Shown one piece after another: positions 1 through 64,000 of a DNA stretch of 64,000 nt. Both the position numbers and the translations under genes were made by a program. The stretch is from contig JBGOEV010000005.1 of assembly GCA_041538025.1 (NCBI GenBank), forward strand, positions 12,123-76,122. Direction: 5' to 3'. The stretch's first letter is position 1. Every line of letters starts with the position of its first letter. The notes under the pieces are model-generated. The model made no database searches and was not told where the DNA came from. It saw nothing but the letters and a program-made list of their open reading frames with translations. This DNA comes from Candidatus Thermosaccharophagus gerlachensis. Lineage in GTDB: Bacteria; Armatimonadota; Fervidibacteria; Fervidibacterales; Thermosaccharophagaceae.

Positions 1-1
1 A

Positions 2-2050
2 AGCGAACGTTACACGCTCTACACAAGGCTAAGTGGCGATGGAAAATTAACCCATGTTGATGAGTTGAACATAATGCAAAAGGATGCTGTAGCAAAGTGC
101 ACTGGCATGGTGAGTGGAGATGGCAAGTTGGATTTGAAGGTGAGTTTGCACAAGATGCGCCTCCAAGCGTTGGCTCAGCTCCTGCGTTTACGTCTGCCCC
201 TTGATGCAGTTGTCACAGCAGAAGCACAGGTGGGAGGCTCAACTAAAAAACCAGTTCTGGACATAACTGGTGAATTCACAAACATCCTGCATAAAGGCAT
301 AAGCATTGAGCGTATGGAGTTGAAGGCGGTGAAGTATTCGGGAGGTAAGCTCATAGCTAAGCGTGGTGCTTTGATTGTGCATCAAGGTGGGCAGACAATA
401 GCGTTGTGGGGTAACTTGCCAGTTAGCATGGAAGCGCCTTTTATACCACCGAAAGAAACGCTTGATGCACATATCCAAGTTGTTGATGCCCCGATAGCGC
501 TCTTAAGAGCATTCACAGTGCCTGTTAGTGAAAAGAGCATTGGTCAATTAACCGTTGATTTGCATCTCACTGGGACTTGGGAGAACCCAATGCTTGGTGG
601 CGTGCTCACCATTAGAGCCCCGAAATTGAACCTGAAGGATGACACAGTGGTGCTCAATGATGTTGAGGTGAATATCACAGCCGAAGGTAAAAGAACATTA
701 GTTAAACGATGTAGCTTTGGATTTGGTGGCGGAAGGATAAGCGTGGGGGGTTACATCCAGTTTGGTAAAGAAGCGTTGGTTTCACCAGTAGCAAACGAAT
801 TCAAATTGAACATCGATGTGAATAACTTGCCGATTAAGGTTTTTGATCCGATCTCGGTTGGTAAGCTGAACGCTTCAATGCTACTTCAGAACACAGCTGA
901 CGGAGATGGACCGATGTTGCAATTGCTCAGTGCCTCAATCTTGGAACAGCCTGAAGCACTCAAAGCAAACGGCGTTGCTCGGTGGGAACGCAAGGTGTGG
1001 GAAAGTTGGGATATTTTCAAGCGAGGGGCTTTTTTGAAAGGGCTTATGATGGTTGATTGCGATTTCGTTTTCTCTTTGAAGAGATTGCACATTCGTCTTA
1101 GGGACATTTTTGATGGGCGGATTAGTGGTAAGCTGATGTTGGTCAGCAGAGAACAGCAGGTGAACAACGGTCAAGGCACCACTCTCAACGGTGACAAAAA
1201 CATCGGCATCCCTGGTATGCGTGCCAAACCGATGTTGGTTGGTAGCGTGACATTGCATGATGGGTTGCTCCGCGGGATACTGCCTATCAGCACACAAAGG
1301 AAAACCACCATAGTTGCTCAACCCTTCCCAGCTTTGGATGTGACGATAAATGTTGGAAGCAATGTTGAGCTACGCAATGTGCAACTGAGCGCCCCGATAA
1401 GGGGACAGGTGACTGTGAAGGGTAGTCCAAATATGCCGAGGGTTACTGGGCGATTGTATGCTGATAGAGGTGCTTTGAGGCTTCCGGGGGGAGTTTTGCG
1501 ACTCGTTATAGCTGATGTTCAAATTGCTGTCTCGCCCGGAGCTGAGGTCGGAACTTTACAAAGTTCCGCGAGCTTAAATGTTGAGGCGAGGGGTAAAGTG
1601 GGGAATTACGATGTGACGATGAAAGCTTCTGGTCTGTTGCAAGAGGGCATAAGCGCAAAATGGTTGAACCTTCATTTCACATCCACACCACCGCTGGCTG
1701 AGCAAGAGATAGCGCGGAGGTTGTTCGGGATAGAGCTGCCAGAAGGGACGCTCGCGGAGGCTGTAGCTCCAACATTGCAGAGGATGTTTGTATCAGCCAT
1801 TGGTGGTGGGTTAGCTGAGGCGCTTGGGTTGGAACAGCTGATGGTTGAGGAAGAAGCGGGTAAACAGCGCTTGGGTATTGGTGCACGCATTTCACCAAGC
1901 CTTTACATACGCTGGTATCAAGGGTTAACTGGGCAAGGGAATGTAATTGAGGTTGAGCAGTGGATCGGAAAACATGCGTCTGTTATATGGCGTCAGGATG
2001 AAAGGCAACAGAAAAATGAGTTTAGAGTGCAAGTCCAGTTCCAGTTTTGA
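2..2050 (+). CDS. tamB: TamB-like translocation/assembly module protein, C-terminal part (5' end upstream of window)
   Basis: The frame is open from nt 2, with no stop before the TTG at 65 used by the ORF track, so the gene is cut by the window edge. The sequence is long and beta-rich, and ends in a DUF490-type tail: ..SLYIRWYQGLTGQGNVIEVEQWIGKHASVIWRQDE..FRVQVQFQF. It lies directly upstream of bamA. Confidence 0.7.
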   Translation, partial: SERYTLYTRLSGDGKLTHVDELNIMQKDAVAKCTGMVSGDGKLDLKVSLHKMRLQALAQLLRLRLPLDAVVTAEAQVGGSTKKPVLDITGEFTNILHKGISIERMELKAVKYSGGKLIAKRGALIVHQGGQTIALWGNLPVSMEAPFIPPKETLDAHIQVVDAPIALLRAFTVPVSEKSIGQLTVDLHLTGTWENPMLGGVLTIRAPKLNLKDDTVVLNDVEVNITAEGKRTLVKRCSFGFGGGRISVGGYIQFGKEALVSPVANEFKLNIDVNNLPIKVFDPISVGKLNASMLLQNTADGDGPMLQLLSASILEQPEALKANGVARWERKVWESWDIFKRGAFLKGLMMVDCDFVFSLKRLHIRLRDIFDGRISGKLMLVSREQQVNNGQGTTLNGDKNIGIPGMRAKPMLVGSVTLHDGLLRGILPISTQRKTTIVAQPFPALDVTINVGSNVELRNVQLSAPIRGQVTVKGSPNMPRVTGRLYADRGALRLPGGVLRLVIADVQIAVSPGAEVGTLQSSASLNVEARGKVGNYDVTMKASGLLQEGISAKWLNLHFTSTPPLAEQEIARRLFGIELPEGTLAEAVAPTLQRMFVSAIGGGLAEALGLEQLMVEEEAGKQRLGIGARISPSLYIRWYQGLTGQGNVIEVEQWIGKHASVIWRQDERQQKNEFRVQVQFQF

Positions 2051-2189
2051 TACTCATGGCAGGAAGGTGTGCCGTGCTTCAACACCATAGCGAAGGTAAT
2101 GGGGAAAAGTTTATGCATGCTATTGCGCTTGGTCGTTTGGTGGAAGACGTAATAATGGTTTTTTCTCCATTCGTGGTGGTGCTCAGCAG

Positions 2190-2807
2190 ATGTGGAAATG
2201 GCTTTCACGCAAGTCTGAAAATGGTGTTAAAGGTTTTGAAGCTGTCGTTGAGCAATACTATGAGAAGGTGTTCAGGCTTGCCTATCGCATCCTGCAACGC
2301 TATGAAGATGCTGCCGATGTAACGCAAGATGTGTTCTTACACGCATACAGGGGTTGGAAATACTTTCGTGGCGAGAGCCAAGTTTACACATGGCTGTATC
2401 GCATAACCATTAACCTGTGCAGGAATAAACTGAAACAACAAAAGAGACTACAAAGTTATGAGCTGCCGATGGAGGTAGGCGAGTATTCTGACGGAGTTGA
2501 GGGGGAGGAATCTTTTCATGTTCCTGAGGTTGCCAGTGTGTCTAATTCGCCTGAGGAAGTTGCAGCAAGGCATGAGCTGATGGAGATGATAGAGAAGGCG
2601 CTAAATGACTTGCCCGTTGATTACAGAACCTTGATAACCCTTCGTGATATAGAAGGGTTGTCATACAAAGACATCGCAAAGATCCTTGGATGCACTGTTA
2701 CAGCAGTCAAGGCAAAGCTTTTTAGAGCGAGAACACAGCTAAGAGAAAAGCTCCTGCCATATCTGAAGGAGGGGGAAAGCAATGAGAGGTGTCGGGATGC
2801 TACTTGA
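2190..2807 (+). CDS. ECF (sigma-24/RpoE-like) RNA polymerase sigma factor
   Basis: Region 2 is DVTQDVFLHAYRGWKYFRGESQVYTWLYRITINLCRNKLK. Region 4 HTH is LSYKDIAKILGCTVTAVKAKLFRARTQLR. At 205 aa the size is typical of group 4 sigmas. Confidence 0.9.
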   Translation: MWKWLSRKSENGVKGFEAVVEQYYEKVFRLAYRILQRYEDAADVTQDVFLHAYRGWKYFRGESQVYTWLYRITINLCRNKLKQQKRLQSYELPMEVGEYSDGVEGEESFHVPEVASVSNSPEEVAARHELMEMIEKALNDLPVDYRTLITLRDIEGLSYKDIAKILGCTVTAVKAKLFRARTQLREKLLPYLKEGESNERCRDAT

Positions 2808-4641
2808 TTCTTTCAATGTGAGCATGCGATTGAAAACTGTCTTGCTCGTCACCACAGCGTTGTTATGTGTTGTAGCAAATGAAAGTGCGTTTGGGCAGGC
2901 GAGGGAAGTCAGCGAGATCAAGTTCGTCGGGCTTAAGCATATCCCACCTGAAAACTTAACACATGTGCTCTCGGTGAAAGTTGGGGATGTGCTGATTGAA
3001 GAAGATCTGCGCGAGCGCCTCACAAACGATATGGATAAGCTATGGCAGCTTGGTTTCTTTGCTCGTCGCCCCGAATTTTTTTACGAAGTTGATGAGAGGG
3101 GCAGGTGGGTGGTCACCATAAGGTTGGTTGAACATGCTGTGGTTAAGGAGATAATTATTGAAGGTAACACCGCAATAGCCACTGAGGAAATTCTCTCAGT
3201 GATGTCCACGAAGGTTGATCAGATACTTAACAAGGCTGTGCTTGCAAGGGATATTGAGCGCATTAGGGAGCTTTATAGGGATAAGGGCTTTTTGGGCGAT
3301 GTTGAGTCACTTGATTTTGAGGAAACAACTGGTAAGCTGAAACTGAAGCTTATTGAAGCGCGCATAACGGCTATAAACTTTGCTGGCTTGAAGAAGACGA
3401 AAGAGAAGATTTTGAGAATGGTGCTGCTCACAAAAGTTGGTGACTTGTTCAATCAAAAGCGCTTAGCAGAAGATTGGAGGCGCTTGAGCAACCTTGGTCT
3501 TTTTAAGAGCATAGAAATAGAAACGCGTCCCGACGAGAGTGGGAACGGTATAGCTGTGACATACAAAATTGAGGAACAACGAACCGGGATGGCAAGCGCT
3601 GGCATAGGTGCAAGCTCAAGGGGTGAATTTGTTGGCTACATCATGCTGCAGGAGAACAACCTTGGTGGGCTTGCGCAGAAGCTTAGGTTAGGTGCTGAAT
3701 TTTTTGAGCGCAAGACTTGGGAAATCTATTACGAGCGCCCATATGTGAACAGCAGAGGGTTGATGCTTTCCACACACATCTACAATACGCGCTTTTACAG
3801 GGAGCCAAGAACAGCATGGCTCATAAGCCCACAGCAGTGGGTGTTACAAGATACCCTCTTCACTGAGGAGCGCGAAGGTATAAGGCTCACTTTAAGGCAA
3901 CCACGGAGTAAGGAAGACAGAAGAACTTGGTATACCTTAGGGTTGCGCAACGAGGATGTATCATTTGCGCAGCGAAGGTATGTTGGCGGAACATTGCAAG
4001 AAGTTGGTCCAACTCAATCCCAAGGGAGGGTAATGGCAGTCCAGTTTGGATATGAAAGGGATACAAGGGATATACAGTTTGACCCTTCAAGGGGTCAGAA
4101 CTCAATTTTCAACATAGAGATCGCCACGAAGGTGCTCGGTGGTGATCATAGCTTCGCAAGAACATATATTGAGTGGCGTTTTTATCGCCCTATCGGTAAG
4201 GGCACATTAAAGGTGACAAGAGAACTGCAGATACCAAGGAGCTTAATAGCAGTGAGGCTAATGTGTGGGACGGCAATTGGTGACCTGCCAATTTTTGAAA
4301 ACTACTTTGCTGGTGGTCCGGAAAACCTTCGTGGCTACAGTATAGACAGGTTTGTTGGAAAGCACATGATTGTGCTTAACACGGAGCTACGCTACAGACT
4401 GAATCCAAATGTCCAGTTAGTCCTTTTCGGCGACTCAGGTGATGCATGGGGTGGAAAGTATGCCGTTGACTTTGAAGCACTCCTGCGAGGTGTGGAAAAG
4501 AGACGCACATCTATGGAGCCTAAATATGGGTATGGTGTTGGCGTAAGGTTTGCAACACCTTTGGGGTTGATTAGGTTTGATTATGCAATAAACGATGAGG
4601 GGAAAAGTAAGTTCCATGTGAGCATTGGACAGCTCTTTTGA
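2782..4641 (+). CDS. bamA: Outer membrane protein assembly factor BamA (Omp85 family)
   Basis: RBS GGAGGGGG lies 6 nt before the ATG at 2782. The hydrophobic signal is MRLKTVLLVTTALLCVVANESAFGQA. POTRA-like repeats are present (EIKFVGLKHI.., VKEIIIEGNTAI.., ITAINFAGLKKTKE..). The C-terminal barrel carries FAGGPENLRGYS and ends ..FHVSIGQLF. The start could instead be 2797 or 2824. Confidence 0.9.
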   Translation: MRGVGMLLDSFNVSMRLKTVLLVTTALLCVVANESAFGQAREVSEIKFVGLKHIPPENLTHVLSVKVGDVLIEEDLRERLTNDMDKLWQLGFFARRPEFFYEVDERGRWVVTIRLVEHAVVKEIIIEGNTAIATEEILSVMSTKVDQILNKAVLARDIERIRELYRDKGFLGDVESLDFEETTGKLKLKLIEARITAINFAGLKKTKEKILRMVLLTKVGDLFNQKRLAEDWRRLSNLGLFKSIEIETRPDESGNGIAVTYKIEEQRTGMASAGIGASSRGEFVGYIMLQENNLGGLAQKLRLGAEFFERKTWEIYYERPYVNSRGLMLSTHIYNTRFYREPRTAWLISPQQWVLQDTLFTEEREGIRLTLRQPRSKEDRRTWYTLGLRNEDVSFAQRRYVGGTLQEVGPTQSQGRVMAVQFGYERDTRDIQFDPSRGQNSIFNIEIATKVLGGDHSFARTYIEWRFYRPIGKGTLKVTRELQIPRSLIAVRLMCGTAIGDLPIFENYFAGGPENLRGYSIDRFVGKHMIVLNTELRYRLNPNVQLVLFGDSGDAWGGKYAVDFEALLRGVEKRRTSMEPKYGYGVGVRFATPLGLIRFDYAINDEGKSKFHVSIGQLF

Positions 4642-4691
4642 TCGTAGGGAATGTGCGTAAGGTTGAAATACATCCTTTGGGGGTGAAGCCG

Positions 4692-5465
4692 ATGATAGAC
4701 ACCATGCTCAAATTTCTCTCGTTTGATTTAAAGTGCGCATGGTGGACAAAGCTTTGCAAGACAGTCGTTATAGTGAGTGTGTTGTTCTCTTTGTTCTCTG
4801 TGCACAGCAAAGCTTTTTCGGACGAGAGTTCACCACCACAACAAGGCAAGCTGTTGATCGCTGTTGTGGACATGGATAGGCTTCTTAAGGAGTATCAGGA
4901 GTTGAGGAAGGCTGACGAGGAGTATAAGATTGAGGTGAGGAGGCGGCAGGAAAAATTAGAGATGAGGGAGATGCTTAGACCAGAAGAGATACGCGAGCTT
5001 GATAAGCTTGAAGCGCTTGAAGCTGAAGGGAAGCTAACGAGTGAGGGGAAGAAAAAACTTGAAGAGCTAAAGAGACTCTCGGAGGAGAGACGCAGCCTCA
5101 TGAATATACTCATAACGAAAACGCTCACCGAGGAAGAAAAGAAACAGCTCGCCGAACTTCAGGAGATAACTCGTTCAAACGAGCCACTGCTTAAAAAGAT
5201 GCAAGAGAAATATGATGAAGAACTTGGCAGGCTGATGGACGCCTACCTTGAGAGGTTAGGCAAGCGCATATACGATTCTGTGAAAGCGGTCGCACAACGC
5301 TACGGTATAAAGCTCGTCATAGCTAAAAGAGGGATGCAAAAGTGGCAAGCAGTGTTTGATGAATTTGTCCTTTATGCTGACGCGACGATGGAAATAACAC
5401 AAGAAGTTCTTAACATACTCAACGCACCGCCTGAGACGAAAGGTAAAGAGCAACCAAAGAAGTGA
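4692..5465 (+). CDS. OmpH/Skp-family periplasmic chaperone paralog 1
   Basis: Start chosen at ATG 4692, after RBS GGGGGTGA. It has a signal/anchor followed by LLIAVVDMDRLLKEYQELRKADEEYK, then a long Glu/Lys/Arg-rich coiled coil. It sits between bamA and lpxD, the canonical skp position. Confidence 0.7.
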   Translation: MIDTMLKFLSFDLKCAWWTKLCKTVVIVSVLFSLFSVHSKAFSDESSPPQQGKLLIAVVDMDRLLKEYQELRKADEEYKIEVRRRQEKLEMREMLRPEEIRELDKLEALEAEGKLTSEGKKKLEELKRLSEERRSLMNILITKTLTEEEKKQLAELQEITRSNEPLLKKMQEKYDEELGRLMDAYLERLGKRIYDSVKAVAQRYGIKLVIAKRGMQKWQAVFDEFVLYADATMEITQEVLNILNAPPETKGKEQPKK

Positions 5466-5512
5466 ATTGGCTTGCTTTCATTGGGATCATAAAGCAATGC
5501 GAGGTGAACAGG

Positions 5513-6217
5513 ATGAATAAACATGATGAAGCAACTGGAGGAGGGAAAGGAGCAGGGTTATTTCCCTACAAGATTTTGACGGTGCTCGCGTTGGCTTTCA
5601 TTTTAGCAGCGATGATGAGCATCTTCGGCTCGCTTGTATCGGCGCAAGCTGGGTTGAAAGTTGGTGTGATAAATGTTGGAGCGATACAGAGGGAGTTCAG
5701 CGAATACAAAGAGGCAGCGAAAAGGCTTGAGGAGGAAAGAAAGGCATACGAACAAAAGTTGGCACAGTTGCGAGCTTATCTTCTTTTGAGGGGTGAGGAG
5801 TTGGATGAGCTATTGAAACTGAGTTCAAAGGCAGGGTTAAGCGAAGCTGAGCACCGCAGGCTCCTTGAGTTGCGTGGGTTGCAATTGCAGCGCGCTGATG
5901 AATTACAGCGGTTGAGCACAACACCACCAGATAAACTCACACAGGCTCAACTACAGCGCCTTAAGGAGCTACAAGCTATAGCGCGTGAGAACAGCAATAG
6001 ACACAAGGAGTTGGCAGAAGAGCTGCAGAAGAAATTGGACAACCTGAGTGAGCAATTGCGCTCTCATGTTGAGGGGCGAATAAAAGAGGCAGTGGCTGAG
6101 GTGGCAAAGAGAGAAGGATTAGATTTAGTGCTTGACTATAACGCTGTTTACTTCGTCCGTGGTGAGGTTCTTGACATAACATCTCTGGTCATAAAGCGCT
6201 TGAGCAAAACTAAGTGA
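5513..6217 (+). CDS. OmpH/Skp-family periplasmic chaperone paralog 2
   Basis: Start at ATG 5513, after RBS GAGGTGA. The TM/signal is ILTVLALAFILAAMMSIFGSLVSAQA, followed by the Skp-type onset LKVGVINVGAIQREFSEYKEAAKRLEEE and a coiled coil. Confidence 0.7.
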   Translation: MNKHDEATGGGKGAGLFPYKILTVLALAFILAAMMSIFGSLVSAQAGLKVGVINVGAIQREFSEYKEAAKRLEEERKAYEQKLAQLRAYLLLRGEELDELLKLSSKAGLSEAEHRRLLELRGLQLQRADELQRLSTTPPDKLTQAQLQRLKELQAIARENSNRHKELAEELQKKLDNLSEQLRSHVEGRIKEAVAEVAKREGLDLVLDYNAVYFVRGEVLDITSLVIKRLSKTK

Positions 6218-6225
6218 GGGAAGCG

Positions 6226-7299
6226 ATGAAGCTTTTGCGAGTTATCGCATTTGCCTCATGCTTAGTGCTCCAAATAACTCATGCTGTTGGTGAGAAGGAC
6301 ACGAAGCATTATGCCGTTGGTTGTCGTGTGGCGTTCGTAGATATTGATCAGCTTTTGCATGTTCACCCAATTCGCAATGCACTCATGCTTTCACTTGGTG
6401 AGTTAAAGAGAAGCCTGTTGTATCGCCAGCCAAAGCAACAAACGGAAGCGAATGCTAAACAGCATCTTGATTTAAAGGTTGCGCCAATATTCCCAACTGA
6501 AATAGCAGAGCCAGTCGAACCGACACTTGAAGGACTCCACGAAAACGACCTTGGTATGATCAAGCGAGCGTGTGAGCGTCTCAAGGCAGTCATTGAGGAA
6601 TTGCGCAACGATGCTGAAAATCAACTTTCGCTGCTTTTGGACGCTAAGAGAGCCGAGATAAAAAAACAATACCTCTCGGAGCTGCAAAATTTACTTGAGC
6701 TTCAATCTCCTATAAGGACAAGGATAAGCATACGCCTTCTTAGCCCTTCGCTGAGTGCGTTAGAGCGTGAAGCCCTTTTGTTGGAGGAGAAGAAACTTGA
6801 TGCAGAGATTGAAAGCAAACTGATGGAAGCACAACAAAAGGCTGAAAAGCAGTTGCTTGAATATGAGTATTCACTGCGGGAAAAAGTGTCAGAGCGCTTC
6901 AAGAGGGTGAATAGCGAGCTTGAGAAGTGCTTTTTTGATGCACTGCGCGCACTCGTGCGAGGGCACACCCCACCAAAGTGGTTAAATGTGCGTGATCTAT
7001 GGCACGCCTTGAACCCACAGGTTGAAGAGTCGTTTAGCATGAAAGTGGTGGAGCAAAAGCTTTTGGACAACCTCAGGAAAATGGAGGAGCATTTGGATTT
7101 GGAGGGCATCGTTGGGGCTGTTGAATTTGAGTGTGTAAGCAGTTGGGAAAACGCTCTCAGGGAAAGCATCATTCGTTTTGCGAATGCTTATGCGTTGCAA
7201 CATGGCTTTAGGAAGCTCGTGACGAAGAGGCAACATGGTGCGGTTGATATTACAAAAGATGTGGCAAGGGAATTAAAGAAAGTGATGCATATCAGATGA
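6226..7299 (+). CDS. OmpH/Skp-like coiled-coil periplasmic protein, paralog 3 (long)
   Basis: Start at ATG 6226, after GAGGGA. The signal peptide is MKLLRVIAFASCLVLQITHA. VAFVDIDQLLHVHP resembles the Skp N-terminal strand. The rest is extended heptad-like Leu/Glu/Lys sequence. This is the most divergent of the three paralogs. Confidence 0.5.
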   Translation: MKLLRVIAFASCLVLQITHAVGEKDTKHYAVGCRVAFVDIDQLLHVHPIRNALMLSLGELKRSLLYRQPKQQTEANAKQHLDLKVAPIFPTEIAEPVEPTLEGLHENDLGMIKRACERLKAVIEELRNDAENQLSLLLDAKRAEIKKQYLSELQNLLELQSPIRTRISIRLLSPSLSALEREALLLEEKKLDAEIESKLMEAQQKAEKQLLEYEYSLREKVSERFKRVNSELEKCFFDALRALVRGHTPPKWLNVRDLWHALNPQVEESFSMKVVEQKLLDNLRKMEEHLDLEGIVGAVEFECVSSWENALRESIIRFANAYALQHGFRKLVTKRQHGAVDITKDVARELKKVMHIR

Positions 7300-7320
7300 C
7301 GTTGGGTGAGAGGTTTTGCT

Positions 7321-8370
7321 ATGAGAAGACGAAATGTTAAGGTGACGCTCGGCGAAATAGCAAAGCTTGTCAATGGAAAGGTCGTCGGCGACGAGAACAT
7401 TGCTATTAGTGGCATAAGCGATATTGAAGATGCGAAGCCAAGCGATATTGTTGTTGCGTTTGACGAACGACACGCAGACATCGCGTTCTCAAGCAATGCA
7501 GGTGCTGTGCTTGTCCCACCGGGCTTGGAGAGGGGAGAGAAACCATGTATTACTTGTGAGCAACCAAAGCTTGCAATGATCATTATCGCTGAGATGTTTG
7601 CTGAAGAAAGGTTCTCACCATCTGGCATAAGTGAACTTGCAGTCATACATCCAACAGCGAAAGTTGCCCAAGATGCATCAGTAGGTCCTTTTAGCTTCAT
7701 TGGAGAGATGAGTGAGGTTGGTTCAAGGACGATCGTCTATCCCTTTGTCTACATTGGGGCAAGCGTGAAGGTTGGTTGCGATTGCACGATTTATCCGGGG
7801 GTGGTCATATACGACGGTGTGTGCATTGGTGATAGGGTAGTCATACACGCTAATGCGGTCATAGGTAAAGATGGGTTTGGTTTTGTTTGGGATGGGAAGA
7901 TGCATAGACGGATACCACAAATTGGCACTGTGCTCATTGAGGATGATGTTGAAGTAGGCGCTAACACATGCGTAGACAGAGCAACACTCGGTGTGACGAG
8001 GATAAGGAAGGGGACAAAGATAGATAACCTCGTTCAAATCGCTCACAACTGTGATGTGGGCGATTCGTGCATTCTTTGTGGTATGTCTGGGCTCGCTGGG
8101 AGCGTGAAGCTCGGAAAGAATGTGATGGTAGGAGCACAAGCTGGGGTGAGAGATCATGTGAGCGTTGGTGATGGGGCAACCATTGCCGGTAGGGCTGCCG
8201 TGACGAAGGATGTAACAGGTGGTGAGGTCGTCTCAGGCTATCCAGCAAGACCGCACAAAGAGGCTTTGCGTATAGAGGCGTTTATCCATCAACTGCCAAA
8301 CTTATATGAGAGAGTAAAGAGGCTTGAGGAAACGGTGAGGGAGCTGAAGAAGGTTAATTCAGATTCGTAG
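7321..8370 (+). CDS. lpxD: UDP-3-O-(3-hydroxyacyl)glucosamine N-acyltransferase
   Basis: The N-terminal domain is VTLGEIAKLVNGKVVGDENIAISGISDIEDAKPSDIVV. Many hexapeptide (left-handed beta-helix) repeats follow (IHPTAKV, VGPFSFIG, IYPGVVIYDG, IHANAVIG ...), then a C-terminal helix. ATG 7321 follows RBS GGGTGAGAGG. Confidence 0.9.
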   Translation: MRRRNVKVTLGEIAKLVNGKVVGDENIAISGISDIEDAKPSDIVVAFDERHADIAFSSNAGAVLVPPGLERGEKPCITCEQPKLAMIIIAEMFAEERFSPSGISELAVIHPTAKVAQDASVGPFSFIGEMSEVGSRTIVYPFVYIGASVKVGCDCTIYPGVVIYDGVCIGDRVVIHANAVIGKDGFGFVWDGKMHRRIPQIGTVLIEDDVEVGANTCVDRATLGVTRIRKGTKIDNLVQIAHNCDVGDSCILCGMSGLAGSVKLGKNVMVGAQAGVRDHVSVGDGATIAGRAAVTKDVTGGEVVSGYPARPHKEALRIEAFIHQLPNLYERVKRLEETVRELKKVNSDS

Positions 8371-8395
8371 AACAAAGGAGGCAGCATAGGAAGTT

Positions 8396-10204
8396 ATGCA
8401 ATGTAGCAAGCGTTGCAGGAACACAACATTCTTCATTGTGGCATTGCTTGTAACATGGCTATGCAATTGTTTGGATGCAAGATGTGAGATCATAACCTCG
8501 CTCAAGTTAAGCTTGAGGAAGGTTTCAGCCACTTGTATTGAGCTTTTATCCAACAACGAAGTAATCCTGCGTGTTAGGCACGAGAATGCAAGGCTATGTG
8601 AGGAGGCAGCAAACAAGCTTTTCAAGGCATTGCATGAAGCCTTAGCATCACTTGCGACCGATAAAGCAGTCACTGTTGAGAAGGCAGTTGGTGGCTATTC
8701 AATTTACATTGGAGGTCGCCACGCCCTCTTTGTTGACCATGCTATGGCTCGCTCATCAAGAAGCCTTCCTCAGGCACTTGCGAACCTCATTGCGACTCGT
8801 TTAAAGGAGTTACTTAAGCGCCCATACTTGGTTGCACCAGTTGAGAAGGTTTTGATAGGTGTTAATGAAGCGTATGTGATAGCGCTCTCTGGGACTGCTA
8901 CAGGTGAGTGGAAATTCTCTGTCACTCCGCGTGAGTGTGCCCACATCTCCTTTGATGCAGCAACAAAGACTTTGCGTATAAGCGCTTTGAAGCCGGCAGA
9001 TGGGAGGGTAAGCATAAGCTGTGGCGAAGCCTCTCTGTCACTTACCCTGAAAATAATGGAGAGAGCTATGAGGCTATTGCGGAAACCAATCGCCATGGTC
9101 TATGGCGCGGCGCCAAAAGAGTTCATCACTGAGGCAGCTATCAACGCATTACTTAATTCAATTGAGCTTCAACCGAAAGCCGAACTTGCTTATGAGCTGT
9201 TCTTCACATCAAGGGATACCGATGAACGCCTCTTTACGCGATTGAAGGCACGCGGTGCTTCGTATCTACCATTTGATGCTGAAGTTGAGATACAGACTTT
9301 GCGCATACCACTTGCAATGGAATTCGCAAAATATCTCTCAGTGAGCAACGATCCAGAGCGAATTCATACAGAACAAGTTTTGAAGGCAGGTGTTCTAACG
9401 AGCTCTTTCAAACCGATGCGTTTGCTTTATCACCATGTGAATGTGAGTGGTAGAAAGCTTTGGCTACGCCTTGAGCTTTTCAACTCCTCCGAAGCACCAG
9501 CAAAAATAGTTTTGCGGTTTGCTCGTGGCGGACCAACAAGCGATGAGATACATGCTGGCTATAGCGCTGTGAATTCCTTCCTGAGGAGCTGGTTTAATGG
9601 GACTGCGTTCATCATTGAAGTCCTACCAAAAACCATATATGTTGCTGATGAGCTGGCAGTCCCAAACGGGAACACAGTGACAGGGATTTGGGAGATAGCT
9701 CCAATCTATGGAGAAGGATTGGGCTATCAACTGCGAGCTGTCGCTGAGCCATCTCCTTGGCGTTTGTTGCCTTTGGTGGCAAGGACAATAACAGCGCCCC
9801 CAAGAGTGAGCCACTTTGCCGAACCTATGAAAAGAGTAATCGCAAAACATATTATCGGAGGTAATTGGACATTTGTGCACATAGGACGAGAACCAATAAA
9901 GGGGTTAGAAGGCGAGCACTTACATGGCAACTACGGTGTCATCTATCACATAACTGTCAGCGTGGAAAACAAAAGCGAATTTGAACGCCCTTGCGAACTT
10001 GTGTTTTCACCAAACGCTGGTGTTGCAAGGTTCGTTGGCATAGTTAACGGTAAGCTGTTGTCATCTCCAACAATGAGGGAGAATCAGGAATATGTGCTTC
10101 GCAAGTGGTATGTATCTCCGTTGAGCACCGAGCAAATTGATGTCTACACAATGCCTATACCAGCTTCTTACTACCCAGTTAGCCTCATCATACGTTCTCG
10201 GTAG
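8396..10204 (+). CDS. Hypothetical secreted protein (602 aa), no recognisable domain
   Basis: Long ORF starting 25 nt after lpxD on the same strand. The N-terminus is hydrophobic (TTFFIVALLVTWLCNCLDA). I recognise no family motif. Coding status is supported by length and amino-acid composition. Confidence 0.6.
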   Translation: MQCSKRCRNTTFFIVALLVTWLCNCLDARCEIITSLKLSLRKVSATCIELLSNNEVILRVRHENARLCEEAANKLFKALHEALASLATDKAVTVEKAVGGYSIYIGGRHALFVDHAMARSSRSLPQALANLIATRLKELLKRPYLVAPVEKVLIGVNEAYVIALSGTATGEWKFSVTPRECAHISFDAATKTLRISALKPADGRVSISCGEASLSLTLKIMERAMRLLRKPIAMVYGAAPKEFITEAAINALLNSIELQPKAELAYELFFTSRDTDERLFTRLKARGASYLPFDAEVEIQTLRIPLAMEFAKYLSVSNDPERIHTEQVLKAGVLTSSFKPMRLLYHHVNVSGRKLWLRLELFNSSEAPAKIVLRFARGGPTSDEIHAGYSAVNSFLRSWFNGTAFIIEVLPKTIYVADELAVPNGNTVTGIWEIAPIYGEGLGYQLRAVAEPSPWRLLPLVARTITAPPRVSHFAEPMKRVIAKHIIGGNWTFVHIGREPIKGLEGEHLHGNYGVIYHITVSVENKSEFERPCELVFSPNAGVARFVGIVNGKLLSSPTMRENQEYVLRKWYVSPLSTEQIDVYTMPIPASYYPVSLIIRSR

Positions 10205-10218
10205 AAGTTGCTTTCTTC

Positions 10219-11271
10219 TCACTCTACCTTCTCCCAAGATGTGAGCATTGAGCCACTTATCTTTATTTCGACGCTGACATGAGCCGTTTCATCCTTCACT
10301 TTCTCTTTTTCCTCTATCAAACCTTCCTGACGGAGCAGTTCCTTCGGCACTTCAGCGCTTTGCCCAACATCAAGCGAGAATTTTAGTTCAACCCTTAGTG
10401 GGACCTCGTTTGTAATATCAAAGAATGCTTCGCCATCAATGATAAGGGTTGCGTTTTCAACTTTCATTTTTATCGGCTTCCTCAATTGTGGCAGTTGCGT
10501 GATTGATTCAACATTGGAAATCTCAGACTTAGCCTCTATAGTTAGCAATGCAACTTTTGCTTTCGTAGCCTCGTCAATGCGAACCGATTCAAGCTTGATG
10601 TTCATCTTCACAGGTATTGGTTGTTCCGCAAAAGGTGTTGGGAGCTTAAAATCTCTTTGCCAAGCCTCACCGATAGCTACTTCTTCATCGGGGAAGATAG
10701 GTGGAAGCTGTTCAAAAAATTGCTGAGGATCAAAGTTAGGTATAAAGAACTGAAACCTCTCAAAGCCGATCGCTGAGCTCACTTTCCCATCTGGTCTCAT
10801 CGTTATCATGAGCGGTCCAAAAAGCAGGGCATGGATGCGTTTCCTCTCTGCCTCTGGGAGAGCTTGTGTATCAATCTTGAGCTCGCCTATGGTGACGACC
10901 ATGCGTCCCTCTTCAACGTGCAAGCTCGTTTTTTGACCAAACAGAATGCCGTTTAAATCCATCTCCTTTGCGCGGAGCTCAACCAAGCCATCGCCCTCTT
11001 CGCTAACCATCTTTACAGTCCCGATGAGCGTGCTACGAGCGTCAATCAAGATGTCGCTCTCTATAGTTTTCTTTTCGACCCCGTCTATGGTCAGTTGCAT
11101 CTGACCAGCGATTTTCCCGTCTGTCTGGATGGCATGCTTTCTACCTTGCTCAAATTTGATGTGTAGTTTGACCTTTTCATTCGCTTCGCCAGCAATTACA
11201 CAGGGGGAGTTAGTAAGGCAGGTTAAGAACGCGAAAGCTATCACCAAAATGACTTTCCTCAATCGCTTCAT
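10219..11271 (-). CDS. Hypothetical secreted protein/lipoprotein
   Basis: Start moved to ATG 11271 (MKRLRKVILVIAFAFLTCLTNSPCVIAG, a clear signal peptide) with RBS GGAGGTGG upstream. An extended -10 element, TGCTATAAT, lies at 11318-11326 and would place the TSS downstream of the ORF-track start at 11319. Confidence 0.6.
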   Translation of the reverse strand: MKRLRKVILVIAFAFLTCLTNSPCVIAGEANEKVKLHIKFEQGRKHAIQTDGKIAGQMQLTIDGVEKKTIESDILIDARSTLIGTVKMVSEEGDGLVELRAKEMDLNGILFGQKTSLHVEEGRMVVTIGELKIDTQALPEAERKRIHALLFGPLMITMRPDGKVSSAIGFERFQFFIPNFDPQQFFEQLPPIFPDEEVAIGEAWQRDFKLPTPFAEQPIPVKMNIKLESVRIDEATKAKVALLTIEAKSEISNVESITQLPQLRKPIKMKVENATLIIDGEAFFDITNEVPLRVELKFSLDVGQSAEVPKELLRQEGLIEEKEKVKDETAHVSVEIKISGSMLTSWEKVE

Positions 11272-11317
11272 GCTTATTCCACCTCCATACGGGTTGCAGT
11301 ATGGCTTCGCTTTCACC

Positions 11318-11326
11318 ATTATAGCA
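11318..11326 (-). promoter_or_regulatory. Putative extended -10 promoter element (TGcTATAAT) for the 10219-11271 gene
   Basis: The minus strand reads ..ttgttgTGcTATAATggtg.. about 45 nt upstream of ATG 11271. There is no good -35, which is consistent with the extended -10 class. Confidence 0.3.
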
Positions 11327-11399
11327 CAACAAAACCATCAACTTGGTGGGTAACTGTTGGTGAGCAATATAAGCGCGGTGGTAGGACGCTTTTCCTATT

Positions 11400-12275
11400 T
11401 TAAAGCTCTGCCTCGTCAAGGACTGCTGGAACATACTTGTCCCATCCAAGTGGCATTATGTGGACACCATGACACATATGTTTCATTTGCCTTATTAGCC
11501 TGCCAGCTATCTCTATGCTTTTCTTCGGTCTGTCCTCTTTTGATACCGAAGCAAGTTCCTTTATGAGTTCCTCAGGGACTGTCACGCCTGCCACATTCTC
11601 GTTCATATACCGAGCCATTGCTGGGGACTTTAAAAGGACGATGCCGAGCATTATCGGCACACCAAACTTGCTTGCCCTCTCCATAAAGCGCTCAAAAACG
11701 CTCACATCGTAAACAGCCTGCGTTTGAAAGAACTGTGCTCCAGCTTCAATCTTCTTCTCCATCTTGATCAACTGCAATTCAAGTGGCTCATACCCTGGGC
11801 TTACCACAGCGCCGAGGAAGAATTTCGGTTTGCCATCAAGTTCGTTACCCATCATGTCGTATCCTTCCATGAGCCTTTTTGCCACCTTAAGCAGTTGAAC
11901 AGAATCAAGGTCGAAAACTGGCTTTGCTTGCGGGTGGTCTCCAAGCGTTGTATGGTCGCCAGTTAGACAAAGAACATTTTCAATTCCGAGCACGGCAGCG
12001 CTGAGCAAATCCGACTGTAATGCTATTCTGTTCCTATCACGGCATGTTACTTGAAGTATCGGTTCAAGCCCTCTCTGCTTCAGCAAATAGCATGTGACCA
12101 ACGAGCCAAGACGCATAACTGAGCTTTGTTGGTCTGTGACATTGAAGGCATCAACTCTTTCTTTCAGTTTCTCGGCTTCCTCTAAGACTGGTTCAATGTT
12201 TGTTCCCTTTGGTGGTCCAACCTCTGAAGATATAGCGAATTCACCTCTTTCAAATTTTTCGCTGAGCTTGCTCAT
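11400..12275 (-). CDS. metF: Methylenetetrahydrofolate reductase, acetogen/anaerobe-type MetF
   Basis: FAISSEVGPPKGTNIEPVLEEAEKLKERVDAFNVTDQQSSVMRLGSL...LQVTCRDRNRIALQSDLLSAAVLGIENVLCLTGDH is typical of the short MetF that pairs with MetV. It lies directly downstream of metV. Confidence 0.9.
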   Translation of the reverse strand: MSKLSEKFERGEFAISSEVGPPKGTNIEPVLEEAEKLKERVDAFNVTDQQSSVMRLGSLVTCYLLKQRGLEPILQVTCRDRNRIALQSDLLSAAVLGIENVLCLTGDHTTLGDHPQAKPVFDLDSVQLLKVAKRLMEGYDMMGNELDGKPKFFLGAVVSPGYEPLELQLIKMEKKIEAGAQFFQTQAVYDVSVFERFMERASKFGVPIMLGIVLLKSPAMARYMNENVAGVTVPEELIKELASVSKEDRPKKSIEIAGRLIRQMKHMCHGVHIMPLGWDKYVPAVLDEAEL

Positions 12276-12314
12276 AGCGCATCATCCCTTCCGAAATTGG
12301 TTGATTAGGTTTCT

Positions 12315-12989
12315 TCATTTCGCTCTCCTTTCAAGAGCCCAAAGAGAAGAGCTCCGAAGCTGTGGGCTTGGGATGTATTTTTGGAAGTCCTTTGGCTGGA
12401 CATACTTCTTAAGCAAGTCAAGCCTTCCAATGCGCTTTAAGCGCTCATAAATCAAATACCATCCGCAGTCAAGCTCTTTATCAACTTCGCATTTCCCATT
12501 GTTAGTTCCACCACATGGTCCATTGAGCAACGACTTCGCACAAAGAGTTATCGGACAAAGCCCACCCGTTAGGTAAAGCAGGCAATCACCACATTGGTTG
12601 CACCTTTCCGTTGATTGCCATACACCAGCAACACCCCTCATCGGGAGGGTGTTAAAGGCTGGGTAAGCAACCTTATCAACCGTATTTGCGACTGCTTGCA
12701 CTCCAACACCACACGAGAGCACAAGCATGCAATCTGCCTCGTTTAGTTCGTTGATATGCCTCCCGATATGTATCCCAACCAATGCCTTGTTGCAAAGGAA
12801 TTCGATGAGCGCGCTTCCCGTTATCTTTTTCCCGTTGCTCTCAAGCAGCTCCTTCATTTCAAGCACCTTTTGTTCTCCACCTACCTCAGCTCCAACTGGA
12901 CAGCCACCACACGCAACAATGAATATTGCCCTTTCATCTTGCAGGAAGGCGAGTATCTCATCTTTTGGTTTCGGCTCAACAAGGATCAT
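12315..12989 (-). CDS. metV: MetV, Fe-S subunit of methylene-THF reductase (MTHFR C-terminal-domain family)
   Basis: The Cys-rich C-terminal half is CNQCGDCLLYLTGGLCPITLCAKSLLNGPCGGTNNGKCEVDKELDCGW, matching the MetV zinc-ribbon/Fe-S signature. RBS GGAGGGG is present. The start is 3 nt after the protease stop. Confidence 0.8.
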   Translation of the reverse strand: MILVEPKPKDEILAFLQDERAIFIVACGGCPVGAEVGGEQKVLEMKELLESNGKKITGSALIEFLCNKALVGIHIGRHINELNEADCMLVLSCGVGVQAVANTVDKVAYPAFNTLPMRGVAGVWQSTERCNQCGDCLLYLTGGLCPITLCAKSLLNGPCGGTNNGKCEVDKELDCGWYLIYERLKRIGRLDLLKKYVQPKDFQKYIPSPQLRSSSLWALERRAK

Positions 12990-12992
12990 CTT

Positions 12993-13487
12993 TTACCCCT
13001 CCGCATTTTGTGTCAGCTCAGCCGTTTGACTTAGCATCATTGCAGTTTGCTTTACAGCCATAACATACTCATCCATGCGCTCAGCGAGCTGTGGTGATAT
13101 TTCAAGTGAGGGTTTGATAGAATGGATTTGAATCCCAATGAGGGTGGCGTTGATTTCTTTTCCTGTGGAGAGCTCTATCATTTTAAGTGCATGGAAGATA
13201 TCAAACTCGTGAAGTGAAAGTGGTGCACGGTGATCATCTTTCAAAAGTTCCTTAACTTGGATTTTGACCACATCACCAGCTTGCATACCTGAATCAACTG
13301 CATCAACGATAATCAGTGACTCAGCATTCTCAAGCAACGGAGATGCAGCTAATCCCGATGTCCCAGCATCTACAATTTCAACGCCTTCTGGGAGACCGCT
13401 TTTTGAAACCTCGTTCACGACATGCACACCGATACCGTCGTCGCCCATCAAGATGTTTCCTACACCTACAATGAGCACCTTAGCCAA
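12993..13487 (-). CDS. [NiFe]-hydrogenase maturation endopeptidase (HyaD/HybD/HoxM family)
   Basis: Carries VLIVGVGNILMGDDGIGVHVV, IVDAGT, IIVDAVD and LSLHEF. The ORF-track start (13559) overlaps the large subunit by 80 nt. I place the start at TTG 13487, with GAGGAGG 9 nt upstream, overlapping the large-subunit TAA. This gives about 165 aa, the normal family size. GTG 13478 is an alternative. Confidence 0.85.
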   Translation of the reverse strand: MAKVLIVGVGNILMGDDGIGVHVVNEVSKSGLPEGVEIVDAGTSGLAASPLLENAESLIIVDAVDSGMQAGDVVKIQVKELLKDDHRAPLSLHEFDIFHALKMIELSTGKEINATLIGIQIHSIKPSLEISPQLAERMDEYVMAVKQTAMMLSQTAELTQNAEG

Positions 13488-15009
13488 TGAGATTAACCTC
13501 CTCAATTTTTGAATCAGAGAGGTTAACCAGATGGACGGCACATGCAAGGCATGGGTCAAATGAGCGCACTATGCGCACTATCTCAAACGGGTTCTCCGGG
13601 TCTCTGACCTTTGTTCCCACGAGTGCTTGTTCAATTGCCCCATGCTGGTTTGTATCATCCATTGGTGATGCATTCCATGTTGTGGGAGAGATGATGCTAT
13701 AGTTTGCTATAGTGCCCCTTTCAATCTTGGTGAAGTGTGCAAGGCAACCCCGTGGTGCATCAACAAGCCCAACACCGTTAGCCTCTTCAGGCAATTCATA
13801 CGGTATGAAAGCTGGCTCATCTGGCTTCAGCCTATAGACCCAATCAACAAGCGCTTCTGCGATGAGCTTCGCTTCAACAGCCCTCGCTATAATGCGCCCC
13901 ATCACGGAAAACATCGCATCAATACCGACAGGGAGTTCGCTCAAGATGGCATTTAAACACTCCACTACTGCTTTGTTACCAGAGGCATAGTTTACGAGTA
14001 GCCTCGCAAGCGGTCCAACCTCATGTGCTAAGCCTTTATAGCGCGGTGCCTTGATGAACGAATATGCACCATCTTTCTTTGGGCTCGCTGTCCCGTCCTC
14101 TTCATACCATGAGTAGCGAACCGATTCGCTTATGTTGCTGAGATCATCAAGTGGCATGTAGTTCAGCGATTCATCGGTGCTCCCTTGCCTCAAAAGTCTC
14201 TCACGCTTCGTATAGTCCGCTTCACTACCGATGTCAAAGAAACCGAATGTGAGCATCCTTTTGCATCCTATGCCTATAGTGAAGTAGTCGCTGTATGACT
14301 TCGCAACCTTTATCACATCTGGAATGTATGCGTTCTCAATGAACTGCAACAGTTCCTTAGCACGCCAAGCGAATGATGCTATCTTGTCAACTGTTGGGGT
14401 GCATGTGACGCCTCCAGCTACTATTCCAGCCTGTATTGGAGTCCTTCCACCAAACAAGCTAAGCATGTCATGGGCTTTCTTTCGCATTTGGAAAGCCTGC
14501 AAGTAGTGCAACAGGAGGGCTTTGTTATCTTCATCGTTGAGCCTGTAATCGCCTTCGTAGCGTGGCAAGAAGGGCGAAAGTTGATTGCCAGAGAGGAAGC
14601 GCCTAAGGTTATCAAAGTCATTCTCGGTGTAGTTTGTAGCCCTCTTTATGTCGGCATAATCAAGCGAGCATAGATGATAGAAGTGGAGGATATGGTTGTG
14701 GACGTATTCAGAACCAAGTATGAGGTTGCGCAATATGCGCCCGTTGTCTGGTATCTTGTCTGCGATACCGAATGCTGAATCCAAGCAAAGTGCAGATGCA
14801 GTTCCATGTGGCACTGGGCACACTCCGCACACTCTCTGCGTAATCCTTACAGCGTCTCGTGGGTCTCGCCCGCGCAGGATCAGTTCAATGCCGCGATAGA
14901 GCACCCCGCTACTCCTTGCATCAACGATGGTGTTATTGTCGTCAAGCAAGACCTCAATCTTCAAATGACCTTCAATCCTCGTCATTGGGTCTATGATTAT
15001 TTTCTGCAT
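13480..15009 (-). CDS. [NiFe]-hydrogenase large (catalytic) subunit
   Basis: Contains IDPMTRIEGHLKIEV. The N-terminal Ni-Fe ligand motif is RVCGVCPVPH. The C-terminal motif is DPCLACAVH, followed by a 16-aa tail (LVNLSDSKIEEVNLIG) of the kind removed by the maturation protease. There is no in-frame TGA. Confidence 0.95.
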   Translation of the reverse strand: MQKIIIDPMTRIEGHLKIEVLLDDNNTIVDARSSGVLYRGIELILRGRDPRDAVRITQRVCGVCPVPHGTASALCLDSAFGIADKIPDNGRILRNLILGSEYVHNHILHFYHLCSLDYADIKRATNYTENDFDNLRRFLSGNQLSPFLPRYEGDYRLNDEDNKALLLHYLQAFQMRKKAHDMLSLFGGRTPIQAGIVAGGVTCTPTVDKIASFAWRAKELLQFIENAYIPDVIKVAKSYSDYFTIGIGCKRMLTFGFFDIGSEADYTKRERLLRQGSTDESLNYMPLDDLSNISESVRYSWYEEDGTASPKKDGAYSFIKAPRYKGLAHEVGPLARLLVNYASGNKAVVECLNAILSELPVGIDAMFSVMGRIIARAVEAKLIAEALVDWVYRLKPDEPAFIPYELPEEANGVGLVDAPRGCLAHFTKIERGTIANYSIISPTTWNASPMDDTNQHGAIEQALVGTKVRDPENPFEIVRIVRSFDPCLACAVHLVNLSDSKIEEVNLIG

Positions 15010-15043
15010 CCAATTCTCAACCCCCTCACCATGAGCCTCTTAC

Positions 15044-15955
15044 TTAACCCATCTTATGGCACAGCTTCCCTGTTGCTTCATCAATTTGGAGCTTCGGCAA
15101 GCGCTCTTCTGAGAAGGGTTCGTAAATCGGAGACATGATGTCAGGGAAGCCCGGCTCACAGCACCCAATGCATGGATGCCCGTTGTCTATGCACCAGTTG
15201 ATGCCGCTGTTCCACTTGCGCAATGGGCAATCGGAGAATGTGACATAACCTTTGCAACCAAGCTCATATAGACATCCTTCCTTACCAAACTCCTTTGCCA
15301 TTCGCCCTGTGTCAAAGTAGCCTCTCCTTGGACAGTTATCGTGGATGAGCTTGCCATAAAAGAGCTTCAAGCGCCCAAGTTCATCAAGCTGGTTTTCCTT
15401 CGGAAGACCAAAGAGCGCAATATAAGCACATGCCCCAACAAACCAATCTGGGTGCGCAGGACACCCCGGAACACATACCGATGGCGTGTCTATCCCGTTC
15501 AAACGCATGAACTCAACGATGCCCATAGCACCAGTTGGGTTTGGTCTTCCAGATGGTATGCCACCAAACGATGCGCAAGTCCCAAGCGCTATGACCGCCA
15601 TTGCGTTTTCAGCCAGCTCAGCAGCATGCTCTTTAAGTGTAATCGGCTTGCCGTCCTTCTCACCGATGGTGCAGAAGAGACCATCTGCTGCCGTCGGTAT
15701 GGCTCCTTCCATAACGAGCACATAACCTTTCTGCAGTTCCTTCTTTGTCTCATTGAGGATCTCTATCACTGCCTCACCGGAGCCTGCCATAAGCGTCATA
15801 TGGAATCGCAAGCTTATGTGCTTCCCCGGGACGAGCTCTTCAAGTAGCAGATTAGCAATTGAGGGATAAATCGCGTTGAGCACGGATATGCTACAACCGG
15901 TGCACGTTGCTCCTTGAAGCCAAACAACGGATATCTCTCCATCCTCTCTCACCAC
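15044..15955 (-). CDS. [NiFe]-hydrogenase small (Fe-S) subunit, no Tat signal
   Basis: Cys ligand pattern: ATCTGCSIS, GTCASFGG, PGCPAHP, HDNCPRRG, CLYELGCKG, SDCP, NWCIDNGHPCIGCCEPGF. The conserved core starts about 10 aa from the N-terminus and there is no RRxF twin-arginine leader. AGGAGG lies at 15966-15961, so GTG 15955 or 15952 is a likelier start than the GTG at 15961. Confidence 0.9.
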   Translation of the reverse strand: MVREDGEISVVWLQGATCTGCSISVLNAIYPSIANLLLEELVPGKHISLRFHMTLMAGSGEAVIEILNETKKELQKGYVLVMEGAIPTAADGLFCTIGEKDGKPITLKEHAAELAENAMAVIALGTCASFGGIPSGRPNPTGAMGIVEFMRLNGIDTPSVCVPGCPAHPDWFVGACAYIALFGLPKENQLDELGRLKLFYGKLIHDNCPRRGYFDTGRMAKEFGKEGCLYELGCKGYVTFSDCPLRKWNSGINWCIDNGHPCIGCCEPGFPDIMSPIYEPFSEERLPKLQIDEATGKLCHKMG

Positions 15956-16014
15956 CAACACCTCCTACTCGGCTACAGCAAGTCTACACAAAACCACGCG
16001 CTTGCGCAAGCCCT

Positions 16015-17724
16015 TCAGAACAGCCCTATTACTCTCCCTGTCTCTGGGTCAATGTCTACATCAACGAACGCAGGTCTTGATGGCAACCCCGGCATCGTTT
16101 GCATCTCGCCAGCAATCGGATAAAGGAATCCAGCCCCAACTGATGCCCTTATATCACGCACTGGGAATATGTAACCACTTGGGACATTCTTCCAATTCGG
16201 ATCATGCGATATTGAAAGGTGTGTCTTAGCCATGTTGATTGGGAATCTATCCCAACCAAACTTTGAGTATAGCTCAATCTTGCGCATCGCAAGCGATGAG
16301 AACTCAACATCATCAGCGTTGTAAATCTCCCTTGCTAATATGCGTATTTTCTCCTCAATTGAAAGCTCATCTGGATATAGGAAGCGCATCTGAGCTGGCT
16401 TCTCGTCAAGCACCCTTATAACCTCTTTAGCAAGGTCAATTGCGCCCTCTCCACCTTTAGCCCAAGACTCAGAAACCGCAAACCCATCTGCGCCAGCCTC
16501 TTCAGCTTTTCTCCTTACAACTTCAATTTCACTCTCATGGTCAGTTGTGAACCTGTTGAGTGCGACCACCGAAGGTATGCCGAGCTTCTTAGCTATCCCG
16601 ATGTGCCATGCGAGGTTCTCACAACCTCGCTCAACAGCCTCTGGATCTTCGCGCTCAATAAATTCCTTAACTGACTCAACCGATTGCCCCGGACGGAATT
16701 CAAAGGCACCCCCATGAAGCTTAAGTGCTCTTATGGATGCCACTATAACAGCGCAGTCAACCTTAAGCCCACCAAGACGGCATTTGACATTGACAAGCTT
16801 CTCAAAACCACAGTCAGCACCAAAGCCGCTTTCAGTGACGACATAGTCGGCGAGTTTAAGCGCAACCATGTCAGCTATAACCGAATTGTTTCCGAAAGCC
16901 ACATTGGCAAACGGGAAGCCATGAACAAAAACGGGGTGATGTTCAAGCGATTGACATAGGTTTGGTTTAATTGAATCCTTCATGAGTGCAGCCATTGCAC
17001 CAGCCACTTTCAAGTCCTCCGCAGTTACTGGCTTGCCATCGTATGTGAAGCCAACCACTATCCTTCCCAACCTCTCCCTCAAGTCCTTCAAGCTCTTCGC
17101 CAGCGCATGTATTGCTGCGGTCTCGGTGGCAACAGTTATGTCATAGCCAGTTTGCCTTGGGTATCCATTCGCTCTGCCTCCTAAGCCTATGACAATGTTC
17201 CTCAAAGCTCTATCGTTGATATCAACGCACCTTGTCCATGTGACTTCAAGCGGATCAATGCCGAGCTTGTTGCCATGAAGTATGTGCGCATCAATTGCAG
17301 CAGCGCATAAGTTGTGGGCTGCCTCAACAGCTGGTATGTCACCTGTGAACATCAGGTTGATTTCAACCATTGGCACAACTTGAGCGTATCCACCACCAGT
17401 TGCCCCTCCCTTTATGCCGAATGTTGGTCCTTTAGATGGTTCGCGCATCGTATTGCAGACCCTCTTTCCGAGACGGTGAAGCGCCATACCAAGCCCTAAA
17501 GCTGTTACAGTCTTGCCCTCACCAAGTGGCGTTGGAGTTATAGCAGTGACGGTGATAAGCTTTCCATTTGGTTTATCGGCAAGCCTCTCAAGCACAGAGA
17601 GGTTTACCTTTGCAATGTATTTACCATATGGCTCTATCTCATCATCTTCTAAGCCAAGTTGGCGTGCTATCTCAATGATTGGCTTTAGCTCAGCGCGATA
17701 CGCGATCTCAATGTCAGACAGCAT
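16015..17724 (-). CDS. fhs: Formate--tetrahydrofolate ligase
   Basis: Contains MLSDIEIAYRAELKPIIEIARQLGL, the P-loop region TPTPLGEGKTVT, and a highly conserved body through the C-terminal ..DVDIDPETGRVIGLF. RBS GGAGGTGA is present. Confidence 0.97.
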   Translation of the reverse strand: MLSDIEIAYRAELKPIIEIARQLGLEDDEIEPYGKYIAKVNLSVLERLADKPNGKLITVTAITPTPLGEGKTVTALGLGMALHRLGKRVCNTMREPSKGPTFGIKGGATGGGYAQVVPMVEINLMFTGDIPAVEAAHNLCAAAIDAHILHGNKLGIDPLEVTWTRCVDINDRALRNIVIGLGGRANGYPRQTGYDITVATETAAIHALAKSLKDLRERLGRIVVGFTYDGKPVTAEDLKVAGAMAALMKDSIKPNLCQSLEHHPVFVHGFPFANVAFGNNSVIADMVALKLADYVVTESGFGADCGFEKLVNVKCRLGGLKVDCAVIVASIRALKLHGGAFEFRPGQSVESVKEFIEREDPEAVERGCENLAWHIGIAKKLGIPSVVALNRFTTDHESEIEVVRRKAEEAGADGFAVSESWAKGGEGAIDLAKEVIRVLDEKPAQMRFLYPDELSIEEKIRILAREIYNADDVEFSSLAMRKIELYSKFGWDRFPINMAKTHLSISHDPNWKNVPSGYIFPVRDIRASVGAGFLYPIAGEMQTMPGLPSRPAFVDVDIDPETGRVIGLF

Positions 17725-17932
17725 CGCTCAAATCACCTCCAGTAGTGGCTCTTTCTTTAAGCTGTTTTGGGGTAGCCTCTTGGTGGCTGTTAGCAACATC
17801 TTTGCCGAAAGCTATTAAGCCTTACTTTGGGGTCGTGCTTAGAGTTTGCAAATTTTACCAAGCCATCAGCAGGCGCTATATTTTCATTAGCTTGCGGTGT
17901 CCCTTGGAAATACTCAGCAGGGGGTGAGAGGA

Positions 17933-18804
17933 TGTTCAAGCTCTCCTTCATAAGTGACGAAGCATCACAGGATTTCGCAGTAGCTGTGCAGATAGCGAAG
18001 GAATTCAATCTTGATGGGCTTGAGCTTCGCTCTGTGTGGGAGAAGGCACCACATGAGCTTTCCGATGACGAGGTTAAGCTGATAGCCAACATGTTAAAAG
18101 ATGCTTCGCTTCAATGTCCTTGTATTGCATCACCGTTCTTCAAATGTGACTTCGGAGACGAAGAACAGTATAGACAGCACATCCAGATACTAAGGCGGTG
18201 CATACAGGTGGCACATGAACTTGGAACCAACTTGGTTAGAGTTTTTACATTCTGGCGTAAGGAGGGGCAGCAACCATCTTGGGAGGCAATTGCGGACATG
18301 TTTAGCGAGCCAATACGCATTGCTGAAGCAGAGGGCATAATCTTAGGTATTGAAAATGAGCCATCAACGAATGCGACAAACGCCGCAAAGGTTGCAGAGC
18401 TTCTCTCAATCATTAACCATCCAAATGTGAAAGCTGTTTGGGACCCGGGCAATGATGTCTTTGATCCCGAGAGGGAAGTGCCATACCCAGATGGCTACGA
18501 GCGCATAAAAGAATTCGTAGTCCATGTGCACCTTAAAGACGGTGTATGGATTGCCGATGAAGGCAGGTTTGAAGCAGTGCCCATCGGTGAAGGCGAGGTT
18601 GATTACGTTGGGCAGCTGAGGGCGTTAAAGCAAGATAACTATAGTGGTTGGCTATCTCTTGAAACACATTATCGCCCGAAGGTGGCGTTGCCCGAAGACA
18701 TCGTCCAGATGCCAAAGGGAAGCCAATTTTCGTTCATGGGTGATGTGGCTACAAGGGAATGCCTGCAAAACCTTTTCAGGCTACTCTCAGAGGTGGGGAT
18801 GTGA
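17933..18804 (+). CDS. Sugar phosphate isomerase/epimerase (xylose-isomerase-like TIM barrel)
   Basis: Start at ATG 17933, after GGGGGTGAGAGG. Contains FISDEASQDF, LELRSVW, VRVFTFW, GIENEP and HVHLKD, typical of the AP-endonuclease-2/TIM-barrel family. Confidence 0.75.
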
Positions 18805-19583
18805 TGGAACAGAAAAACATCATACCGATAATTGACTGCAACACTGTTGTAGGGTTCTGGCCGAGGAGGAAGGTTGATTCGTCGCTTCAAGCCCTCCTCA
18901 AAACGATGGAAAGATACGGTGTCGTTAGAGCACTTTGTGTTTCAACGAACGCAATCTTCTACGACTATAGGCGTGGGAATGACGAAACGATATTGATGGC
19001 TCGTCAAAGCAACAATCGCCTTTTGCCAGTGATAACCGTTGACCCGAGAGAATACATCGGTTGCTTCAAAGAGATAGAGCTAAGGGCAAGACAAGGGTTA
19101 AGGCTGTTTCGCTTCTTCCCAGACATTCAAGGTTGGCCAATAAGGTTCGCACCATTTAGGGATATAGTGCAGATGCTTAACGAACTCAGACTTCCATGGA
19201 TGGTATCAGCTCACGCTATAGGGGTTGCAACCGAGATCGCTGAGTTGGTCAAGGACTTTTCAACCCCAGTCATACTGACATCAATCAATTACAACAACTT
19301 AAGCGAAGTTATCTCTGTCATGAAGCATGTCTTGCACATCCATGTTGAGACGCACAAGCTATTTTCTCCAAGTGCCTACGAGTTGCTCAAAGAGCACATC
19401 GGAGTTGAGCGTATAGTATTTGGCTCGTTTGCTCCAATCCAATACTTTGCAAGTTCATATATGCCCTTGATGCGTTCATCCTTGTCGGATGAGGAGAAAC
19501 AAAAAATACTGTGTGAGAACATAAGGACGGTCTTGATGACGAAGGTTCAGCAAGTTGAAGTGGTCGGTGAGGGTGCAGGCTAA
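18804..19583 (+). CDS. Amidohydrolase-2-like TIM-barrel protein lacking the HxH metal motif
   Basis: The start ATG at 18804 overlaps the upstream stop (TGATG). The N-terminal strand reads IIDCNTVVG where active family members have IDxHxH. The remainder is alpha/beta barrel-like. Confidence 0.55.
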   Translation: MEQKNIIPIIDCNTVVGFWPRRKVDSSLQALLKTMERYGVVRALCVSTNAIFYDYRRGNDETILMARQSNNRLLPVITVDPREYIGCFKEIELRARQGLRLFRFFPDIQGWPIRFAPFRDIVQMLNELRLPWMVSAHAIGVATEIAELVKDFSTPVILTSINYNNLSEVISVMKHVLHIHVETHKLFSPSAYELLKEHIGVERIVFGSFAPIQYFASSYMPLMRSSLSDEEKQKILCENIRTVLMTKVQQVEVVGEGAG

Positions 19584-19629
19584 GGTAAACCCGATGCAAG
19601 AGCTTTCTTAGTCTCAGGTGGTGGGGCGA

Positions 19630-20358
19630 ATGAGCATCATTGATGTGCATGCTCACCTTGGTCGTTTCCCATTCCCACTGCCCGATGGGACAACGCAATT
19701 GCTCAAAGAATTTTGCACACAGCATGGGATTGAGAAGGTGATGGTATCTTCGGTTGAAGCGATAACCTGCAACATGGTTAGTGGAAACGAAAAGTTAGCC
19801 CGCGAAATAGAGGGTGACGATGTTTTCCTCGGCTATGTGACCATCAACCCAAACTACTTTGATGAATCTGTCGCTGAGATGCGCAAATACCTATACCTCA
19901 AAAACTTTGTTGGTGCAAAGCTTCACCCTTCATATTCAGCACAACCGATCTCGAGCGAGCTCACCTACGAATTAATCAAGGCATATAGGCGTTATGATAA
20001 GCCTTTGCTTGTGCATACATACAGCGCAGCTGATGCTATGGCGCTCGTTAATCTGACAAAGCAGTTCCCAGAGCTCGTCGTGATAATGGCGCACATGGGA
20101 GGTCCGCAGTGGGAAGACGCTATAAGGATCGCTGAGAAGCATCCAAGGGTATTTGTTGAACCGTGTTCTTCCTACCCCGATAAGAACAAGTTGCGTTTTG
20201 CGATTGATAGACTTGGACCAAGGCGCGTCCTCTTTGGGAGTGATATGCCATTGTTGCATCCTTCAGTGACGCTCGGCATGATCATGGAAGCTGACCTCAC
20301 CGACTCACAGCGTGAAGCCATATTATACCGAAACGCGAAGCATCTATTCGGTCTTTAA
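19630..20358 (+). CDS. Amidohydrolase family (metal-dependent TIM-barrel hydrolase)
   Basis: MSIIDVHAHLG carries the HxH motif. Also present: LHPSY, VHTYS, IMAHMGG and LFGSDMP. ATG 19630 follows a GGTGGTGGGG region. Confidence 0.7.
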   Translation: MSIIDVHAHLGRFPFPLPDGTTQLLKEFCTQHGIEKVMVSSVEAITCNMVSGNEKLAREIEGDDVFLGYVTINPNYFDESVAEMRKYLYLKNFVGAKLHPSYSAQPISSELTYELIKAYRRYDKPLLVHTYSAADAMALVNLTKQFPELVVIMAHMGGPQWEDAIRIAEKHPRVFVEPCSSYPDKNKLRFAIDRLGPRRVLFGSDMPLLHPSVTLGMIMEADLTDSQREAILYRNAKHLFGL

Positions 20359-20437
20359 ACAAGTGCATCCCATAGCGCCATTGAAAGGAGGTGATGGGGG
20401 CGAAGACAATCATTGATTTGATGAGGTGAGCAAGCAC

Positions 20438-21034
20438 ATGAGAAGGAAAACAAAATGGGTGGTAGGTTTCACCTTGATAGAGCTTCTTGTCGTGATAACG
20501 GTAATAGGGATACTCGCAGCGTTACTCTTTCCAGTCTTTGCGAGGGCTCGTGAGAAAGCAAGAACCTCGGGTTGCAAAGCAAACTTGAAACAGATCGGTG
20601 TTGCCCTTCATATGTATCGTGATGACTATGACGGTGTGACGCCAAGAACGCTAACTGGCTCACTCTCGTGGCACTGGCAGCTTGAACCATATTTGAAAAG
20701 CCCTGAAATCTTTACATGCCCATCCAGACCACAATGGTATATCAATCCGAAAGCAAAGCACTGGTGGGCTGGTGGATATTCATGGAACCGAGAAGTGAGC
20801 GAACTGCATGATAGTGCTTTTGAAGATCCCTCTGGAACAATCGTTGTTGTTGATTCGTGGACGGCAAATAATTACGCTATCGGAGTTGACTACAACGAAT
20901 TTGACAAAAGAAGGAATGACCCCGACCTGCGACGCCACAACGATGGTTTGAATGCCCTTTACTACGATGGGCATGTGAAGTGGCGCCAGACGGATTCAAT
21001 AAAGCGTAACGAGTTCACAGCTGCCAACGATTGA
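20438..21034 (+). CDS. Prepilin-type N-terminal cleavage/methylation protein with DUF1559 (H-X9-DG) domain
   Basis: [45 protein letters not shown] is the class III signal plus DUF1559 onset. The C-terminal [16 protein letters not shown] is the H-X9-DG motif. ATG 20438 follows GAGGTGA. Confidence 0.85.
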
Positions 21035-21096
21035 GCCTTTGAAAGAAACTTGAAGCAAAGATATTCTACTGCTTTGATAGACATTGCAATTGGGCG

Positions 21097-21105
21097 TGTT
21101 ATACT
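21097..21105 (+). promoter_or_regulatory. Putative extended -10 element (TGtTATACT) upstream of cysteine synthase gene
   Basis: Reads ..gcgTGtTATACTgaaaa.., about 140 nt upstream of the GTG at 21246. No -35 at canonical spacing. Confidence 0.3.
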
Positions 21106-21245
21106 GAAAATGGCATGCAATGCCTTGGAGGAGAGAGTTTGTGCATGGGCATTTTAAGGTGAACGAATTAGCCAATTCAGCTGGCAGCTCACAGCCGTTA
21201 GGTCTTTGCAAAAGGCAACTAACACTTTGAAGAAGGTGAGAGAAT

Positions 21246-22346
21246 GTGGTAAACGCAGAATGGAAGTCAAAGGAAGCCCAGGCACTGAGCAGTTGCGTGA
21301 ACAATATAGCTGAGATAATTCCGACATTACCACCACCATTGAACATGGTGGGTAATACGCCTTTGATACGGTTACATACCCTTGAGAAGCTCATAGGGTG
21401 TGGAAGAGTTGAGATATACGGCAAGGCTGAATGGTTCAACCCGGGAGGGTCGGTGAAAGACCGCCCAGCGTTGTGGATGATACTTGATGCAATACTCAAA
21501 GGTGAGCTTACGCCCGATAAGACAATACTTGAAGCTACATCTGGCAACACCGGGATAGCATACGCGCTTATTGGGGCAGTGCTCGGGTATAAGGTAAAGC
21601 TGATTATGCCAGCAAATGTAAGTGAGGAACGCAAACGCATATTGGCTGCATATGGTGCCGAGGTAGTTTATACTGACCCTTCGGAAATGATTGATGGTGC
21701 AATTGAACACGCCCACAAGCTGTATGAGCAGGAGAAGGAGAAGTATTTTATGCCAGACCAGTATAACAACCCAGCCAATCCTCTTTCCCATTATCAAACA
21801 ACCGGACCTGAAATCATCAGGGACACAAACGGGCGCATAACGCATTTCATTGCTGGTTTGGGGACTTCTGGAACAATGATGGGTGCTGGGAAAAGGCTTA
21901 AGGAGTTTAATCCCGAGATACAGCTCATAGCAGTCCAACCAGATTCGCCTTTGCATGGCATTGAAGGGCTTAAGCATATGGCTTCTGCAATAGTGCCGAG
22001 GATATACGAACCTGACTCCGTGGACGAACAAATATTCGTTCGCACAGAAGATGCATACGATATGATGCGCTTGATGGCTCGCTGTGGATTACTCGTAGGT
22101 AAGTCATCTGGCGCTGCCTTGGTTGCAGCAGTTGAGGTTGCTCAAAGGCTTAAGCACAATGATGCGGTCATTGTTGTAATGCTCCCAGACAGTGGTGTTC
22201 GCTACCTTAGCACATGCATTTTTGAATGCCCTTATGAGGGATATGTTTGCCTCAAGATGGTGCGTTCGCTCGCTCAACGCATAGGTGTAAAATTCGCCGA
22301 TGGCGAAGCTCAGGAAATACCTATCTCGTCAAAAGAATGCAAATAA
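21246..22346 (+). CDS. Cysteine synthase / O-acetyl(phospho)serine sulfhydrylase family PLP enzyme
   Basis: Contains GNTPLIRL, AEWFNPGGSVKDRPA (PLP Lys) and EATSGNTGIAYA, then GLGTSGTMMG and LPDSGVRYLS. It carries an extra C-terminal tail of about 45 aa. GTG 21246 follows AGGTGA. Confidence 0.85.
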   Translation: MVNAEWKSKEAQALSSCVNNIAEIIPTLPPPLNMVGNTPLIRLHTLEKLIGCGRVEIYGKAEWFNPGGSVKDRPALWMILDAILKGELTPDKTILEATSGNTGIAYALIGAVLGYKVKLIMPANVSEERKRILAAYGAEVVYTDPSEMIDGAIEHAHKLYEQEKEKYFMPDQYNNPANPLSHYQTTGPEIIRDTNGRITHFIAGLGTSGTMMGAGKRLKEFNPEIQLIAVQPDSPLHGIEGLKHMASAIVPRIYEPDSVDEQIFVRTEDAYDMMRLMARCGLLVGKSSGAALVAAVEVAQRLKHNDAVIVVMLPDSGVRYLSTCIFECPYEGYVCLKMVRSLAQRIGVKFADGEAQEIPISSKECK

Positions 22347-22447
22347 GCTGTGAGGGCAAGCTTGATTTATCGCAGTGTCTGTTCACACAGTTTGTCAAAC
22401 AGCAATTGCGCTCATAGTTTAAATCTTCTCATGACGGGGTGAAACTC

Positions 22448-23593
22448 ATGATTGAGTTTGTTAAGCCAAAAGAGTTGAGGGCTCAAAAGCAGGTTCTTCT
22501 CATCTTCATAGGCGGCTTCTTAGGTGCAGGCAAAACAACGGCTTTAGGCGCAATTGCCCGCCGCTTGATGCAGCAAGGCTTGACAGTCGGTTTGGTCACC
22601 AACGACCAAGCAGCCAATTTGGTGGACACTGCCATCGTCAAGGAATTGGGCATCCCTGTAGCTGAAGTTGCAGATGGTTGCTTCTGTTGTCGGTTCAGCG
22701 ATTTGGTGGACGCAACGGAACAAATTTTGGCAAAAAATCCAGATATCCTTTTGGGTGAACCTGTGGGAAGTTGCACCGATTTTGCAGCAACCATCATCAA
22801 CCCACTCAAACTCTTCTACGGCGACATTTTCCGAATCGCCCCCTTCTCCGTTCTCGTTGACCCATTGAGGGTTCGGGAGTTGGTGCTCAAGGAGACGCCC
22901 AGCAGATTCCCGGAGGGAGTCGCTTACATCTTCAAAAAGCAACTTGAGGAAGCCGACATCATCGTTCTCAACAAGGTTGATACCCTCACAACCGATGAAG
23001 CCGAAAAGATGGTGAATTCCCTAAAAGAGTTGCAGCCCAACAAACCTGTTTTGAAAGTCTCGGCTCTTTATGGCGATGGTGTAGACGAGTGGCTACAGAT
23101 ACTGATGAGTGATGCACCTTCAGGTTCACACATTTTGCATGATATTGACTACGACACCTATGCGAAGGGCGAAGCTGTCTTGGGATGGCTTAACGCAACG
23201 GTTCGGCTCATCGGCTCGCCAGCTTTCAATGCCCGTCAATTCGCTGAAGTTTTGATGAGGGAGTTGCAAACAGCCATCAATGTTCAAAACGCTGAAGTTG
23301 CTCACCTTAAGTTTCTGTTGACCAGTGGGACTCAGAGTTTGCGGGCACATCTCACGAAAGCTGGTGCCGAACCGAATTTCATTGGCGAATTGGGTGAAGT
23401 CAACGAAGCAACTTTGGTGCTCAACGCTCGCGTGGCGGTAGCGCCCGATGTTTTAGGGGGGCTCGCATCGCAAGCAGTTCTTAAAGCATCAAAGTCCGTC
23501 AACGCCGAAGTGGAAATATTGAGCTTTCAATCCTTCAGTCCACCTTATCCACGCCCACCATATCGGCTGAGCAAGCCTCTCAAGGTTGATTGA
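22448..23593 (+). CDS. G3E-family P-loop GTPase (CobW/HypB/UreG/MeaB superfamily) with C-terminal domain
   Basis: Walker A is GGFLGAGKTT. Also present: TNDQ, the Cys motif DGCFCC, a switch-like GEPVGSCTD, and the NKVD guanine-specificity motif. A C-terminal domain of about 170 aa follows. ATG 22448 follows GGGGTGA. Confidence 0.65.
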   Translation: MIEFVKPKELRAQKQVLLIFIGGFLGAGKTTALGAIARRLMQQGLTVGLVTNDQAANLVDTAIVKELGIPVAEVADGCFCCRFSDLVDATEQILAKNPDILLGEPVGSCTDFAATIINPLKLFYGDIFRIAPFSVLVDPLRVRELVLKETPSRFPEGVAYIFKKQLEEADIIVLNKVDTLTTDEAEKMVNSLKELQPNKPVLKVSALYGDGVDEWLQILMSDAPSGSHILHDIDYDTYAKGEAVLGWLNATVRLIGSPAFNARQFAEVLMRELQTAINVQNAEVAHLKFLLTSGTQSLRAHLTKAGAEPNFIGELGEVNEATLVLNARVAVAPDVLGGLASQAVLKASKSVNAEVEILSFQSFSPPYPRPPYRLSKPLKVD

Positions 23594-23721
23594 TCTGGGT
23601 GGCTACAGGCATACGGGACAATCTCAGCTGTTGAAAGGACAAGCCTTGTCACTTAAAAGCACCGCAAACGAAGCTAACGCGAAATGGCGGTGTGCATGAA
23701 AACTTAAAGGGGGGATGAACG

Positions 23722-24855
23722 ATGTGGTGGTTTGTTGTGGTTGCGTTGAGCGGTGTAGTTGCTTTCAGCGACTTTGTTGTTGCTCAAAGTGGTTCTGCCT
23801 CTGTTGAAGCACTCCAAGCCGAGATCGCTCGGCTCAAGGAGCAATTGGCAAAGTTGGAAGAGCAATTGGCTGAGCTGGAGAAGCAACAGAAGGCTACAGA
23901 AAAGCTCACACAGCGCTTTGAACCTATCACCATTCATGGCTATATCCAAATGCGCTACGAACGAGACACTTCCCAGCCGACTGATGCGAGCGACTTGACC
24001 AAAGGTAGGGCTAAAGAAAACTTCCGTTTGCGTCGTGTCCGCTTTGATGTTCGTGGGACACCATTGAAAGGTGTGCTTTATCGGTTGCAAGTTGACGCTG
24101 CTGAAACCGGTGTGGCTCTTCGTGACGCTTACCTTGAGTTGAGGTCTGGAGACGGCTTCTTCACCTTCGGTCACTTCAAAGTCCCATTGCTTGAGGAAGT
24201 TTTGGAGTCTTCGTCAGTGCGCTGGACTCCTGAGCGAGCAAGGGTTGCAACGGCATTGTTCCCCGGCGAACGAGATAGAGGCGTCACTTACACGCTACGC
24301 AAGAAAGGGCTTCAGGAAGTCACTTTGGGATTGTTCAGCGGAACAAGAAGCAAAGAAACCCAAGACAGCTTGACTTCACGCAAGAGCTGGCTTGTTAGAA
24401 TCGTTCAGCCATTGGACAAGGAAGGCAAGTTGGGGCGAATCTGGGTTGGTCGGATGGATGGAGTTGGGCGCAAAGATTTTGGAGCACCTCTCGGCATTGC
24501 CAACTATGACCGAGAGCGAACTGCTATCGGTCTGCTATTAACGCCCATTAATGGCTTGACCTTGCGTGCCGAATGGGTTAGCGGGAAAGACGCGGGCACT
24601 GCCACAAAACCGACCGTCAAAGTTCGTGGCTGGTATGCATTGGTGGGCTACAAGTTGCCCAACCAACCTATCACCATCTATGCCAAGCATGACCAATATG
24701 ACCCAGACAGAGATAGCCCGCATAATACCTTCCGACGAAACGCGTTTGGCATCCAATATGACATGAACAGGTTCACAAGGTTAAACTTGACCTTTGAGGA
24801 TGAAGATAGACCGAGTGCCACTCGTTGGACATTTCAAACGCAGGTGCGCTACTAA
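23722..24855 (+). CDS. Outer-membrane porin (phosphate-selective porin O/P-like) with N-terminal coiled coil
   Basis: The signal peptide is MWWFVVVALSGVVAFSDFVVAQ. The coiled coil is VEALQAEIARLKEQLAKLEEQLAELEKQQK. Alternating beta-strand sequence follows (IHGYIQMRYE, FRLRRVRFDVRG, LYRLQVDA ...) and ends WTFQTQVRY. Confidence 0.7.
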   Translation: MWWFVVVALSGVVAFSDFVVAQSGSASVEALQAEIARLKEQLAKLEEQLAELEKQQKATEKLTQRFEPITIHGYIQMRYERDTSQPTDASDLTKGRAKENFRLRRVRFDVRGTPLKGVLYRLQVDAAETGVALRDAYLELRSGDGFFTFGHFKVPLLEEVLESSSVRWTPERARVATALFPGERDRGVTYTLRKKGLQEVTLGLFSGTRSKETQDSLTSRKSWLVRIVQPLDKEGKLGRIWVGRMDGVGRKDFGAPLGIANYDRERTAIGLLLTPINGLTLRAEWVSGKDAGTATKPTVKVRGWYALVGYKLPNQPITIYAKHDQYDPDRDSPHNTFRRNAFGIQYDMNRFTRLNLTFEDEDRPSATRWTFQTQVRY

Positions 24856-24908
24856 AGGACGAGAACATGTAGGGCGTCCTATCTTTAAATGCTTTGGGAC
24901 AAAAGGTT

Positions 24909-26435
24909 ATGCGTGCATGTATGGCTATTGATTTGGGCACATCCTCATGTAAGGTAGCAATTGTTGATGAGCACCTGAACATACGGGCACTTGCATCGTC
25001 TCATTTTGAAACGCACTATCCAAAGCCACTTTTTGCGGAACAGGATCCGAGCGAATGGTGGAGAGCAGTTTGTGACGCTACAAAGGACGCTTTAGCCTCG
25101 GCTGGCGATGTGAAGATTGAAGTGATTTCGCTCTCCTCACAGCGTGAGGGGCTTGTCTTGCTTGACGAAAATTTTGAGCCACTGCGCAGGGCTATCGTAT
25201 GGGTTGACAGGCGTGCCAACTTTGAGCTATGCGAACTGCTTAACGAATTTGGTGTTGATTGGCTCTCACAGGTAGTTGGCGTTATACCCTCGGCAGGCTT
25301 CACTGCACCACTGCTGTGCTGGGTGAGAAGGCATGAACCAGAGGTGTTTCAAAAAGCCAAGTTCATAACTCAACCTAAAGGCTTCCTCATAGCTCGTATG
25401 ACTGATAGTTTCGCCATTGACATAACGCTTGCACCACGCTTTTCTCTATTTGACATGCGCACGATGAAATACAGCGATGAGCTTCTCAGCTGGGTTGGCG
25501 TGAGCGAACAGCAGTTGCCAAAAGTTGTTAAGCCAAATGAAGTCGTTGGCTTTTTGAGCAGAGAGGCAGCATCTCAACTTGGCTTGGCTGATGGCATTCC
25601 TGTAGTTGCTGGCATGGGTGATAGACAATGTGAGGTGCTTGGGCTGGCACTTGAACCGATGGTTGAGGTGATGGTTGCAAGTGGAACCGCAGCAAACATA
25701 TCTGTGCTTGTGGACACTGATGTAGATTCCCTTGGGCTTGATGCACGAGTTGCAAGAGGACCTAACATTGGCAACTTAAAGCAACTTGAGCTTGGCATAT
25801 GGGCGTGCGGTGCAGCTCTAAACTGGCTTGCGCGTGAGTTGCTTGGCATACAAGTTGCACATGAAAGAGCATCAGATGTCATTGAGGGAGAGCTCGGGAA
25901 AAGCACTAACGCAAGTTCGCTCATCGTTCTCCCATTCTTCGCTGGCGCTGGTGCACCGCATTGGGACCATGATGTGCTTGCGTGTATCATTGGGCTGACA
26001 TTGGGGCACAGCAAAAGTGACATCGTAAGGGCAACGCTTGAAGCACTTGCAGTTGAGGTGGCTGAGAATGTTGAACTTTATCGTCGTGCCATAGGAACGC
26101 TAAAACGCGTTGTGCACTGTGGTGGGCTGGCACAGATGCGCTCATTCAATCAAGCCATTGCAGACGCAACTGAGATGGAAGTCCAGCTACCGACATCGCA
26201 TGATGCAGCAGTTCTTGGGGCAGCTTGCATCGGTTTATCAATGCTAACTGGCGAGGACGAATTTCGCGTAGCGACAAAGCTAAACCCGCGAAGAGAAGCT
26301 GTCACTTGCAACGATGAAGGTGTTAAGCAGATGAGGCTTCGTGCCCAATTGCAAAGAAATGCTTATAGCGCTATAGCTTCGCTTATGCGTGAGGCACATC
26401 GCATCCTTTTAGAGTGGCAAAGCAAGGATGCTTGA
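24909..26435 (+). CDS. FGGY-family carbohydrate kinase (xylulokinase/glycerol-kinase-like)
   Basis: Contains MAIDLGTSSCKVAIVD (phosphate-1 motif), AEQDPSEWW, SSQREG, then GGLAQ and VLGAA in the C-terminal domain. The start is uncertain (24894, 24909 or 24921). Confidence 0.8.
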   Translation: MRACMAIDLGTSSCKVAIVDEHLNIRALASSHFETHYPKPLFAEQDPSEWWRAVCDATKDALASAGDVKIEVISLSSQREGLVLLDENFEPLRRAIVWVDRRANFELCELLNEFGVDWLSQVVGVIPSAGFTAPLLCWVRRHEPEVFQKAKFITQPKGFLIARMTDSFAIDITLAPRFSLFDMRTMKYSDELLSWVGVSEQQLPKVVKPNEVVGFLSREAASQLGLADGIPVVAGMGDRQCEVLGLALEPMVEVMVASGTAANISVLVDTDVDSLGLDARVARGPNIGNLKQLELGIWACGAALNWLARELLGIQVAHERASDVIEGELGKSTNASSLIVLPFFAGAGAPHWDHDVLACIIGLTLGHSKSDIVRATLEALAVEVAENVELYRRAIGTLKRVVHCGGLAQMRSFNQAIADATEMEVQLPTSHDAAVLGAACIGLSMLTGEDEFRVATKLNPRREAVTCNDEGVKQMRLRAQLQRNAYSAIASLMREAHRILLEWQSKDA

Positions 26436-26463
26436 TCGTTTCCCTTTTCATGCCTCTACTGTT

Positions 26464-28041
26464 TCAGTGCCTGAAGTGTCTTGTGCCTGTGAAGACCATC
26501 GCAATTCCATAGCTGTTGCACAATGCTATGACATCTTCATCACGCTTTGAGCCACCCGGTTGGATTATTGCCCTTACACCCGCTTTTGCTGCTATCTCAG
26601 GACCATCGGTGTGTGGGAAGAATGCTTCTGAAGCGAGCACAGCTCCTTTCGCTCTTTCGCCGGCGCTCTCAACAGCAAGCTTAACAGAAATTGCTCTGTT
26701 CATTTGCCCCGCACCAATTCCTACCGTGACACCGTCTTTTGCGAGCACAATTGCGTTTGACTTAACATGCTTTACTACTTTCCATGCGAACTCCAAATCA
26801 CGCCACTCAGAATCACTTGGCGATGTTTCTGTTACGACATTCCATTGTGACCTATCTTCGGCAAGCGCATCAACCGATTGTATGAGGAGACCACCAGTTA
26901 CCGACTTGAATGCAAAGCTATCAGCAAGTGCTTCTGGTGGCTCAATTGTTCCCTCAAGCAACAGAAGACGCACCGATTGCCCCCATCCGCTTCTGCTCGT
27001 GATAAGCTCATATGCAGTCTCTTCGTATCCGGGAGCAATTATCGCCTCGTAGAAGCTACCCTTGACGATGACTTCTTTTGCTGTGTCCTCGTCAACGATG
27101 CGGTTAAATGCAATGATGCCACCGAAGCGGGCTTCCTTGTCTGCGTCCCTTGCTTTGATGAAAGCCTCAGCAAGCGTTTCACCAATTGCACATCCACATG
27201 GGTTTGTGTGCTTGATTATCGCAGCTGCTGGCTCTTTGAACTCGCGCACAAGCTCAAGTGCTGCATCTAAGTCAGCGATGTTATTGTAGGACAAAGGTAT
27301 GCCATGCAACTGGCGTGCTGTTGAGATGCAAGGGTGCTTGAAGTTCGGCAGAACATAAAATGCAGCCTGCTGATGTGGATTCTCACCATAGCGAAGTTTC
27401 GAGGCAAGTTTGCATGAGATTGTGAATACCTCAGGAAATGGCTCACCGATTAGATTGCGAAAATAATTGGCTATGCATGCATCGTATGCAGCAGTGTGCC
27501 TAAAAGCTTTTGCAGCGAGCTCCATGCGCAACCTCAGCGTAGTCATACAGTTGTTTGAACGCAGTTCTGAGAGCACCCTACCGTAATCCTCTGGGTCAAC
27601 GATTACGGTCACGCTTTCATAATTCTTCGCTGCAGCCCTTATGAGTGAGGGTCCGCCAATGTCAATCTGTTCTATTGCCTCTTCAAGGGTCACATCAGGA
27701 CAAGAAATTGTCTCCTCAAAAGGGTATAAGTTGACTGCCACAAGGTCAATGAAACCTATGCCGTGCTCGTTCAGTTGGCGCACATGTTCCTCTTTGCTTC
27801 TGATTGCGAGTATGCCACCGTGTATTTTGGGGTGGAGCGTTTTCACGCGCCCATCAAGCATTTCTGGGAAGCCAGTCACATCAGCAACATCGGTGACTTG
27901 TATTCCAGCTTCTCTTAATGTCCTTGCCGTCCCGCCAGTTGATATGATTTCAATTCCAAGCTCGCTCAAGCCCTTAGCGAACTCAACGATGCCCCTTTTG
28001 TCCGAAACGCTTATCAATGCCCTCTCAACCTTCTTTTCCAT
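26464..28041 (-). CDS. purH: Bifunctional AICAR transformylase / IMP cyclohydrolase
   Basis: Contains ALISVSDKRGIVEFAKGL, STGGTA, GRVKTLHPKIHGGIL, KHTNPCG and the C-terminal GTRHFRH. Confidence 0.97.
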   Translation of the reverse strand: MEKKVERALISVSDKRGIVEFAKGLSELGIEIISTGGTARTLREAGIQVTDVADVTGFPEMLDGRVKTLHPKIHGGILAIRSKEEHVRQLNEHGIGFIDLVAVNLYPFEETISCPDVTLEEAIEQIDIGGPSLIRAAAKNYESVTVIVDPEDYGRVLSELRSNNCMTTLRLRMELAAKAFRHTAAYDACIANYFRNLIGEPFPEVFTISCKLASKLRYGENPHQQAAFYVLPNFKHPCISTARQLHGIPLSYNNIADLDAALELVREFKEPAAAIIKHTNPCGCAIGETLAEAFIKARDADKEARFGGIIAFNRIVDEDTAKEVIVKGSFYEAIIAPGYEETAYELITSRSGWGQSVRLLLLEGTIEPPEALADSFAFKSVTGGLLIQSVDALAEDRSQWNVVTETSPSDSEWRDLEFAWKVVKHVKSNAIVLAKDGVTVGIGAGQMNRAISVKLAVESAGERAKGAVLASEAFFPHTDGPEIAAKAGVRAIIQPGGSKRDEDVIALCNSYGIAMVFTGTRHFRH

Positions 28042-28106
28042 CTTTGCATCCCTCCAAGGGTTTTGGTATGAGGGGGTGTTTAAAGGTGTAGCAACTTATT
28101 TGCCCT

Positions 28107-28304
28107 TTATGCGAGTGCCAAACCGAGGATGAACAACAAAAGTGATGCAACGGTAAAAAGCGCCGTCACAATAAGAGCCTTCGGTTTCACTCTCCCTTCA
28201 GCATCAAATGCAAAAATGATACATGCCACCTGTGATGCTACATAACCAAAGAAACCAACCAAGGTTGCAGCCACCCAGATGGGGTTAAGCGATTTAAGTG
28301 GCAT
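28107..28304 (-). CDS. Small two-TM membrane protein (hypothetical)
   Basis: 65 aa with two hydrophobic helices (IWVAATLVGFFGYVASQVACIIFAF; ALIVTALFTVASLLLFILGLALA). It fills the gap between trxA and purH on the same strand. The RBS is weak. Confidence 0.45.
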   Translation of the reverse strand: MPLKSLNPIWVAATLVGFFGYVASQVACIIFAFDAEGRVKPKALIVTALFTVASLLLFILGLALA

Positions 28305-28310
28305 GTTGCT

Positions 28311-28637
28311 TCACTCGCCCAAAATCTTTTTCAGCCTTTCCTCTATTTTGTGTTCGCCCACCAAGCCCACGATCCTATCAATAACTTGTCCGTCCTTGAA
28401 GAAGATAAGTGTTGGTATGGTCATGATTGAGTAGCGGATTGCTAACCCCTGGTTCTCATCCACATTCACTTTTGCTACTTTGACCTTCCCTTGGTAGCGT
28501 TCTGCTACGCGCTCAATTACAGGTGCCATTGCACGGCAAGGTCCACACCATGGCGCCCAAAAGTCAACCATTGAAGGTATCTCGCTACCCAATATTTCGG
28601 AATCAAAGTTAGACTCAGTTACTTCAATCACTGCCAT
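28311..28637 (-). CDS. trxA: Thioredoxin
   Basis: Contains the WAPWCGPCR active site. Start set at ATG 28637 (MAVIEVTESNFD), after GGGGGTGAG, which avoids overlap with holB (stop at 28660). Length is about 108 aa. Confidence 0.93.
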   Translation of the reverse strand: MAVIEVTESNFDSEILGSEIPSMVDFWAPWCGPCRAMAPVIERVAERYQGKVKVAKVNVDENQGLAIRYSIMTIPTLIFFKDGQVIDRIVGLVGEHKIEERLKKILGE

Positions 28638-28659
28638 TTCGCTCACCCCCTCACTAAGT

Positions 28660-29754
28660 TTAGTTCCTACCGTTTGCGTAAACATATCGTAGCAACGAAA
28701 CTTCAAGTGTTAGTTGCACATTGGCATTGAGCATTAACGCTCGTCTTGCCTTCATGAGTGCCTCCGTGAGCCTTATAAGGCATCGTGGTTCATAATGCAC
28801 AATATGCTGTTTTGGAGCCTCTTCAGCAAAGTGCGTCATCGTATGTTCGGCTTGCATGCCACACAGTATCGCTAAATTGTCTCTTATGCATCCAAGCAAA
28901 GTATCAATCCCTCTCAAAGCATGCTTCCTTTCGGGTTCGGCTGCATCTGCCGAGCTTGATGGCAGTATTTTGCTAAGCGATGCTCCAAGTGCTATGATTC
29001 GTTCCGAAAGCTTTATCACTTCAACAGGTTCCGCCACGATTATATGCTCCAACAACTTCTTTGCCTCGTTGATTGTATCTTTTATGCTTTCGCTTTTTGC
29101 GAATGCGAACGCTAATCCCGGTCGTCCCTTTGAGAGTTTTGCACACAGTGTTGCTGCATAGCTCTCCATCCCAAAACGGTTTACAAGTGCCTCGGTTATC
29201 TTGTGCGCTGGCACAAGTCCGAAGCGCACAACTTGACAGCGTGAAATAACCGTCCTCGGTAAAGCCATTTGGTTTGTGGTAATAAGTATGATGACAACAT
29301 TGTGCGCTGGCTCCTCAAGCGTCTTCAAGATGCAGTTTGCAGCTTCCTCAGTTGCGAGTTCCGCATCGTCAATGATGTAGACCTTGAACCGGGAGTGCCT
29401 CGCCGAAAGCATCGCGTCGGAGCGCATCCGCCTCATGTTGTCCACGCGGATTGATAAAGCCCTTACTTCTTCGTGCTCATCTTGGTGAGCCGTTGGCGTG
29501 ATGACTTGAACATCCAAGGAAGTGCCGCTATCAATGTGTTTGCAACTCTGACAAATGTCGCATGAATCAACCCCTTCACCGTCTGCCACTTGGTTTAAGC
29601 AGTTCAAAGCTTTTGCGAACTGAACAGCGGTTGTGCGTTTGCCAACGTGTGCTGGTCCACAAAACGCATATGCATGTGCCACCTTACCTTTAGCGCAAGC
29701 CATTTTCAATAGCCTTATGGCTCCTTCGTTACCTACGATGTCTTTCAGCGCCAC
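28660..29754 (-). CDS. holB: DNA polymerase III delta' subunit
   Basis: Contains HAYAFCGPAHVGKRTTAVQFAKALNC (degenerate Walker A), the Zn module CDICQSCKHI, then IIDDAE, LKTLEEP and SRCQVVRF. Confidence 0.88.
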   Translation of the reverse strand: MALKDIVGNEGAIRLLKMACAKGKVAHAYAFCGPAHVGKRTTAVQFAKALNCLNQVADGEGVDSCDICQSCKHIDSGTSLDVQVITPTAHQDEHEEVRALSIRVDNMRRMRSDAMLSARHSRFKVYIIDDAELATEEAANCILKTLEEPAHNVVIILITTNQMALPRTVISRCQVVRFGLVPAHKITEALVNRFGMESYAATLCAKLSKGRPGLAFAFAKSESIKDTINEAKKLLEHIIVAEPVEVIKLSERIIALGASLSKILPSSSADAAEPERKHALRGIDTLLGCIRDNLAILCGMQAEHTMTHFAEEAPKQHIVHYEPRCLIRLTEALMKARRALMLNANVQLTLEVSLLRYVYANGRN

Positions 29755-29761
29755 AGCACAT

Positions 29762-30427
29762 TCACCATCCTACGTTCTCCCTCTTTTGAAGCATGTGAGA
29801 AAGCCTTTTCCACACCATCGCTGCTATATCCTCAGCTGGCAAACTCGCGTCCAAAACGATAACCCTTTCCGGTTCATTCCTCGCGATCTCAAGATACCCT
29901 TCCCTGACTTTCTCATGGAAGCTTATTGGGCGCTGCTCAATCCTGTCAAGCGAGCACTTCAACCCTTTTAATCGGTGCAAACCTATAGCTGGCTCTATGT
30001 CAAGCAAAAATGTAACATGCGGTTTAAGTGATTGTGTCGCAAAATCGTTTAGCATGTTAATCAGCTCAAGCGGTAACCCGAGCCCATAATGCTGATATGC
30101 TAAAGTTGAATCACAAAACCTTTCACATATGACGAGCTTACCATCCCTTAGCGCTGGCAATATCACTTCCTCCACATGTTGTGCTCTATCAGCGATGAAG
30201 AGCAGAAGCTCGCACAACTTGTTCATCTGCGTTTGCTGTGAAAGTAGCATCTCTCTTATTTGCTCACCAAGTTTTGTCCCACCAGGCTCCTTTGTCAAGA
30301 TGAAGCTATAGCCGTTTTTCTCAAGTCTCTCTGCGAGCAGTCTAACTTGAGTTGATTTACCGCTTCCTTCAATCCCTTCAAATGTGATGAAGAGGCAGTT
30401 CGGCTTTGTATTGTTTTTGCACCTCAT
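29762..30427 (-). CDS. tmk: Thymidylate kinase
   Basis: Contains FITFEGIEGSGKSTQ (P-loop), TKEPGGT, DRF.DST.AYQ and the lid region. It lies immediately upstream of holB, the usual tmk-holB order. Confidence 0.93.
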   Translation of the reverse strand: MRCKNNTKPNCLFITFEGIEGSGKSTQVRLLAERLEKNGYSFILTKEPGGTKLGEQIREMLLSQQTQMNKLCELLLFIADRAQHVEEVILPALRDGKLVICERFCDSTLAYQHYGLGLPLELINMLNDFATQSLKPHVTFLLDIEPAIGLHRLKGLKCSLDRIEQRPISFHEKVREGYLEIARNEPERVIVLDASLPAEDIAAMVWKRLSHMLQKRENVGW

Positions 30428-30598
30428 ATGGTTTCAACCCCTTTAGCGCGATTGCAAACTCGCAAATTCAAATTTAATTCACATGGCATGTTGTTTCCCA
30501 TGGCGAGTGCAGTAGCAATTGATGGCATACAAGGATATTATGTTGGATTAGCGCTAAATTGCAAGTTGACGATTTCTGTTTACGGGGGTAGGTTCGCT

Positions 30599-31783
30599 AT
30601 GGAGGTTGAGCTCATTGAACCGTTTGAGGGACCAAGGACTCCAAAGCTTGAAGAGACAGAGAGCGTCATCAATGTGCTTCACAGTGTCTTCTTTGAGCCA
30701 CACGGTGCACCGCGTTACGAAAACGGTGCATCCAGATGGCCGATGGCGCTTCGTCCCGGCGCTATGGACGAAACATTCGCCATGTTCTGTAACGGACGAG
30801 CAGTTTCAGTCATACAACGCCTTGAGCGTGACTTCATCGTTTACGGATGCAAACTGCGCATCGGTTATGTTGGCAGTGTAAGCACTTTACCGGAATTCCG
30901 CAACAGAGGTCTTGCAAGCACAATACTTGCAGCCACTATGCATCGTTTCGCAGAAAACGGTGTTAACTTCGTATGCATCTCTGGTGACAGACCAATGTAT
31001 CGCAGAGTTGGTGCAAGACCAACAGGTGGTGTGCTCAGGTTCAGGGCGACTGCTGAGGAGCTTAAAAGGATTATCACTGATGCTCCAAAGGTATCGCTCC
31101 GTAGAGCTTCAACAGAAGATGCATACTTGCTTGCGCACCTTTATGAAGGCGAGGCGCTAAGGTTCATTCGCCCCGTTTCCGATTATGAAGTCGTGCTCAA
31201 GTATGAGCACTGCGCTGGGCAGAGATGTGAGTTCCAAATCGTTGAAGAGGCTAATGCTCAAGTTGGCTACTTGCTCCTTACAAGCTTGCAGGAGCGCGAT
31301 GGCAGGAAATGGGTAAGGGTATTTGAATTTTGTGGTGAAAGGGTATACATCATGGGCGCATTGCGAGAGCTCGCATCAGCTCTTCCAAGCGATGTTGAAG
31401 TGTGGATTGATGTAGGGTGCACGGATGCGCTTAGAAGGCTTCTTGAGTTAAAAGGGATCAAATGGACCGAGGTGAGGCGCCCTGGCACTTACGCTGTTGT
31501 TGATTTCGTCTCAACGATGCGCAAGTTGATGCCATACTTTGAGAGTCATCTACCGATAAGTTTCGTTAGGAGCCTTGAGCTAAACGCCGGCAGGGAAAGG
31601 TTCGTTGCATACGGCGAAGGTGGATGGCTTCAAGTAACAGGCGAGACGAACCTCGTATGGATGATGCTTGGGACACCACCAGATGAAACCATAAGTGGAG
31701 TGCATGCTTACGGATTGGGCGAAAAGATGTTGAAGGAGTGCTTCCCATTGCCTCTGCCACCTGTTGAAATGAACATGATTTAA
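30599..31783 (+). CDS. GNAT N-acetyltransferase, Eis-like multi-domain architecture
   Basis: Start at ATG 30599, after GGGGGTAGG. The acetyl-CoA motif is VSTLPEFRNRGLASTILAATMHRFAENG. The roughly 395 aa length and the extra central and C-terminal domains match the Eis/SCP2-fused GNAT layout. Confidence 0.6.
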   Translation: MEVELIEPFEGPRTPKLEETESVINVLHSVFFEPHGAPRYENGASRWPMALRPGAMDETFAMFCNGRAVSVIQRLERDFIVYGCKLRIGYVGSVSTLPEFRNRGLASTILAATMHRFAENGVNFVCISGDRPMYRRVGARPTGGVLRFRATAEELKRIITDAPKVSLRRASTEDAYLLAHLYEGEALRFIRPVSDYEVVLKYEHCAGQRCEFQIVEEANAQVGYLLLTSLQERDGRKWVRVFEFCGERVYIMGALRELASALPSDVEVWIDVGCTDALRRLLELKGIKWTEVRRPGTYAVVDFVSTMRKLMPYFESHLPISFVRSLELNAGRERFVAYGEGGWLQVTGETNLVWMMLGTPPDETISGVHAYGLGEKMLKECFPLPLPPVEMNMI

Positions 31784-31973
31784 GCGAATAAATGTTGTGT
31801 TAAGGAAGCTTGGAAGCAGCAATGATCGTGGCTAAAGCCCTTCGCAAAAATGGGTATGGCAAATCGGATGCAAGCTGACCAGACTTTTAGAGCATGCTTG
31901 GTGGGTAAGGCATTCTAACAGAGGCAAAAGCGTTTGTTAAGCTTTACCATGGTATCCCACATAGGGCTATGCT

Positions 31974-32003
31974 TTGAAATTTAGCTACCACAAGTGGTAT
32001 GAT
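31974..32003 (+). promoter_or_regulatory. Putative sigma-70 promoter (TTGAAA-18 nt-TGgTATGAT)
   Basis: -35 TTGAAA at 31974-79. Extended -10 TGgTATGAT ends at 32003. It sits about 37 nt upstream of ATG 32040, in a 257-nt non-coding gap. Confidence 0.35.
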
Positions 32004-32039
32004 GACTATGGCACATGAAAAAATGATTGGTGGTCAACG

Positions 32040-32453
32040 ATGGTATGGAAAGCGCTTTGCAAAGCAAGAATAAGCGATGGGCAAGCTCTCCTTGAGCTTG
32101 CTGTTGGCGTAGTAATGCTCGTTTTGGTTGTAAGTGGCATTCTCTTTTTCGGACAATTGTTTAGCTACTTGCACATCATTAACACAGCAGCAAGGGAGGG
32201 CGCACGAAACGCTGCTTTATGTAAATCTGACGCTGAAGTTAGGAACATAGTTTATCAACGCCTTTCATCGTTGCCGAACTATGAGAAGGCAAGGGTGATA
32301 ATTGAGCCACCTGAGGGCAATCGTGTTCGTGGTGCGCCTGTGACTGTGACAGTCATCTATGATGCAAAGCTGTTACCTGGGTTGCCTCGTATAGTTTCCA
32401 GTGAGCGTCCAATCGTTGCAAGGGCAACATTCAGATGGCTATGCGGGATGTGA
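32040..32453 (+). CDS. TadE-like (Flp pilus assembly / pseudopilin-like) protein
   Basis: The N-terminus GQALLELAVGVVMLVLVVSGILFFGQ matches the TadE signature (G-x-x-x-x-E-hydrophobic TM). At 137 aa the size is typical. Confidence 0.6.
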   Translation: MVWKALCKARISDGQALLELAVGVVMLVLVVSGILFFGQLFSYLHIINTAAREGARNAALCKSDAEVRNIVYQRLSSLPNYEKARVIIEPPEGNRVRGAPVTVTVIYDAKLLPGLPRIVSSERPIVARATFRWLCGM

Positions 32454-32561
32454 CTTATAAACTCGTTATGCACACGCACTGGCGATGCAAACCAACTTGT
32501 GTCAAACTTTTGATTGCAGTATGACTGTAGGCAAGACCAAATCTGGGTGGAGGTGAGGAGA

Positions 32562-33050
32562 ATGGCGCAGGAGCCCGAGGTTACTCCAACAGGTGAACAG
32601 CCTCAAACTGAAGTGAGTGCGGTAACACCACAGCGTGGTGGGGCAACTTTTCTTTGGGGTTTTGTTTTGGGGTTAATAATTGGCGGTGCAGCTATGACAG
32701 CTGTGCTTGTGCGCCAATGGTATATACCACTGCAAAGTGTAAAGGAAGAGAATGCCTCATTGCAAGACCAACTTGCACGCCTTCAAGAAACTGTTACGAA
32801 GGCAAACGAGATACGTAGGAAGGCTGAAGCAGCAGCAGAACAACTTGCAACCGCTTTTAGACAGCTTCAAGATGCTTTGAGCAAGCTCGGAATACAACTT
32901 CCAGAGGTTACCAGCGAGGCGCAGAAGCCCGCGCAACCTGAAGAGGGGAGACAACCGACGGAGCAACCACCACAACCACCAGAGCAGCCACAACAACCAC
33001 CACAGCAGCCAACAGAGCAGCCACAACAACCTCCAACACCACAACAGTGA
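32562..33050 (+). CDS. Membrane-anchored coiled-coil protein with Pro/Gln-rich C-terminus (hypothetical)
   Basis: ATG 32562 follows GGAGGTGAGGAG. The TM is FLWGFVLGLIIGGAAMTAVLV. The coiled coil is ENASLQDQLARLQETVTKANEIRRKAEAAAEQL. The tail is QPPQPPEQPQQPPQQPTEQPQQPPTPQQ. Confidence 0.55.
   Translation: MAQEPEVTPTGEQPQTEVSAVTPQRGGATFLWGFVLGLIIGGAAMTAVLVRQWYIPLQSVKEENASLQDQLARLQETVTKANEIRRKAEAAAEQLATAFRQLQDALSKLGIQLPEVTSEAQKPAQPEEGRQPTEQPPQPPEQPQQPPQQPTEQPQQPPTPQQ
32958..33047 (+). repeat. Coding low-complexity CCA/CAG (Pro/Gln) imperfect repeat
   Basis: Reads ..gagcaaccaccacaaccaccagagcagccacaacaaccaccacagcagccaacagagcagccacaacaacctcc.., encoding (Q/E)QP(P)Q units at the 3' end of the 32562-33050 CDS. 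Confidence 0.6.
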
Positions 33051-33109
33051 TAGCCGTAGCATAGCTAAACATGGCTAAGCATTGGCATGATGCTTAGAAG
33101 GCATGGCTA

Positions 33110-33613
33110 ATGTTGGTGGAATTGTTGCGCATTGAATCGGCTAAGACCAAAAAAGTAATAGCAGCGTGCGTGAGTATAGTTGTGATAGGGTGGCTAATGA
33201 GTATAGGTCTACGTTCGCAAAGCAAAATAGCAGTTAAGGAGCAGAAGCCAGAGGATGTTGTTTTGGCTATGTTCAACGCAATGGAGCGCGGTGATGTAAG
33301 GACTTATTTGTCCCTCCTTGACGGCAAGGCAAAAGAGAGAGTGATGCTCTTTCTCCGTGAGGTTGGGTGGAAGGAGTTTGGGAGGCAGCTCAGAAAGATG
33401 CACGAGGGGATAAAGGGCATCGCAGTTTTACCAGATGAGCCACTTTCCGAGGATGAAGTGAAGCTTAAAGTTGAGCTCGTTTTTGAAGGCAAGAATGAAA
33501 CGCAATTTGTTCGCCTCAAGAGGTATGGGAGAGGGTGGAAGGTTATAGAGTTTACTCAGCCTGAGCACCAACCTCAGTTAATACCTTACGGGACACCAGT
33601 GAAAGAGCTTTAG
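33110..33613 (+). CDS. Hypothetical N-terminally anchored protein
   Basis: Has one TM (VIAACVSIVVIGWLMSIGL) followed by a soluble domain of about 120 aa (AMFNAMERGDVRTYLSLLDG... RYGRGWKVIEF). No family recognised. Confidence 0.5.
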   Translation: MLVELLRIESAKTKKVIAACVSIVVIGWLMSIGLRSQSKIAVKEQKPEDVVLAMFNAMERGDVRTYLSLLDGKAKERVMLFLREVGWKEFGRQLRKMHEGIKGIAVLPDEPLSEDEVKLKVELVFEGKNETQFVRLKRYGRGWKVIEFTQPEHQPQLIPYGTPVKEL

Positions 33614-33640
33614 CCTCTACCTTTGAGGGGGTGTATTGGG

Positions 33641-34441
33641 ATGAGTGTTGAGATAGGCGTTTTTGGTGGTTCTGGGTTCTACGAACTCGGTGAGGCTGTA
33701 GAGACATTGCGTATGAACACGCCATATGGTGCGCCAAGTGATTCCATTACGATAGTTGAGATAGCAGGCAAGAAAGTAGCGTTCTTGCCGAGGCACGGAA
33801 GAAACCATCAGTATCCACCTCACAAGATCCCATATAAGGCGAACTTGTGGGCTATGAAGGAATTAGGCGTTAAACGCATAATTGCACCGTGTGCTGTGGG
33901 TAGTTTGCAAAAGCACATTAAGCCGGGAGACATCGTTATTTGCGACCAATTCGTTGACCGCACAAGGCATCGTGATGACACATTTTACAACGGACCAATA
34001 ACGACACACATTTCAACTGCTGACCCATATTGCCCACAGCTGAGGGAGCTCGCTATAGCTTGTGGGCGTGAGTTGGGCTTGCCGTTACATGAGCGAGGCA
34101 CAGTCGTCGTAATAGAAGGTCCAAGGTTCTCAACAAAAGCCGAGAGCAAATGGTTTACAAGCCTTGGTTGGGAAGTCATCAACATGACACAATATCCAGA
34201 ATGTGTGCTTGCAAGGGAGCTTGAAATATGCTATGTGAACATATCCCTTGTGACTGATTACGATACAGGGCTTGTAGTTGAGGGTGAAGTTGAACCAGTA
34301 AGTGCGGAGGAAGTTATGCGCGTCTTTTCGGAGAACATAGACAAAGCGCGTTCGCTCATCAGGTTGATGATTGAGCGGATGCCGAAGGAGCGCACATGCA
34401 AATGTGGTGAAGCGATTAAAGGAGCACAAGTCATCGTCTAA
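33641..34441 (+). CDS. mtnP: S-methyl-5'-thioadenosine phosphorylase
   Basis: Contains IGVFGGSGFYEL, NTPYGAPSD, FLPRHGRNHQYPPHKIPYKANLWAMKELGV, VVIEGPRFSTKAES and INMT. ATG 33641 follows GAGGGGGTG. Confidence 0.92.
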   Translation: MSVEIGVFGGSGFYELGEAVETLRMNTPYGAPSDSITIVEIAGKKVAFLPRHGRNHQYPPHKIPYKANLWAMKELGVKRIIAPCAVGSLQKHIKPGDIVICDQFVDRTRHRDDTFYNGPITTHISTADPYCPQLRELAIACGRELGLPLHERGTVVVIEGPRFSTKAESKWFTSLGWEVINMTQYPECVLARELEICYVNISLVTDYDTGLVVEGEVEPVSAEEVMRVFSENIDKARSLIRLMIERMPKERTCKCGEAIKGAQVIV

Positions 34442-34468
34442 CAAGTGGCAAATAAGGGGGTTAGCTTT

Positions 34469-34993
34469 ATGGAGTATGTTGAAGGACTGAAAGAGGCGAT
34501 AAGGACTATCCCCGATTTCCCGAAGCCCGGTGTCCTTTTCCGTGACATAACGCCTATATTGCAGAAGCCAGATCTTTTCCGCAGGGTTATAAAGGCGTTT
34601 GCAGACCGTTACAAGGATGCTTCAATTGATGTTGTAGCAGCAGTTGAGGCACGAGGCTTTATATTTGGTGCCCCACTCGCACTTGAGTTAAATGCGAGTT
34701 TCGTGCCCATGCGTAAAAAGGGAAAGCTACCTTACAAGACAATCTCAATCACTTACGAGCTTGAGTATGGTGAGGATTCAATTGAGATGCATGTTGATGC
34801 AGTGAGGGAAGGTCAGAGGGTGCTTGTCTTTGATGATGTGCTTGCAACTGGTGGGACTGCCCTTGCGATGGTCAAGCTTGTTGAGCAAGCTGGTGGCAAT
34901 GTTGTTGAAGTTGCATTTGTTATAGAGCTTGTGGATTTGAAAGGACGAGAGAAGTTGGCGGGCTACAATGTGTTTTCGTTAGTGAAGCTTTAA
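34469..34993 (+). CDS. apt: Adenine phosphoribosyltransferase
   Basis: Contains IRTIPDFPKPGVLFRDITPIL, EARGFIFG, and VLVFDDVLATGGTA (PRPP motif). ATG 34469 follows AAGGGGG, giving about 174 aa. Confidence 0.93.
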   Translation: MEYVEGLKEAIRTIPDFPKPGVLFRDITPILQKPDLFRRVIKAFADRYKDASIDVVAAVEARGFIFGAPLALELNASFVPMRKKGKLPYKTISITYELEYGEDSIEMHVDAVREGQRVLVFDDVLATGGTALAMVKLVEQAGGNVVEVAFVIELVDLKGREKLAGYNVFSLVKL

Positions 34994-35013
34994 GATGCAT
35001 GGGGGTGTGAAAA

Positions 35014-35490
35014 GTGACTTTGTTTAGTGCAAGCGATATCTTGGACATGGCGATCGAGATGGAAAGGATTGGGTATAGGTTCTACGATGCTTTATCAAAA
35101 CACGCTTCAGATGATGAAGCCTCGGCTATGTTTCGCTGGCTCGCAAACGAAGAGCTAAACCACGAAAAGGACTTCACCAAGTTGCGCGATAAAGTAACTT
35201 CACAAACTCTACCAGAGAGCTACCCAGGAGAGTGGCAAGCGTATGTTCAAGCGCTTATTGAATCTCGCACCATCCTCGGGGACGAGGATATAAAACGTTT
35301 AGCTGCGAGCGCGAACTTCGTTGAGGCACTTAAAGTGGGAATCGCACTTGAAAAGGACAGCATCCTTTTCTACGAAGCACTTAAAGCGTATGTTCCTGAG
35401 GTTGAGCGTAAGACGGTTGAAACGATAATTACGCAGGAACAAACCCATCTGAAAAGGCTCTCCGATATCCTCAAAGAGTTCACACGCTGA
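35014..35490 (+). CDS. Rubrerythrin/ferritin-like di-iron four-helix-bundle protein
   Basis: Two E...ExxH half-sites are present: AIEMERIG...NEELNHEKDF and ALEKDSILFYE...TQEQTHLKRL. GTG 35014 follows GGGGGTG. Confidence 0.7.
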   Translation: MTLFSASDILDMAIEMERIGYRFYDALSKHASDDEASAMFRWLANEELNHEKDFTKLRDKVTSQTLPESYPGEWQAYVQALIESRTILGDEDIKRLAASANFVEALKVGIALEKDSILFYEALKAYVPEVERKTVETIITQEQTHLKRLSDILKEFTR

Positions 35491-35536
35491 GGTTAGTCAT
35501 TGAACGGTAACCGATAACCATGTTAAATGGGTAGCG

Positions 35537-37075
35537 TCATTTTTCAACCGCTATTTGTTCAGCTTCATCCTCTTCCTCAGCCCATGCCCAATACCAACCA
35601 TTTCTTGCCCAATCGTATTCCTCAGACTCCCACGCTTTATCGGCAAGCTTTGCATACTCTGATGACCATTGACGAAGCTTGTGTGAGTGGCAAGTTATGA
35701 TTGCTTCTGCGCCATCGTGAGTCGGACTGGCATTCGTCTTTCGTATCACTTCTTCAAGCAGTTCATTGTGGTCAATGATTATGCAAGGGCGTAGGCGGTT
35801 TTTACATAGCCTTTGCACTCGCCTGTATTCACGGAAGAAGGGCGATTGAAGGGCTTCAATCAATGTGCAGTTGTTAATATTGTGTGTGGCGAAGTGAGCA
35901 AAGACACATGGTTCAATGTCACCGCGATAGTTGATATGCAGGTAGAGTCTGCCTGCTGCAAGGCATCCATCGGTTAATGGTGCATCGCTCCAAAAGTCAA
36001 ACCAAGCAAGCGGTCGTGTTTTTCTCACCTCAAGCTCAACCCTGCGTAGCTTGTCTCGTTGCTCTGGTGTAACCATCATTTCGGGGTCGTCGTCCTTCCC
36101 AACAGGCACATAAAGGAATGTCCAACCGAACATGCATCCCTTCTCTATGAGAAAGTCGTAGAACGATATGTCAGATACAACATCAGCGTTGTAGCGTGTA
36201 ACAGTTATTGAGAAGCCGAATATAACCCCTTCACTTTTGAGCATATCCATTGCTTCCATCACTTTCTTGAAGACGCCTTTACCACGCCTTTCATCCGTCT
36301 CCTTCTCATAACCTTCAATGCTTATCGCTGGGTAGACATTGCCCAACTCTGCAAGTTTTTTGACGAGCTCCGGTGTGAAAAGCGTCCCATTGGTGTAAAC
36401 CTGAAAGACGCAATCATTATGCAACTCGTAGAGGTCAAGCAAGTCTTTCCTTATGAACGGCTCGCCACCAGTGATAGTGTAGAAGTAGATCGCCATCTCT
36501 TTGCCTTCTCTTATGATTCTGTCAAGCGTTTCAAAGCTCAATGGGTCTTTCGTCCTCGGATACAGCCCAGCATAACAGCCGATGCAATTCAAGTTGCATC
36601 GCATTGTTGGGCTTATGAGGATAAGGAAGGGTGGAATGAAGCCATGTCTCTTAACGAACTCTCGCCTCTTAAGGTGCCCAAGCCAAACTGCGTTCACTCC
36701 AAGCCCCTCAAACAAATGTTGAAGGCAGTTTACATTCGCTTCCTTAAACAGCCTCCAAAGTAGTCCGACGGCTGGGTGATCTTGCTCAACGAGCCTTTGC
36801 AGTTGACGCAGTTGGTCTTTGTGCAATTTCCGCCTCGCAATCATTTCAAGTAGTTTGAGGAACCGAATCATGTCTTGTTTTGTAGCATTCTTAAGCAATG
36901 GTATTGCTTCTCGTATCAGTGCTCTTGCAAGCTCCATCTGAGCCTCAACTGGTGCTCCACATAAGAAGAATTTCAAAGCCTTAGTTGTTGAGCCTAAGAA
37001 GGAAAGTGCTGCTCTTACGAGGGCTATTGAGCGAGGCATGTGCGCTACCATTCTCCTTGCCTTCATCGTTACCAC
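35537..37075 (-). CDS. Radical SAM enzyme with N-terminal helical extension and Cys-containing C-terminal auxiliary region (function unknown)
   Basis: The CX3CX2C motif is MRCNLNCIGCYAG. The GGEP SAM-binding motif is ITGGEPFIRKD. C-terminal cysteines occur at DGCLAAG, EPCVF, NNCT and RPCII. An N-terminal helical domain of about 140 aa precedes the core. The tail is acidic and Trp-rich: WARNGWYWAWAEEEDEAEQ. Confidence 0.8.
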   Translation of the reverse strand: MVTMKARRMVAHMPRSIALVRAALSFLGSTTKALKFFLCGAPVEAQMELARALIREAIPLLKNATKQDMIRFLKLLEMIARRKLHKDQLRQLQRLVEQDHPAVGLLWRLFKEANVNCLQHLFEGLGVNAVWLGHLKRREFVKRHGFIPPFLILISPTMRCNLNCIGCYAGLYPRTKDPLSFETLDRIIREGKEMAIYFYTITGGEPFIRKDLLDLYELHNDCVFQVYTNGTLFTPELVKKLAELGNVYPAISIEGYEKETDERRGKGVFKKVMEAMDMLKSEGVIFGFSITVTRYNADVVSDISFYDFLIEKGCMFGWTFLYVPVGKDDDPEMMVTPEQRDKLRRVELEVRKTRPLAWFDFWSDAPLTDGCLAAGRLYLHINYRGDIEPCVFAHFATHNINNCTLIEALQSPFFREYRRVQRLCKNRLRPCIIIDHNELLEEVIRKTNASPTHDGAEAIITCHSHKLRQWSSEYAKLADKAWESEEYDWARNGWYWAWAEEEDEAEQIAVEK

Positions 37076-37209
37076 CTCCGAGGGGCACTCCAGTGCAGAA
37101 AGTTTATATGTGAACTTCTATAACCGATTATAGCACATCTGGAGGCAACCCGAAGCTTCGAGCTGAAAGCGATGTCACGGTGTGTAGCATAATCCATAGT
37201 GTGGGGTTG

Positions 37210-37461
37210 ATGCAAATGAGCGAACTCGGGCAATTAGCGAAGGCTCTTATGATCTTCGGTGCGTTAATGATTGGCATCGGCTTTGGCATGTGGCTTTTGA
37301 GCAAGGTCGGCATATCACTGCGTCCATTGCCCGGAGATATCATCTACCGCAAAGAGGGCTTTACATTTTACTTCCCGTTAACGACATGCATACTTGTGAG
37401 CATTGCACTCAGCTTGGCTTTGAGTTTGCTGTTTTGGTTGCTTAACCTGATGCGCCGTTGA
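37210..37461 (+). CDS. DUF2905-family small membrane protein
   Basis: Contains LPGDIIYRKEGFTFYFPLTTCILVSIALSLALSLLFWLL, the characteristic DUF2905 core, plus an N-terminal TM. The start may be ATG 37210 or 37216. Confidence 0.7.
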   Translation: MQMSELGQLAKALMIFGALMIGIGFGMWLLSKVGISLRPLPGDIIYRKEGFTFYFPLTTCILVSIALSLALSLLFWLLNLMRR

Positions 37462-37590
37462 AACCACAAAAAGCAGTGTGGAGTTCGGTGCTAAATAGTA
37501 TGCTGTAGCGTAAGCGCTGTGGAGATGCTATAGTTGTGTGTAGCTAAGCGGAGGCTGTAAGGTGCTCACAAAAATGGGAGGTGAGTGAAA

Positions 37591-38289
37591 ATGCGCAAAG
37601 GGAGGACGTGGGCGGTAGCAAGCTTGTGCATGATGGTGCTGTTAGCTTCTCCTCTACTTGCGCAGGAGAAGGCTGGTAAGGGGAAGGTCAAAGCGGAGAA
37701 GGTTTCCCTCGTTGAAGGGCGTGAGGGAACTATAGCAGAGTTGAATGTGGAGAAGAAGAGCTTGGTGATCAGCGTAGAAACGGGTAAAGCAACAGTGAAT
37801 GTTACTCCGGAGACGAAGTTAATGAAAGGGGGAGAAAGTGTTTCTCTTGATAAGTTCAAAGTTGGCGATGCTGTTGTTTTTGGTTTCAAGCCACGCTCAA
37901 GGACGGAGTTAAGCTTCCTTGCAGACAAACTTAGCTACATAGCTTTCATTCGCCGCAAGGTTGTTGAAGGTGAGGTTGTCTCATTCGACAGGGAGAAGGG
38001 CGAATTGAAGTTGAAATCTGACGGGCAGGAATTGACGATAGGTTTAACTAAGGTGACGCGCTACTTCCTCGGTGGGGAGCAACTTAAGGCAGCGCAAGTG
38101 GAGCTGAAGCCGGGAAGCAAAGTTTATGTCGGTTATAGCACAACTGGGATGGCTTACGCAGTGTTTGATAAGGCAAGTTGGGAGGCATATGCTAAATACG
38201 AAATGCAGATGATTGAAGCTAAGAAAAAGCGTGTCAAGCCGAAGGAAGACGCAAAGCCAAAGCAGGAAACAAAGCCAGAAGGCAAGTGA
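37591..38289 (+). CDS. Hypothetical secreted protein with Lys-rich C-terminus
   Basis: ATG 37591 follows GGGAGGTGAG. The signal peptide is MRKGRTWAVASLCMMVLLASPLLAQE. The body is repetitive and beta-rich. The tail is KKKRVKPKEDAKPKQETKPEGK. Confidence 0.55.
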   Translation: MRKGRTWAVASLCMMVLLASPLLAQEKAGKGKVKAEKVSLVEGREGTIAELNVEKKSLVISVETGKATVNVTPETKLMKGGESVSLDKFKVGDAVVFGFKPRSRTELSFLADKLSYIAFIRRKVVEGEVVSFDREKGELKLKSDGQELTIGLTKVTRYFLGGEQLKAAQVELKPGSKVYVGYSTTGMAYAVFDKASWEAYAKYEMQMIEAKKKRVKPKEDAKPKQETKPEGK

Positions 38290-38338
38290 TGCGCACTTCG
38301 TGATTGACCTCAACTCTTATGTAGGTGGTGGTTGGGAG

Positions 38339-39568
38339 TTACTGATGTAGGACAGCGAAGTTGAGTATTGTGCGTATGAGCAATTCAGCACACATATGCA
38401 TTTTGTGCATATCAACGAATTCGTTTCGAGTGTGGATGTTTGATGCTCCAGTTGGTAGGACGATACACTCAATTTTGTGTTCAGAAAAGACGTTGGCATC
38501 TGAACCAGCTTCAATACCCTTGAGCTGAGGTTGCAAACCCATCTCGGTAAGCGCTTTGACAGCAGCAAGGACGATAGGTGAATTGTGTGGTGTCGTAAAA
38601 CCTCTGTAGAGCCGCTCAAATGTAACCTTCGCAGAGGCTCCTACTGCTTTTGCTTCATCATCAAACGTTTTGGCGATAAGCTCTTTCATTGTCTCAAGCT
38701 TCTTTACGTCATGGCTTCTTATTTCGCCTTTCACGGTGCAAGTATCAGCAACTACATTTATAGCTTTCCCACCGTTTATCGTGCCTACGTTACAAGTTGT
38801 CTCCTCGTCAATCCTTCCCCAATTCAACTTTGCTATTGCCCTTGAAGCCACCACGATGGCGTTTATGCCTTTCTCTGGCTCCAAGCTGGCGTGTGCTGCC
38901 TTCCCTTTGATGATGACCTCAAAAGTTTCGTGAGATGGCATGCGTGTAATTATGACTGATGGATCATCCATGCCATCAACAACGAGACCATACTTTGCCT
39001 TTAACTTCTTCATGTCAAGTGCTTTTGCTCCAAGCAATCCCTTTTCCTCTCGCACCGTGAAAACAACTTCAATAGGTGGGTGTTTTAAGTTTCGTTCACG
39101 CAATGTCTTCAGGACTTCAATAATGATCGCTACACCTGCTTTATCATCAGCGCCAAGTATTGTCCTACCATCCGTGCGTATAATCTCGCCATCTTCAACG
39201 ATTTTGATACCCACCGTTGGCATAACGGTATCAAGATGAGCATTTAAAAGGAGTGGTTGCGATTGAATATTGCCGGGCACCCTCGCAATGACATTGCCAG
39301 CTTTCCCACCAATTTTTCGCCATGCATCATCAATGGTGACATCCTCGGTGAGCGATTTCATCTCCCTTGCTACAAATTCACCGATCATTTCTTCATTCTC
39401 AGAACCAGAGTCAATTTGAACGAGCGAAATGAATGTTTCTCTCAGCCTGTTTTTGTTGGTCATCAACTGTGGCTGTGCATTCAATCCCCCGAACCAAAGG
39501 CAGAAAACGCACGCACACACAACAAGTAGGGCGGATATGTAAAGCGCATTTCGCTTTTTTAAGCGCAT
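38339..39568 (-). CDS. M20-family metallopeptidase (peptidase T / tripeptidase-like), N-terminally anchored
   Basis: Contains LLLNAHLDTV, GADDKAGVAIIIE, TVREEKGLLGA and SDANVF. An N-terminal TM/signal (ALYISALLVVCACVFCLWFGG) is present. Confidence 0.8.
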   Translation of the reverse strand: MRLKKRNALYISALLVVCACVFCLWFGGLNAQPQLMTNKNRLRETFISLVQIDSGSENEEMIGEFVAREMKSLTEDVTIDDAWRKIGGKAGNVIARVPGNIQSQPLLLNAHLDTVMPTVGIKIVEDGEIIRTDGRTILGADDKAGVAIIIEVLKTLRERNLKHPPIEVVFTVREEKGLLGAKALDMKKLKAKYGLVVDGMDDPSVIITRMPSHETFEVIIKGKAAHASLEPEKGINAIVVASRAIAKLNWGRIDEETTCNVGTINGGKAINVVADTCTVKGEIRSHDVKKLETMKELIAKTFDDEAKAVGASAKVTFERLYRGFTTPHNSPIVLAAVKALTEMGLQPQLKGIEAGSDANVFSEHKIECIVLPTGASNIHTRNEFVDMHKMHMCAELLIRTILNFAVLHQ

Positions 39569-39574
39569 AAGCCA

Positions 39575-41671
39575 TCACCTTCCCAGCGAGAATGGCAAAA
39601 TCCACTTGACTATGAAAGCCTTACGGAGCTTTGATGCCCCCGGGTCTCCGAGGATGAGGTATAACTCTTCACCGTTCTCGCGCTTTATGCGAAACAAGAT
39701 TGCAAAATTGTTCACCGAATAATCACCACCCCTGTGGAAGTAGCGCAAGCTAAGCCACTTATCACGGCTAAGTATGCGGGTCAAGCCAAGCTCTATTGAG
39801 CTAACCGTCAACTTCGTTCCTCCCACAGGTTCATGCCTTCGTTGTGACCATTCGCAGAAGGCATTCCAACTGCCATCTGGTTTTGTCCAACCCAGTGTGA
39901 GCGAGTGCATCCGATAATGGCTATCAAATGCCTTTCCAAGCGCGTAACTTACTTCTAATCGTAGTGGTCTATTGCCTCCAAACGAAAGCCAGCAGTTGAG
40001 CGAATGGTCATCAAAAGGTTGCTCCCGTATGTGGTATTCGGCATGTCTGCTCCTGTTGTAACTAATGCTAACCCCTGTTTGGTCTTTGAGGGTGATGCGC
40101 AATCCCATAGCGTAAGAGCGGTTAAAAAAGGAACCAGAGAATGTCTCACCGAAGCTATAGCGAGCCCATAAACTACCACCACGGTAGAAACTGCTTTGCT
40201 TTGGGATGAAGTTTCTACTCACATGGAATGACCATCGCTTGAAATCCTTTCTTGGCACATACCCTAATGGAGGACTAAAGTGCGGTGAGGCGAAGGAATA
40301 TTCGCACGATGCTGACCAGAACCTGTCATAATAGTGAAGCCTGAACTCGCCTGCGTTTCCATCACCCAAATTGTTTCCTGAGGAATGGCTTGCGTAGCTA
40401 CATGAGAATGAGAACCGTCCATCATTACCAAATCGGATTCTGCCACCAACTCCAATGCTATGGCTGTGATTGCCCTTCCTGAGCGCGCCGACATAGCCAA
40501 ACGAAAGCCTTGTCATAGGATTTGGGGTGCTTCTGATGTTCAAGGCAATGTTGTGCTCGTTTTCTTTCAAGCCGTGCGTAGTGAGTAAGCCAATTGAAGT
40601 TCCCTTTAAAACGCTTGTTAGTTTAATCCCCATGTCAAACCTCTTTATGCGCCTTGAGTAAAAAAGCTCTGGAGATACCTCATCAAAGAACTCACTCGCC
40701 TGAACGAAGAACTCCCTTTTGTCTGGCAGGAGTTGTTCTACGTAGGAAACATCAATGCTCTCAAACGCTTCTTCAGCTTCGCTGAAGTCGGGCTTGAGAA
40801 CAAACCTTAGCGATGTGTTCGTGTGCATCATCCATTCGCCGTTCAAGCCATACATGCTCGTCGTGCTGCCCTCCTCATGATCATACTTTGTGGTGGCGAA
40901 GAACTTGGTTTGCAGTTGGAGATCGTTTGAGGTGCTTTTGCCAGTTGGTGGAATGGGCATGCCAACGAGGTGAGGCATGTAGCGTTCATCAAACGGTCTA
41001 TCTGGATGGAAAGCCCATGCACAAAGCTCTTGTGTTTCGCTTATGTAGCGCCAGAAGTTTATGCCCCACGAACTAACTTTTGGGTCGTGGGTGAGCGTTG
41101 AGAGTGGTATCAGTATTTCAGCAACCCATTCGTTGTCCGAGACTGTTACAGCTGCTTCCCATTGCCCATCCCATCGCTTGTTACCAAACCTGCTATCTGC
41201 CTTAGCCCCACGTGCGTTTACAGTGAAGTCAAATGTGCGTTCATGGGTGTGCATCGTATCCAAAGAGACGGTGACTCGTTCGTCACGCTCCATATTAGCG
41301 TCATATCTTGTCTCGTAGGCATGCAATTTAGCTCTGCTCCCAATAGCACATATGAAAGCAAAGCAAAGTGCGTCTTTTGTTGCGAGGGCGAGAGTCTTTG
41401 TCTCCTTTGAAGCTGGCTCACCACGGTATGGGAAGACTTGTCTGTAGTTACTTGCGCAAGCTGCTATTGCCCAAACTGCTTCATCAATTCTCCCATCAAT
41501 CTTTGGTGCTTCATCCACGATGTGGATGACAAATTCGTATCGTTCGTTTGTGCCGTCAACAGTAAATGGTGGGCGTTCATGTGCCCTGCACGAAAACAAA
41601 TGCAGAAAGAGAAACAAGAAGCAGAGGATCAAGGCTTTTACCCTTACAGCACAATCATCATCCTCTGCCAT
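39575..41671 (-). CDS. CBM9-like + DUF5916 domain protein (predicted outer-membrane/secreted)
   Basis: Has a signal sequence, then DEAPKIDGRIDEAVW (CBM9/DOMON-like onset), then a long region of alternating aromatic and Gly/Ser beta-strands ending ..WILPFSLGR. Confidence 0.6.
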   Translation of the reverse strand: MAEDDDCAVRVKALILCFLFLFLHLFSCRAHERPPFTVDGTNERYEFVIHIVDEAPKIDGRIDEAVWAIAACASNYRQVFPYRGEPASKETKTLALATKDALCFAFICAIGSRAKLHAYETRYDANMERDERVTVSLDTMHTHERTFDFTVNARGAKADSRFGNKRWDGQWEAAVTVSDNEWVAEILIPLSTLTHDPKVSSWGINFWRYISETQELCAWAFHPDRPFDERYMPHLVGMPIPPTGKSTSNDLQLQTKFFATTKYDHEEGSTTSMYGLNGEWMMHTNTSLRFVLKPDFSEAEEAFESIDVSYVEQLLPDKREFFVQASEFFDEVSPELFYSRRIKRFDMGIKLTSVLKGTSIGLLTTHGLKENEHNIALNIRSTPNPMTRLSFGYVGALRKGNHSHSIGVGGRIRFGNDGRFSFSCSYASHSSGNNLGDGNAGEFRLHYYDRFWSASCEYSFASPHFSPPLGYVPRKDFKRWSFHVSRNFIPKQSSFYRGGSLWARYSFGETFSGSFFNRSYAMGLRITLKDQTGVSISYNRSRHAEYHIREQPFDDHSLNCWLSFGGNRPLRLEVSYALGKAFDSHYRMHSLTLGWTKPDGSWNAFCEWSQRRHEPVGGTKLTVSSIELGLTRILSRDKWLSLRYFHRGGDYSVNNFAILFRIKRENGEELYLILGDPGASKLRKAFIVKWILPFSLGR

Positions 41672-41739
41672 GAAACATCATCTCCGATGGCGTGGTAGAG
41701 TTAGCGATGGCTTTCAATGTGATTGGACGAGTTCACTTG

Positions 41740-43428
41740 CTAATTTGTTGTGGCTTTTGAAGACCTAATTGGTATGATGGAGAGCGTAGCCTCAATGAGC
41801 AACCATGCTGCCAAAAGTAGCAGGCATACATCAACAGTGAACAACACCAAGTTGCCTTCCTTGAGGAAGCTGATAAGGTTGATCAGGAGCGAGCTTATTG
41901 TAACGACACACATAAAGAGCATCGGGATAAGTGTGAATAAAGTTTGTCTGCCAAGCTGGCGTAAGTATAGCGTTACAGTCAACAACGCGAGCGCAGCCAA
42001 CAGTTGGTTTGAAGCACCGAACAACTGCCATAGTAAGAGCCCGACTGGCTTTCCATCAACTCGTAACAACGCAAAGAAACCAATCATCAAAACTGCAACA
42101 AGGCTTGAAACATAGCGATTTGCGAAGAGAGTTAATTTGAGGCTTGTCGCCAGTTCCTCTACATTGTATCTGAGCAACCTCGTAGCAGTATCAAGCGTTG
42201 TCAATGAGAAACTTACAGCCACCGTCGCTATCAGCACCTTCCCCACTTCTTTTGGAAGACCTATGTGAGCTAAAACATTTATCGCACCAGCAATAAAGTT
42301 CAGCAAGCCCAAATTGCCAGCTTGTTTATGTGATGGGTAGTGTTTAACCCATTCGCTATATGCGCCAAAGCCAGCAGTGCATGCTATAAGCACAAGGACT
42401 GCCAGCATGCCCTCAGTTAACATACCACCGTATGCGATTGGGACTGCGTGAGTCTCCTTATCAAGTTGCTTTGCTGTTGTTCCAGATGAGACAAGCGAAT
42501 GGAAGCCAGAGACAGCCCCACAGGCAACAGTAATGAAAAGCAATGGGAAGATTGGTTTTGGATCTGGCAGGTTGTGGTTTAGAGTTGGTGCAACTACTTG
42601 AGGTCGCCATATGACAACCCCAATGAGCATAAGCGCCATGCCAAGATAAAGCATGTATGAGTTCAAGTAATCTCTTGGCTGTAAGAGCAACCACACTGGT
42701 AAGATAGATGCAACGTATGCGTATGCGAGCAAGGTATAGCTCCATATCTCCTGCGTCATAGTGAGCCCGAAGATTTTGGTTATCGGAATATATATCCCAG
42801 CAACCACACATAGCATCATGAGTATAAAGCCAACACATGTGAGTATCGTCAAGTTGAGGTTGTAAATGTAGCGCAGGGTTCCAAAGAGCAATGCTAACAG
42901 GATAAGCGATGCGCTTGGGAAAACAGCCTCTGGGACCGACCACTCACCTGGTGGAGCTGGCGCAAAAAGCTTTGATATTTGCAGAACGAAGACACCCATC
43001 GCAAGAGAGAGTGCAAAGATAATGAAAGCGAGGAAGAGGATACGAGCCCTTCTACCCATAACTTGCATCGCTATATCGCCTATTGAGAGCGCCTTGTTCC
43101 TCACAGAAGTTACAAGGACCGACATGTCGTGCACGGCGCCAACGAATATTGTCCCGAAGACTATCCAAAGGAGAGCAGGCAACCATCCCCAAACCGCTGC
43201 TATTGCAGGTCCTATAATCGGACCGAGACCGGCGATGGATGCGAAGTGGTGCCCAAACAATATAAGGGGATGTGTAGGGACATAATCAATCCCATCGCTC
43301 AACTCGTGTGCGGGTGTCTTTGCTTCCCTGTCAAGTGCAAAAAGGTATCTCCCAAGGAAACGCCCATACAAAACATATGCACTCACAAACGCAATCCCAC
43401 TGCACGCTGCGATAATGAAAGCGTTCAT
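41740..43428 (-). CDS. cstA: Carbon starvation protein A (peptide/pyruvate transporter family)
   Basis: Contains LFGHHFASIAGLGPIIGPAIAAVWGWLPALLWIVFGTIFVGAVHD and many further TMs. At 562 aa the length fits. Confidence 0.92.
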   Translation of the reverse strand: MNAFIIAACSGIAFVSAYVLYGRFLGRYLFALDREAKTPAHELSDGIDYVPTHPLILFGHHFASIAGLGPIIGPAIAAVWGWLPALLWIVFGTIFVGAVHDMSVLVTSVRNKALSIGDIAMQVMGRRARILFLAFIIFALSLAMGVFVLQISKLFAPAPPGEWSVPEAVFPSASLILLALLFGTLRYIYNLNLTILTCVGFILMMLCVVAGIYIPITKIFGLTMTQEIWSYTLLAYAYVASILPVWLLLQPRDYLNSYMLYLGMALMLIGVVIWRPQVVAPTLNHNLPDPKPIFPLLFITVACGAVSGFHSLVSSGTTAKQLDKETHAVPIAYGGMLTEGMLAVLVLIACTAGFGAYSEWVKHYPSHKQAGNLGLLNFIAGAINVLAHIGLPKEVGKVLIATVAVSFSLTTLDTATRLLRYNVEELATSLKLTLFANRYVSSLVAVLMIGFFALLRVDGKPVGLLLWQLFGASNQLLAALALLTVTLYLRQLGRQTLFTLIPMLFMCVVTISSLLINLISFLKEGNLVLFTVDVCLLLLAAWLLIEATLSIIPIRSSKATTN

Positions 43429-43480
43429 CCTTTTTCACTTCTAAAGCCTTAAAGTGGTTTGGAAGGAAGTCGTTTGCGCT

Positions 43481-44278
43481 TCAGCTTTTGCGAGCCTTCA
43501 GCTCTGAGAGCAGTTTCCTACAATGCTCATAGTAGTCGCGTCTCTTCAGCTTTGATGCAGCGCCTTCGTCCAAGATGAACGTAACATCAGGATGAAGCTG
43601 GAGCGCTGACGCTGGGCACATCGTCGTTATTGGACCTTCAATTGCAGCTGCAACTGCATCCGCTTTACCTTCCCCGGTTGCAAGGAGGACTATTTTCTTA
43701 GCTTCAAGTATTGTTCCAATACCCATTGTCAGGGCGTATCTTGGCACATCCTCTTCGCGCTCAAAGAAACGGGAGTTCGCTTTTATCGTTTCAGCTGTCA
43801 GGACGATTAACCGTGTGCGTGATGCAAAGGATGACCCTGGTTCGTTAAAAGCTATGTGACCATTATGACCTATACCGAGTATCTGGAGGTCAATCCCACC
43901 AGCTCGCTTTATCTGCTCTTCATACCAACGGCAATGCTCCTCTGGATCTGGAGCAAGCCCATATGGGACATGTGTGTTTGCTTTGTTGATGTTGATGTGG
44001 TTGAATAGCTTCGTATCCATGTAGTAACGGTAGCTTTGCTCATGCCTCGGATCAATCGGGTAATACTCATCAAGGTTGAATGTGATGACTTGAGAGAAAT
44101 CAAGTCCTTCCTCTTTGTGCATGCGCACAAGTTCAGCATAGCATGGTTCTGGTGTTGAGCCAGTGGCTAAGCCGAGGACTGCATTCGGCTTACGCCTTAT
44201 TAGGTCAGCTATCATGCGCGCTGCTTCCTTACCAACTGCTTCAGCATCCTGCAGGACAATGACCTCCATCTTATCCAC
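43481..44278 (-). CDS. nagB: Glucosamine-6-phosphate deaminase
   Basis: Contains LGLATGSTP, FNLDEY, ILGIGHNGHIAFNEPGS, and GEGKA late in the sequence. Confidence 0.92.
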   Translation of the reverse strand: MDKMEVIVLQDAEAVGKEAARMIADLIRRKPNAVLGLATGSTPEPCYAELVRMHKEEGLDFSQVITFNLDEYYPIDPRHEQSYRYYMDTKLFNHININKANTHVPYGLAPDPEEHCRWYEEQIKRAGGIDLQILGIGHNGHIAFNEPGSSFASRTRLIVLTAETIKANSRFFEREEDVPRYALTMGIGTILEAKKIVLLATGEGKADAVAAAIEGPITTMCPASALQLHPDVTFILDEGAASKLKRRDYYEHCRKLLSELKARKS

Positions 44279-44292
44279 CCCCTTGGCAGGTT

Positions 44293-44697
44293 TTACTGGT
44301 TTGAAGAGGTATCACTCTTAACCTTGTTTAGTTGCTCAACGAAGTTGATACGGAGCGTCGTTAGCATCTGGCGCATTTGGTCATACTCTCGTTGTTGTAG
44401 TCTTGGTTTGATATGCTCAAGCAATATTGTGAGTGTGTCTATCGCGAAACGAGCTTCATCAAAGTTTTGTTCAACCTTTCCAGTGAGGGGGTTTGCAATC
44501 AAGCCCATCTTCTGCCATGCATAATCAATCAATAAGCTCATCGTGAAGTTTACTACTCGCATCACATTGAGGTCACGTAATGGGAGGGCAACAACTGGTT
44601 CACCTTGCCTTTCATCCTTTCCTTCAACCTCGCATTTTTGCTCTTCTAAATTCATCTCGTTCTTTTTCACATCACCCTCTGCTCCTTGAGCACTCAT
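44293..44697 (-). CDS. DUF1844 domain protein
   Basis: Contains VVNFTMSLLIDYAWQKMGLIANPLTGKVEQNFDEARFAIDTLTILLEHIKPRL. Start set at ATG 44697, after AGGAGGG. Confidence 0.7.
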   Translation of the reverse strand: MSAQGAEGDVKKNEMNLEEQKCEVEGKDERQGEPVVALPLRDLNVMRVVNFTMSLLIDYAWQKMGLIANPLTGKVEQNFDEARFAIDTLTILLEHIKPRLQQREYDQMRQMLTTLRINFVEQLNKVKSDTSSNQ

Positions 44698-44755
44698 GAC
44701 TACCCTCCTACTGTTCGTGTGTTTCGTGGAGAGCTTACCATTCAAAAAGAAAAGG

Positions 44756-44829
44756 TAGCGGGGGCCGGATTTGAACCGGCGACCTCTGGGTTATGAGCCC
44801 AGCGAGCTACCTGACTGCTCCACCCCGCG
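44756..44829 (-). tRNA. Initiator tRNA-fMet (anticodon CAT)
   Basis: The minus strand reads CGCGGGGTGGAGCAGTCAGGTAGCTCGCTGGGCTCATAACCCAGAGGTCGCCGGTTCAAATCCGGCCCCCGCTA. It closely resembles E. coli tRNA-fMet: three consecutive G-C pairs (GGG/CCC) close the anticodon stem and position 1:72 is mismatched (C1 x U72). The 3' CCA is not fully encoded (..A-CCT). Confidence 0.9.
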
Positions 44830-44855
44830 CCCTTGTTTTGCGTAAGGTGAATCAC

Positions 44856-44930
44856 TGGCTGGGGAGGGAGGATTCGAACCCCCGATCTCTGGGTCCAGAG
44901 CCCAGCGTCTTGCCACTCGACCACTCCCCA
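44856..44930 (-). tRNA. tRNA-Gln (anticodon CTG)
   Basis: The minus strand reads TGGGGAGTGGTCGAGTGGCAAGACGCTGGGCTCTGGACCCAGAGATCGGGGGTTCGAATCCTCCCTCCCCAGCCA. It folds as a cloverleaf with anticodon loop CUCUGGA, a T-loop GGTTCGAATCC and an encoded CCA. Confidence 0.85.
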
Positions 44931-45128
44931 GCAAGTTCCAATGAATACATTATAGCGCGCTTTAACGCATGCGAGATTAGCAACCAATGCACAACCTATG
45001 CCTTTAGGCTTTCCCTAAGGATGCTTTAGATGTTTTTGCTTCATAATGGTGAATGGAACACAGCCGTATAGGGTGTTGCTTTTACAACGATGCATTTAGA
45101 TGGTGAAGCGATTAGATGGTGAAGCGAT

Positions 45129-47393
45129 ATGGAATTCACAACTTCGTCCAACGGCGATGCTTTAACATCCGAAAGAGTAGAGCAGTCTGGATGCTGCGTT
45201 TTGTCGTTATCTGCTACTGGGCGTTTCGCTGAAGGGGCGCAAGAACGGTTGAATCAACTTTGTCAGCTCGTCATTGCCTCGCATAACGATGCCAACATTG
45301 AGCTTATCTCTAAAGCCTACTGGTTTGCTGAGGATGCACACTATGGCGCAACGCGTCTAACTGGTGAACCGTTCATCACGCATCCTTGGAATGTTGCCCT
45401 AATAGTTGCTGAGCTTGGAATGGATGAAGAAACAATAGCTGCAGCTCTCCTGCATGATTGCGTTGAAGATTCTGGCGTCAGCATTGAGGAGTTAAGACAG
45501 AAGTTTGGTGTTAGCGTTGCGAGCCTTGTTGACGGTGTAACCAAACTGAAGCACCTTTCGTTCCTCCCACCGAGAGAGCAACAAGCTGAGAACATGCGCA
45601 AGATGCTACTTGCTATGGCGAAGGATGTGCGAGTGGTAATAATAAAGCTCGCAGACAGGCTTCATAATTTGAAAACCATTGAGCCACTCCCAAGCGAAAA
45701 GAAACTGGAAACCGCAAAGGAGACACTACAAGTGTTTGCACCTCTCGCACACAGACTTGGCATATGGAGGCTTAAATGGCAGCTTGAAGATTTGGCGTTC
45801 AGGCACATAGACCCTCAGGCATATTCTGAGATAAGCGCCAAAGTCCAGAAAACAAGAGCACAACGCGAAAGCTTCGTTGAGAGCGCCAGCAGGTTGCTAA
45901 AGCAACGCCTCGAGGAAGAGGGTATAAAAGCTGAGGTTCAAGGAAGAGCAAAACACCTCTATTCAATCTACACGAAGATGCAGCGTGAAGGCGTTGACTT
46001 TGAGCATATCTATGATTTGTATGGGCTAAGGGTGATCGTGAACACAGTAAGTGAGTGTTATGCAGCGCTCGGAGTTGTTCACAGCTTATGGAGACCAATA
46101 CCGGGGATGGTCAGTGATTATATCTCACATCCGAAAGCAAACAGGTATCGCTCACTCCATACAAAAGTTATCGGACCCGATGGGCAGCCACTTGAGGTGC
46201 AGATAAGGACGTGGGAGATGCACATTGAAGCCGAATATGGAATTGCAGCACATTGGAAATACAAAGAGGGGCGCGAAAGGGATACGGAACTTGATAAAGC
46301 ACTGCGTTGGATAAGGGAGCAGATGCTTTCCTTGCATTCAGAATCTCACTCACCAAAGGAGTTTTTGGAATCGGTTGTTGCCGATATATTTAAAGACCAA
46401 GTTTTCGTCTTCACACCGAAAGGCGATGTGATTGAGCTCCCAGTTGGCTCTACACCTGTGGATTTCGCCTATCGTATACACACCGACATCGGGCACAGGT
46501 GTGTTGGTGCAAGGGTCAATGGCAAGCTTGTCCCGCTTGATTATCAGCTCAACAACGGTGACATAGTCGAGATCATCACATCGAAGCATTCAAAAGGACC
46601 AAGCCCACATTGGCTTAGGTTCGTGCGCACATCACACGCCAAAAACCGCATAAGGCGTTTCCTCAAAATGCAAGCGTTTGAGGAGAATGTTCAGCGTGGT
46701 AGGGAACTCCTCACGCAAGCCGCAAAGAGAAAAGGAGTCTCCGAAGGGATGTTAAGCGAGGAGCAATTACAAAGTGTGGCAAAGATTTTCCAGTGCGAGA
46801 GTGTAGATCAACTCCTCGCTGCAATAGGCTATGGTGATATTTCACCTGAAGCTGTGTTGCTAAGGCTTACGCCAACACAACCTCAGCACAAGGAGATAAG
46901 AGCAAAAAGAAAGCATTTGCCTCAAGGGCGTATGAAACTCATGATCACACTCAAAGATGGCGCCGAGATTGAAGCGCCCATACGCTTATCGAAGTGCTGT
47001 CGCCCAATACCGGGAGATGCTATCTGTGGATACATAACCCGTGGAAAAGGTATAGCAGTCCATAGAACATGTTGTCGCAACTTGAGCTATCTTAGGTCAA
47101 GCGAACCGGAGAGGGTAGTGGAGCTTGAATGGCAGTTGACTGCTGAGGGCATATTCCAGACCGAGTTGTTGGTTGAGGCGATAGACAGAGTCGGGCTTTT
47201 AAGCGACCTTGCTGGGATAATAAGTGAGCTTGGAATAAACATAGCCTCGTGCAATGTTGAGACTATACCGAAGTTCCAACTTGCGAGGGTGAGATTCGTC
47301 ATTGATGTTACAGGACCTGAGGCGCTCCACAAGGTTGTTGAAGCGCTAAGAAAGCATCCTGATGTTACTTCTATCGTCAGAGTCACACGATAA
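45129..47393 (+). CDS. relA: Bifunctional (p)ppGpp synthetase/hydrolase (RelA/SpoT homolog)
   Basis: HD hydrolase domain: PFITHPWNVALIV, ALLHDCVEDS. Synthetase domain: GRAKHLYSIYTKM, YRSLHT. TGS domain: VFVFTPKGDVIELPVGSTPVDFAY. C-terminal ACT domain: ELLVEAIDRVGLLSDLAGII. Confidence 0.95.
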   Translation: MEFTTSSNGDALTSERVEQSGCCVLSLSATGRFAEGAQERLNQLCQLVIASHNDANIELISKAYWFAEDAHYGATRLTGEPFITHPWNVALIVAELGMDEETIAAALLHDCVEDSGVSIEELRQKFGVSVASLVDGVTKLKHLSFLPPREQQAENMRKMLLAMAKDVRVVIIKLADRLHNLKTIEPLPSEKKLETAKETLQVFAPLAHRLGIWRLKWQLEDLAFRHIDPQAYSEISAKVQKTRAQRESFVESASRLLKQRLEEEGIKAEVQGRAKHLYSIYTKMQREGVDFEHIYDLYGLRVIVNTVSECYAALGVVHSLWRPIPGMVSDYISHPKANRYRSLHTKVIGPDGQPLEVQIRTWEMHIEAEYGIAAHWKYKEGRERDTELDKALRWIREQMLSLHSESHSPKEFLESVVADIFKDQVFVFTPKGDVIELPVGSTPVDFAYRIHTDIGHRCVGARVNGKLVPLDYQLNNGDIVEIITSKHSKGPSPHWLRFVRTSHAKNRIRRFLKMQAFEENVQRGRELLTQAAKRKGVSEGMLSEEQLQSVAKIFQCESVDQLLAAIGYGDISPEAVLLRLTPTQPQHKEIRAKRKHLPQGRMKLMITLKDGAEIEAPIRLSKCCRPIPGDAICGYITRGKGIAVHRTCCRNLSYLRSSEPERVVELEWQLTAEGIFQTELLVEAIDRVGLLSDLAGIISELGINIASCNVETIPKFQLARVRFVIDVTGPEALHKVVEALRKHPDVTSIVRVTR

Positions 47394-47545
47394 AACATTG
47401 GCTTTGAATTTACCATTCCGCCTCACAGGTTTGATGGCGGTGGCTATTCAACCCATGACTTCTTTCGTTTCTGTGTTACACTTGAGATTGCGCTTTGCAT
47501 GTGAGTGGTGGATTGCATTTCACTTTGGATATGCAGGTGATGAAT

Positions 47546-49300
47546 ATGCGATGGGCTTGGTTTGCTTCGCAGGCACTCATCATAACCTCCAGCATCGTTT
47601 ATGCTCAATTGGATGCCAAGGCTTTGCTTGAGCGCTCAAAGGTGAAATGGAAAGATGTGCCAAAGAAGGTTTTGGCTTTTTACTACGGTTGGTATCATGC
47701 AAAGAGTTGGAGAGATGTTGACGAGGCGAAGAAGTATATAGCCAATGTTACGCATTATCCCCTGCTCGGTCCTTATAGCAGTCAAGATCCGAAGGTGATT
47801 GAGCAACATTGCAGGTGGGCAAAAGAAGCTCAGATTGATGGTTTCATCGTGAGTTGGTGGCGCCAAAACGACTATAACGACAAAACTCTATCTATGCTCC
47901 TTGAGGCTGCGGAGGCTTTCAACTTACAAGTGACTGCTTACTTTGAGACTGTTCCAGATAACAAGCCAGAGACAGCTTTGAAGGATGTGCTTTACTTGCT
48001 TGAACGCTATGGAAAGCATAAGGCATGGTTGAAGGTTAACGGTAAGCCTGTGCTTTTTGTTTACGGGAGAGCTGTTGGGCAAATTGGTGTGAGTGGATGG
48101 CTATGGGTTATAAACGAAGTCAACAGGCAATATGAAGGTGGAGCTGTTTTCATTGGGGATCAGATATCAAAGCTCGCTGCAAGGGTTTTTGATGGCATAC
48201 ATACTTACAACCCAACTGGGCAAACTGCTGGCAAATCGGTTGATGAGATACGCTTGTGGGCACGAGAAACATTCCGACGTTGGATAGAAATAGCAGGCAG
48301 CGATAGGATTGCATGCGTGACAATCATACCCGGCTACGACGATAGTAAACTCGCTCGTCCAAAGCCACGCCCAGTAACCGAACGGCATAACGGTATGACA
48401 TACAAAGTGATGTGGGAAGAGGCAATAACAGCAAACCCAGACTGGGTGATCATCACGAGTTGGAATGAATGGTTTGAAGGTAGCGAGATTGAGCCATCAG
48501 TTGAGAATGGGGAGCGCGAGCTTAAGACGACTGCTGAATATGCGCCGAAGTTCAAAGCACTTCCACCACGCAAACCCAAGGAAGTCAAAACAGCAATTAG
48601 CGAACATGAAAGACAAACACTGCTTAAAGCACTTCATGGTAAGAAGATAGCCCTCCTTCCAGATGCCTCTTCTGAAGCTGTTTGGACGATGATTAACTGG
48701 GGGATTGAGATAACGCCGATTAGCTGGGAGCAAGTTGTTGATGAAAGTGTGTTCAATCCGAATTCGTTTGCTGTCGCGATTTATGCTGGCGGTGAAGTTT
48801 ATCGCCCAACTGTGCATCGTCAAAACGACGTTCTAAATGCGCTTCGTCGCTATGTTGAGGCAGGTGGAACATTGCTTGTTTTACCAGCAGCACCAATGCC
48901 ATTCCATTATGACGAGGCTAAGCGCAAGGAAGCAAACAGAGGAACTGTATACCACTCACCAGCTCTTGGTTTGCCACTCACTATTGCGTGGGAAAGCCCA
49001 CCTAAGGAGCTCAAGCTCAATTTCGTTGTGCTTGAAGAGGGCTTGCTCAAACACCTGCCAAAGCAATTTCCATTCCCGCAGTCCGGCGACCTGCGTTGGC
49101 GTCCACTGCTACCAGAGAGGGCAGAGCCAAATGCCAAAGTCAAAATCTTGCTTGAGCTTCAAGACGACAGTGGGAAGTCACACGGTGCTGGGGCTGCCAT
49201 CGTGAGCATTGGTAAGGGACGCATCGTTTATGTTTGGTTCAGACTGCTTGATATGGACATAGGTGAACAACTGCTGTTTGACATATTGAGTGCTCTTTAA
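47546..49300 (+). CDS. Secreted GH99-like/WbsX-like glycoside-hydrolase domain protein with C-terminal alpha/beta domain
   Basis: ATG 47546 follows AGGTGA. The signal peptide is MRWAWFASQALIITSSIVYAQ. The N-terminal domain carries VLAFYYGWYH, HYPLLGPYSSQDPKVIEQHCRWAKEAQIDGFIVSWW and ITSWNEWFEGSEIEPS. The C-terminal half of about 230 aa (KKIALLPD... GGTLLVLP) is unassigned. Confidence 0.6.
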   Translation: MRWAWFASQALIITSSIVYAQLDAKALLERSKVKWKDVPKKVLAFYYGWYHAKSWRDVDEAKKYIANVTHYPLLGPYSSQDPKVIEQHCRWAKEAQIDGFIVSWWRQNDYNDKTLSMLLEAAEAFNLQVTAYFETVPDNKPETALKDVLYLLERYGKHKAWLKVNGKPVLFVYGRAVGQIGVSGWLWVINEVNRQYEGGAVFIGDQISKLAARVFDGIHTYNPTGQTAGKSVDEIRLWARETFRRWIEIAGSDRIACVTIIPGYDDSKLARPKPRPVTERHNGMTYKVMWEEAITANPDWVIITSWNEWFEGSEIEPSVENGERELKTTAEYAPKFKALPPRKPKEVKTAISEHERQTLLKALHGKKIALLPDASSEAVWTMINWGIEITPISWEQVVDESVFNPNSFAVAIYAGGEVYRPTVHRQNDVLNALRRYVEAGGTLLVLPAAPMPFHYDEAKRKEANRGTVYHSPALGLPLTIAWESPPKELKLNFVVLEEGLLKHLPKQFPFPQSGDLRWRPLLPERAEPNAKVKILLELQDDSGKSHGAGAAIVSIGKGRIVYVWFRLLDMDIGEQLLFDILSAL

Positions 49301-49366
49301 ATCTCCGACTTCAGAAGCAAGATGGGGAATGCCGAACATAAGCTGTGACTCCGTTAAGGAAGGGGG

Positions 49367-50458
49367 ATGGATTTTGATTTGGGCGATGTTAGTAAAGGTG
49401 CAGGTAGTTTTTCTTACGAAGCTGCTGGTGTTGATGTTCGCGGTGAGCATGAAGCATTGAGCAGGCTTCTAAAGCATGTGAGGGAGACATTTTCCTTTCG
49501 CGCTGGCATGCCAGCAATTGATGTTGGCTATTTTGCTGGTGTCGTCAGAGTATCCGATAACCTTTGCATCGCCATATCCACAGACGGAGTTGGGACAAAG
49601 CTCCTCGTGGCACAGATGCTTGAGCGCTACGACACCATCGGCATTGATTGCGTCGCAATGAATGTGAATGATGTTCTGTGTGTAGGCGCTGAGCCAATCG
49701 CGTTTGTTGACTATATCGCCGTTGAACGGCTTAACCCAAATGTTGTTGAAGAGATTGCAAAGGGACTCCTTGAAGGTGCTCGCTATGCGAAGGTAGCCAT
49801 AGTTGGTGGTGAGTTGGCACAGCTTGGTGATATCATCCGTGGTGTTAAAGTTGGGCATGGATTTGATCTTGCTGGCACAGCTATAGGTATTGTTGAGCCA
49901 AGCAAAATCATCATTGGTGATGATGTTGAAGTTGGCGATGTCATAATCGGGTTGCCATCAAGCGGTATACACAGCAATGGTTTAACGCTCGCAAGGCGCA
50001 TTTTCTTTGACCACTTAAGATGGGATGCACACCACTATTGTGATGAACTTGGATGCAGTATTGGTGAGGCGCTGTTAGTGCCCACTCGCATCTATGTAGA
50101 GCCAGTGCTCAAGGTCGTAAAGAGCAGCTTGCGTGTCAAAGCGCTCGCTCACATTACCGGTGGCGGGTGGCTCAACATGCTTCGCACAAGGAAACCAGCA
50201 TGCCTGCGTATAGATAAGCTACCACAGCCACATCCGATATTCGAGCTTATTCAAGCTTACGGTAACGTCTCGGACGCTGAGATGTATCGGACATTTAACA
50301 TGGGTGTCGGCTTTTCGCTCATCGTTTCAAAATATGATGCGCAAAAGGCACTTGAATTGCTTTCTCAGTGTGGTGAGGAACCTATTGTTCTTGGCGAGGT
50401 TGAAAGCGTAGGTGAGAGATCGCTAAGGCTTACTCAGCTGGATTTAGTTTTGAAGTAA
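49367..50458 (+). CDS. purM: Phosphoribosylformylglycinamidine cyclo-ligase (AIR synthetase)
   Basis: Contains SYEAAGVDV, ISTDGVGTKL, IGIDCVAMNVNDV, GGELA, SSGIHSNG, HITGGG and FNMGVGF. RBS GGAAGGGGG. Confidence 0.95.
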   Translation: MDFDLGDVSKGAGSFSYEAAGVDVRGEHEALSRLLKHVRETFSFRAGMPAIDVGYFAGVVRVSDNLCIAISTDGVGTKLLVAQMLERYDTIGIDCVAMNVNDVLCVGAEPIAFVDYIAVERLNPNVVEEIAKGLLEGARYAKVAIVGGELAQLGDIIRGVKVGHGFDLAGTAIGIVEPSKIIIGDDVEVGDVIIGLPSSGIHSNGLTLARRIFFDHLRWDAHHYCDELGCSIGEALLVPTRIYVEPVLKVVKSSLRVKALAHITGGGWLNMLRTRKPACLRIDKLPQPHPIFELIQAYGNVSDAEMYRTFNMGVGFSLIVSKYDAQKALELLSQCGEEPIVLGEVESVGERSLRLTQLDLVLK

Positions 50459-50549
50459 GCGAGGCTTATGTAGCACGAGAAACGACGGTCATTTGATGTT
50501 GCATTAGCGTTGAATTGTTGTTAGAATGAATTGCGGCACATGCGATAGT

Positions 50550-50624
<75 letters not shown>

Positions 50625-50692
50625 GTTACATTTTCGGCGAAGAAACAAAGAGCGATTTTTATTTTGGAATTTGCCTTTAAGGCGGATGTGAA

Positions 50693-51178
50693 GTGCGTGC
50701 TCACATGCTTAGTGAAAAGTTAATATCGTGGGGATGCTTCTTCATCGCCTCATACGCTGTATGCGTGGCTGGATTTTATTTGCTCGGTCTGATCAGTGAG
50801 CGAGTGTGTGATGCACTCAACTTTCTGCCGTGCATGTTTGTTGCGATTTGGTATTTAATCGCATATTACGAAGTGAGGCACGGCAAGATGTCTGGCAGCT
50901 TAGCAATCAATGCTGGTGGATGGGCGCTTGTAGGGTTTTCTTTTCTCTTCCCGCAATTTGCTTGGGCAGGGCGCGCTGTATGCGCTGTTGGTGGGTTGTG
51001 CTGTATACTTTTGGGATGTGCGATTGCTTTCCTGCACATTGCAACGCAAGGTGGCGAAGCAAAACTTGATTTACATACTGGTGTCCAGCAGAAAGACACA
51101 CATGAAGGACAAGCAGGCACTCCACATGAGGGTGCTCAAAAGGGCGATGCTAAGAAGGCAGATGATGACAATCGGTGA
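50693..51178 (+). CDS. Hypothetical polytopic membrane protein
   Basis: Four hydrophobic segments (CFFIASYAVCVAGFYLLGLI; FLPCMFVAIWYLIAYY; GGWALVGFSFLF; VCAVGGLCCILLGCAIAFL) and a charged tail. The start is uncertain (GTG 50693 or ATG 50705). Confidence 0.45.
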   Translation: MRAHMLSEKLISWGCFFIASYAVCVAGFYLLGLISERVCDALNFLPCMFVAIWYLIAYYEVRHGKMSGSLAINAGGWALVGFSFLFPQFAWAGRAVCAVGGLCCILLGCAIAFLHIATQGGEAKLDLHTGVQQKDTHEGQAGTPHEGAQKGDAKKADDDNR

Positions 51179-51294
51179 GATAGTGGTATATTGCAAATTG
51201 GCGAGGTGCATCGCAATGCTTAGAGAGCAAATAATTAGCGTAGTTGTGTTGCTTGCAATAATCCCGCCCTTATGGGCTTTCATAGAGGTGATTC

Positions 51295-51831
51295 ATGATG
51301 GGCATCTACACTCGCGCTGGGGACAGCGGCATGACAAGGCTCTCTGGAGGGAGGCTTGTCCCAAAGGATTCATTGCGTATTCAGGCGTGTGGCGATTTGG
51401 ATGAGCTCAACTCTATTCTTGGTGTCGCCATAGCTTTTATTCAGGATGAAGGGTTACAGCAGTTGCTTATCCAACTTCAATGTGAGCTCTTTGAGCTATG
51501 TGCTGATATTGCGTCAGAGCCATCTGATGGCTCAAAGTATCGCATTGATGAGAGCCACACCGCAATGCTTGAGGAGCTTATAGATTCTTTTGAAGCGCGC
51601 TTGCCAAAGCTAAACAAGTTTATTCTTCCGGGTGGCACAAAAGGTGCTGCCCTGCTTCATCTTGCGCGTGCAGTTTGCAGGCGCGCTGAGCGTTCTATCG
51701 TCCACCTTAGCAGGTATGAGCAGGTAAACAAAGAAGCGCTCAAATACATCAACAGGCTCTCCGACTTGCTTTTTGTGCTTGCAAGGTATGCGAATTGCAT
51801 TGCCAACGAGTGTGAGAAGGCATGGGGCTAA
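51295..51831 (+). CDS. ATP:cob(I)alamin adenosyltransferase, PduO-type
   Basis: Contains IYTRAGDSGMTRLSGGRLVPKDSLRIQACGDLDELNS, FILPGG and ARAVCRRAER. Confidence 0.88.
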   Translation: MMGIYTRAGDSGMTRLSGGRLVPKDSLRIQACGDLDELNSILGVAIAFIQDEGLQQLLIQLQCELFELCADIASEPSDGSKYRIDESHTAMLEELIDSFEARLPKLNKFILPGGTKGAALLHLARAVCRRAERSIVHLSRYEQVNKEALKYINRLSDLLFVLARYANCIANECEKAWG

Positions 51832-51861
51832 AAAGAAGCCATAGCTGGAGGTGAGGTAGCT

Positions 51862-52890
51862 ATGGCAGTGCGCGTTGGTATTGCTGGGCTTGGCTTCATG
51901 GGCGTTACACACTTTAGGGCATACAAGTCGATTCGTGGTGCTAAGGTCGAAGCAGTTGCAACGAGAGACCCAAAGAAATTGCAGGGCGATTGGCGCTCAG
52001 TTGGTGGCAACCTGCCAACACCCATAGGTGGTTTTGAAGACTTAAGTGGCATAAGGCGCTATAACAATCTTGATGACCTGTTTGCAGACAAAGACTTGGA
52101 CATGATTGACATTTGTTTGCCATCTTATCTTCACGCTGAGGCTGCAATAAAGGCTTTGGAACACGGGAAGCATGTTTTGGTTGAGAAGCCGATTGCCCTT
52201 AGCGTTAAAGATGCTGACAGGATGATAGAAACCGCAAAGAAGATGAAGCGTTTTCTTATGGTTGGGCAGGTGCTGCGCTTCTTCCCCGAGTTTGCGCTCA
52301 TAAAGCAAATGCAGCAAGAAGGTAAGTATGGCAGGATAAGGGGTGCATTCTTCAAGCGGGTCATTACAAGACCAACTTGGAGTGATTGGTTCTCAGACCC
52401 AAAAAAGAGCGGTGGAGCAGTAGTTGACTTGCACATCCATGATAGTGACTTTGTTCAATATCTCTTTGGGATGCCGAAGGCAGTCTTCTCAAGGGGCTTG
52501 ATAGGTGAGAATGGCGATGTGGAATACATATTCACACATTACATTTTCGACGATGCCGACTTATGTGTGAGCGCAGAATCAGGTATGATAGCGATGCCTG
52601 GCTTAACATTTGAGCATGGTTATGCAGTTTATTTTGAGCATGCGACAGTGCGCTTTGATTCGCTTTGGGGTAGCCCACCTTTGCTCTTCACAAGTGACGG
52701 TAAAAAGAAGCAAGTAAAGGTAGCTCAAAAGGACGCTTTCGTTGAGGAGCTCTCATACGCCATTGAATGCATACGCAAAGGCGTTGAACCTGAGATCATC
52801 TCTGGGGAGGCTGCAAGGAACTCGCTCCTCATATGCCTTAAGGAGAAGGAATCGGTGCTTAAAGGAAAGCTTGTTAAGGTGAGTTCATAA
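51862..52890 (+). CDS. Gfo/Idh/MocA-family NAD(P)-dependent oxidoreductase
   Basis: Contains VRVGIAGLGFMGVTH (Rossmann), ICLPSYLH, GKHVLVEKP and a C-terminal alpha/beta domain. RBS GGAGGTGAGG. Confidence 0.85.
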   Translation: MAVRVGIAGLGFMGVTHFRAYKSIRGAKVEAVATRDPKKLQGDWRSVGGNLPTPIGGFEDLSGIRRYNNLDDLFADKDLDMIDICLPSYLHAEAAIKALEHGKHVLVEKPIALSVKDADRMIETAKKMKRFLMVGQVLRFFPEFALIKQMQQEGKYGRIRGAFFKRVITRPTWSDWFSDPKKSGGAVVDLHIHDSDFVQYLFGMPKAVFSRGLIGENGDVEYIFTHYIFDDADLCVSAESGMIAMPGLTFEHGYAVYFEHATVRFDSLWGSPPLLFTSDGKKKQVKVAQKDAFVEELSYAIECIRKGVEPEIISGEAARNSLLICLKEKESVLKGKLVKVSS

Positions 52891-52929
52891 GCCGAGGAGC
52901 TTAGCATATTGGTTTTGGGGTGGCGAGGG

Positions 52930-54273
52930 ATGGATTTGAACCGCAAGGGGTTGAAGGAAAGACTGAATGAGCTTGCCAAATATGGAGTGAAAACCAGCAT
53001 GGGCGAAAAGAGACTCCCTCAAACACAGAGTCGCAAGAGAAAAATGGCTTTCATTTCCATCAGCATCATATGTGTCTTCGTTCTACCCATGGTGCTTGGG
53101 ATATGGCATGGTTGGCACTTGGCTGAGAAGAAAAGGAAATCATTAATGCGTCATCTTGCCGGGGCGTTTTGTAGGCTTGTAATGCCACCAGAAGTGTTGT
53201 TCGCTGGTAAAGACAGGGTTAACATCCTCCTCATAGGGAAGGATCATGATTACGACCGTCATAGGCGCATATTAAACACACACGGCAGAGCAGACACTAT
53301 TATCGTAGTTAGCCTGTGTCGTTCGGAGCGCAAGGCAAGTATCCTCTCAATACCTCGTGATACAGCTGTCATCATAAACGGGCATGGCTTGCATAAGATC
53401 AATGCAGCGCATTCCTTTGGTGGTCCTGAAAAGCTTATCGAGGTCTTGAGGGATCAACTTTGCATAAGCATTGATTACTACGTGAGGACATCGTTTGAGG
53501 GCTTCAAGAAGATAATAGACGCCATCGGTGGTGTTTGGCTCTATGTTGAGAAGGACATGAACTATGACGACAATTGGGGCAACTTGCACATCCATTTGAA
53601 GAAAGGGTGGCAGTGGCTTGATGGTGATAAAGCACATCAGTATGTGCGTTTTAGGCACGATGCCGAAGGAGACATTGGACGGACAAGGAGACAGCAAAAA
53701 TTCTTGAAGGCACTCGCAGCTCGCCTCACAAGTCCAGCTATGTTGCCCAGATTGCCGACCCTCATAATGACCCTTTACAAGTATGTGGACACGAACATGA
53801 CGATAAAGGAACTCTTGAGCTTGGCAGGCTTTGCTGAGCAGGTTGACATGTCACGACTTGAAACAGAAACGCTCCCCGGAAGACCTATTGCACACTATTG
53901 GTTTCCAGATAGGGAGAAAGCTGCCGAAGTGCTTGAACGGATGCTCGGTGAAACATTCGGAAGATATTTGTGGGATTTGAAAATCAGTGCGATTGAGGAA
54001 GCCATAGGTATGCGAGCTGTTAGAAGATCGCAGAAGAAAACTTTAGTGGAGCGGAAGAGAAGACACTACCGTAAGGAGGTATCGCGTGAGCTGCCACAGG
54101 TCCCAGAGATGGTTCTACCAATTATATCAACACCACCAGAATCCCAAGAAGAGCCTTCAAAAGAGACGCAAAATGGTGGTGATTCTGAGAGCGATGTTGA
54201 AAAAATGATGCGACGCCCGGCTCTACCTCATTTGGCGCCCCCAGAAGAGGTTGAGCCGTATGCTAAAACATGA
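52930..54273 (+). CDS. LytR-CpsA-Psr (LCP) family cell-envelope polymer transferase
   Basis: Has an N-terminal TM followed by RVNILLIGKDHD...GRADTIIVVSL...SILSIPRDT...INAAHSFGG. The C-terminal tail is acidic and Pro-rich. ATG 52930 follows GGGGTGGCGAGGG. Confidence 0.8.
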   Translation: MDLNRKGLKERLNELAKYGVKTSMGEKRLPQTQSRKRKMAFISISIICVFVLPMVLGIWHGWHLAEKKRKSLMRHLAGAFCRLVMPPEVLFAGKDRVNILLIGKDHDYDRHRRILNTHGRADTIIVVSLCRSERKASILSIPRDTAVIINGHGLHKINAAHSFGGPEKLIEVLRDQLCISIDYYVRTSFEGFKKIIDAIGGVWLYVEKDMNYDDNWGNLHIHLKKGWQWLDGDKAHQYVRFRHDAEGDIGRTRRQQKFLKALAARLTSPAMLPRLPTLIMTLYKYVDTNMTIKELLSLAGFAEQVDMSRLETETLPGRPIAHYWFPDREKAAEVLERMLGETFGRYLWDLKISAIEEAIGMRAVRRSQKKTLVERKRRHYRKEVSRELPQVPEMVLPIISTPPESQEEPSKETQNGGDSESDVEKMMRRPALPHLAPPEEVEPYAKT

Positions 54274-55102
54274 TGCTGAAGTTTGTAAAGATGTTGAGAG
54301 ACGCCCTGTAATAGCACTCCTAACAGACTTTGGTTACCATGATGGCTATGTAGGAACGATGAAAGGCGTCATAGCTTCTATAGCACCGCATGCGCTCCTC
54401 ATAGACATAACTCACGGTGTTAAGCCACAGTCAATAACGGGCGCTTCGCTTATACTGTGGGGTTCATATCGCTATTTCCCGCATGGAACAATATTCTGCG
54501 TCGTTGTCGATCCAACTGTTGGGACTGAGAGGTATCCGATTGTGGTGCATACAAAGCGCTACACATTTGTTGGTCCAAACAACGGTGTAATGTCTTGGGC
54601 TTTTGATGAAGATGGTGTGAAGATAGCCATTAAAATCACTAACAGGCACTTCATGATTCAACCCGTTAGCCAAACATTTCACGGGCGTGATATTTTTGCG
54701 CCTGTAGCTGCATATATAGCTTGCGGTGTCAAACTAACCGAGTTCGGTGACGAAATACCAGAACATGAATTGGAGCGCTTGCCAAAGCTGTCAGCAAGGC
54801 GGATTGGTGATAGGCTTGTTGCTGAAGTAGTGCACATCGATTGGTTTGGAAACGCTATAACGAGTTTACACATGCTTGAGTTTAAACAGTGGCTTGCTGA
54901 TGTTGCCCCAAAGGCATGGAAGGCGAGGGTGAGAGGAGTTGAATTTGATAGGCTCTCAAATGCATACGGGGATGTGCCAGTAGGCAAGCCACTGATCATA
55001 TTCAACAGCTATGGGTTGCTTGAGATAGCAGTTAACTGTGGCAACGCTGCAAATGAACTTGGGATAAAGATGGGAGACGAGATCGTGATTGAACCGATGT
55101 GA
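54260..55102 (+). CDS. SAM hydrolase / SAM-dependent halogenase family protein (DUF62)
   Basis: Contains IALLTDFGYHDGYVGTMKGVI, VVDPTVG, VGPNNGV, FHGRDIFAPVAA, LLEIAVN. It overlaps the 3' end of the LCP gene by about 14 nt. Confidence 0.85.
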   Translation: MLKHDAEVCKDVERRPVIALLTDFGYHDGYVGTMKGVIASIAPHALLIDITHGVKPQSITGASLILWGSYRYFPHGTIFCVVVDPTVGTERYPIVVHTKRYTFVGPNNGVMSWAFDEDGVKIAIKITNRHFMIQPVSQTFHGRDIFAPVAAYIACGVKLTEFGDEIPEHELERLPKLSARRIGDRLVAEVVHIDWFGNAITSLHMLEFKQWLADVAPKAWKARVRGVEFDRLSNAYGDVPVGKPLIIFNSYGLLEIAVNCGNAANELGIKMGDEIVIEPM

Positions 55103-55126
55103 GCGCCTTCTAATTGATGGCGGGTT

Positions 55127-56464
55127 ATGCGTAGTGAGCTTTGGAGAAGGGTGTTGCAGATGAAGGCTTGTGTTATGTTTATGTGGTTATTCTTACTTTT
55201 GCTTTCCTTGCAACATGCGCCGAAGGCTGGGCAACTCCACATTGAGCGCTTCAGGTTGAAAAATGGTTTGAGATGCATAATAGCGCAGGTGAAGCGTGCT
55301 CCGATAGTTAGCGTGAGCGCTGCTGTTAAACTCGGTGCAGAGCACGAGCTTGGTGCCTTCGCCTCCGGTGTTCGTTTCATGCTTTCGCAAGCGCTTGTAA
55401 CTGGCACAAGGTTGCAACAAGAGGATGATTTGATTCAAACGCTTTCACTTGCTGGGGCTAAGTTAACTTTCTCCGTTGAACCAGATTGCCTTATATTTCA
55501 TGTCGTCAGTTTGCCACAGGGCTTTGACACAGCGCTCCAACTCCTTTCCGATGTCCTTATCCGTCCCTCCTTGGATGAGCAATGTGTTGAAGTAGCAAGG
55601 AGGAAAACACTAACTTATCAAAGGATGCTCGCAACAACACCTTTGCTATGGGCGAAGCAATCTGTGAGGGAGATGCTCTTTAGTGGTTCACCTTACGCGC
55701 GTCCAATATGCGGTTATGAGCGCACTGTGAAGCGAATAAGGAGGGAACACTTGCTTGAATTCTTTGACGCTTACTTTCGCGCAGGGAACATGAGCATATG
55801 CGTTGCAGGGGATGTTGATATTAAGCTCGTAGGAACTCATTTGGCTGCTGCGTTTCGCGCATTACCAAGTGGATTAGCACCGGCTGTTGAGCGTGTGAAG
55901 ATTTCACCGCGCAGTGAACCACAGCACAGAGCCCGCCAATTCTATGGCGAGCTTGCGCAAATCCTTGTGGCGTTTGCTGTTCCCGGGATTAATGACCCTG
56001 ATGCCCCAAAACTGCTATTGCTTTCGAGCGTCATCGGAGACGGTATGGGCAGCAGGCTCTATAAGCAATTTAGAGAAGTGCATGGGTGGGCATACTACGC
56101 AAAATCCGATTACGAACTCGGTATAGAGTTTGGCGAGTTGCTTATACACGTTGCTACGGAGAGCAGAAAGATTGAAGCTGTAAGAAAAGCGCTTGAGGAT
56201 ATACTGCTTGAGTTGCACGTGAAGGAGATATCGGTTGAAGAGTTGAAGTATGCGAAACGCATGGCTATAACAAAGCTTGAAATGAGCATGCAGGATGTGA
56301 GCCAGTTGAGCTCCATCCTTGCGCGCCTTGAGGTAAACGGTATTAATCCGCGAAGGCTTTTTGATTTGCGGGATTCAATTGAAGCATTAAGTGCATACGA
56401 TGTCCTTACAGCTGCAAATCGCTATTTGAGATGCGCTGCAGTGGCAATATTATTGCCCATGTGA
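55127..56464 (+). CDS. M16-family (pitrilysin/insulinase-like) protein lacking the HxxEH zinc motif
   Basis: Fold-typical onset RFRLKNGLRCIIAQVKRAPIVSVSAAVKLGAEHE. Where active M16B proteins have HxxEH, this one reads VRFMLSQAL. Length and the second-domain pattern fit one M16B subunit. Confidence 0.65.
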   Translation: MRSELWRRVLQMKACVMFMWLFLLLLSLQHAPKAGQLHIERFRLKNGLRCIIAQVKRAPIVSVSAAVKLGAEHELGAFASGVRFMLSQALVTGTRLQQEDDLIQTLSLAGAKLTFSVEPDCLIFHVVSLPQGFDTALQLLSDVLIRPSLDEQCVEVARRKTLTYQRMLATTPLLWAKQSVREMLFSGSPYARPICGYERTVKRIRREHLLEFFDAYFRAGNMSICVAGDVDIKLVGTHLAAAFRALPSGLAPAVERVKISPRSEPQHRARQFYGELAQILVAFAVPGINDPDAPKLLLLSSVIGDGMGSRLYKQFREVHGWAYYAKSDYELGIEFGELLIHVATESRKIEAVRKALEDILLELHVKEISVEELKYAKRMAITKLEMSMQDVSQLSSILARLEVNGINPRRLFDLRDSIEALSAYDVLTAANRYLRCAAVAILLPM

Positions 56465-56564
56465 TGCAAGTGACTATCGCACTGTGCATGTGGCATAGTT
56501 TTGGTTGGTTATCTGCAGTGTCTGTCAGAGTCAATTTCAATCTGGAGGGCGGGTGAGGTAGACA

Positions 56565-58424
56565 ATGCGCTCAGGTAAAGTGGCTTTTGCTATGCTGTTC
56601 GCTTTATCTGTTATGGCTATATTGTTTAGCCTTTGCACCGCTCAATTGGAACTGCCTTCGGAGATCAGGCTTAATGCAGGTAGCTCAGTTGAGTTGACGG
56701 TTAAAGGGTTAAGGAAGGCAGTTGTTGAAGATTCAAGAGTTGCCTCGTTGCTTTTGCTTTCTGGTGAAAGAATCTCAATTCAAGGGGTGAGTGCTGGTGA
56801 GACGATACTTCGGTTGTGGGTGGGTGAAGAGAAATATGAGGTGCCAGTGAAGGTGGAAGCAAAGCCAGTAGAGGAAGAAAGAAAGGAGGCTCAGCAGAAG
56901 GAGGAAACAAAGGAAGAAGCTTTGCGCCCCCCAATAGAGCTACCTGCATTCCCTGAGGAGACTCGGGAAGAGGGGGACAAGATAAAAGAGCCCGCAGTTG
57001 AAGATCAAAAAGAATCAGCTCTCTCAATCGCGATTGTCGCAGATACACCTACAGCGGTTGCTGGTGCACAAGTTTGGCTAAAGGTGAGATTGAAAAATGA
57101 TGGTGCAGATGTGCGTGGTCTTGTGGTTACTGTTTCACTCCCCGAGAGAGTTGAGTTGGTTAGTGATTCTCCAAAGCCAGAGTGTGATTATGATCCTGCA
57201 TTAAGGAAGCTAACATGGCGTTTGAAGGAACTTAAGGGTGGCGAGAGTTGTGAGTTTGCCTTTTCCGTTTTGCTCTCAAGAGATCTTGCTCCCAAAGAAA
57301 GGCTTGGCTTCATCGCAACTGCTGAGTATGAAGGGGCACTGGTAAAGCTCGCGAGTGAGCCAGCTACAATTGAGGTTGTCTCGGCAGCGCTCTCTGCTAT
57401 CTTTGTTTTCCCAAGTTCTTTTGTCGTCAAGCGCTCAATAGGTTTGCCATTGCTCGATGTGAAATACGAGGAGTATCAAAAGGTGGTTGATAGGCTTCAG
57501 GGGCTTGGGGTTGTGCATGGTTACCCAGAACACACATTTCGCCCAAACAGATATGTAACGAGAGCTGAAGCAACAAAGATGCTTGTGTTGACAACCAACC
57601 TTACGGAGCATATGGACAGCGTGCGCATCGGTTATGTGTTATCGGCTGAAGCAACTGTTAACATTTATGTCCTTGACTCACAAGGCAAGCGGGTAGCCCA
57701 CCTCTTGAAAGATAAACGCTGTAAGCCGATGCAGTATTACGTATCGTGGGATGGGAAGGCAGATGACGGCGCATGGGTTGAGCCGGGAGAGTATGAGATT
57801 CAAGTTGTGGCTGTTTCGGAAGGTGGAGGACAGATAACGCTTTCGGCAAATGTAAGGGCGTTGCCGTTACCACACAGGAAACTTGCTGGCATACCCACAT
57901 TCGTTGACATAAGCCCAAAGGATTGGTTTGCGGGCTATGTAGCTGAGGCACAAGCAAGAAGGCTTGTCTATGGTTATCCAGACGGATCCTTCAAGCCAAA
58001 ACATAACTTGACTCGAGCTGAGGCTGCAGCAATGATTGTTAGAGCACTCGGAATTGAAGAAAGGGTGAAAGAGGTTAAGGATACGCCGACACCGTTTGAG
58101 GACGATGAAGAAATACCGAAGTGGGCAAGGGGATATATCGTTGTTGCTACAACAGAAGCACCGAAAGCATCTGGGAAGCCCATAATCGGCTATGTAGAGA
58201 GGCGCTTCAAGCCGAGGCATTTTTTGTCAAGGGCTGAGGCTGCGACGATCATGGCGAGGTTCTTAGACAGGGATGTTGAGCGCAAGGTGGTCGTTGTAGG
58301 TGCTGTTGCTCCCGGTGTTAAGCTGAACATTAACGGGAAAGTTGTAGGGGATGAAAAAGGAACATTCGCAGAGGAGTTAGAACTCAAGCCCGGTGTCAAC
58401 ATCATAACCGTTATGGTGCAATGA
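56565..58424 (+). CDS. Mosaic cell-surface protein: pilus-N/BON-like domain, DUF11-like repeat, FlgD-Ig-like domain, three SLH domains
   Basis: RBS GGAGGGCGGGTGAGG and a signal peptide are present. The N-terminal domain is IRLNAGSSVELTVKGLRKAVVEDSRVASLLLLSGERISIQGVSAGETILRLWV. A Glu/Lys/Pro linker follows. SLH-like units: GVVHGYPEHTFRPNRYVTRAEATKML; WFAGYVAEAQARRLVYGYPDGSFKPKHNLTRAEAAAMIVRAL; WARGYI..GYVERRFKPRHFLSRAEAATIMARFL. The FlgD-Ig-like segment is VNIYVLDSQGKRVAHLL..YYVSWDGKADDGAWVEPGEYEIQV. Confidence 0.75.
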   Translation: MRSGKVAFAMLFALSVMAILFSLCTAQLELPSEIRLNAGSSVELTVKGLRKAVVEDSRVASLLLLSGERISIQGVSAGETILRLWVGEEKYEVPVKVEAKPVEEERKEAQQKEETKEEALRPPIELPAFPEETREEGDKIKEPAVEDQKESALSIAIVADTPTAVAGAQVWLKVRLKNDGADVRGLVVTVSLPERVELVSDSPKPECDYDPALRKLTWRLKELKGGESCEFAFSVLLSRDLAPKERLGFIATAEYEGALVKLASEPATIEVVSAALSAIFVFPSSFVVKRSIGLPLLDVKYEEYQKVVDRLQGLGVVHGYPEHTFRPNRYVTRAEATKMLVLTTNLTEHMDSVRIGYVLSAEATVNIYVLDSQGKRVAHLLKDKRCKPMQYYVSWDGKADDGAWVEPGEYEIQVVAVSEGGGQITLSANVRALPLPHRKLAGIPTFVDISPKDWFAGYVAEAQARRLVYGYPDGSFKPKHNLTRAEAAAMIVRALGIEERVKEVKDTPTPFEDDEEIPKWARGYIVVATTEAPKASGKPIIGYVERRFKPRHFLSRAEAATIMARFLDRDVERKVVVVGAVAPGVKLNINGKVVGDEKGTFAEELELKPGVNIITVMVQ

Positions 58425-58561
58425 AGAAACACTGCTAAACAGTTGTAGTGACGCATCCTCGCAAAGCCATCTTGCTCAAGCTCGCCTCCAAGCAACCATG
58501 ATGTGCAAGGATGGGTGAATCGCTTTTGCCTTAGTAGCTAAGCCCTAAAATGGCGACAGCT

Positions 58562-59395
58562 TCATTTCTTAAGGAGCGCCCAAAGAACGAAGAGAAGAAG
58601 CCAGAGCGCGACGGTGAGAGAAGCTGTTGCAAGCCATTCATGCCTTGTCAGTTTAAATTTTTTGATGTTTGGCAGGAGCAGCCCTATGGCTATGAATGGC
58701 AAGCCAGCTATTGGTGCGTTTGTAATGGCAACAAATGTTAGCCCAAGAGCCACTGCTATAATGGCAAGCCAAAAGGAGAAGCGAACATCAAATTTAAAGC
58801 GGTTCATTGCAGCAAGCAACATCGCTGCAAAGAAGATATCACCAAACCCAACGAGCAAAGTTGGTGATGGCATAACACTTGCGCCAGCTGCAGGCAATTC
58901 AATCGTTGCAGCCTTAAAGAGCTTGCTTGCCCTCTCAGCAATTTGGGGTGTGGTTCTACTTATGTTAACTGCCCATATGTCAATAGAAACCATCGTGATA
59001 GCTGCTGGGAGAAGTAAGTTGCCTTCGTGTATGATGAGCGATGTTAACTTACCGCTAAATGATGCTACAAAGAGTAACCCGACTTCCTGCACTGCGTCAG
59101 CAAGCTTTTGAATCAAATCGTGTTTGCTGATTTCACTTAAACCGACACCGCATCCCCAAACTAAAGCCGAAAGGATGATGGCAAGCACATCCTTTCGTGT
59201 GTTGCAAGGGGCTGCTGCCACTGCTCTTGTAAAAGCGAAAGCCAAAGCTGTAAGGGCAAGCATTGAAAGATACACCGAAAGGAAGTTCGGGGCTATCGGG
59301 AGGATAGGCAAAACAACTTTGAGTGATAAGTAGAGGCAGAGAAAGAGCCAAGCGGTTGGTTTACCGGTCGCTGTGTTGCGGTTTGTCCACATCAT
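58562..59395 (-). CDS. Polytopic membrane protein with GxGD-like motif (possible presenilin/SPP-type intramembrane aspartyl protease)
   Basis: About 7-8 TMs. The candidate catalytic pair is ..TMVSIDIWAV.. and ..LLVGFGDIFFAAMLL.. in adjacent TMs, with a downstream ..APIAGLPFI.. The start overlaps the PP2C gene 3' end by 35 nt. The functional call is tentative. Confidence 0.4.
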   Translation of the reverse strand: MMWTNRNTATGKPTAWLFLCLYLSLKVVLPILPIAPNFLSVYLSMLALTALAFAFTRAVAAAPCNTRKDVLAIILSALVWGCGVGLSEISKHDLIQKLADAVQEVGLLFVASFSGKLTSLIIHEGNLLLPAAITMVSIDIWAVNISRTTPQIAERASKLFKAATIELPAAGASVMPSPTLLVGFGDIFFAAMLLAAMNRFKFDVRFSFWLAIIAVALGLTFVAITNAPIAGLPFIAIGLLLPNIKKFKLTRHEWLATASLTVALWLLLFVLWALLKK

Positions 59396-60665
59396 CGCCT
59401 GTGAAGCTCCTGTTTGGCATGTATTTGGCTACTATGATTGTAAGATCGTCGTTCAGGATGTAACCTTGGAAGCGTCGCACATCTTCAACCACACATGATG
59501 CTATCTCGTGTGGCATAAGGTGACGGATACGGCTGAGCAAGTTTTTGATTCGTTCAACTCCGTATGTTTCTCCGTTCGCATTCCTTGCCTCGGTCAGTCC
59601 ATCTGTAAGCATAACGATTAAATCTCCTGCCTGTATGTGCATTTGCGTTTGAGCATAATCTGAATCGTTAAATACACCGAGAGGCGGACCTGAGGCATGG
59701 ATGTGCTCAATAGTGCCGTCCGAGCGCAATATGAGAATCGGCAGATGACCAGCGTTAACTGCCTCCACAAAGCTGTTGCCTTCTTTGAGGCGCACAAAGA
59801 CAGCGCCAGCAAAATCTTCATCCGAGAACTCGCTTGCAAGAATGGAATTAGCATGCCTTACAGCGTCGCGAAGCTCGTGACATAAATTCATGGTCGCCCT
59901 TATAGCGGATTTTACCAACGGCACTTTCAGCTGGGCATCCACACCTTTGCCTGAAACATCTCCAACAGCTATCACAATGCTACCATCATTGCAAGTGATG
60001 AAGTCGTGGAAGTCACCGCCACCAGTTTTTTCACCTCTTGCAGGTATGCACTCCCTCGCTATCTGCCAGCATTCAATGTTTGGTAAACTCTTCGGAGTCA
60101 TACGCCTGTGCAAGTCCGCCGAGATAAACATCTCATAGCGGTAGCGCATTGCGACTTGCTCAGCGGTCAATTTAGCTTCAGCCATGTATCCGATAAGCAA
60201 CGCCGTGATGAAAAGAAAAGAAAGTGCGCTTGCTGTTGCCCAAGGTTGCCCTGCTATGTTTGTGTTGAGTGATATCAAAAGATAAAACACAGCACAGACA
60301 GTTGCTGTTATAAAAGCACCAAGCAAACGATACCACATGCCGGATGAAATGATGATGAGCAAAAGTAATGGGTAAAAGTTAACAGCATGCTCAGCTTCAG
60401 CTATCATCCATAGCCCCATCCAAAACATGTCGGCTATGAGCGAGTATGCCCTCAATGGGATGCCTCTCCAGTGTGCCATTATAGCTATGGCGTCAAAGAG
60501 GAGGGCAAACAGCAAAGCGAGCGCATTCAAAGCCGTTACTTCACCGATCCATCCTTTCGCAATAAGTGATATGAGGAGCAACAAAGTCAGCCCTCGTGCC
60601 ACAACGACTATCCAATCACTTGGCTCAACCTTTTCATTTCTCTTGAGCCTCCTAAGCAAAGTCAT
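59361..60665 (-). CDS. Membrane-bound PP2C/SpoIIE-family Ser/Thr phosphatase
   Basis: The N-terminal half has about six TMs. The C-terminal PPM domain carries GGGDFHDFI, IAVGDVSGKGVDAQ, AVNAGHLP and MLTDGLTEA. Confidence 0.85.
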   Translation of the reverse strand: MTLLRRLKRNEKVEPSDWIVVVARGLTLLLLISLIAKGWIGEVTALNALALLFALLFDAIAIMAHWRGIPLRAYSLIADMFWMGLWMIAEAEHAVNFYPLLLLIIISSGMWYRLLGAFITATVCAVFYLLISLNTNIAGQPWATASALSFLFITALLIGYMAEAKLTAEQVAMRYRYEMFISADLHRRMTPKSLPNIECWQIARECIPARGEKTGGGDFHDFITCNDGSIVIAVGDVSGKGVDAQLKVPLVKSAIRATMNLCHELRDAVRHANSILASEFSDEDFAGAVFVRLKEGNSFVEAVNAGHLPILILRSDGTIEHIHASGPPLGVFNDSDYAQTQMHIQAGDLIVMLTDGLTEARNANGETYGVERIKNLLSRIRHLMPHEIASCVVEDVRRFQGYILNDDLTIIVAKYMPNRSFTGDDVDKPQHSDR

Positions 60666-60680
60666 CTCAAAGGCTCACTC

Positions 60681-61253
60681 CTACGCCTGCTCTTTGACAT
60701 CCTCATCTCCGAACACTTCCGCTGTGAAGCGAAATATTTCAACGCCACGCCGCTTCCACTCATCCGGTGGCAACCCAGCCTTAATACATGTGTGGCTAAG
60801 GAATTCCTCTCTGCTCCAACCATATTCAACCGCCACCTGCGGGAGCAGAAGACCAGCCAATGGTCCTTTGCGAACAACGAGTCCGTCCCTTCCAACTTGG
60901 ATTTCGGATATGTCCTTAACCTGTTCCATAGGTGAAAGGACGGATATCTCAAGTGTTAGTTCGTCCAACTCCTTCGGTGAGACAGGTGGGAAACGCGGGT
61001 CGTGTAGAGCTGCTGATATGGCTGCATCTTTTACGGCTTCCCAAAGTGGCTTCGTAGGATATGGGTAGCCTATGCAACCCCTAAGTGAGCCATCTCTTCG
61101 GCGCTTAAGTGTGACGAACGCACCACATCGCTCAAGCAACTCTGGTTCGCTCACATCAAACTTGGGCATCTCGGTGTTTAAGACCGCTGCCCTTATAGCG
61201 CTCCAAGCGATCTCAACGAGCTTGCGTCGCAGTTCCATAGACAGCTGACTCAT
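60681..61253 (-). CDS. AMMECR1-domain protein
   Basis: Contains GAFVTLKRRRDGSLRGCIGYPYPTKPLWEAVKDAAISAALHDPRFPPV and LTLEISVLSP, plus GLLLPQVA. The 190 aa length is typical. Confidence 0.88.
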   Translation of the reverse strand: MSQLSMELRRKLVEIAWSAIRAAVLNTEMPKFDVSEPELLERCGAFVTLKRRRDGSLRGCIGYPYPTKPLWEAVKDAAISAALHDPRFPPVSPKELDELTLEISVLSPMEQVKDISEIQVGRDGLVVRKGPLAGLLLPQVAVEYGWSREEFLSHTCIKAGLPPDEWKRRGVEIFRFTAEVFGDEDVKEQA

Positions 61254-61396
61254 CTTTCATCCCTCCTTAAGACAAGGTCTCTTTCTTGCATTGTTCAAAC
61301 CCAGAGCTAACGCACTATCTGCGTCGCCCATTTGGTAAGTTTATTAACACCGTCTCCTTGAGGCATCGCACCATAATTGAGTTAAGGGTGGATGCT

Positions 61397-62311
61397 ATGC
61401 CGAGTTTGCTTAAAGCGACGATGCTCGTGCTGCGGATGGTGCGTGCGCCCTTCTTCACAGCAACAATAGCACCGATACTTGTGGGCACTTCTCTCTCGTG
61501 GAAGATTAACAGGCTGTTTGACCTTTCGGTTTTTCTATGCGCACTCTTTTCAATGTTGCTCTTGCATGCTGCTGCAAACATGCTCAACGACTATTTTGAT
61601 CATCTCTCGGGCGCTGATTGGTTTCAAACGAACCCAGTAAAACCATTCACAGGTGGAAGCAGAGTCATTCAGGAAGGGTTAGTGAAACCGAGGACTATGT
61701 TGTTGAGCGGTGTTACATCGCTTATCCTTGGCTCACTACTTGGACTATGGCTTGTTAAGGTTACAGGTGTAACGCTTTTGCTTATAGGTATTGTAGGCGT
61801 CTTCCTTGCTTACTTTTACACCGCACCACCGATAATGCTTGCGCATCGTGGCTTCGGGGAGTTGGCAGTCGGATTAGCGTTTGGCATACTACCAACCATC
61901 GGTGCTTACTATGTCCAATCAAAGGGATTTGACTGGCGTGTTTTAATAGCCTCACTTCCAATAGCGCTGCTCATAGTGGCTGTGCTTTGGGTGAACGAAA
62001 TCCCTGATGCGCCTTCTGATGAGCGCGCTGGTAAACGCAACTTGGTTGTGAGACTCGGGAAGAAAGCATCAGCCATCTGTTACTGCCTCATTGTTACATG
62101 TGCTTTCATTTCGCTACCGTTCATTGCTTTGGCGCTTCATTCACTGTCACCATTGCTCGGGTTAGTAACCTTTCCAACGGCGCTTTTAGCGATGGCAAAT
62201 GTGGTGCGCCATGTGTTCTTCAGGTATGACACAATGAAAGCTGCTTGCGCTATGACTGTCCTTACGCACTTTGCGATGGGCATCTTGCTCTCAATCTCAT
62301 ATGCGCTTTAG
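61397..62311 (+). CDS. menA: UbiA-family prenyltransferase, MenA-like (1,4-dihydroxy-2-naphthoate polyprenyltransferase)
   Basis: Start at ATG 61397 (MPSLLKATMLVL..). The first Asp-rich motif is AANMLNDYFDHLSGAD. The second is NEIPDAPSDERAGKRNLVVRLG. It has about 8-9 TMs. Confidence 0.65.
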   Translation: MPSLLKATMLVLRMVRAPFFTATIAPILVGTSLSWKINRLFDLSVFLCALFSMLLLHAAANMLNDYFDHLSGADWFQTNPVKPFTGGSRVIQEGLVKPRTMLLSGVTSLILGSLLGLWLVKVTGVTLLLIGIVGVFLAYFYTAPPIMLAHRGFGELAVGLAFGILPTIGAYYVQSKGFDWRVLIASLPIALLIVAVLWVNEIPDAPSDERAGKRNLVVRLGKKASAICYCLIVTCAFISLPFIALALHSLSPLLGLVTFPTALLAMANVVRHVFFRYDTMKAACAMTVLTHFAMGILLSISYAL

Positions 62312-62410
62312 TCGTATAAATGGCTATAGCGTTGCAGCTATCTATTTGAAGGAGCATGCCAAGGTGTTTCAAACTGCACTATGAATCACAACCGTAAGGG
62401 GGGATGTAGT

Positions 62411-63268
62411 ATGCCAGCTCGCATACTTGATGGGAAAGCAATCGCTGCTCAGATTCAACAGGAGATAAAACTGGAGTTGGATGAACTGAAGGAGAAGCAT
62501 GGCATAACTCCCGGTCTCGCTGTAGTGCTTGTTGGTGAGAACCCAGCTTCTGAGGTTTATGTTCGGAACAAAGGAAGGAAGTGTGAGGAGCTTGGTATAC
62601 GCTCAATAGTAAAGCGTCTCCCAGAGAGCGCCTCGGAGAAGGAGGTCATTGATACAGTTATCCAGTTGAACGAGGACGAGTCTGTTCATGGCATTATAGT
62701 TCAACTGCCACTGCCAAGCCATATAGACCCTGAAGTTGTCATCTCGCATATTGACCCAAACAAGGATGTTGATGGGTTTCATCCGGTGAATGTTGGATGG
62801 ATGTTCATTGGCAGGAACAGGTTTGTGCCATGCACACCAGCTGGCATCATCGAAATACTTGACCGCTCTGGGATTGAGATTGAGGGTAAAAGAGCAGTTG
62901 TCGTTGGGAGAAGCAACATCGTTGGCAAGCCGCTTTCGATATTGCTACTTCAGCGCAATGCTACTGTAACCGTTTGCCACTCACGCACTACTAACTTACC
63001 TGAGGTGACACGCCAAGCTGATATACTCGTTGCAGCTGTTGGGAAAGCACGCCTCATCAAAGCCGACATGGTTAAAGAGGGTGCTGTCGTCATTGATGTA
63101 GGCATAAATAGGGTTGACGATAAGATAGTTGGCGATGTTGATTTTGATTCCGTGAAGGAAGTTGCATCGGCTATAACACCAGTTCCGGGTGGTGTTGGAC
63201 CGCTCACTGTCATCATGCTGATGCGCAATACGGTTCAAGCAGCGAAGTTAGCCCTCTCTGCTAAGTAA
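62411..63268 (+). CDS. folD: Bifunctional methylene-THF dehydrogenase / methenyl-THF cyclohydrolase
   Basis: Contains [57 protein letters not shown] and [11 protein letters not shown] 62411 follows AAGGGGGGA. Confidence 0.95.
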
Positions 63269-63320
63269 GGGGTAAGTAGCAGTCAGGTGAGGGTAGGTCT
63301 GCCCTGCATGGCTGTTCATT

Positions 63321-63349
63321 TTTAACAAAGGCTTGAATGTCGCTATACT
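63321..63349 (+). promoter_or_regulatory. Putative sigma-70 promoter (TTTAAC-17 nt-TATACT) upstream of rpoD
   Basis: The hexamers are at canonical 17-nt spacing, about 50 nt upstream of ATG 63398. Confidence 0.3.
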
Positions 63350-63397
63350 AATGATGATAATGTTTTCGGCAACTACTGATGATGAGAGGCGGTGTTA

Positions 63398-64000
63398 ATG
63401 TCTCGTCAGAAGAAAGTTTCTCACAGTGAGACATTGAAAGGCTTACGGGAGGAGGCACAAAGGCACACCACGAGAAGAAAAAGAAGCCTCGCTAAAGCCT
63501 CTAACAGCAACCTGCAAGCATGCTCAAGCTTGCCTGTCAAGCGTAGAGGAAGGCGTCCAAAAAGAAACACGATGAATTACTACCCCGAAGAGTTTGCAGT
63601 GGAGCATGAGGGCGACGAGTTCTATCATACCGACATTTTTGATACCGAGCCCTTTCAAGAGTTGGTATTAAGGCGAAGGGATGCAGCAGTTGAAGACCCA
63701 ATGGCAGCATGGGCTAAAGAGTTGCGGAAGCGTCCGCTGTTGACAAAGGAGCAAGAGATTGAGCTTGCAAAGCGCATAGAAGCTATGCGACAGGCTCAAC
63801 GAGAGCTTGAACAACTCGCAGCTGAAGGTTCTCTGACCCCACAAAAAAGGGTAGAGTTGGATAAGGTTATTCGGGATGGCGAAGAAGCGCGCATGATACT
63901 TGTTGAATCTAACCTACGCTTGGTTGTAAGCATAGCGCGTAGGTATAAAGGTTATGGTGTCTCACTGAGCGATTTGATACAGGAAGGGAACATCGGCTTA
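63398..64000 (+). CDS. rpoD: Primary RNA polymerase sigma factor RpoD, N-terminal part (3' end beyond window)
   Basis: Absent from the ORF track because there is no stop in the window. My own translation gives ..[29 protein letters not shown].. (region 1.2) and ..[38 protein letters not shown] (region 2.1-2.2), the housekeeping-sigma signature. Confidence 0.9.

Follow-up and report, generated by a model that had tools for sequence, protein, structure and literature searches.

A [NiFe]-hydrogenase lacking a Tat leader is encoded with MetVF across bacterial phyla and may act as an H2-dependent methylene-THF reductase module

The window (i.e., the whole 64-kb stretch of DNA that was analyzed) carries six intact open reading frames (ORFs) at positions 11400-17724, all on the minus strand, which our ORF calls and reading of the sequence place in the order fhs-hydS-hydL-hycI-type protease-metV-metF. 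The Pfam and NCBIfam family matches of all six genes are near full length, and the cluster comprises the following features:

16015-17724, minus strand: fhs, formate-tetrahydrofolate ligase, 569 aa, which opens the gene run (PF01268, 806 bits; NF010030, 748 bits against a cutoff of 652)
15953-16014, minus strand: fhs-hydS spacer, 53-62 nt depending on the hydS start, containing the hydS ribosome-binding site AGGAGG
15044-15961, minus strand: hydS, Tat-less small subunit of a [NiFe]-hydrogenase, 302-305 aa (PF01058, Oxidored_q6; PF14720, NiFe_hyd_SSU_C)
15047-15118, minus strand: C-terminal tail of HydS, PFSEERLPKLQIDEATGKLCHKMG, 24 residues, non-hydrophobic (small-subunit alignment)
13480-15009, minus strand: hydL, [NiFe]-hydrogenase large subunit, 509 aa (PF00374, NiFeSe_Hases, 459 bits; NF033181, 629 bits against a cutoff of 600)
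14806-14835, minus strand: L1 Ni-Fe ligand motif RVCGVCPVPH, HydL residues 59-68 (columns invariant in alignment A1)
13531-13557, minus strand: L2 Ni-Fe ligand motif DPCLACAVH, HydL residues 485-493 (columns invariant in alignment A1)
12993-13487, minus strand: HycI/HybD-type hydrogenase maturation endopeptidase, about 161-164 aa (PF01750; TIGR00072, 123 bits against a cutoff of 47)
12315-12989, minus strand: metV, Cys-rich Fe-S subunit of a MetFV-type methylene-THF reductase, 224 aa (PF12225, 116 bits; DUF5981/MTHFR_C)
11400-12275, minus strand: metF, flavin-binding TIM-barrel catalytic subunit of methylene-THF reductase, 291 aa (PF02219, MTHFR, 138 bits)

The fhs gene starts at ATG 17724, with GGAGGTGA upstream of this codon. 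The likely hydS start is GTG 15952, which is preceded by AGGAGG, and the weak hairpin in the fhs-hydS spacer is no more stable than shuffled sequence (z = +1.1). Farther along the run, hydS and hydL are separated by 34 nt, the protease starts at TTG 13487 (with GAGGAGG 9 nt before it) or at GTG 13478, the TTG start and the hydL stop overlap by 8 nt, and gaps of 3 nt and 39 nt precede metV and metF, respectively. The original prediction of six minus-strand genes with very short spacers is borne out to the base, and, judging from spacing alone, the six genes would be co-transcribed. The complete Ni-Fe ligand motifs and the dedicated maturation protease that it described can both be read in the sequence. 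Moreover, Pfam and NCBIfam scans of the cluster and the rest of the 64 kb (most ORFs of at least 150 aa) returned no cytochrome b, diaphorase, Hdr, MvhD, or RnfC homologue, matching the predicted lack of such partners; likewise, no type IV (MetFV-HdrABC-MvhD) or type III (MetFV-RnfC2) partners were found among these ORFs. CODH/ACS is not encoded in the window. A folD gene, also predicted, is real and starts at 62411; at a distance of 45 kb, it does not belong to the cluster.

The cluster encodes the features of a group 1-type [NiFe]-hydrogenase heterodimer, namely the L1 and L2 motifs, a three-cluster small subunit, and a C-terminal extension together with an endopeptidase. The L2 motif has Cys (DPCLAC) and no Sec, and HydL extends 16 residues beyond His493, a tail that would be cleaved by the HycI-type protease. 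In HydS, the Cys/His ligands for the proximal, medial, and distal Fe-S clusters are conserved residue by residue relative to 3ZE6_A; the distal cluster is His-ligated at HDNCP, and the small-subunit alignment shows that HDNCP/HENCP is kept across the clade. Among solved structures, the nearest to HydL are periplasmic [NiFeSe] hydrogenases (E = 6e-126), and HydS aligns from residue 11 to the D. vulgaris [NiFeSe] small subunit in its mature form (E = 3e-76). By similarity, the window hydrogenase resembles periplasmic group 1a [NiFeSe] enzymes most closely. Both subunits miss the corresponding NCBIfam cutoffs, with scores of 501 versus 780 for NF045518 (HysA) and 315 versus 470 for NF045520 (small subunit), and HydL reaches only 100 bits against the VhuA profile (cutoff of 800).

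No Tat signal was found on HydS. An in-frame TAG (15965-15967) closes the frame two codons before the earliest start, the W-L-Q-G-x-x-C-x-G-C motif of the first cluster is preceded by just 14 open codons, and the fhs-hydS spacer is too short for a Tat leader, in line with what had been predicted. Nor did the cluster or the window ORFs scanned reveal a membrane anchor or a periplasmic or membrane acceptor (cytochrome c3, HybA/NrfD, or cytochrome b). HydS has neither a Tat leader nor an anchor, which therefore points to a cytoplasmic location. We considered classifying the window enzyme as a periplasmic group 1a respiratory hydrogenase (Hys/Hyn) and rejected this assignment, given that it has no Tat leader, anchor, membrane acceptor, or Sec and scores below the NCBIfam cutoffs. 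Tat-less small subunits end in a tail of about 20 residues of the Y-[EQ]-K...LP.IG type, whereas Tat-bearing ones have a hydrophobic helix at this position. In HydS, this tail stands in place of a membrane anchor and may represent a candidate docking element.

The methylene-THF reductase belongs to the MetFV type, since MetF (PF02219) is encoded beside a Cys-rich MetV (PF12225). MetF is 90-92% identical to the MetF proteins of six Armatimonadota loci (L001-L006) from the survey described below. MetV contains nine invariant Cys (alignment A2), and its AF2 model has a pLDDT of 89. We found no PDB relative of MetV, either by sequence or by fold, and fold comparison detected no MvhD-like fold in its N-terminal domain.

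With tblastn, at least 569 relatives of the large subunit were confirmed among species-representative genomes, and the best 80 of these 569 were taken for a locus survey. The small subunit is Tat-less in 75 of the 80 loci, and metV lies within 1 kb of hydL in 72 of these 75, the remaining 3 being cut by contig ends. The hydSL-(hycI)-metVF core is present in all 72 complete Tat-less loci among the 80, and 10/10 independent contig look-ups showed the same module. The commonest gene orders are hydS-hydL-hycI-metV-metF (22 loci), hydS-hydL-metV-metF (18 loci), and metV-hydS-hydL...metF (6 loci). The core is spread over about ten phyla, with the 80 loci coming from Chloroflexota, Planctomycetota, Armatimonadota, Desulfobacterota, Omnitrophota, Nitrospirota, and Spirochaetota, among others, and the HydL and MetV trees display matching groupings. 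Recurrence of the hydSL-metVF neighborhood, the main check proposed with the original prediction, thus passes strongly, and the linkage is not due to chance.

The conserved core is hydS-hydL-(protease)-metV-metF only, and its linkage to fhs is variable. While fhs does belong to the run in the window, its predicted membership in the module does not hold more widely: it occurs near the module in 4 of the 80 loci, is absent in L004, and in L001 has two further genes between itself and the module. Some relatives have the module embedded in complete Wood-Ljungdahl clusters, such as cdhD-acsE-fhs-folD-hydS-hydL-metV-metF adjoining a formate dehydrogenase (L093), fhs-fchA-folD-hydS-hydL-hycI-metV-metF-cooC-cooS (L094), and fhs-fchA-folD-hydSL-hycI-metVF (L007).

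The five Tat-group loci among the 80 form one clade, and in none of them does metVF occur within 10 kb of hydL. In four of the five, the small subunit adjoining this hydL has an RRxF leader, and in L086 the sole small subunit seen to carry a Tat signal is that of a second hydrogenase. The Tat-bearing small subunits carry RR[ED]F[LV] followed by a hydrophobic region, and in these loci the genes run hydL-hycI-hydS, the small subunit ends in a membrane helix, and the neighboring genes encode a HybA-like (Fer4_11) protein with NrfD or cytochrome b. Across the 80 loci, these membrane-anchored enzymes are the only close relatives without metVF. Their exchange of metVF for dedicated membrane partners suggests that the slot after hydSL encodes the direct acceptor. 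Given that the Tat-bearing group is a single clade, this contrast therefore amounts to approximately one evolutionary event.

Collectively, we think it probable that HydSL and MetVF form a cytoplasmic complex that would reduce methylene-THF directly with H2. The original prediction of a candidate H2-dependent methylene-THF reductase module accordingly gains support from the cross-phylum hydSL-metVF linkage as regards gene content, its function being deduced. H2 would be split at the Ni-Fe site of HydL, and the electrons would enter the chain of three Fe-S clusters in the Tat-less HydS, leave through its surface-exposed, His-ligated distal cluster for the Fe-S clusters of MetV, and continue to the flavin of MetF, where methylene-THF would be converted to methyl-THF. 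MetVF would fill the place occupied by cytochrome c3, HybA/NrfD, or cytochrome b in periplasmic relatives, and the short conserved C-terminal tail of HydS may aid docking. We infer that HydSL and MetVF associate physically, that transfer from HydS to MetV is directly from Fe-S to Fe-S, and that the reaction runs from H2 to methylene-THF; the Hdr-free version presumably works without bifurcation. According to our own calculation, the H+/H2 couple lies near -270 to -300 mV at sediment H2 levels of 1-10 Pa, at which H2 could plausibly drive the reduction of methylene-THF (about -200 mV) but not that of NAD+ or ferredoxin. A direct connection would thus allow methylene-THF reduction to continue when H2 is scarce. 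As a counterpoint, direct H2-driven reduction would dissipate about 41 kJ/mol (standard conditions), with no energy conserved.

Alternatively, the operon may reflect shared regulation of separate enzymes, with the hydrogenase reducing a soluble carrier (ferredoxin or flavodoxin) that free MetVF then oxidizes. Such a carrier could intervene, since purified acetogen MetFV accepts reduced ferredoxin in vitro (PMC8760232, PMC8515935), and no fusion of MetV to a hydrogenase subunit occurs among the 120 best MetV homologues. However, the hydrogenase shows a specific linkage, with almost no exceptions, to metV rather than to other ferredoxin-using enzymes, the core has no conserved ferredoxin gene, the reduction of ferredoxin with H2 costs energy at the H2 levels found in the environment, and dedicated membrane partners take the place of metVF in the Tat-bearing relatives. 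We thus view two separately acting enzymes as unlikely. Electron bifurcation would couple H2 oxidation to both the exergonic reduction of methylene-THF and the endergonic reduction of ferredoxin, as in MvhADG-HdrABC, with methylene-THF replacing the heterodisulfide. In most of the 80 loci, as in the window cluster, there is no HdrA, MvhD, or other extra flavoprotein, the MetV N-terminal domain has no MvhD-like fold, and bare MetFV is not known to bifurcate; for the module at large, we find this scheme quite improbable, even though its energetics would be attractive for acetogens. The same hydrogenase does sit within an HdrA-like/HdrBC/metVF cluster in Anaerolineae (L010, L014, L021, L029, L030, and L038), and in L008, a locus from Desulfobacterota, an HdrA/FlpD-like gene adjoins a second metVF 4 kb away. 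That HydSL-MetVF is an energy-coupled, flavin-based bifurcating enzyme through which H2 reduces both methylene-THF and ferredoxin, at least in the Hdr-associated Anaerolineae form, likewise strikes us as highly doubtful.

The module could also run in reverse, oxidizing methyl-THF and evolving H2 for methyl-group or acetate oxidation in syntrophs or methylotrophs. By our own calculation, this direction would be uphill by about 41 kJ/mol (standard conditions) and needs H2 below roughly 0.01-0.6 Pa. The nearest solved relatives are uptake enzymes, the window cluster opens with fhs, and relatives occur in reductive-type fhs-folD-...-acsE/cooS clusters. Hence, we judge reverse operation very unlikely, although [NiFe] enzymes are reversible in principle and many hosts are sediment Dehalococcoidia or Desulfobacterota, in which the oxidative Wood-Ljungdahl pathway is common.

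Direct H2-dependent reduction by HydSL-MetVF has a precedent as an idea. In Ca. Bipolaricaulia metagenome-assembled genomes (MAGs), two OTUs have a HydDB group 1a HysAB that adjoins MetVF and may supply electrons for methylene-THF reduction, as stated in one sentence (PMC11287216, FEMS Microbiol Ecol 2024). By this published description, the Bipolaricaulia genes share with the window module both the adjacency and the proposed electron supply; unlike the present analysis, that report does not treat Tat loss, distribution, conservation, or mechanism. This single sentence was the only prior art in the literature searched, in which no biochemical report on HydSL-MetVF was found. The original prediction knew of no description of such a route as a defined complex; the idea itself had already been raised.

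Our data point to HydSL-MetVF as a barely described H2-using enzyme for a key step of CO2/C1 fixation. In acetogen bioenergetics, it has long been asked which donor supplies MetFV with electrons and whether energy is conserved at this step, the most exergonic one of the Wood-Ljungdahl pathway. A conserved module of hydrogenase and MetVF would add a fifth architecture to those of methylene-THF reductase, with H2 as the direct donor. The module is widespread, as indicated by the at least 569 large-subunit relatives, and these enzymes are annotated either generically or as periplasmic [NiFeSe] hydrogenases (P0311). If their role is indeed cytoplasmic, surveys that count them as respiratory H2 oxidizers would misassign it. 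Were bifurcation to apply, many uncultured sediment bacteria would gain a previously unknown means of energy conservation at the methylene-THF step, and a large share of metagenomic "group 1a respiratory" hydrogenases (in Chloroflexota, Planctomycetota, and others) would be cytoplasmic acetogenic enzymes.

Among known systems, HysAB of Desulfovibrio vulgaris Hildenborough (5JSU, 3ZE6, and 2WPN) is the best match for both window subunits (at the E values given above), sharing with them the L1/L2 motifs, the His-ligated distal cluster, the four-Cys medial pattern, and a C-terminal extension that is cleaved, along with a dedicated endopeptidase. Unlike HysAB, the window enzyme lacks both a Tat leader and a lipid or membrane anchor, has Cys for Sec and a 24-residue C-terminal tail on HydS, and is partnered in the genome by MetVF rather than by cytochrome c3 or a membrane complex. 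The MetFV enzymes of acetogens (Clostridium ljungdahlii and Thermoanaerobacter kivui) consist of the same adjacent MetF TIM barrel and Cys-rich PF12225 MetV and, like the window MetVF, have no NAD(P)H-binding subunit; they have no co-encoded hydrogenase, whereas a dedicated one lies immediately upstream in the window. Their physiological donor is debated, with reduced ferredoxin working in vitro (PMC8760232, PMC8515935). MetFV-HdrABC-MvhD (Moorella thermoacetica, Sporomusa ovata, and marine Anaerolineae [PMC5736913]) resembles the window cluster in combining MetVF with a cytoplasmic Fe-S/flavin input module, and the Anaerolineae variant of the hydSL-metVF module sits within a cluster of this type. 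In the window, by contrast, HdrA, HdrB, HdrC, and MvhD are missing, and the input module is a complete [NiFe]-hydrogenase. In MvhAGD-HdrABC of methanogens (PDB 5ODC) and the hydrogen-dependent CO2 reductase (HDCR) of Acetobacterium woodii, a cytoplasmic hydrogenase (group 3c [NiFe] in Mvh and [FeFe] in HDCR) is hard-wired via Fe-S subunits to a C1 reductase, with H2 as the direct donor. The window proteins differ from Mvh-type systems in the low VhuA score of HydL (100 bits; cutoff of 800) and in a MetV without an MvhD-like fold. The hydrogenase classes and acceptors differ, but HydSL-MetVF would follow the same wiring logic as these enzymes.

All six genes that the original prediction had placed on the minus strand are present as intact ORFs, and each is matched over nearly its full length by Pfam and NCBIfam models.

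Genes of the module in the window
16015-17724, minus strand, fhs
15044-15961, minus strand, hydS ([NiFe]-hydrogenase small subunit)
13480-15009, minus strand, hydL (large subunit, LSU)
12993-13487, minus strand, HycI-type endopeptidase
12315-12989, minus strand, metV (methylene-THF reductase subunit)
11400-12275, minus strand, metF (methylene-THF reductase subunit)

The measured spacing agrees with the figures first put forward: 53 nt between fhs and hydS (62 nt if hydS begins at GTG 15952, the codon best spaced from AGGAGG and in agreement with the start position in homologues), 34 nt between hydS and hydL, an 8-nt overlap of the hydL stop with the TTG start of the protease gene, and gaps of 3 nt before metV and 39 nt before metF. 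In addition, a Shine-Dalgarno-like purine run lies 5' of every one of the six genes. Scans for promoter and terminator consensus sequences gave counts equal to the shuffled expectation, and RNA folding in the fhs-hydS spacer and 3' of metF was no better than that of shuffled sequence; these scans speak neither for nor against an operon. The gene that lies 80 nt downstream of metF (10219-11319, minus strand, 366 aa) has a signal-peptide-like N-terminus and only a sub-threshold DUF6263 match, and it is not kept beside the module in relatives.

Both Ni-Fe ligand motifs ascribed to the hydrogenase were found, and its dedicated maturation protease is borne out by the HycI-type gene adjoining hydL (Pfam/NCBIfam). 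HydL has a 16-residue extension after His493, as expected for a subunit cleaved by that protease. Since an in-frame TAG precedes the earliest possible hydS start by two codons and the fhs stop lies at a distance of ~55-60 nt, a twin-arginine (Tat) leader is physically impossible, which confirms its predicted absence. HydSL is cytoplasmic. Among solved structures, HydL (E = 6e-126) and HydS (E = 3e-76) both come closest to periplasmic group 1a [NiFeSe] hydrogenases from Desulfovibrio and Desulfomicrobium, and HydS keeps the His-ligated distal cluster and the four-Cys medial pattern. Unlike that family, however, the window enzyme has no Tat signal, no Sec, and no periplasmic or membrane partner; HydS ends in a 24-residue non-hydrophobic tail where the anchor would be, and both subunits score under the cutoffs of the NCBIfam Hys models. 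The sole NCBIfam hydrogenase model passed by HydL is the generic NF033181, which we rejected as a clade discriminator because Tat-bearing and Tat-less members both pass; thus, no curated family singles out the clade. One Tat-less LSU of the MetVF-linked type (database entry P0311) is named "Periplasmic [NiFeSe] hydrogenase large subunit".

Searching a single genome for each species with an alignment of the large subunit gave 569 confirmed relatives, and linkage was counted in the best 80 of them by running tblastn with the proteins of the window (taxon labels follow the MAG records). The small subunit is Tat-less in 75 of the 80 loci, where the frame stays open for only 8-35 codons ahead of the first cluster motif. 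Within this set, metV lies ≤1 kb from hydL in 72 loci, and contig ends truncate the remaining three (L020, L041, and L053). The predicted recurrence in related genomes therefore holds in 72/72 complete Tat-less loci, and among the best 80 of 569 relatives the hydSL-metVF linkage is near-perfect across about ten phyla. Contig look-ups for LSU homologues at 72%, 63%, and 57% identity, from hosts including Armatimonadota, Desulfobacterota, and Anaerolineae, revealed hydS-hydL-(hycI)-metV-metF or a close permutation in all. The three nearest non-Armatimonadota MetV homologues looked up, whose hosts include Omnitrophota and Planctomycetota, are also all hydrogenase-linked. An LSU search seeded with a Planctomycetota large subunit returned MAG and metagenome entries only, with no cultured host.

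Several loci depart from the common layout. In a Spirochaetota MAG (CALOBT010000031.1; L091:9161-11500), the small subunit and the LSU share one continuous open frame (…SPLYTKLKEENYEFFGGSMKKISIDPVTRIEGH…), a natural fusion with metV-metF still downstream. Five Dehalococcoidales MAGs (L018, L023, L025, L031, and L044) carry two differing tandem metV genes after hycI and then one metF (about 12.0-14.4 kb per locus; the two products share ~45% and ~38% identity with MetV of the window). The module is also present on two contigs assigned to archaeal MAGs (L095 and L096); we do not claim archaeal hosts, and the binning of L095 looks doubtful because ftsH and tilS are on the same contig.

The other five of the 80 loci form one clade in a neighbour-joining tree (the trees were built without bootstrapping and with one outgroup). 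An RR[ED]F[LV] leader is found on the small subunit adjoining this hydL in four of them, while the Tat-bearing small subunit found in the fifth (L086) belongs to a second hydrogenase. Gene order in this clade is hydL-hycI-hydS, the small subunit has a hydrophobic C-terminal helix, HybA-like plus NrfD or cytochrome b genes follow downstream, and neither metV nor metF occurs within 10 kb in any of the five. The contrast of 72/72 with 0/5 is extreme at face value, but because the five loci are one clade, it corresponds to about a single exchange of partners in evolution.

Several relatives carry the module inside Wood-Ljungdahl gene clusters. More specifically, the arrangements are cdhD-acsE-fhs-folD-hydS-hydL-metV-metF with formate dehydrogenase alongside (L093), fhs-fchA-folD-hydS-hydL-hycI-metV-metF (L007), the same order followed by cooC-cooS (L094), and hydS-hydL-hycI-metV beside CODH and a second metVF, also with folD-fchA-fhs (L092). 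The conserved core is hydSL-(hycI)-metVF: fhs heads the run in the window, as first noticed, but is near only 4/80 loci (best 80 of 569), and folD is near 15/80. The folD gene of the window (62411-63268, plus strand) is genuine, with NCBIfam FolD models scoring up to 406 bits; however, with 45 kb between it and the cluster and unrelated genes around it, it is not part of the module here, in contrast to the folD of L007, L093, and L094. Among the ORFs scanned in the 64-kb window, there were no CODH/ACS, Hdr, MvhD, Rnf, or Hyp genes, in keeping with the original prediction of no Hdr, MvhD, or Rnf partner.

Other neighbours occur 5' of hydS in Armatimonadota MAGs, where two ORFs without a Pfam match (350 and 236 aa; L001:6256-8077, between fhs and hydS) are absent from the window. 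At L004:3295-8775 and L006:1412-6892 (LSU 72% identical to that of the window), this position is held not by fhs but by HcyBio, a NIL-ferredoxin, a PALP enzyme, NifS, and NifU, which hints at a tie to homocysteine/methionine or Fe-S metabolism.

Further features of the window
65-8370, plus strand, outer-membrane biogenesis block: TamB, ECF sigma factor, BamA (Omp85/POTRA), two OmpH/Skp-like proteins, an ORF without a Pfam match, LpxD
8396-10204, plus strand, ORF of 602 aa without a Pfam match (E ≤ 1e-5)
39575-41671, minus strand, ORF of 698 aa without a Pfam match (E ≤ 1e-5)
21246-23593, plus strand, CysM/CysK-type cysteine synthase (TIGR01136, 354 bits; cutoff, 344) and CobW/HypB/UreG-family GTPase, 3.5-6 kb upstream of fhs on the opposite strand

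The outer-membrane block indicates a diderm host, which looks to be of Armatimonadota type: the window also encodes a DUF1559 prepilin, and the highest-ranking LSU match that bears a taxon name is from Armatimonadota.

The AF2 model of MetV is confident (pLDDT 89.4). Its sequence found no relative in the PDB, and Foldseek returned no PDB match below E = 1e-3, the top matches being generic periplasmic-binding-protein lobes. Judged from this model, MetV is structurally uncharted. The idea that its N-terminal domain is an MvhD/FlpD-like adaptor was rejected, as the model has no significant Foldseek neighbour in the PDB. Every one of the 120 best MetV homologues is 203-248 aa long and has PF12225 as its sole domain, and none is fused to a hydrogenase subunit.

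Gene content, motifs, layout, conserved linkage, and pathway context together point to a cytoplasmic four-subunit HydSL-MetVF enzyme that probably reduces methylene-THF directly with H2. Read from genomic context, HydSL and MetVF would form a complex in which electrons from H2 run through the chain of clusters in HydS, then through the Fe-S clusters of MetV, and finally reach the flavin of MetF, with MetVF as acceptor in the role held by membrane partners in the Tat-bearing relatives. By calculation, the step from -414 mV to ~-200 mV releases energy under standard conditions (-41 kJ/mol). With H2 at 1-10 Pa, the potential of the donor couple rises to ~-270 to -300 mV, which leaves -13 to -19 kJ/mol for the methylene-THF step and makes NAD+ or ferredoxin reduction by H2 unfavourable. 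This difference would explain why direct wiring pays in sediments where H2 is scarce. That soluble ferredoxin links a separate hydrogenase and MetVF is considered unlikely. Reverse operation with H2 evolution is very improbable; electrons would flow from H2.

The direct enzyme would also work without bifurcation, and a bifurcating HydSL-MetVF seems improbable. Bifurcation is more plausible in an Anaerolineae variant in which the hydrogenase sits within an HdrA-like/HdrBC/metVF cluster. In these MAGs (L010/L014:1-15606, also L021, L029, L030, and L038), the order is giant HdrA-like (1337 aa), small ORF, metV, hydS, hydL, histidine kinase, metF, two response regulators, metV, metF, HdrBC-like (CCG), folD, and hycI. 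This could be an H2-driven bifurcating version; its hdr-metVF part is described without a hydrogenase in PMC5736913.

Our full-text literature search returned no characterised HydSL-MetVF enzyme and no biochemical, structural, or comparative study of one. The HysAB of Desulfobacterium autotrophicum (PMC2702500) proved irrelevant, as did several papers on "MetVF plus NiFe". The view that no defined complex has been described thus stands for the literature searched, but the adjacency itself is not new: in a 2024 study, group 1a HysAB adjoins MetVF in two Bipolaricaulia OTUs and may supply electrons for methylene-THF reduction (PMC11287216). HydSL-MetVF is hinted at in passing, not characterised. 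To this the present analysis contributes the loss of the Tat leader and membrane anchor, the near-perfect linkage in about ten phyla, the sister clade that differs in bearing Tat leaders, and the Hdr-embedded variant, and the module should matter to hydrogenase and acetogenesis specialists. The known methylene-THF reductase architectures (see PMC8760232, PMC5736913, and PMC9586279) are MetF alone, MetFV, MetFV-RnfC2, and MetFV-HdrABC-MvhD. As a hydrogenase hard-wired to a C1 reductase, the module resembles Mvh-Hdr and HDCR, but it is a member of neither.
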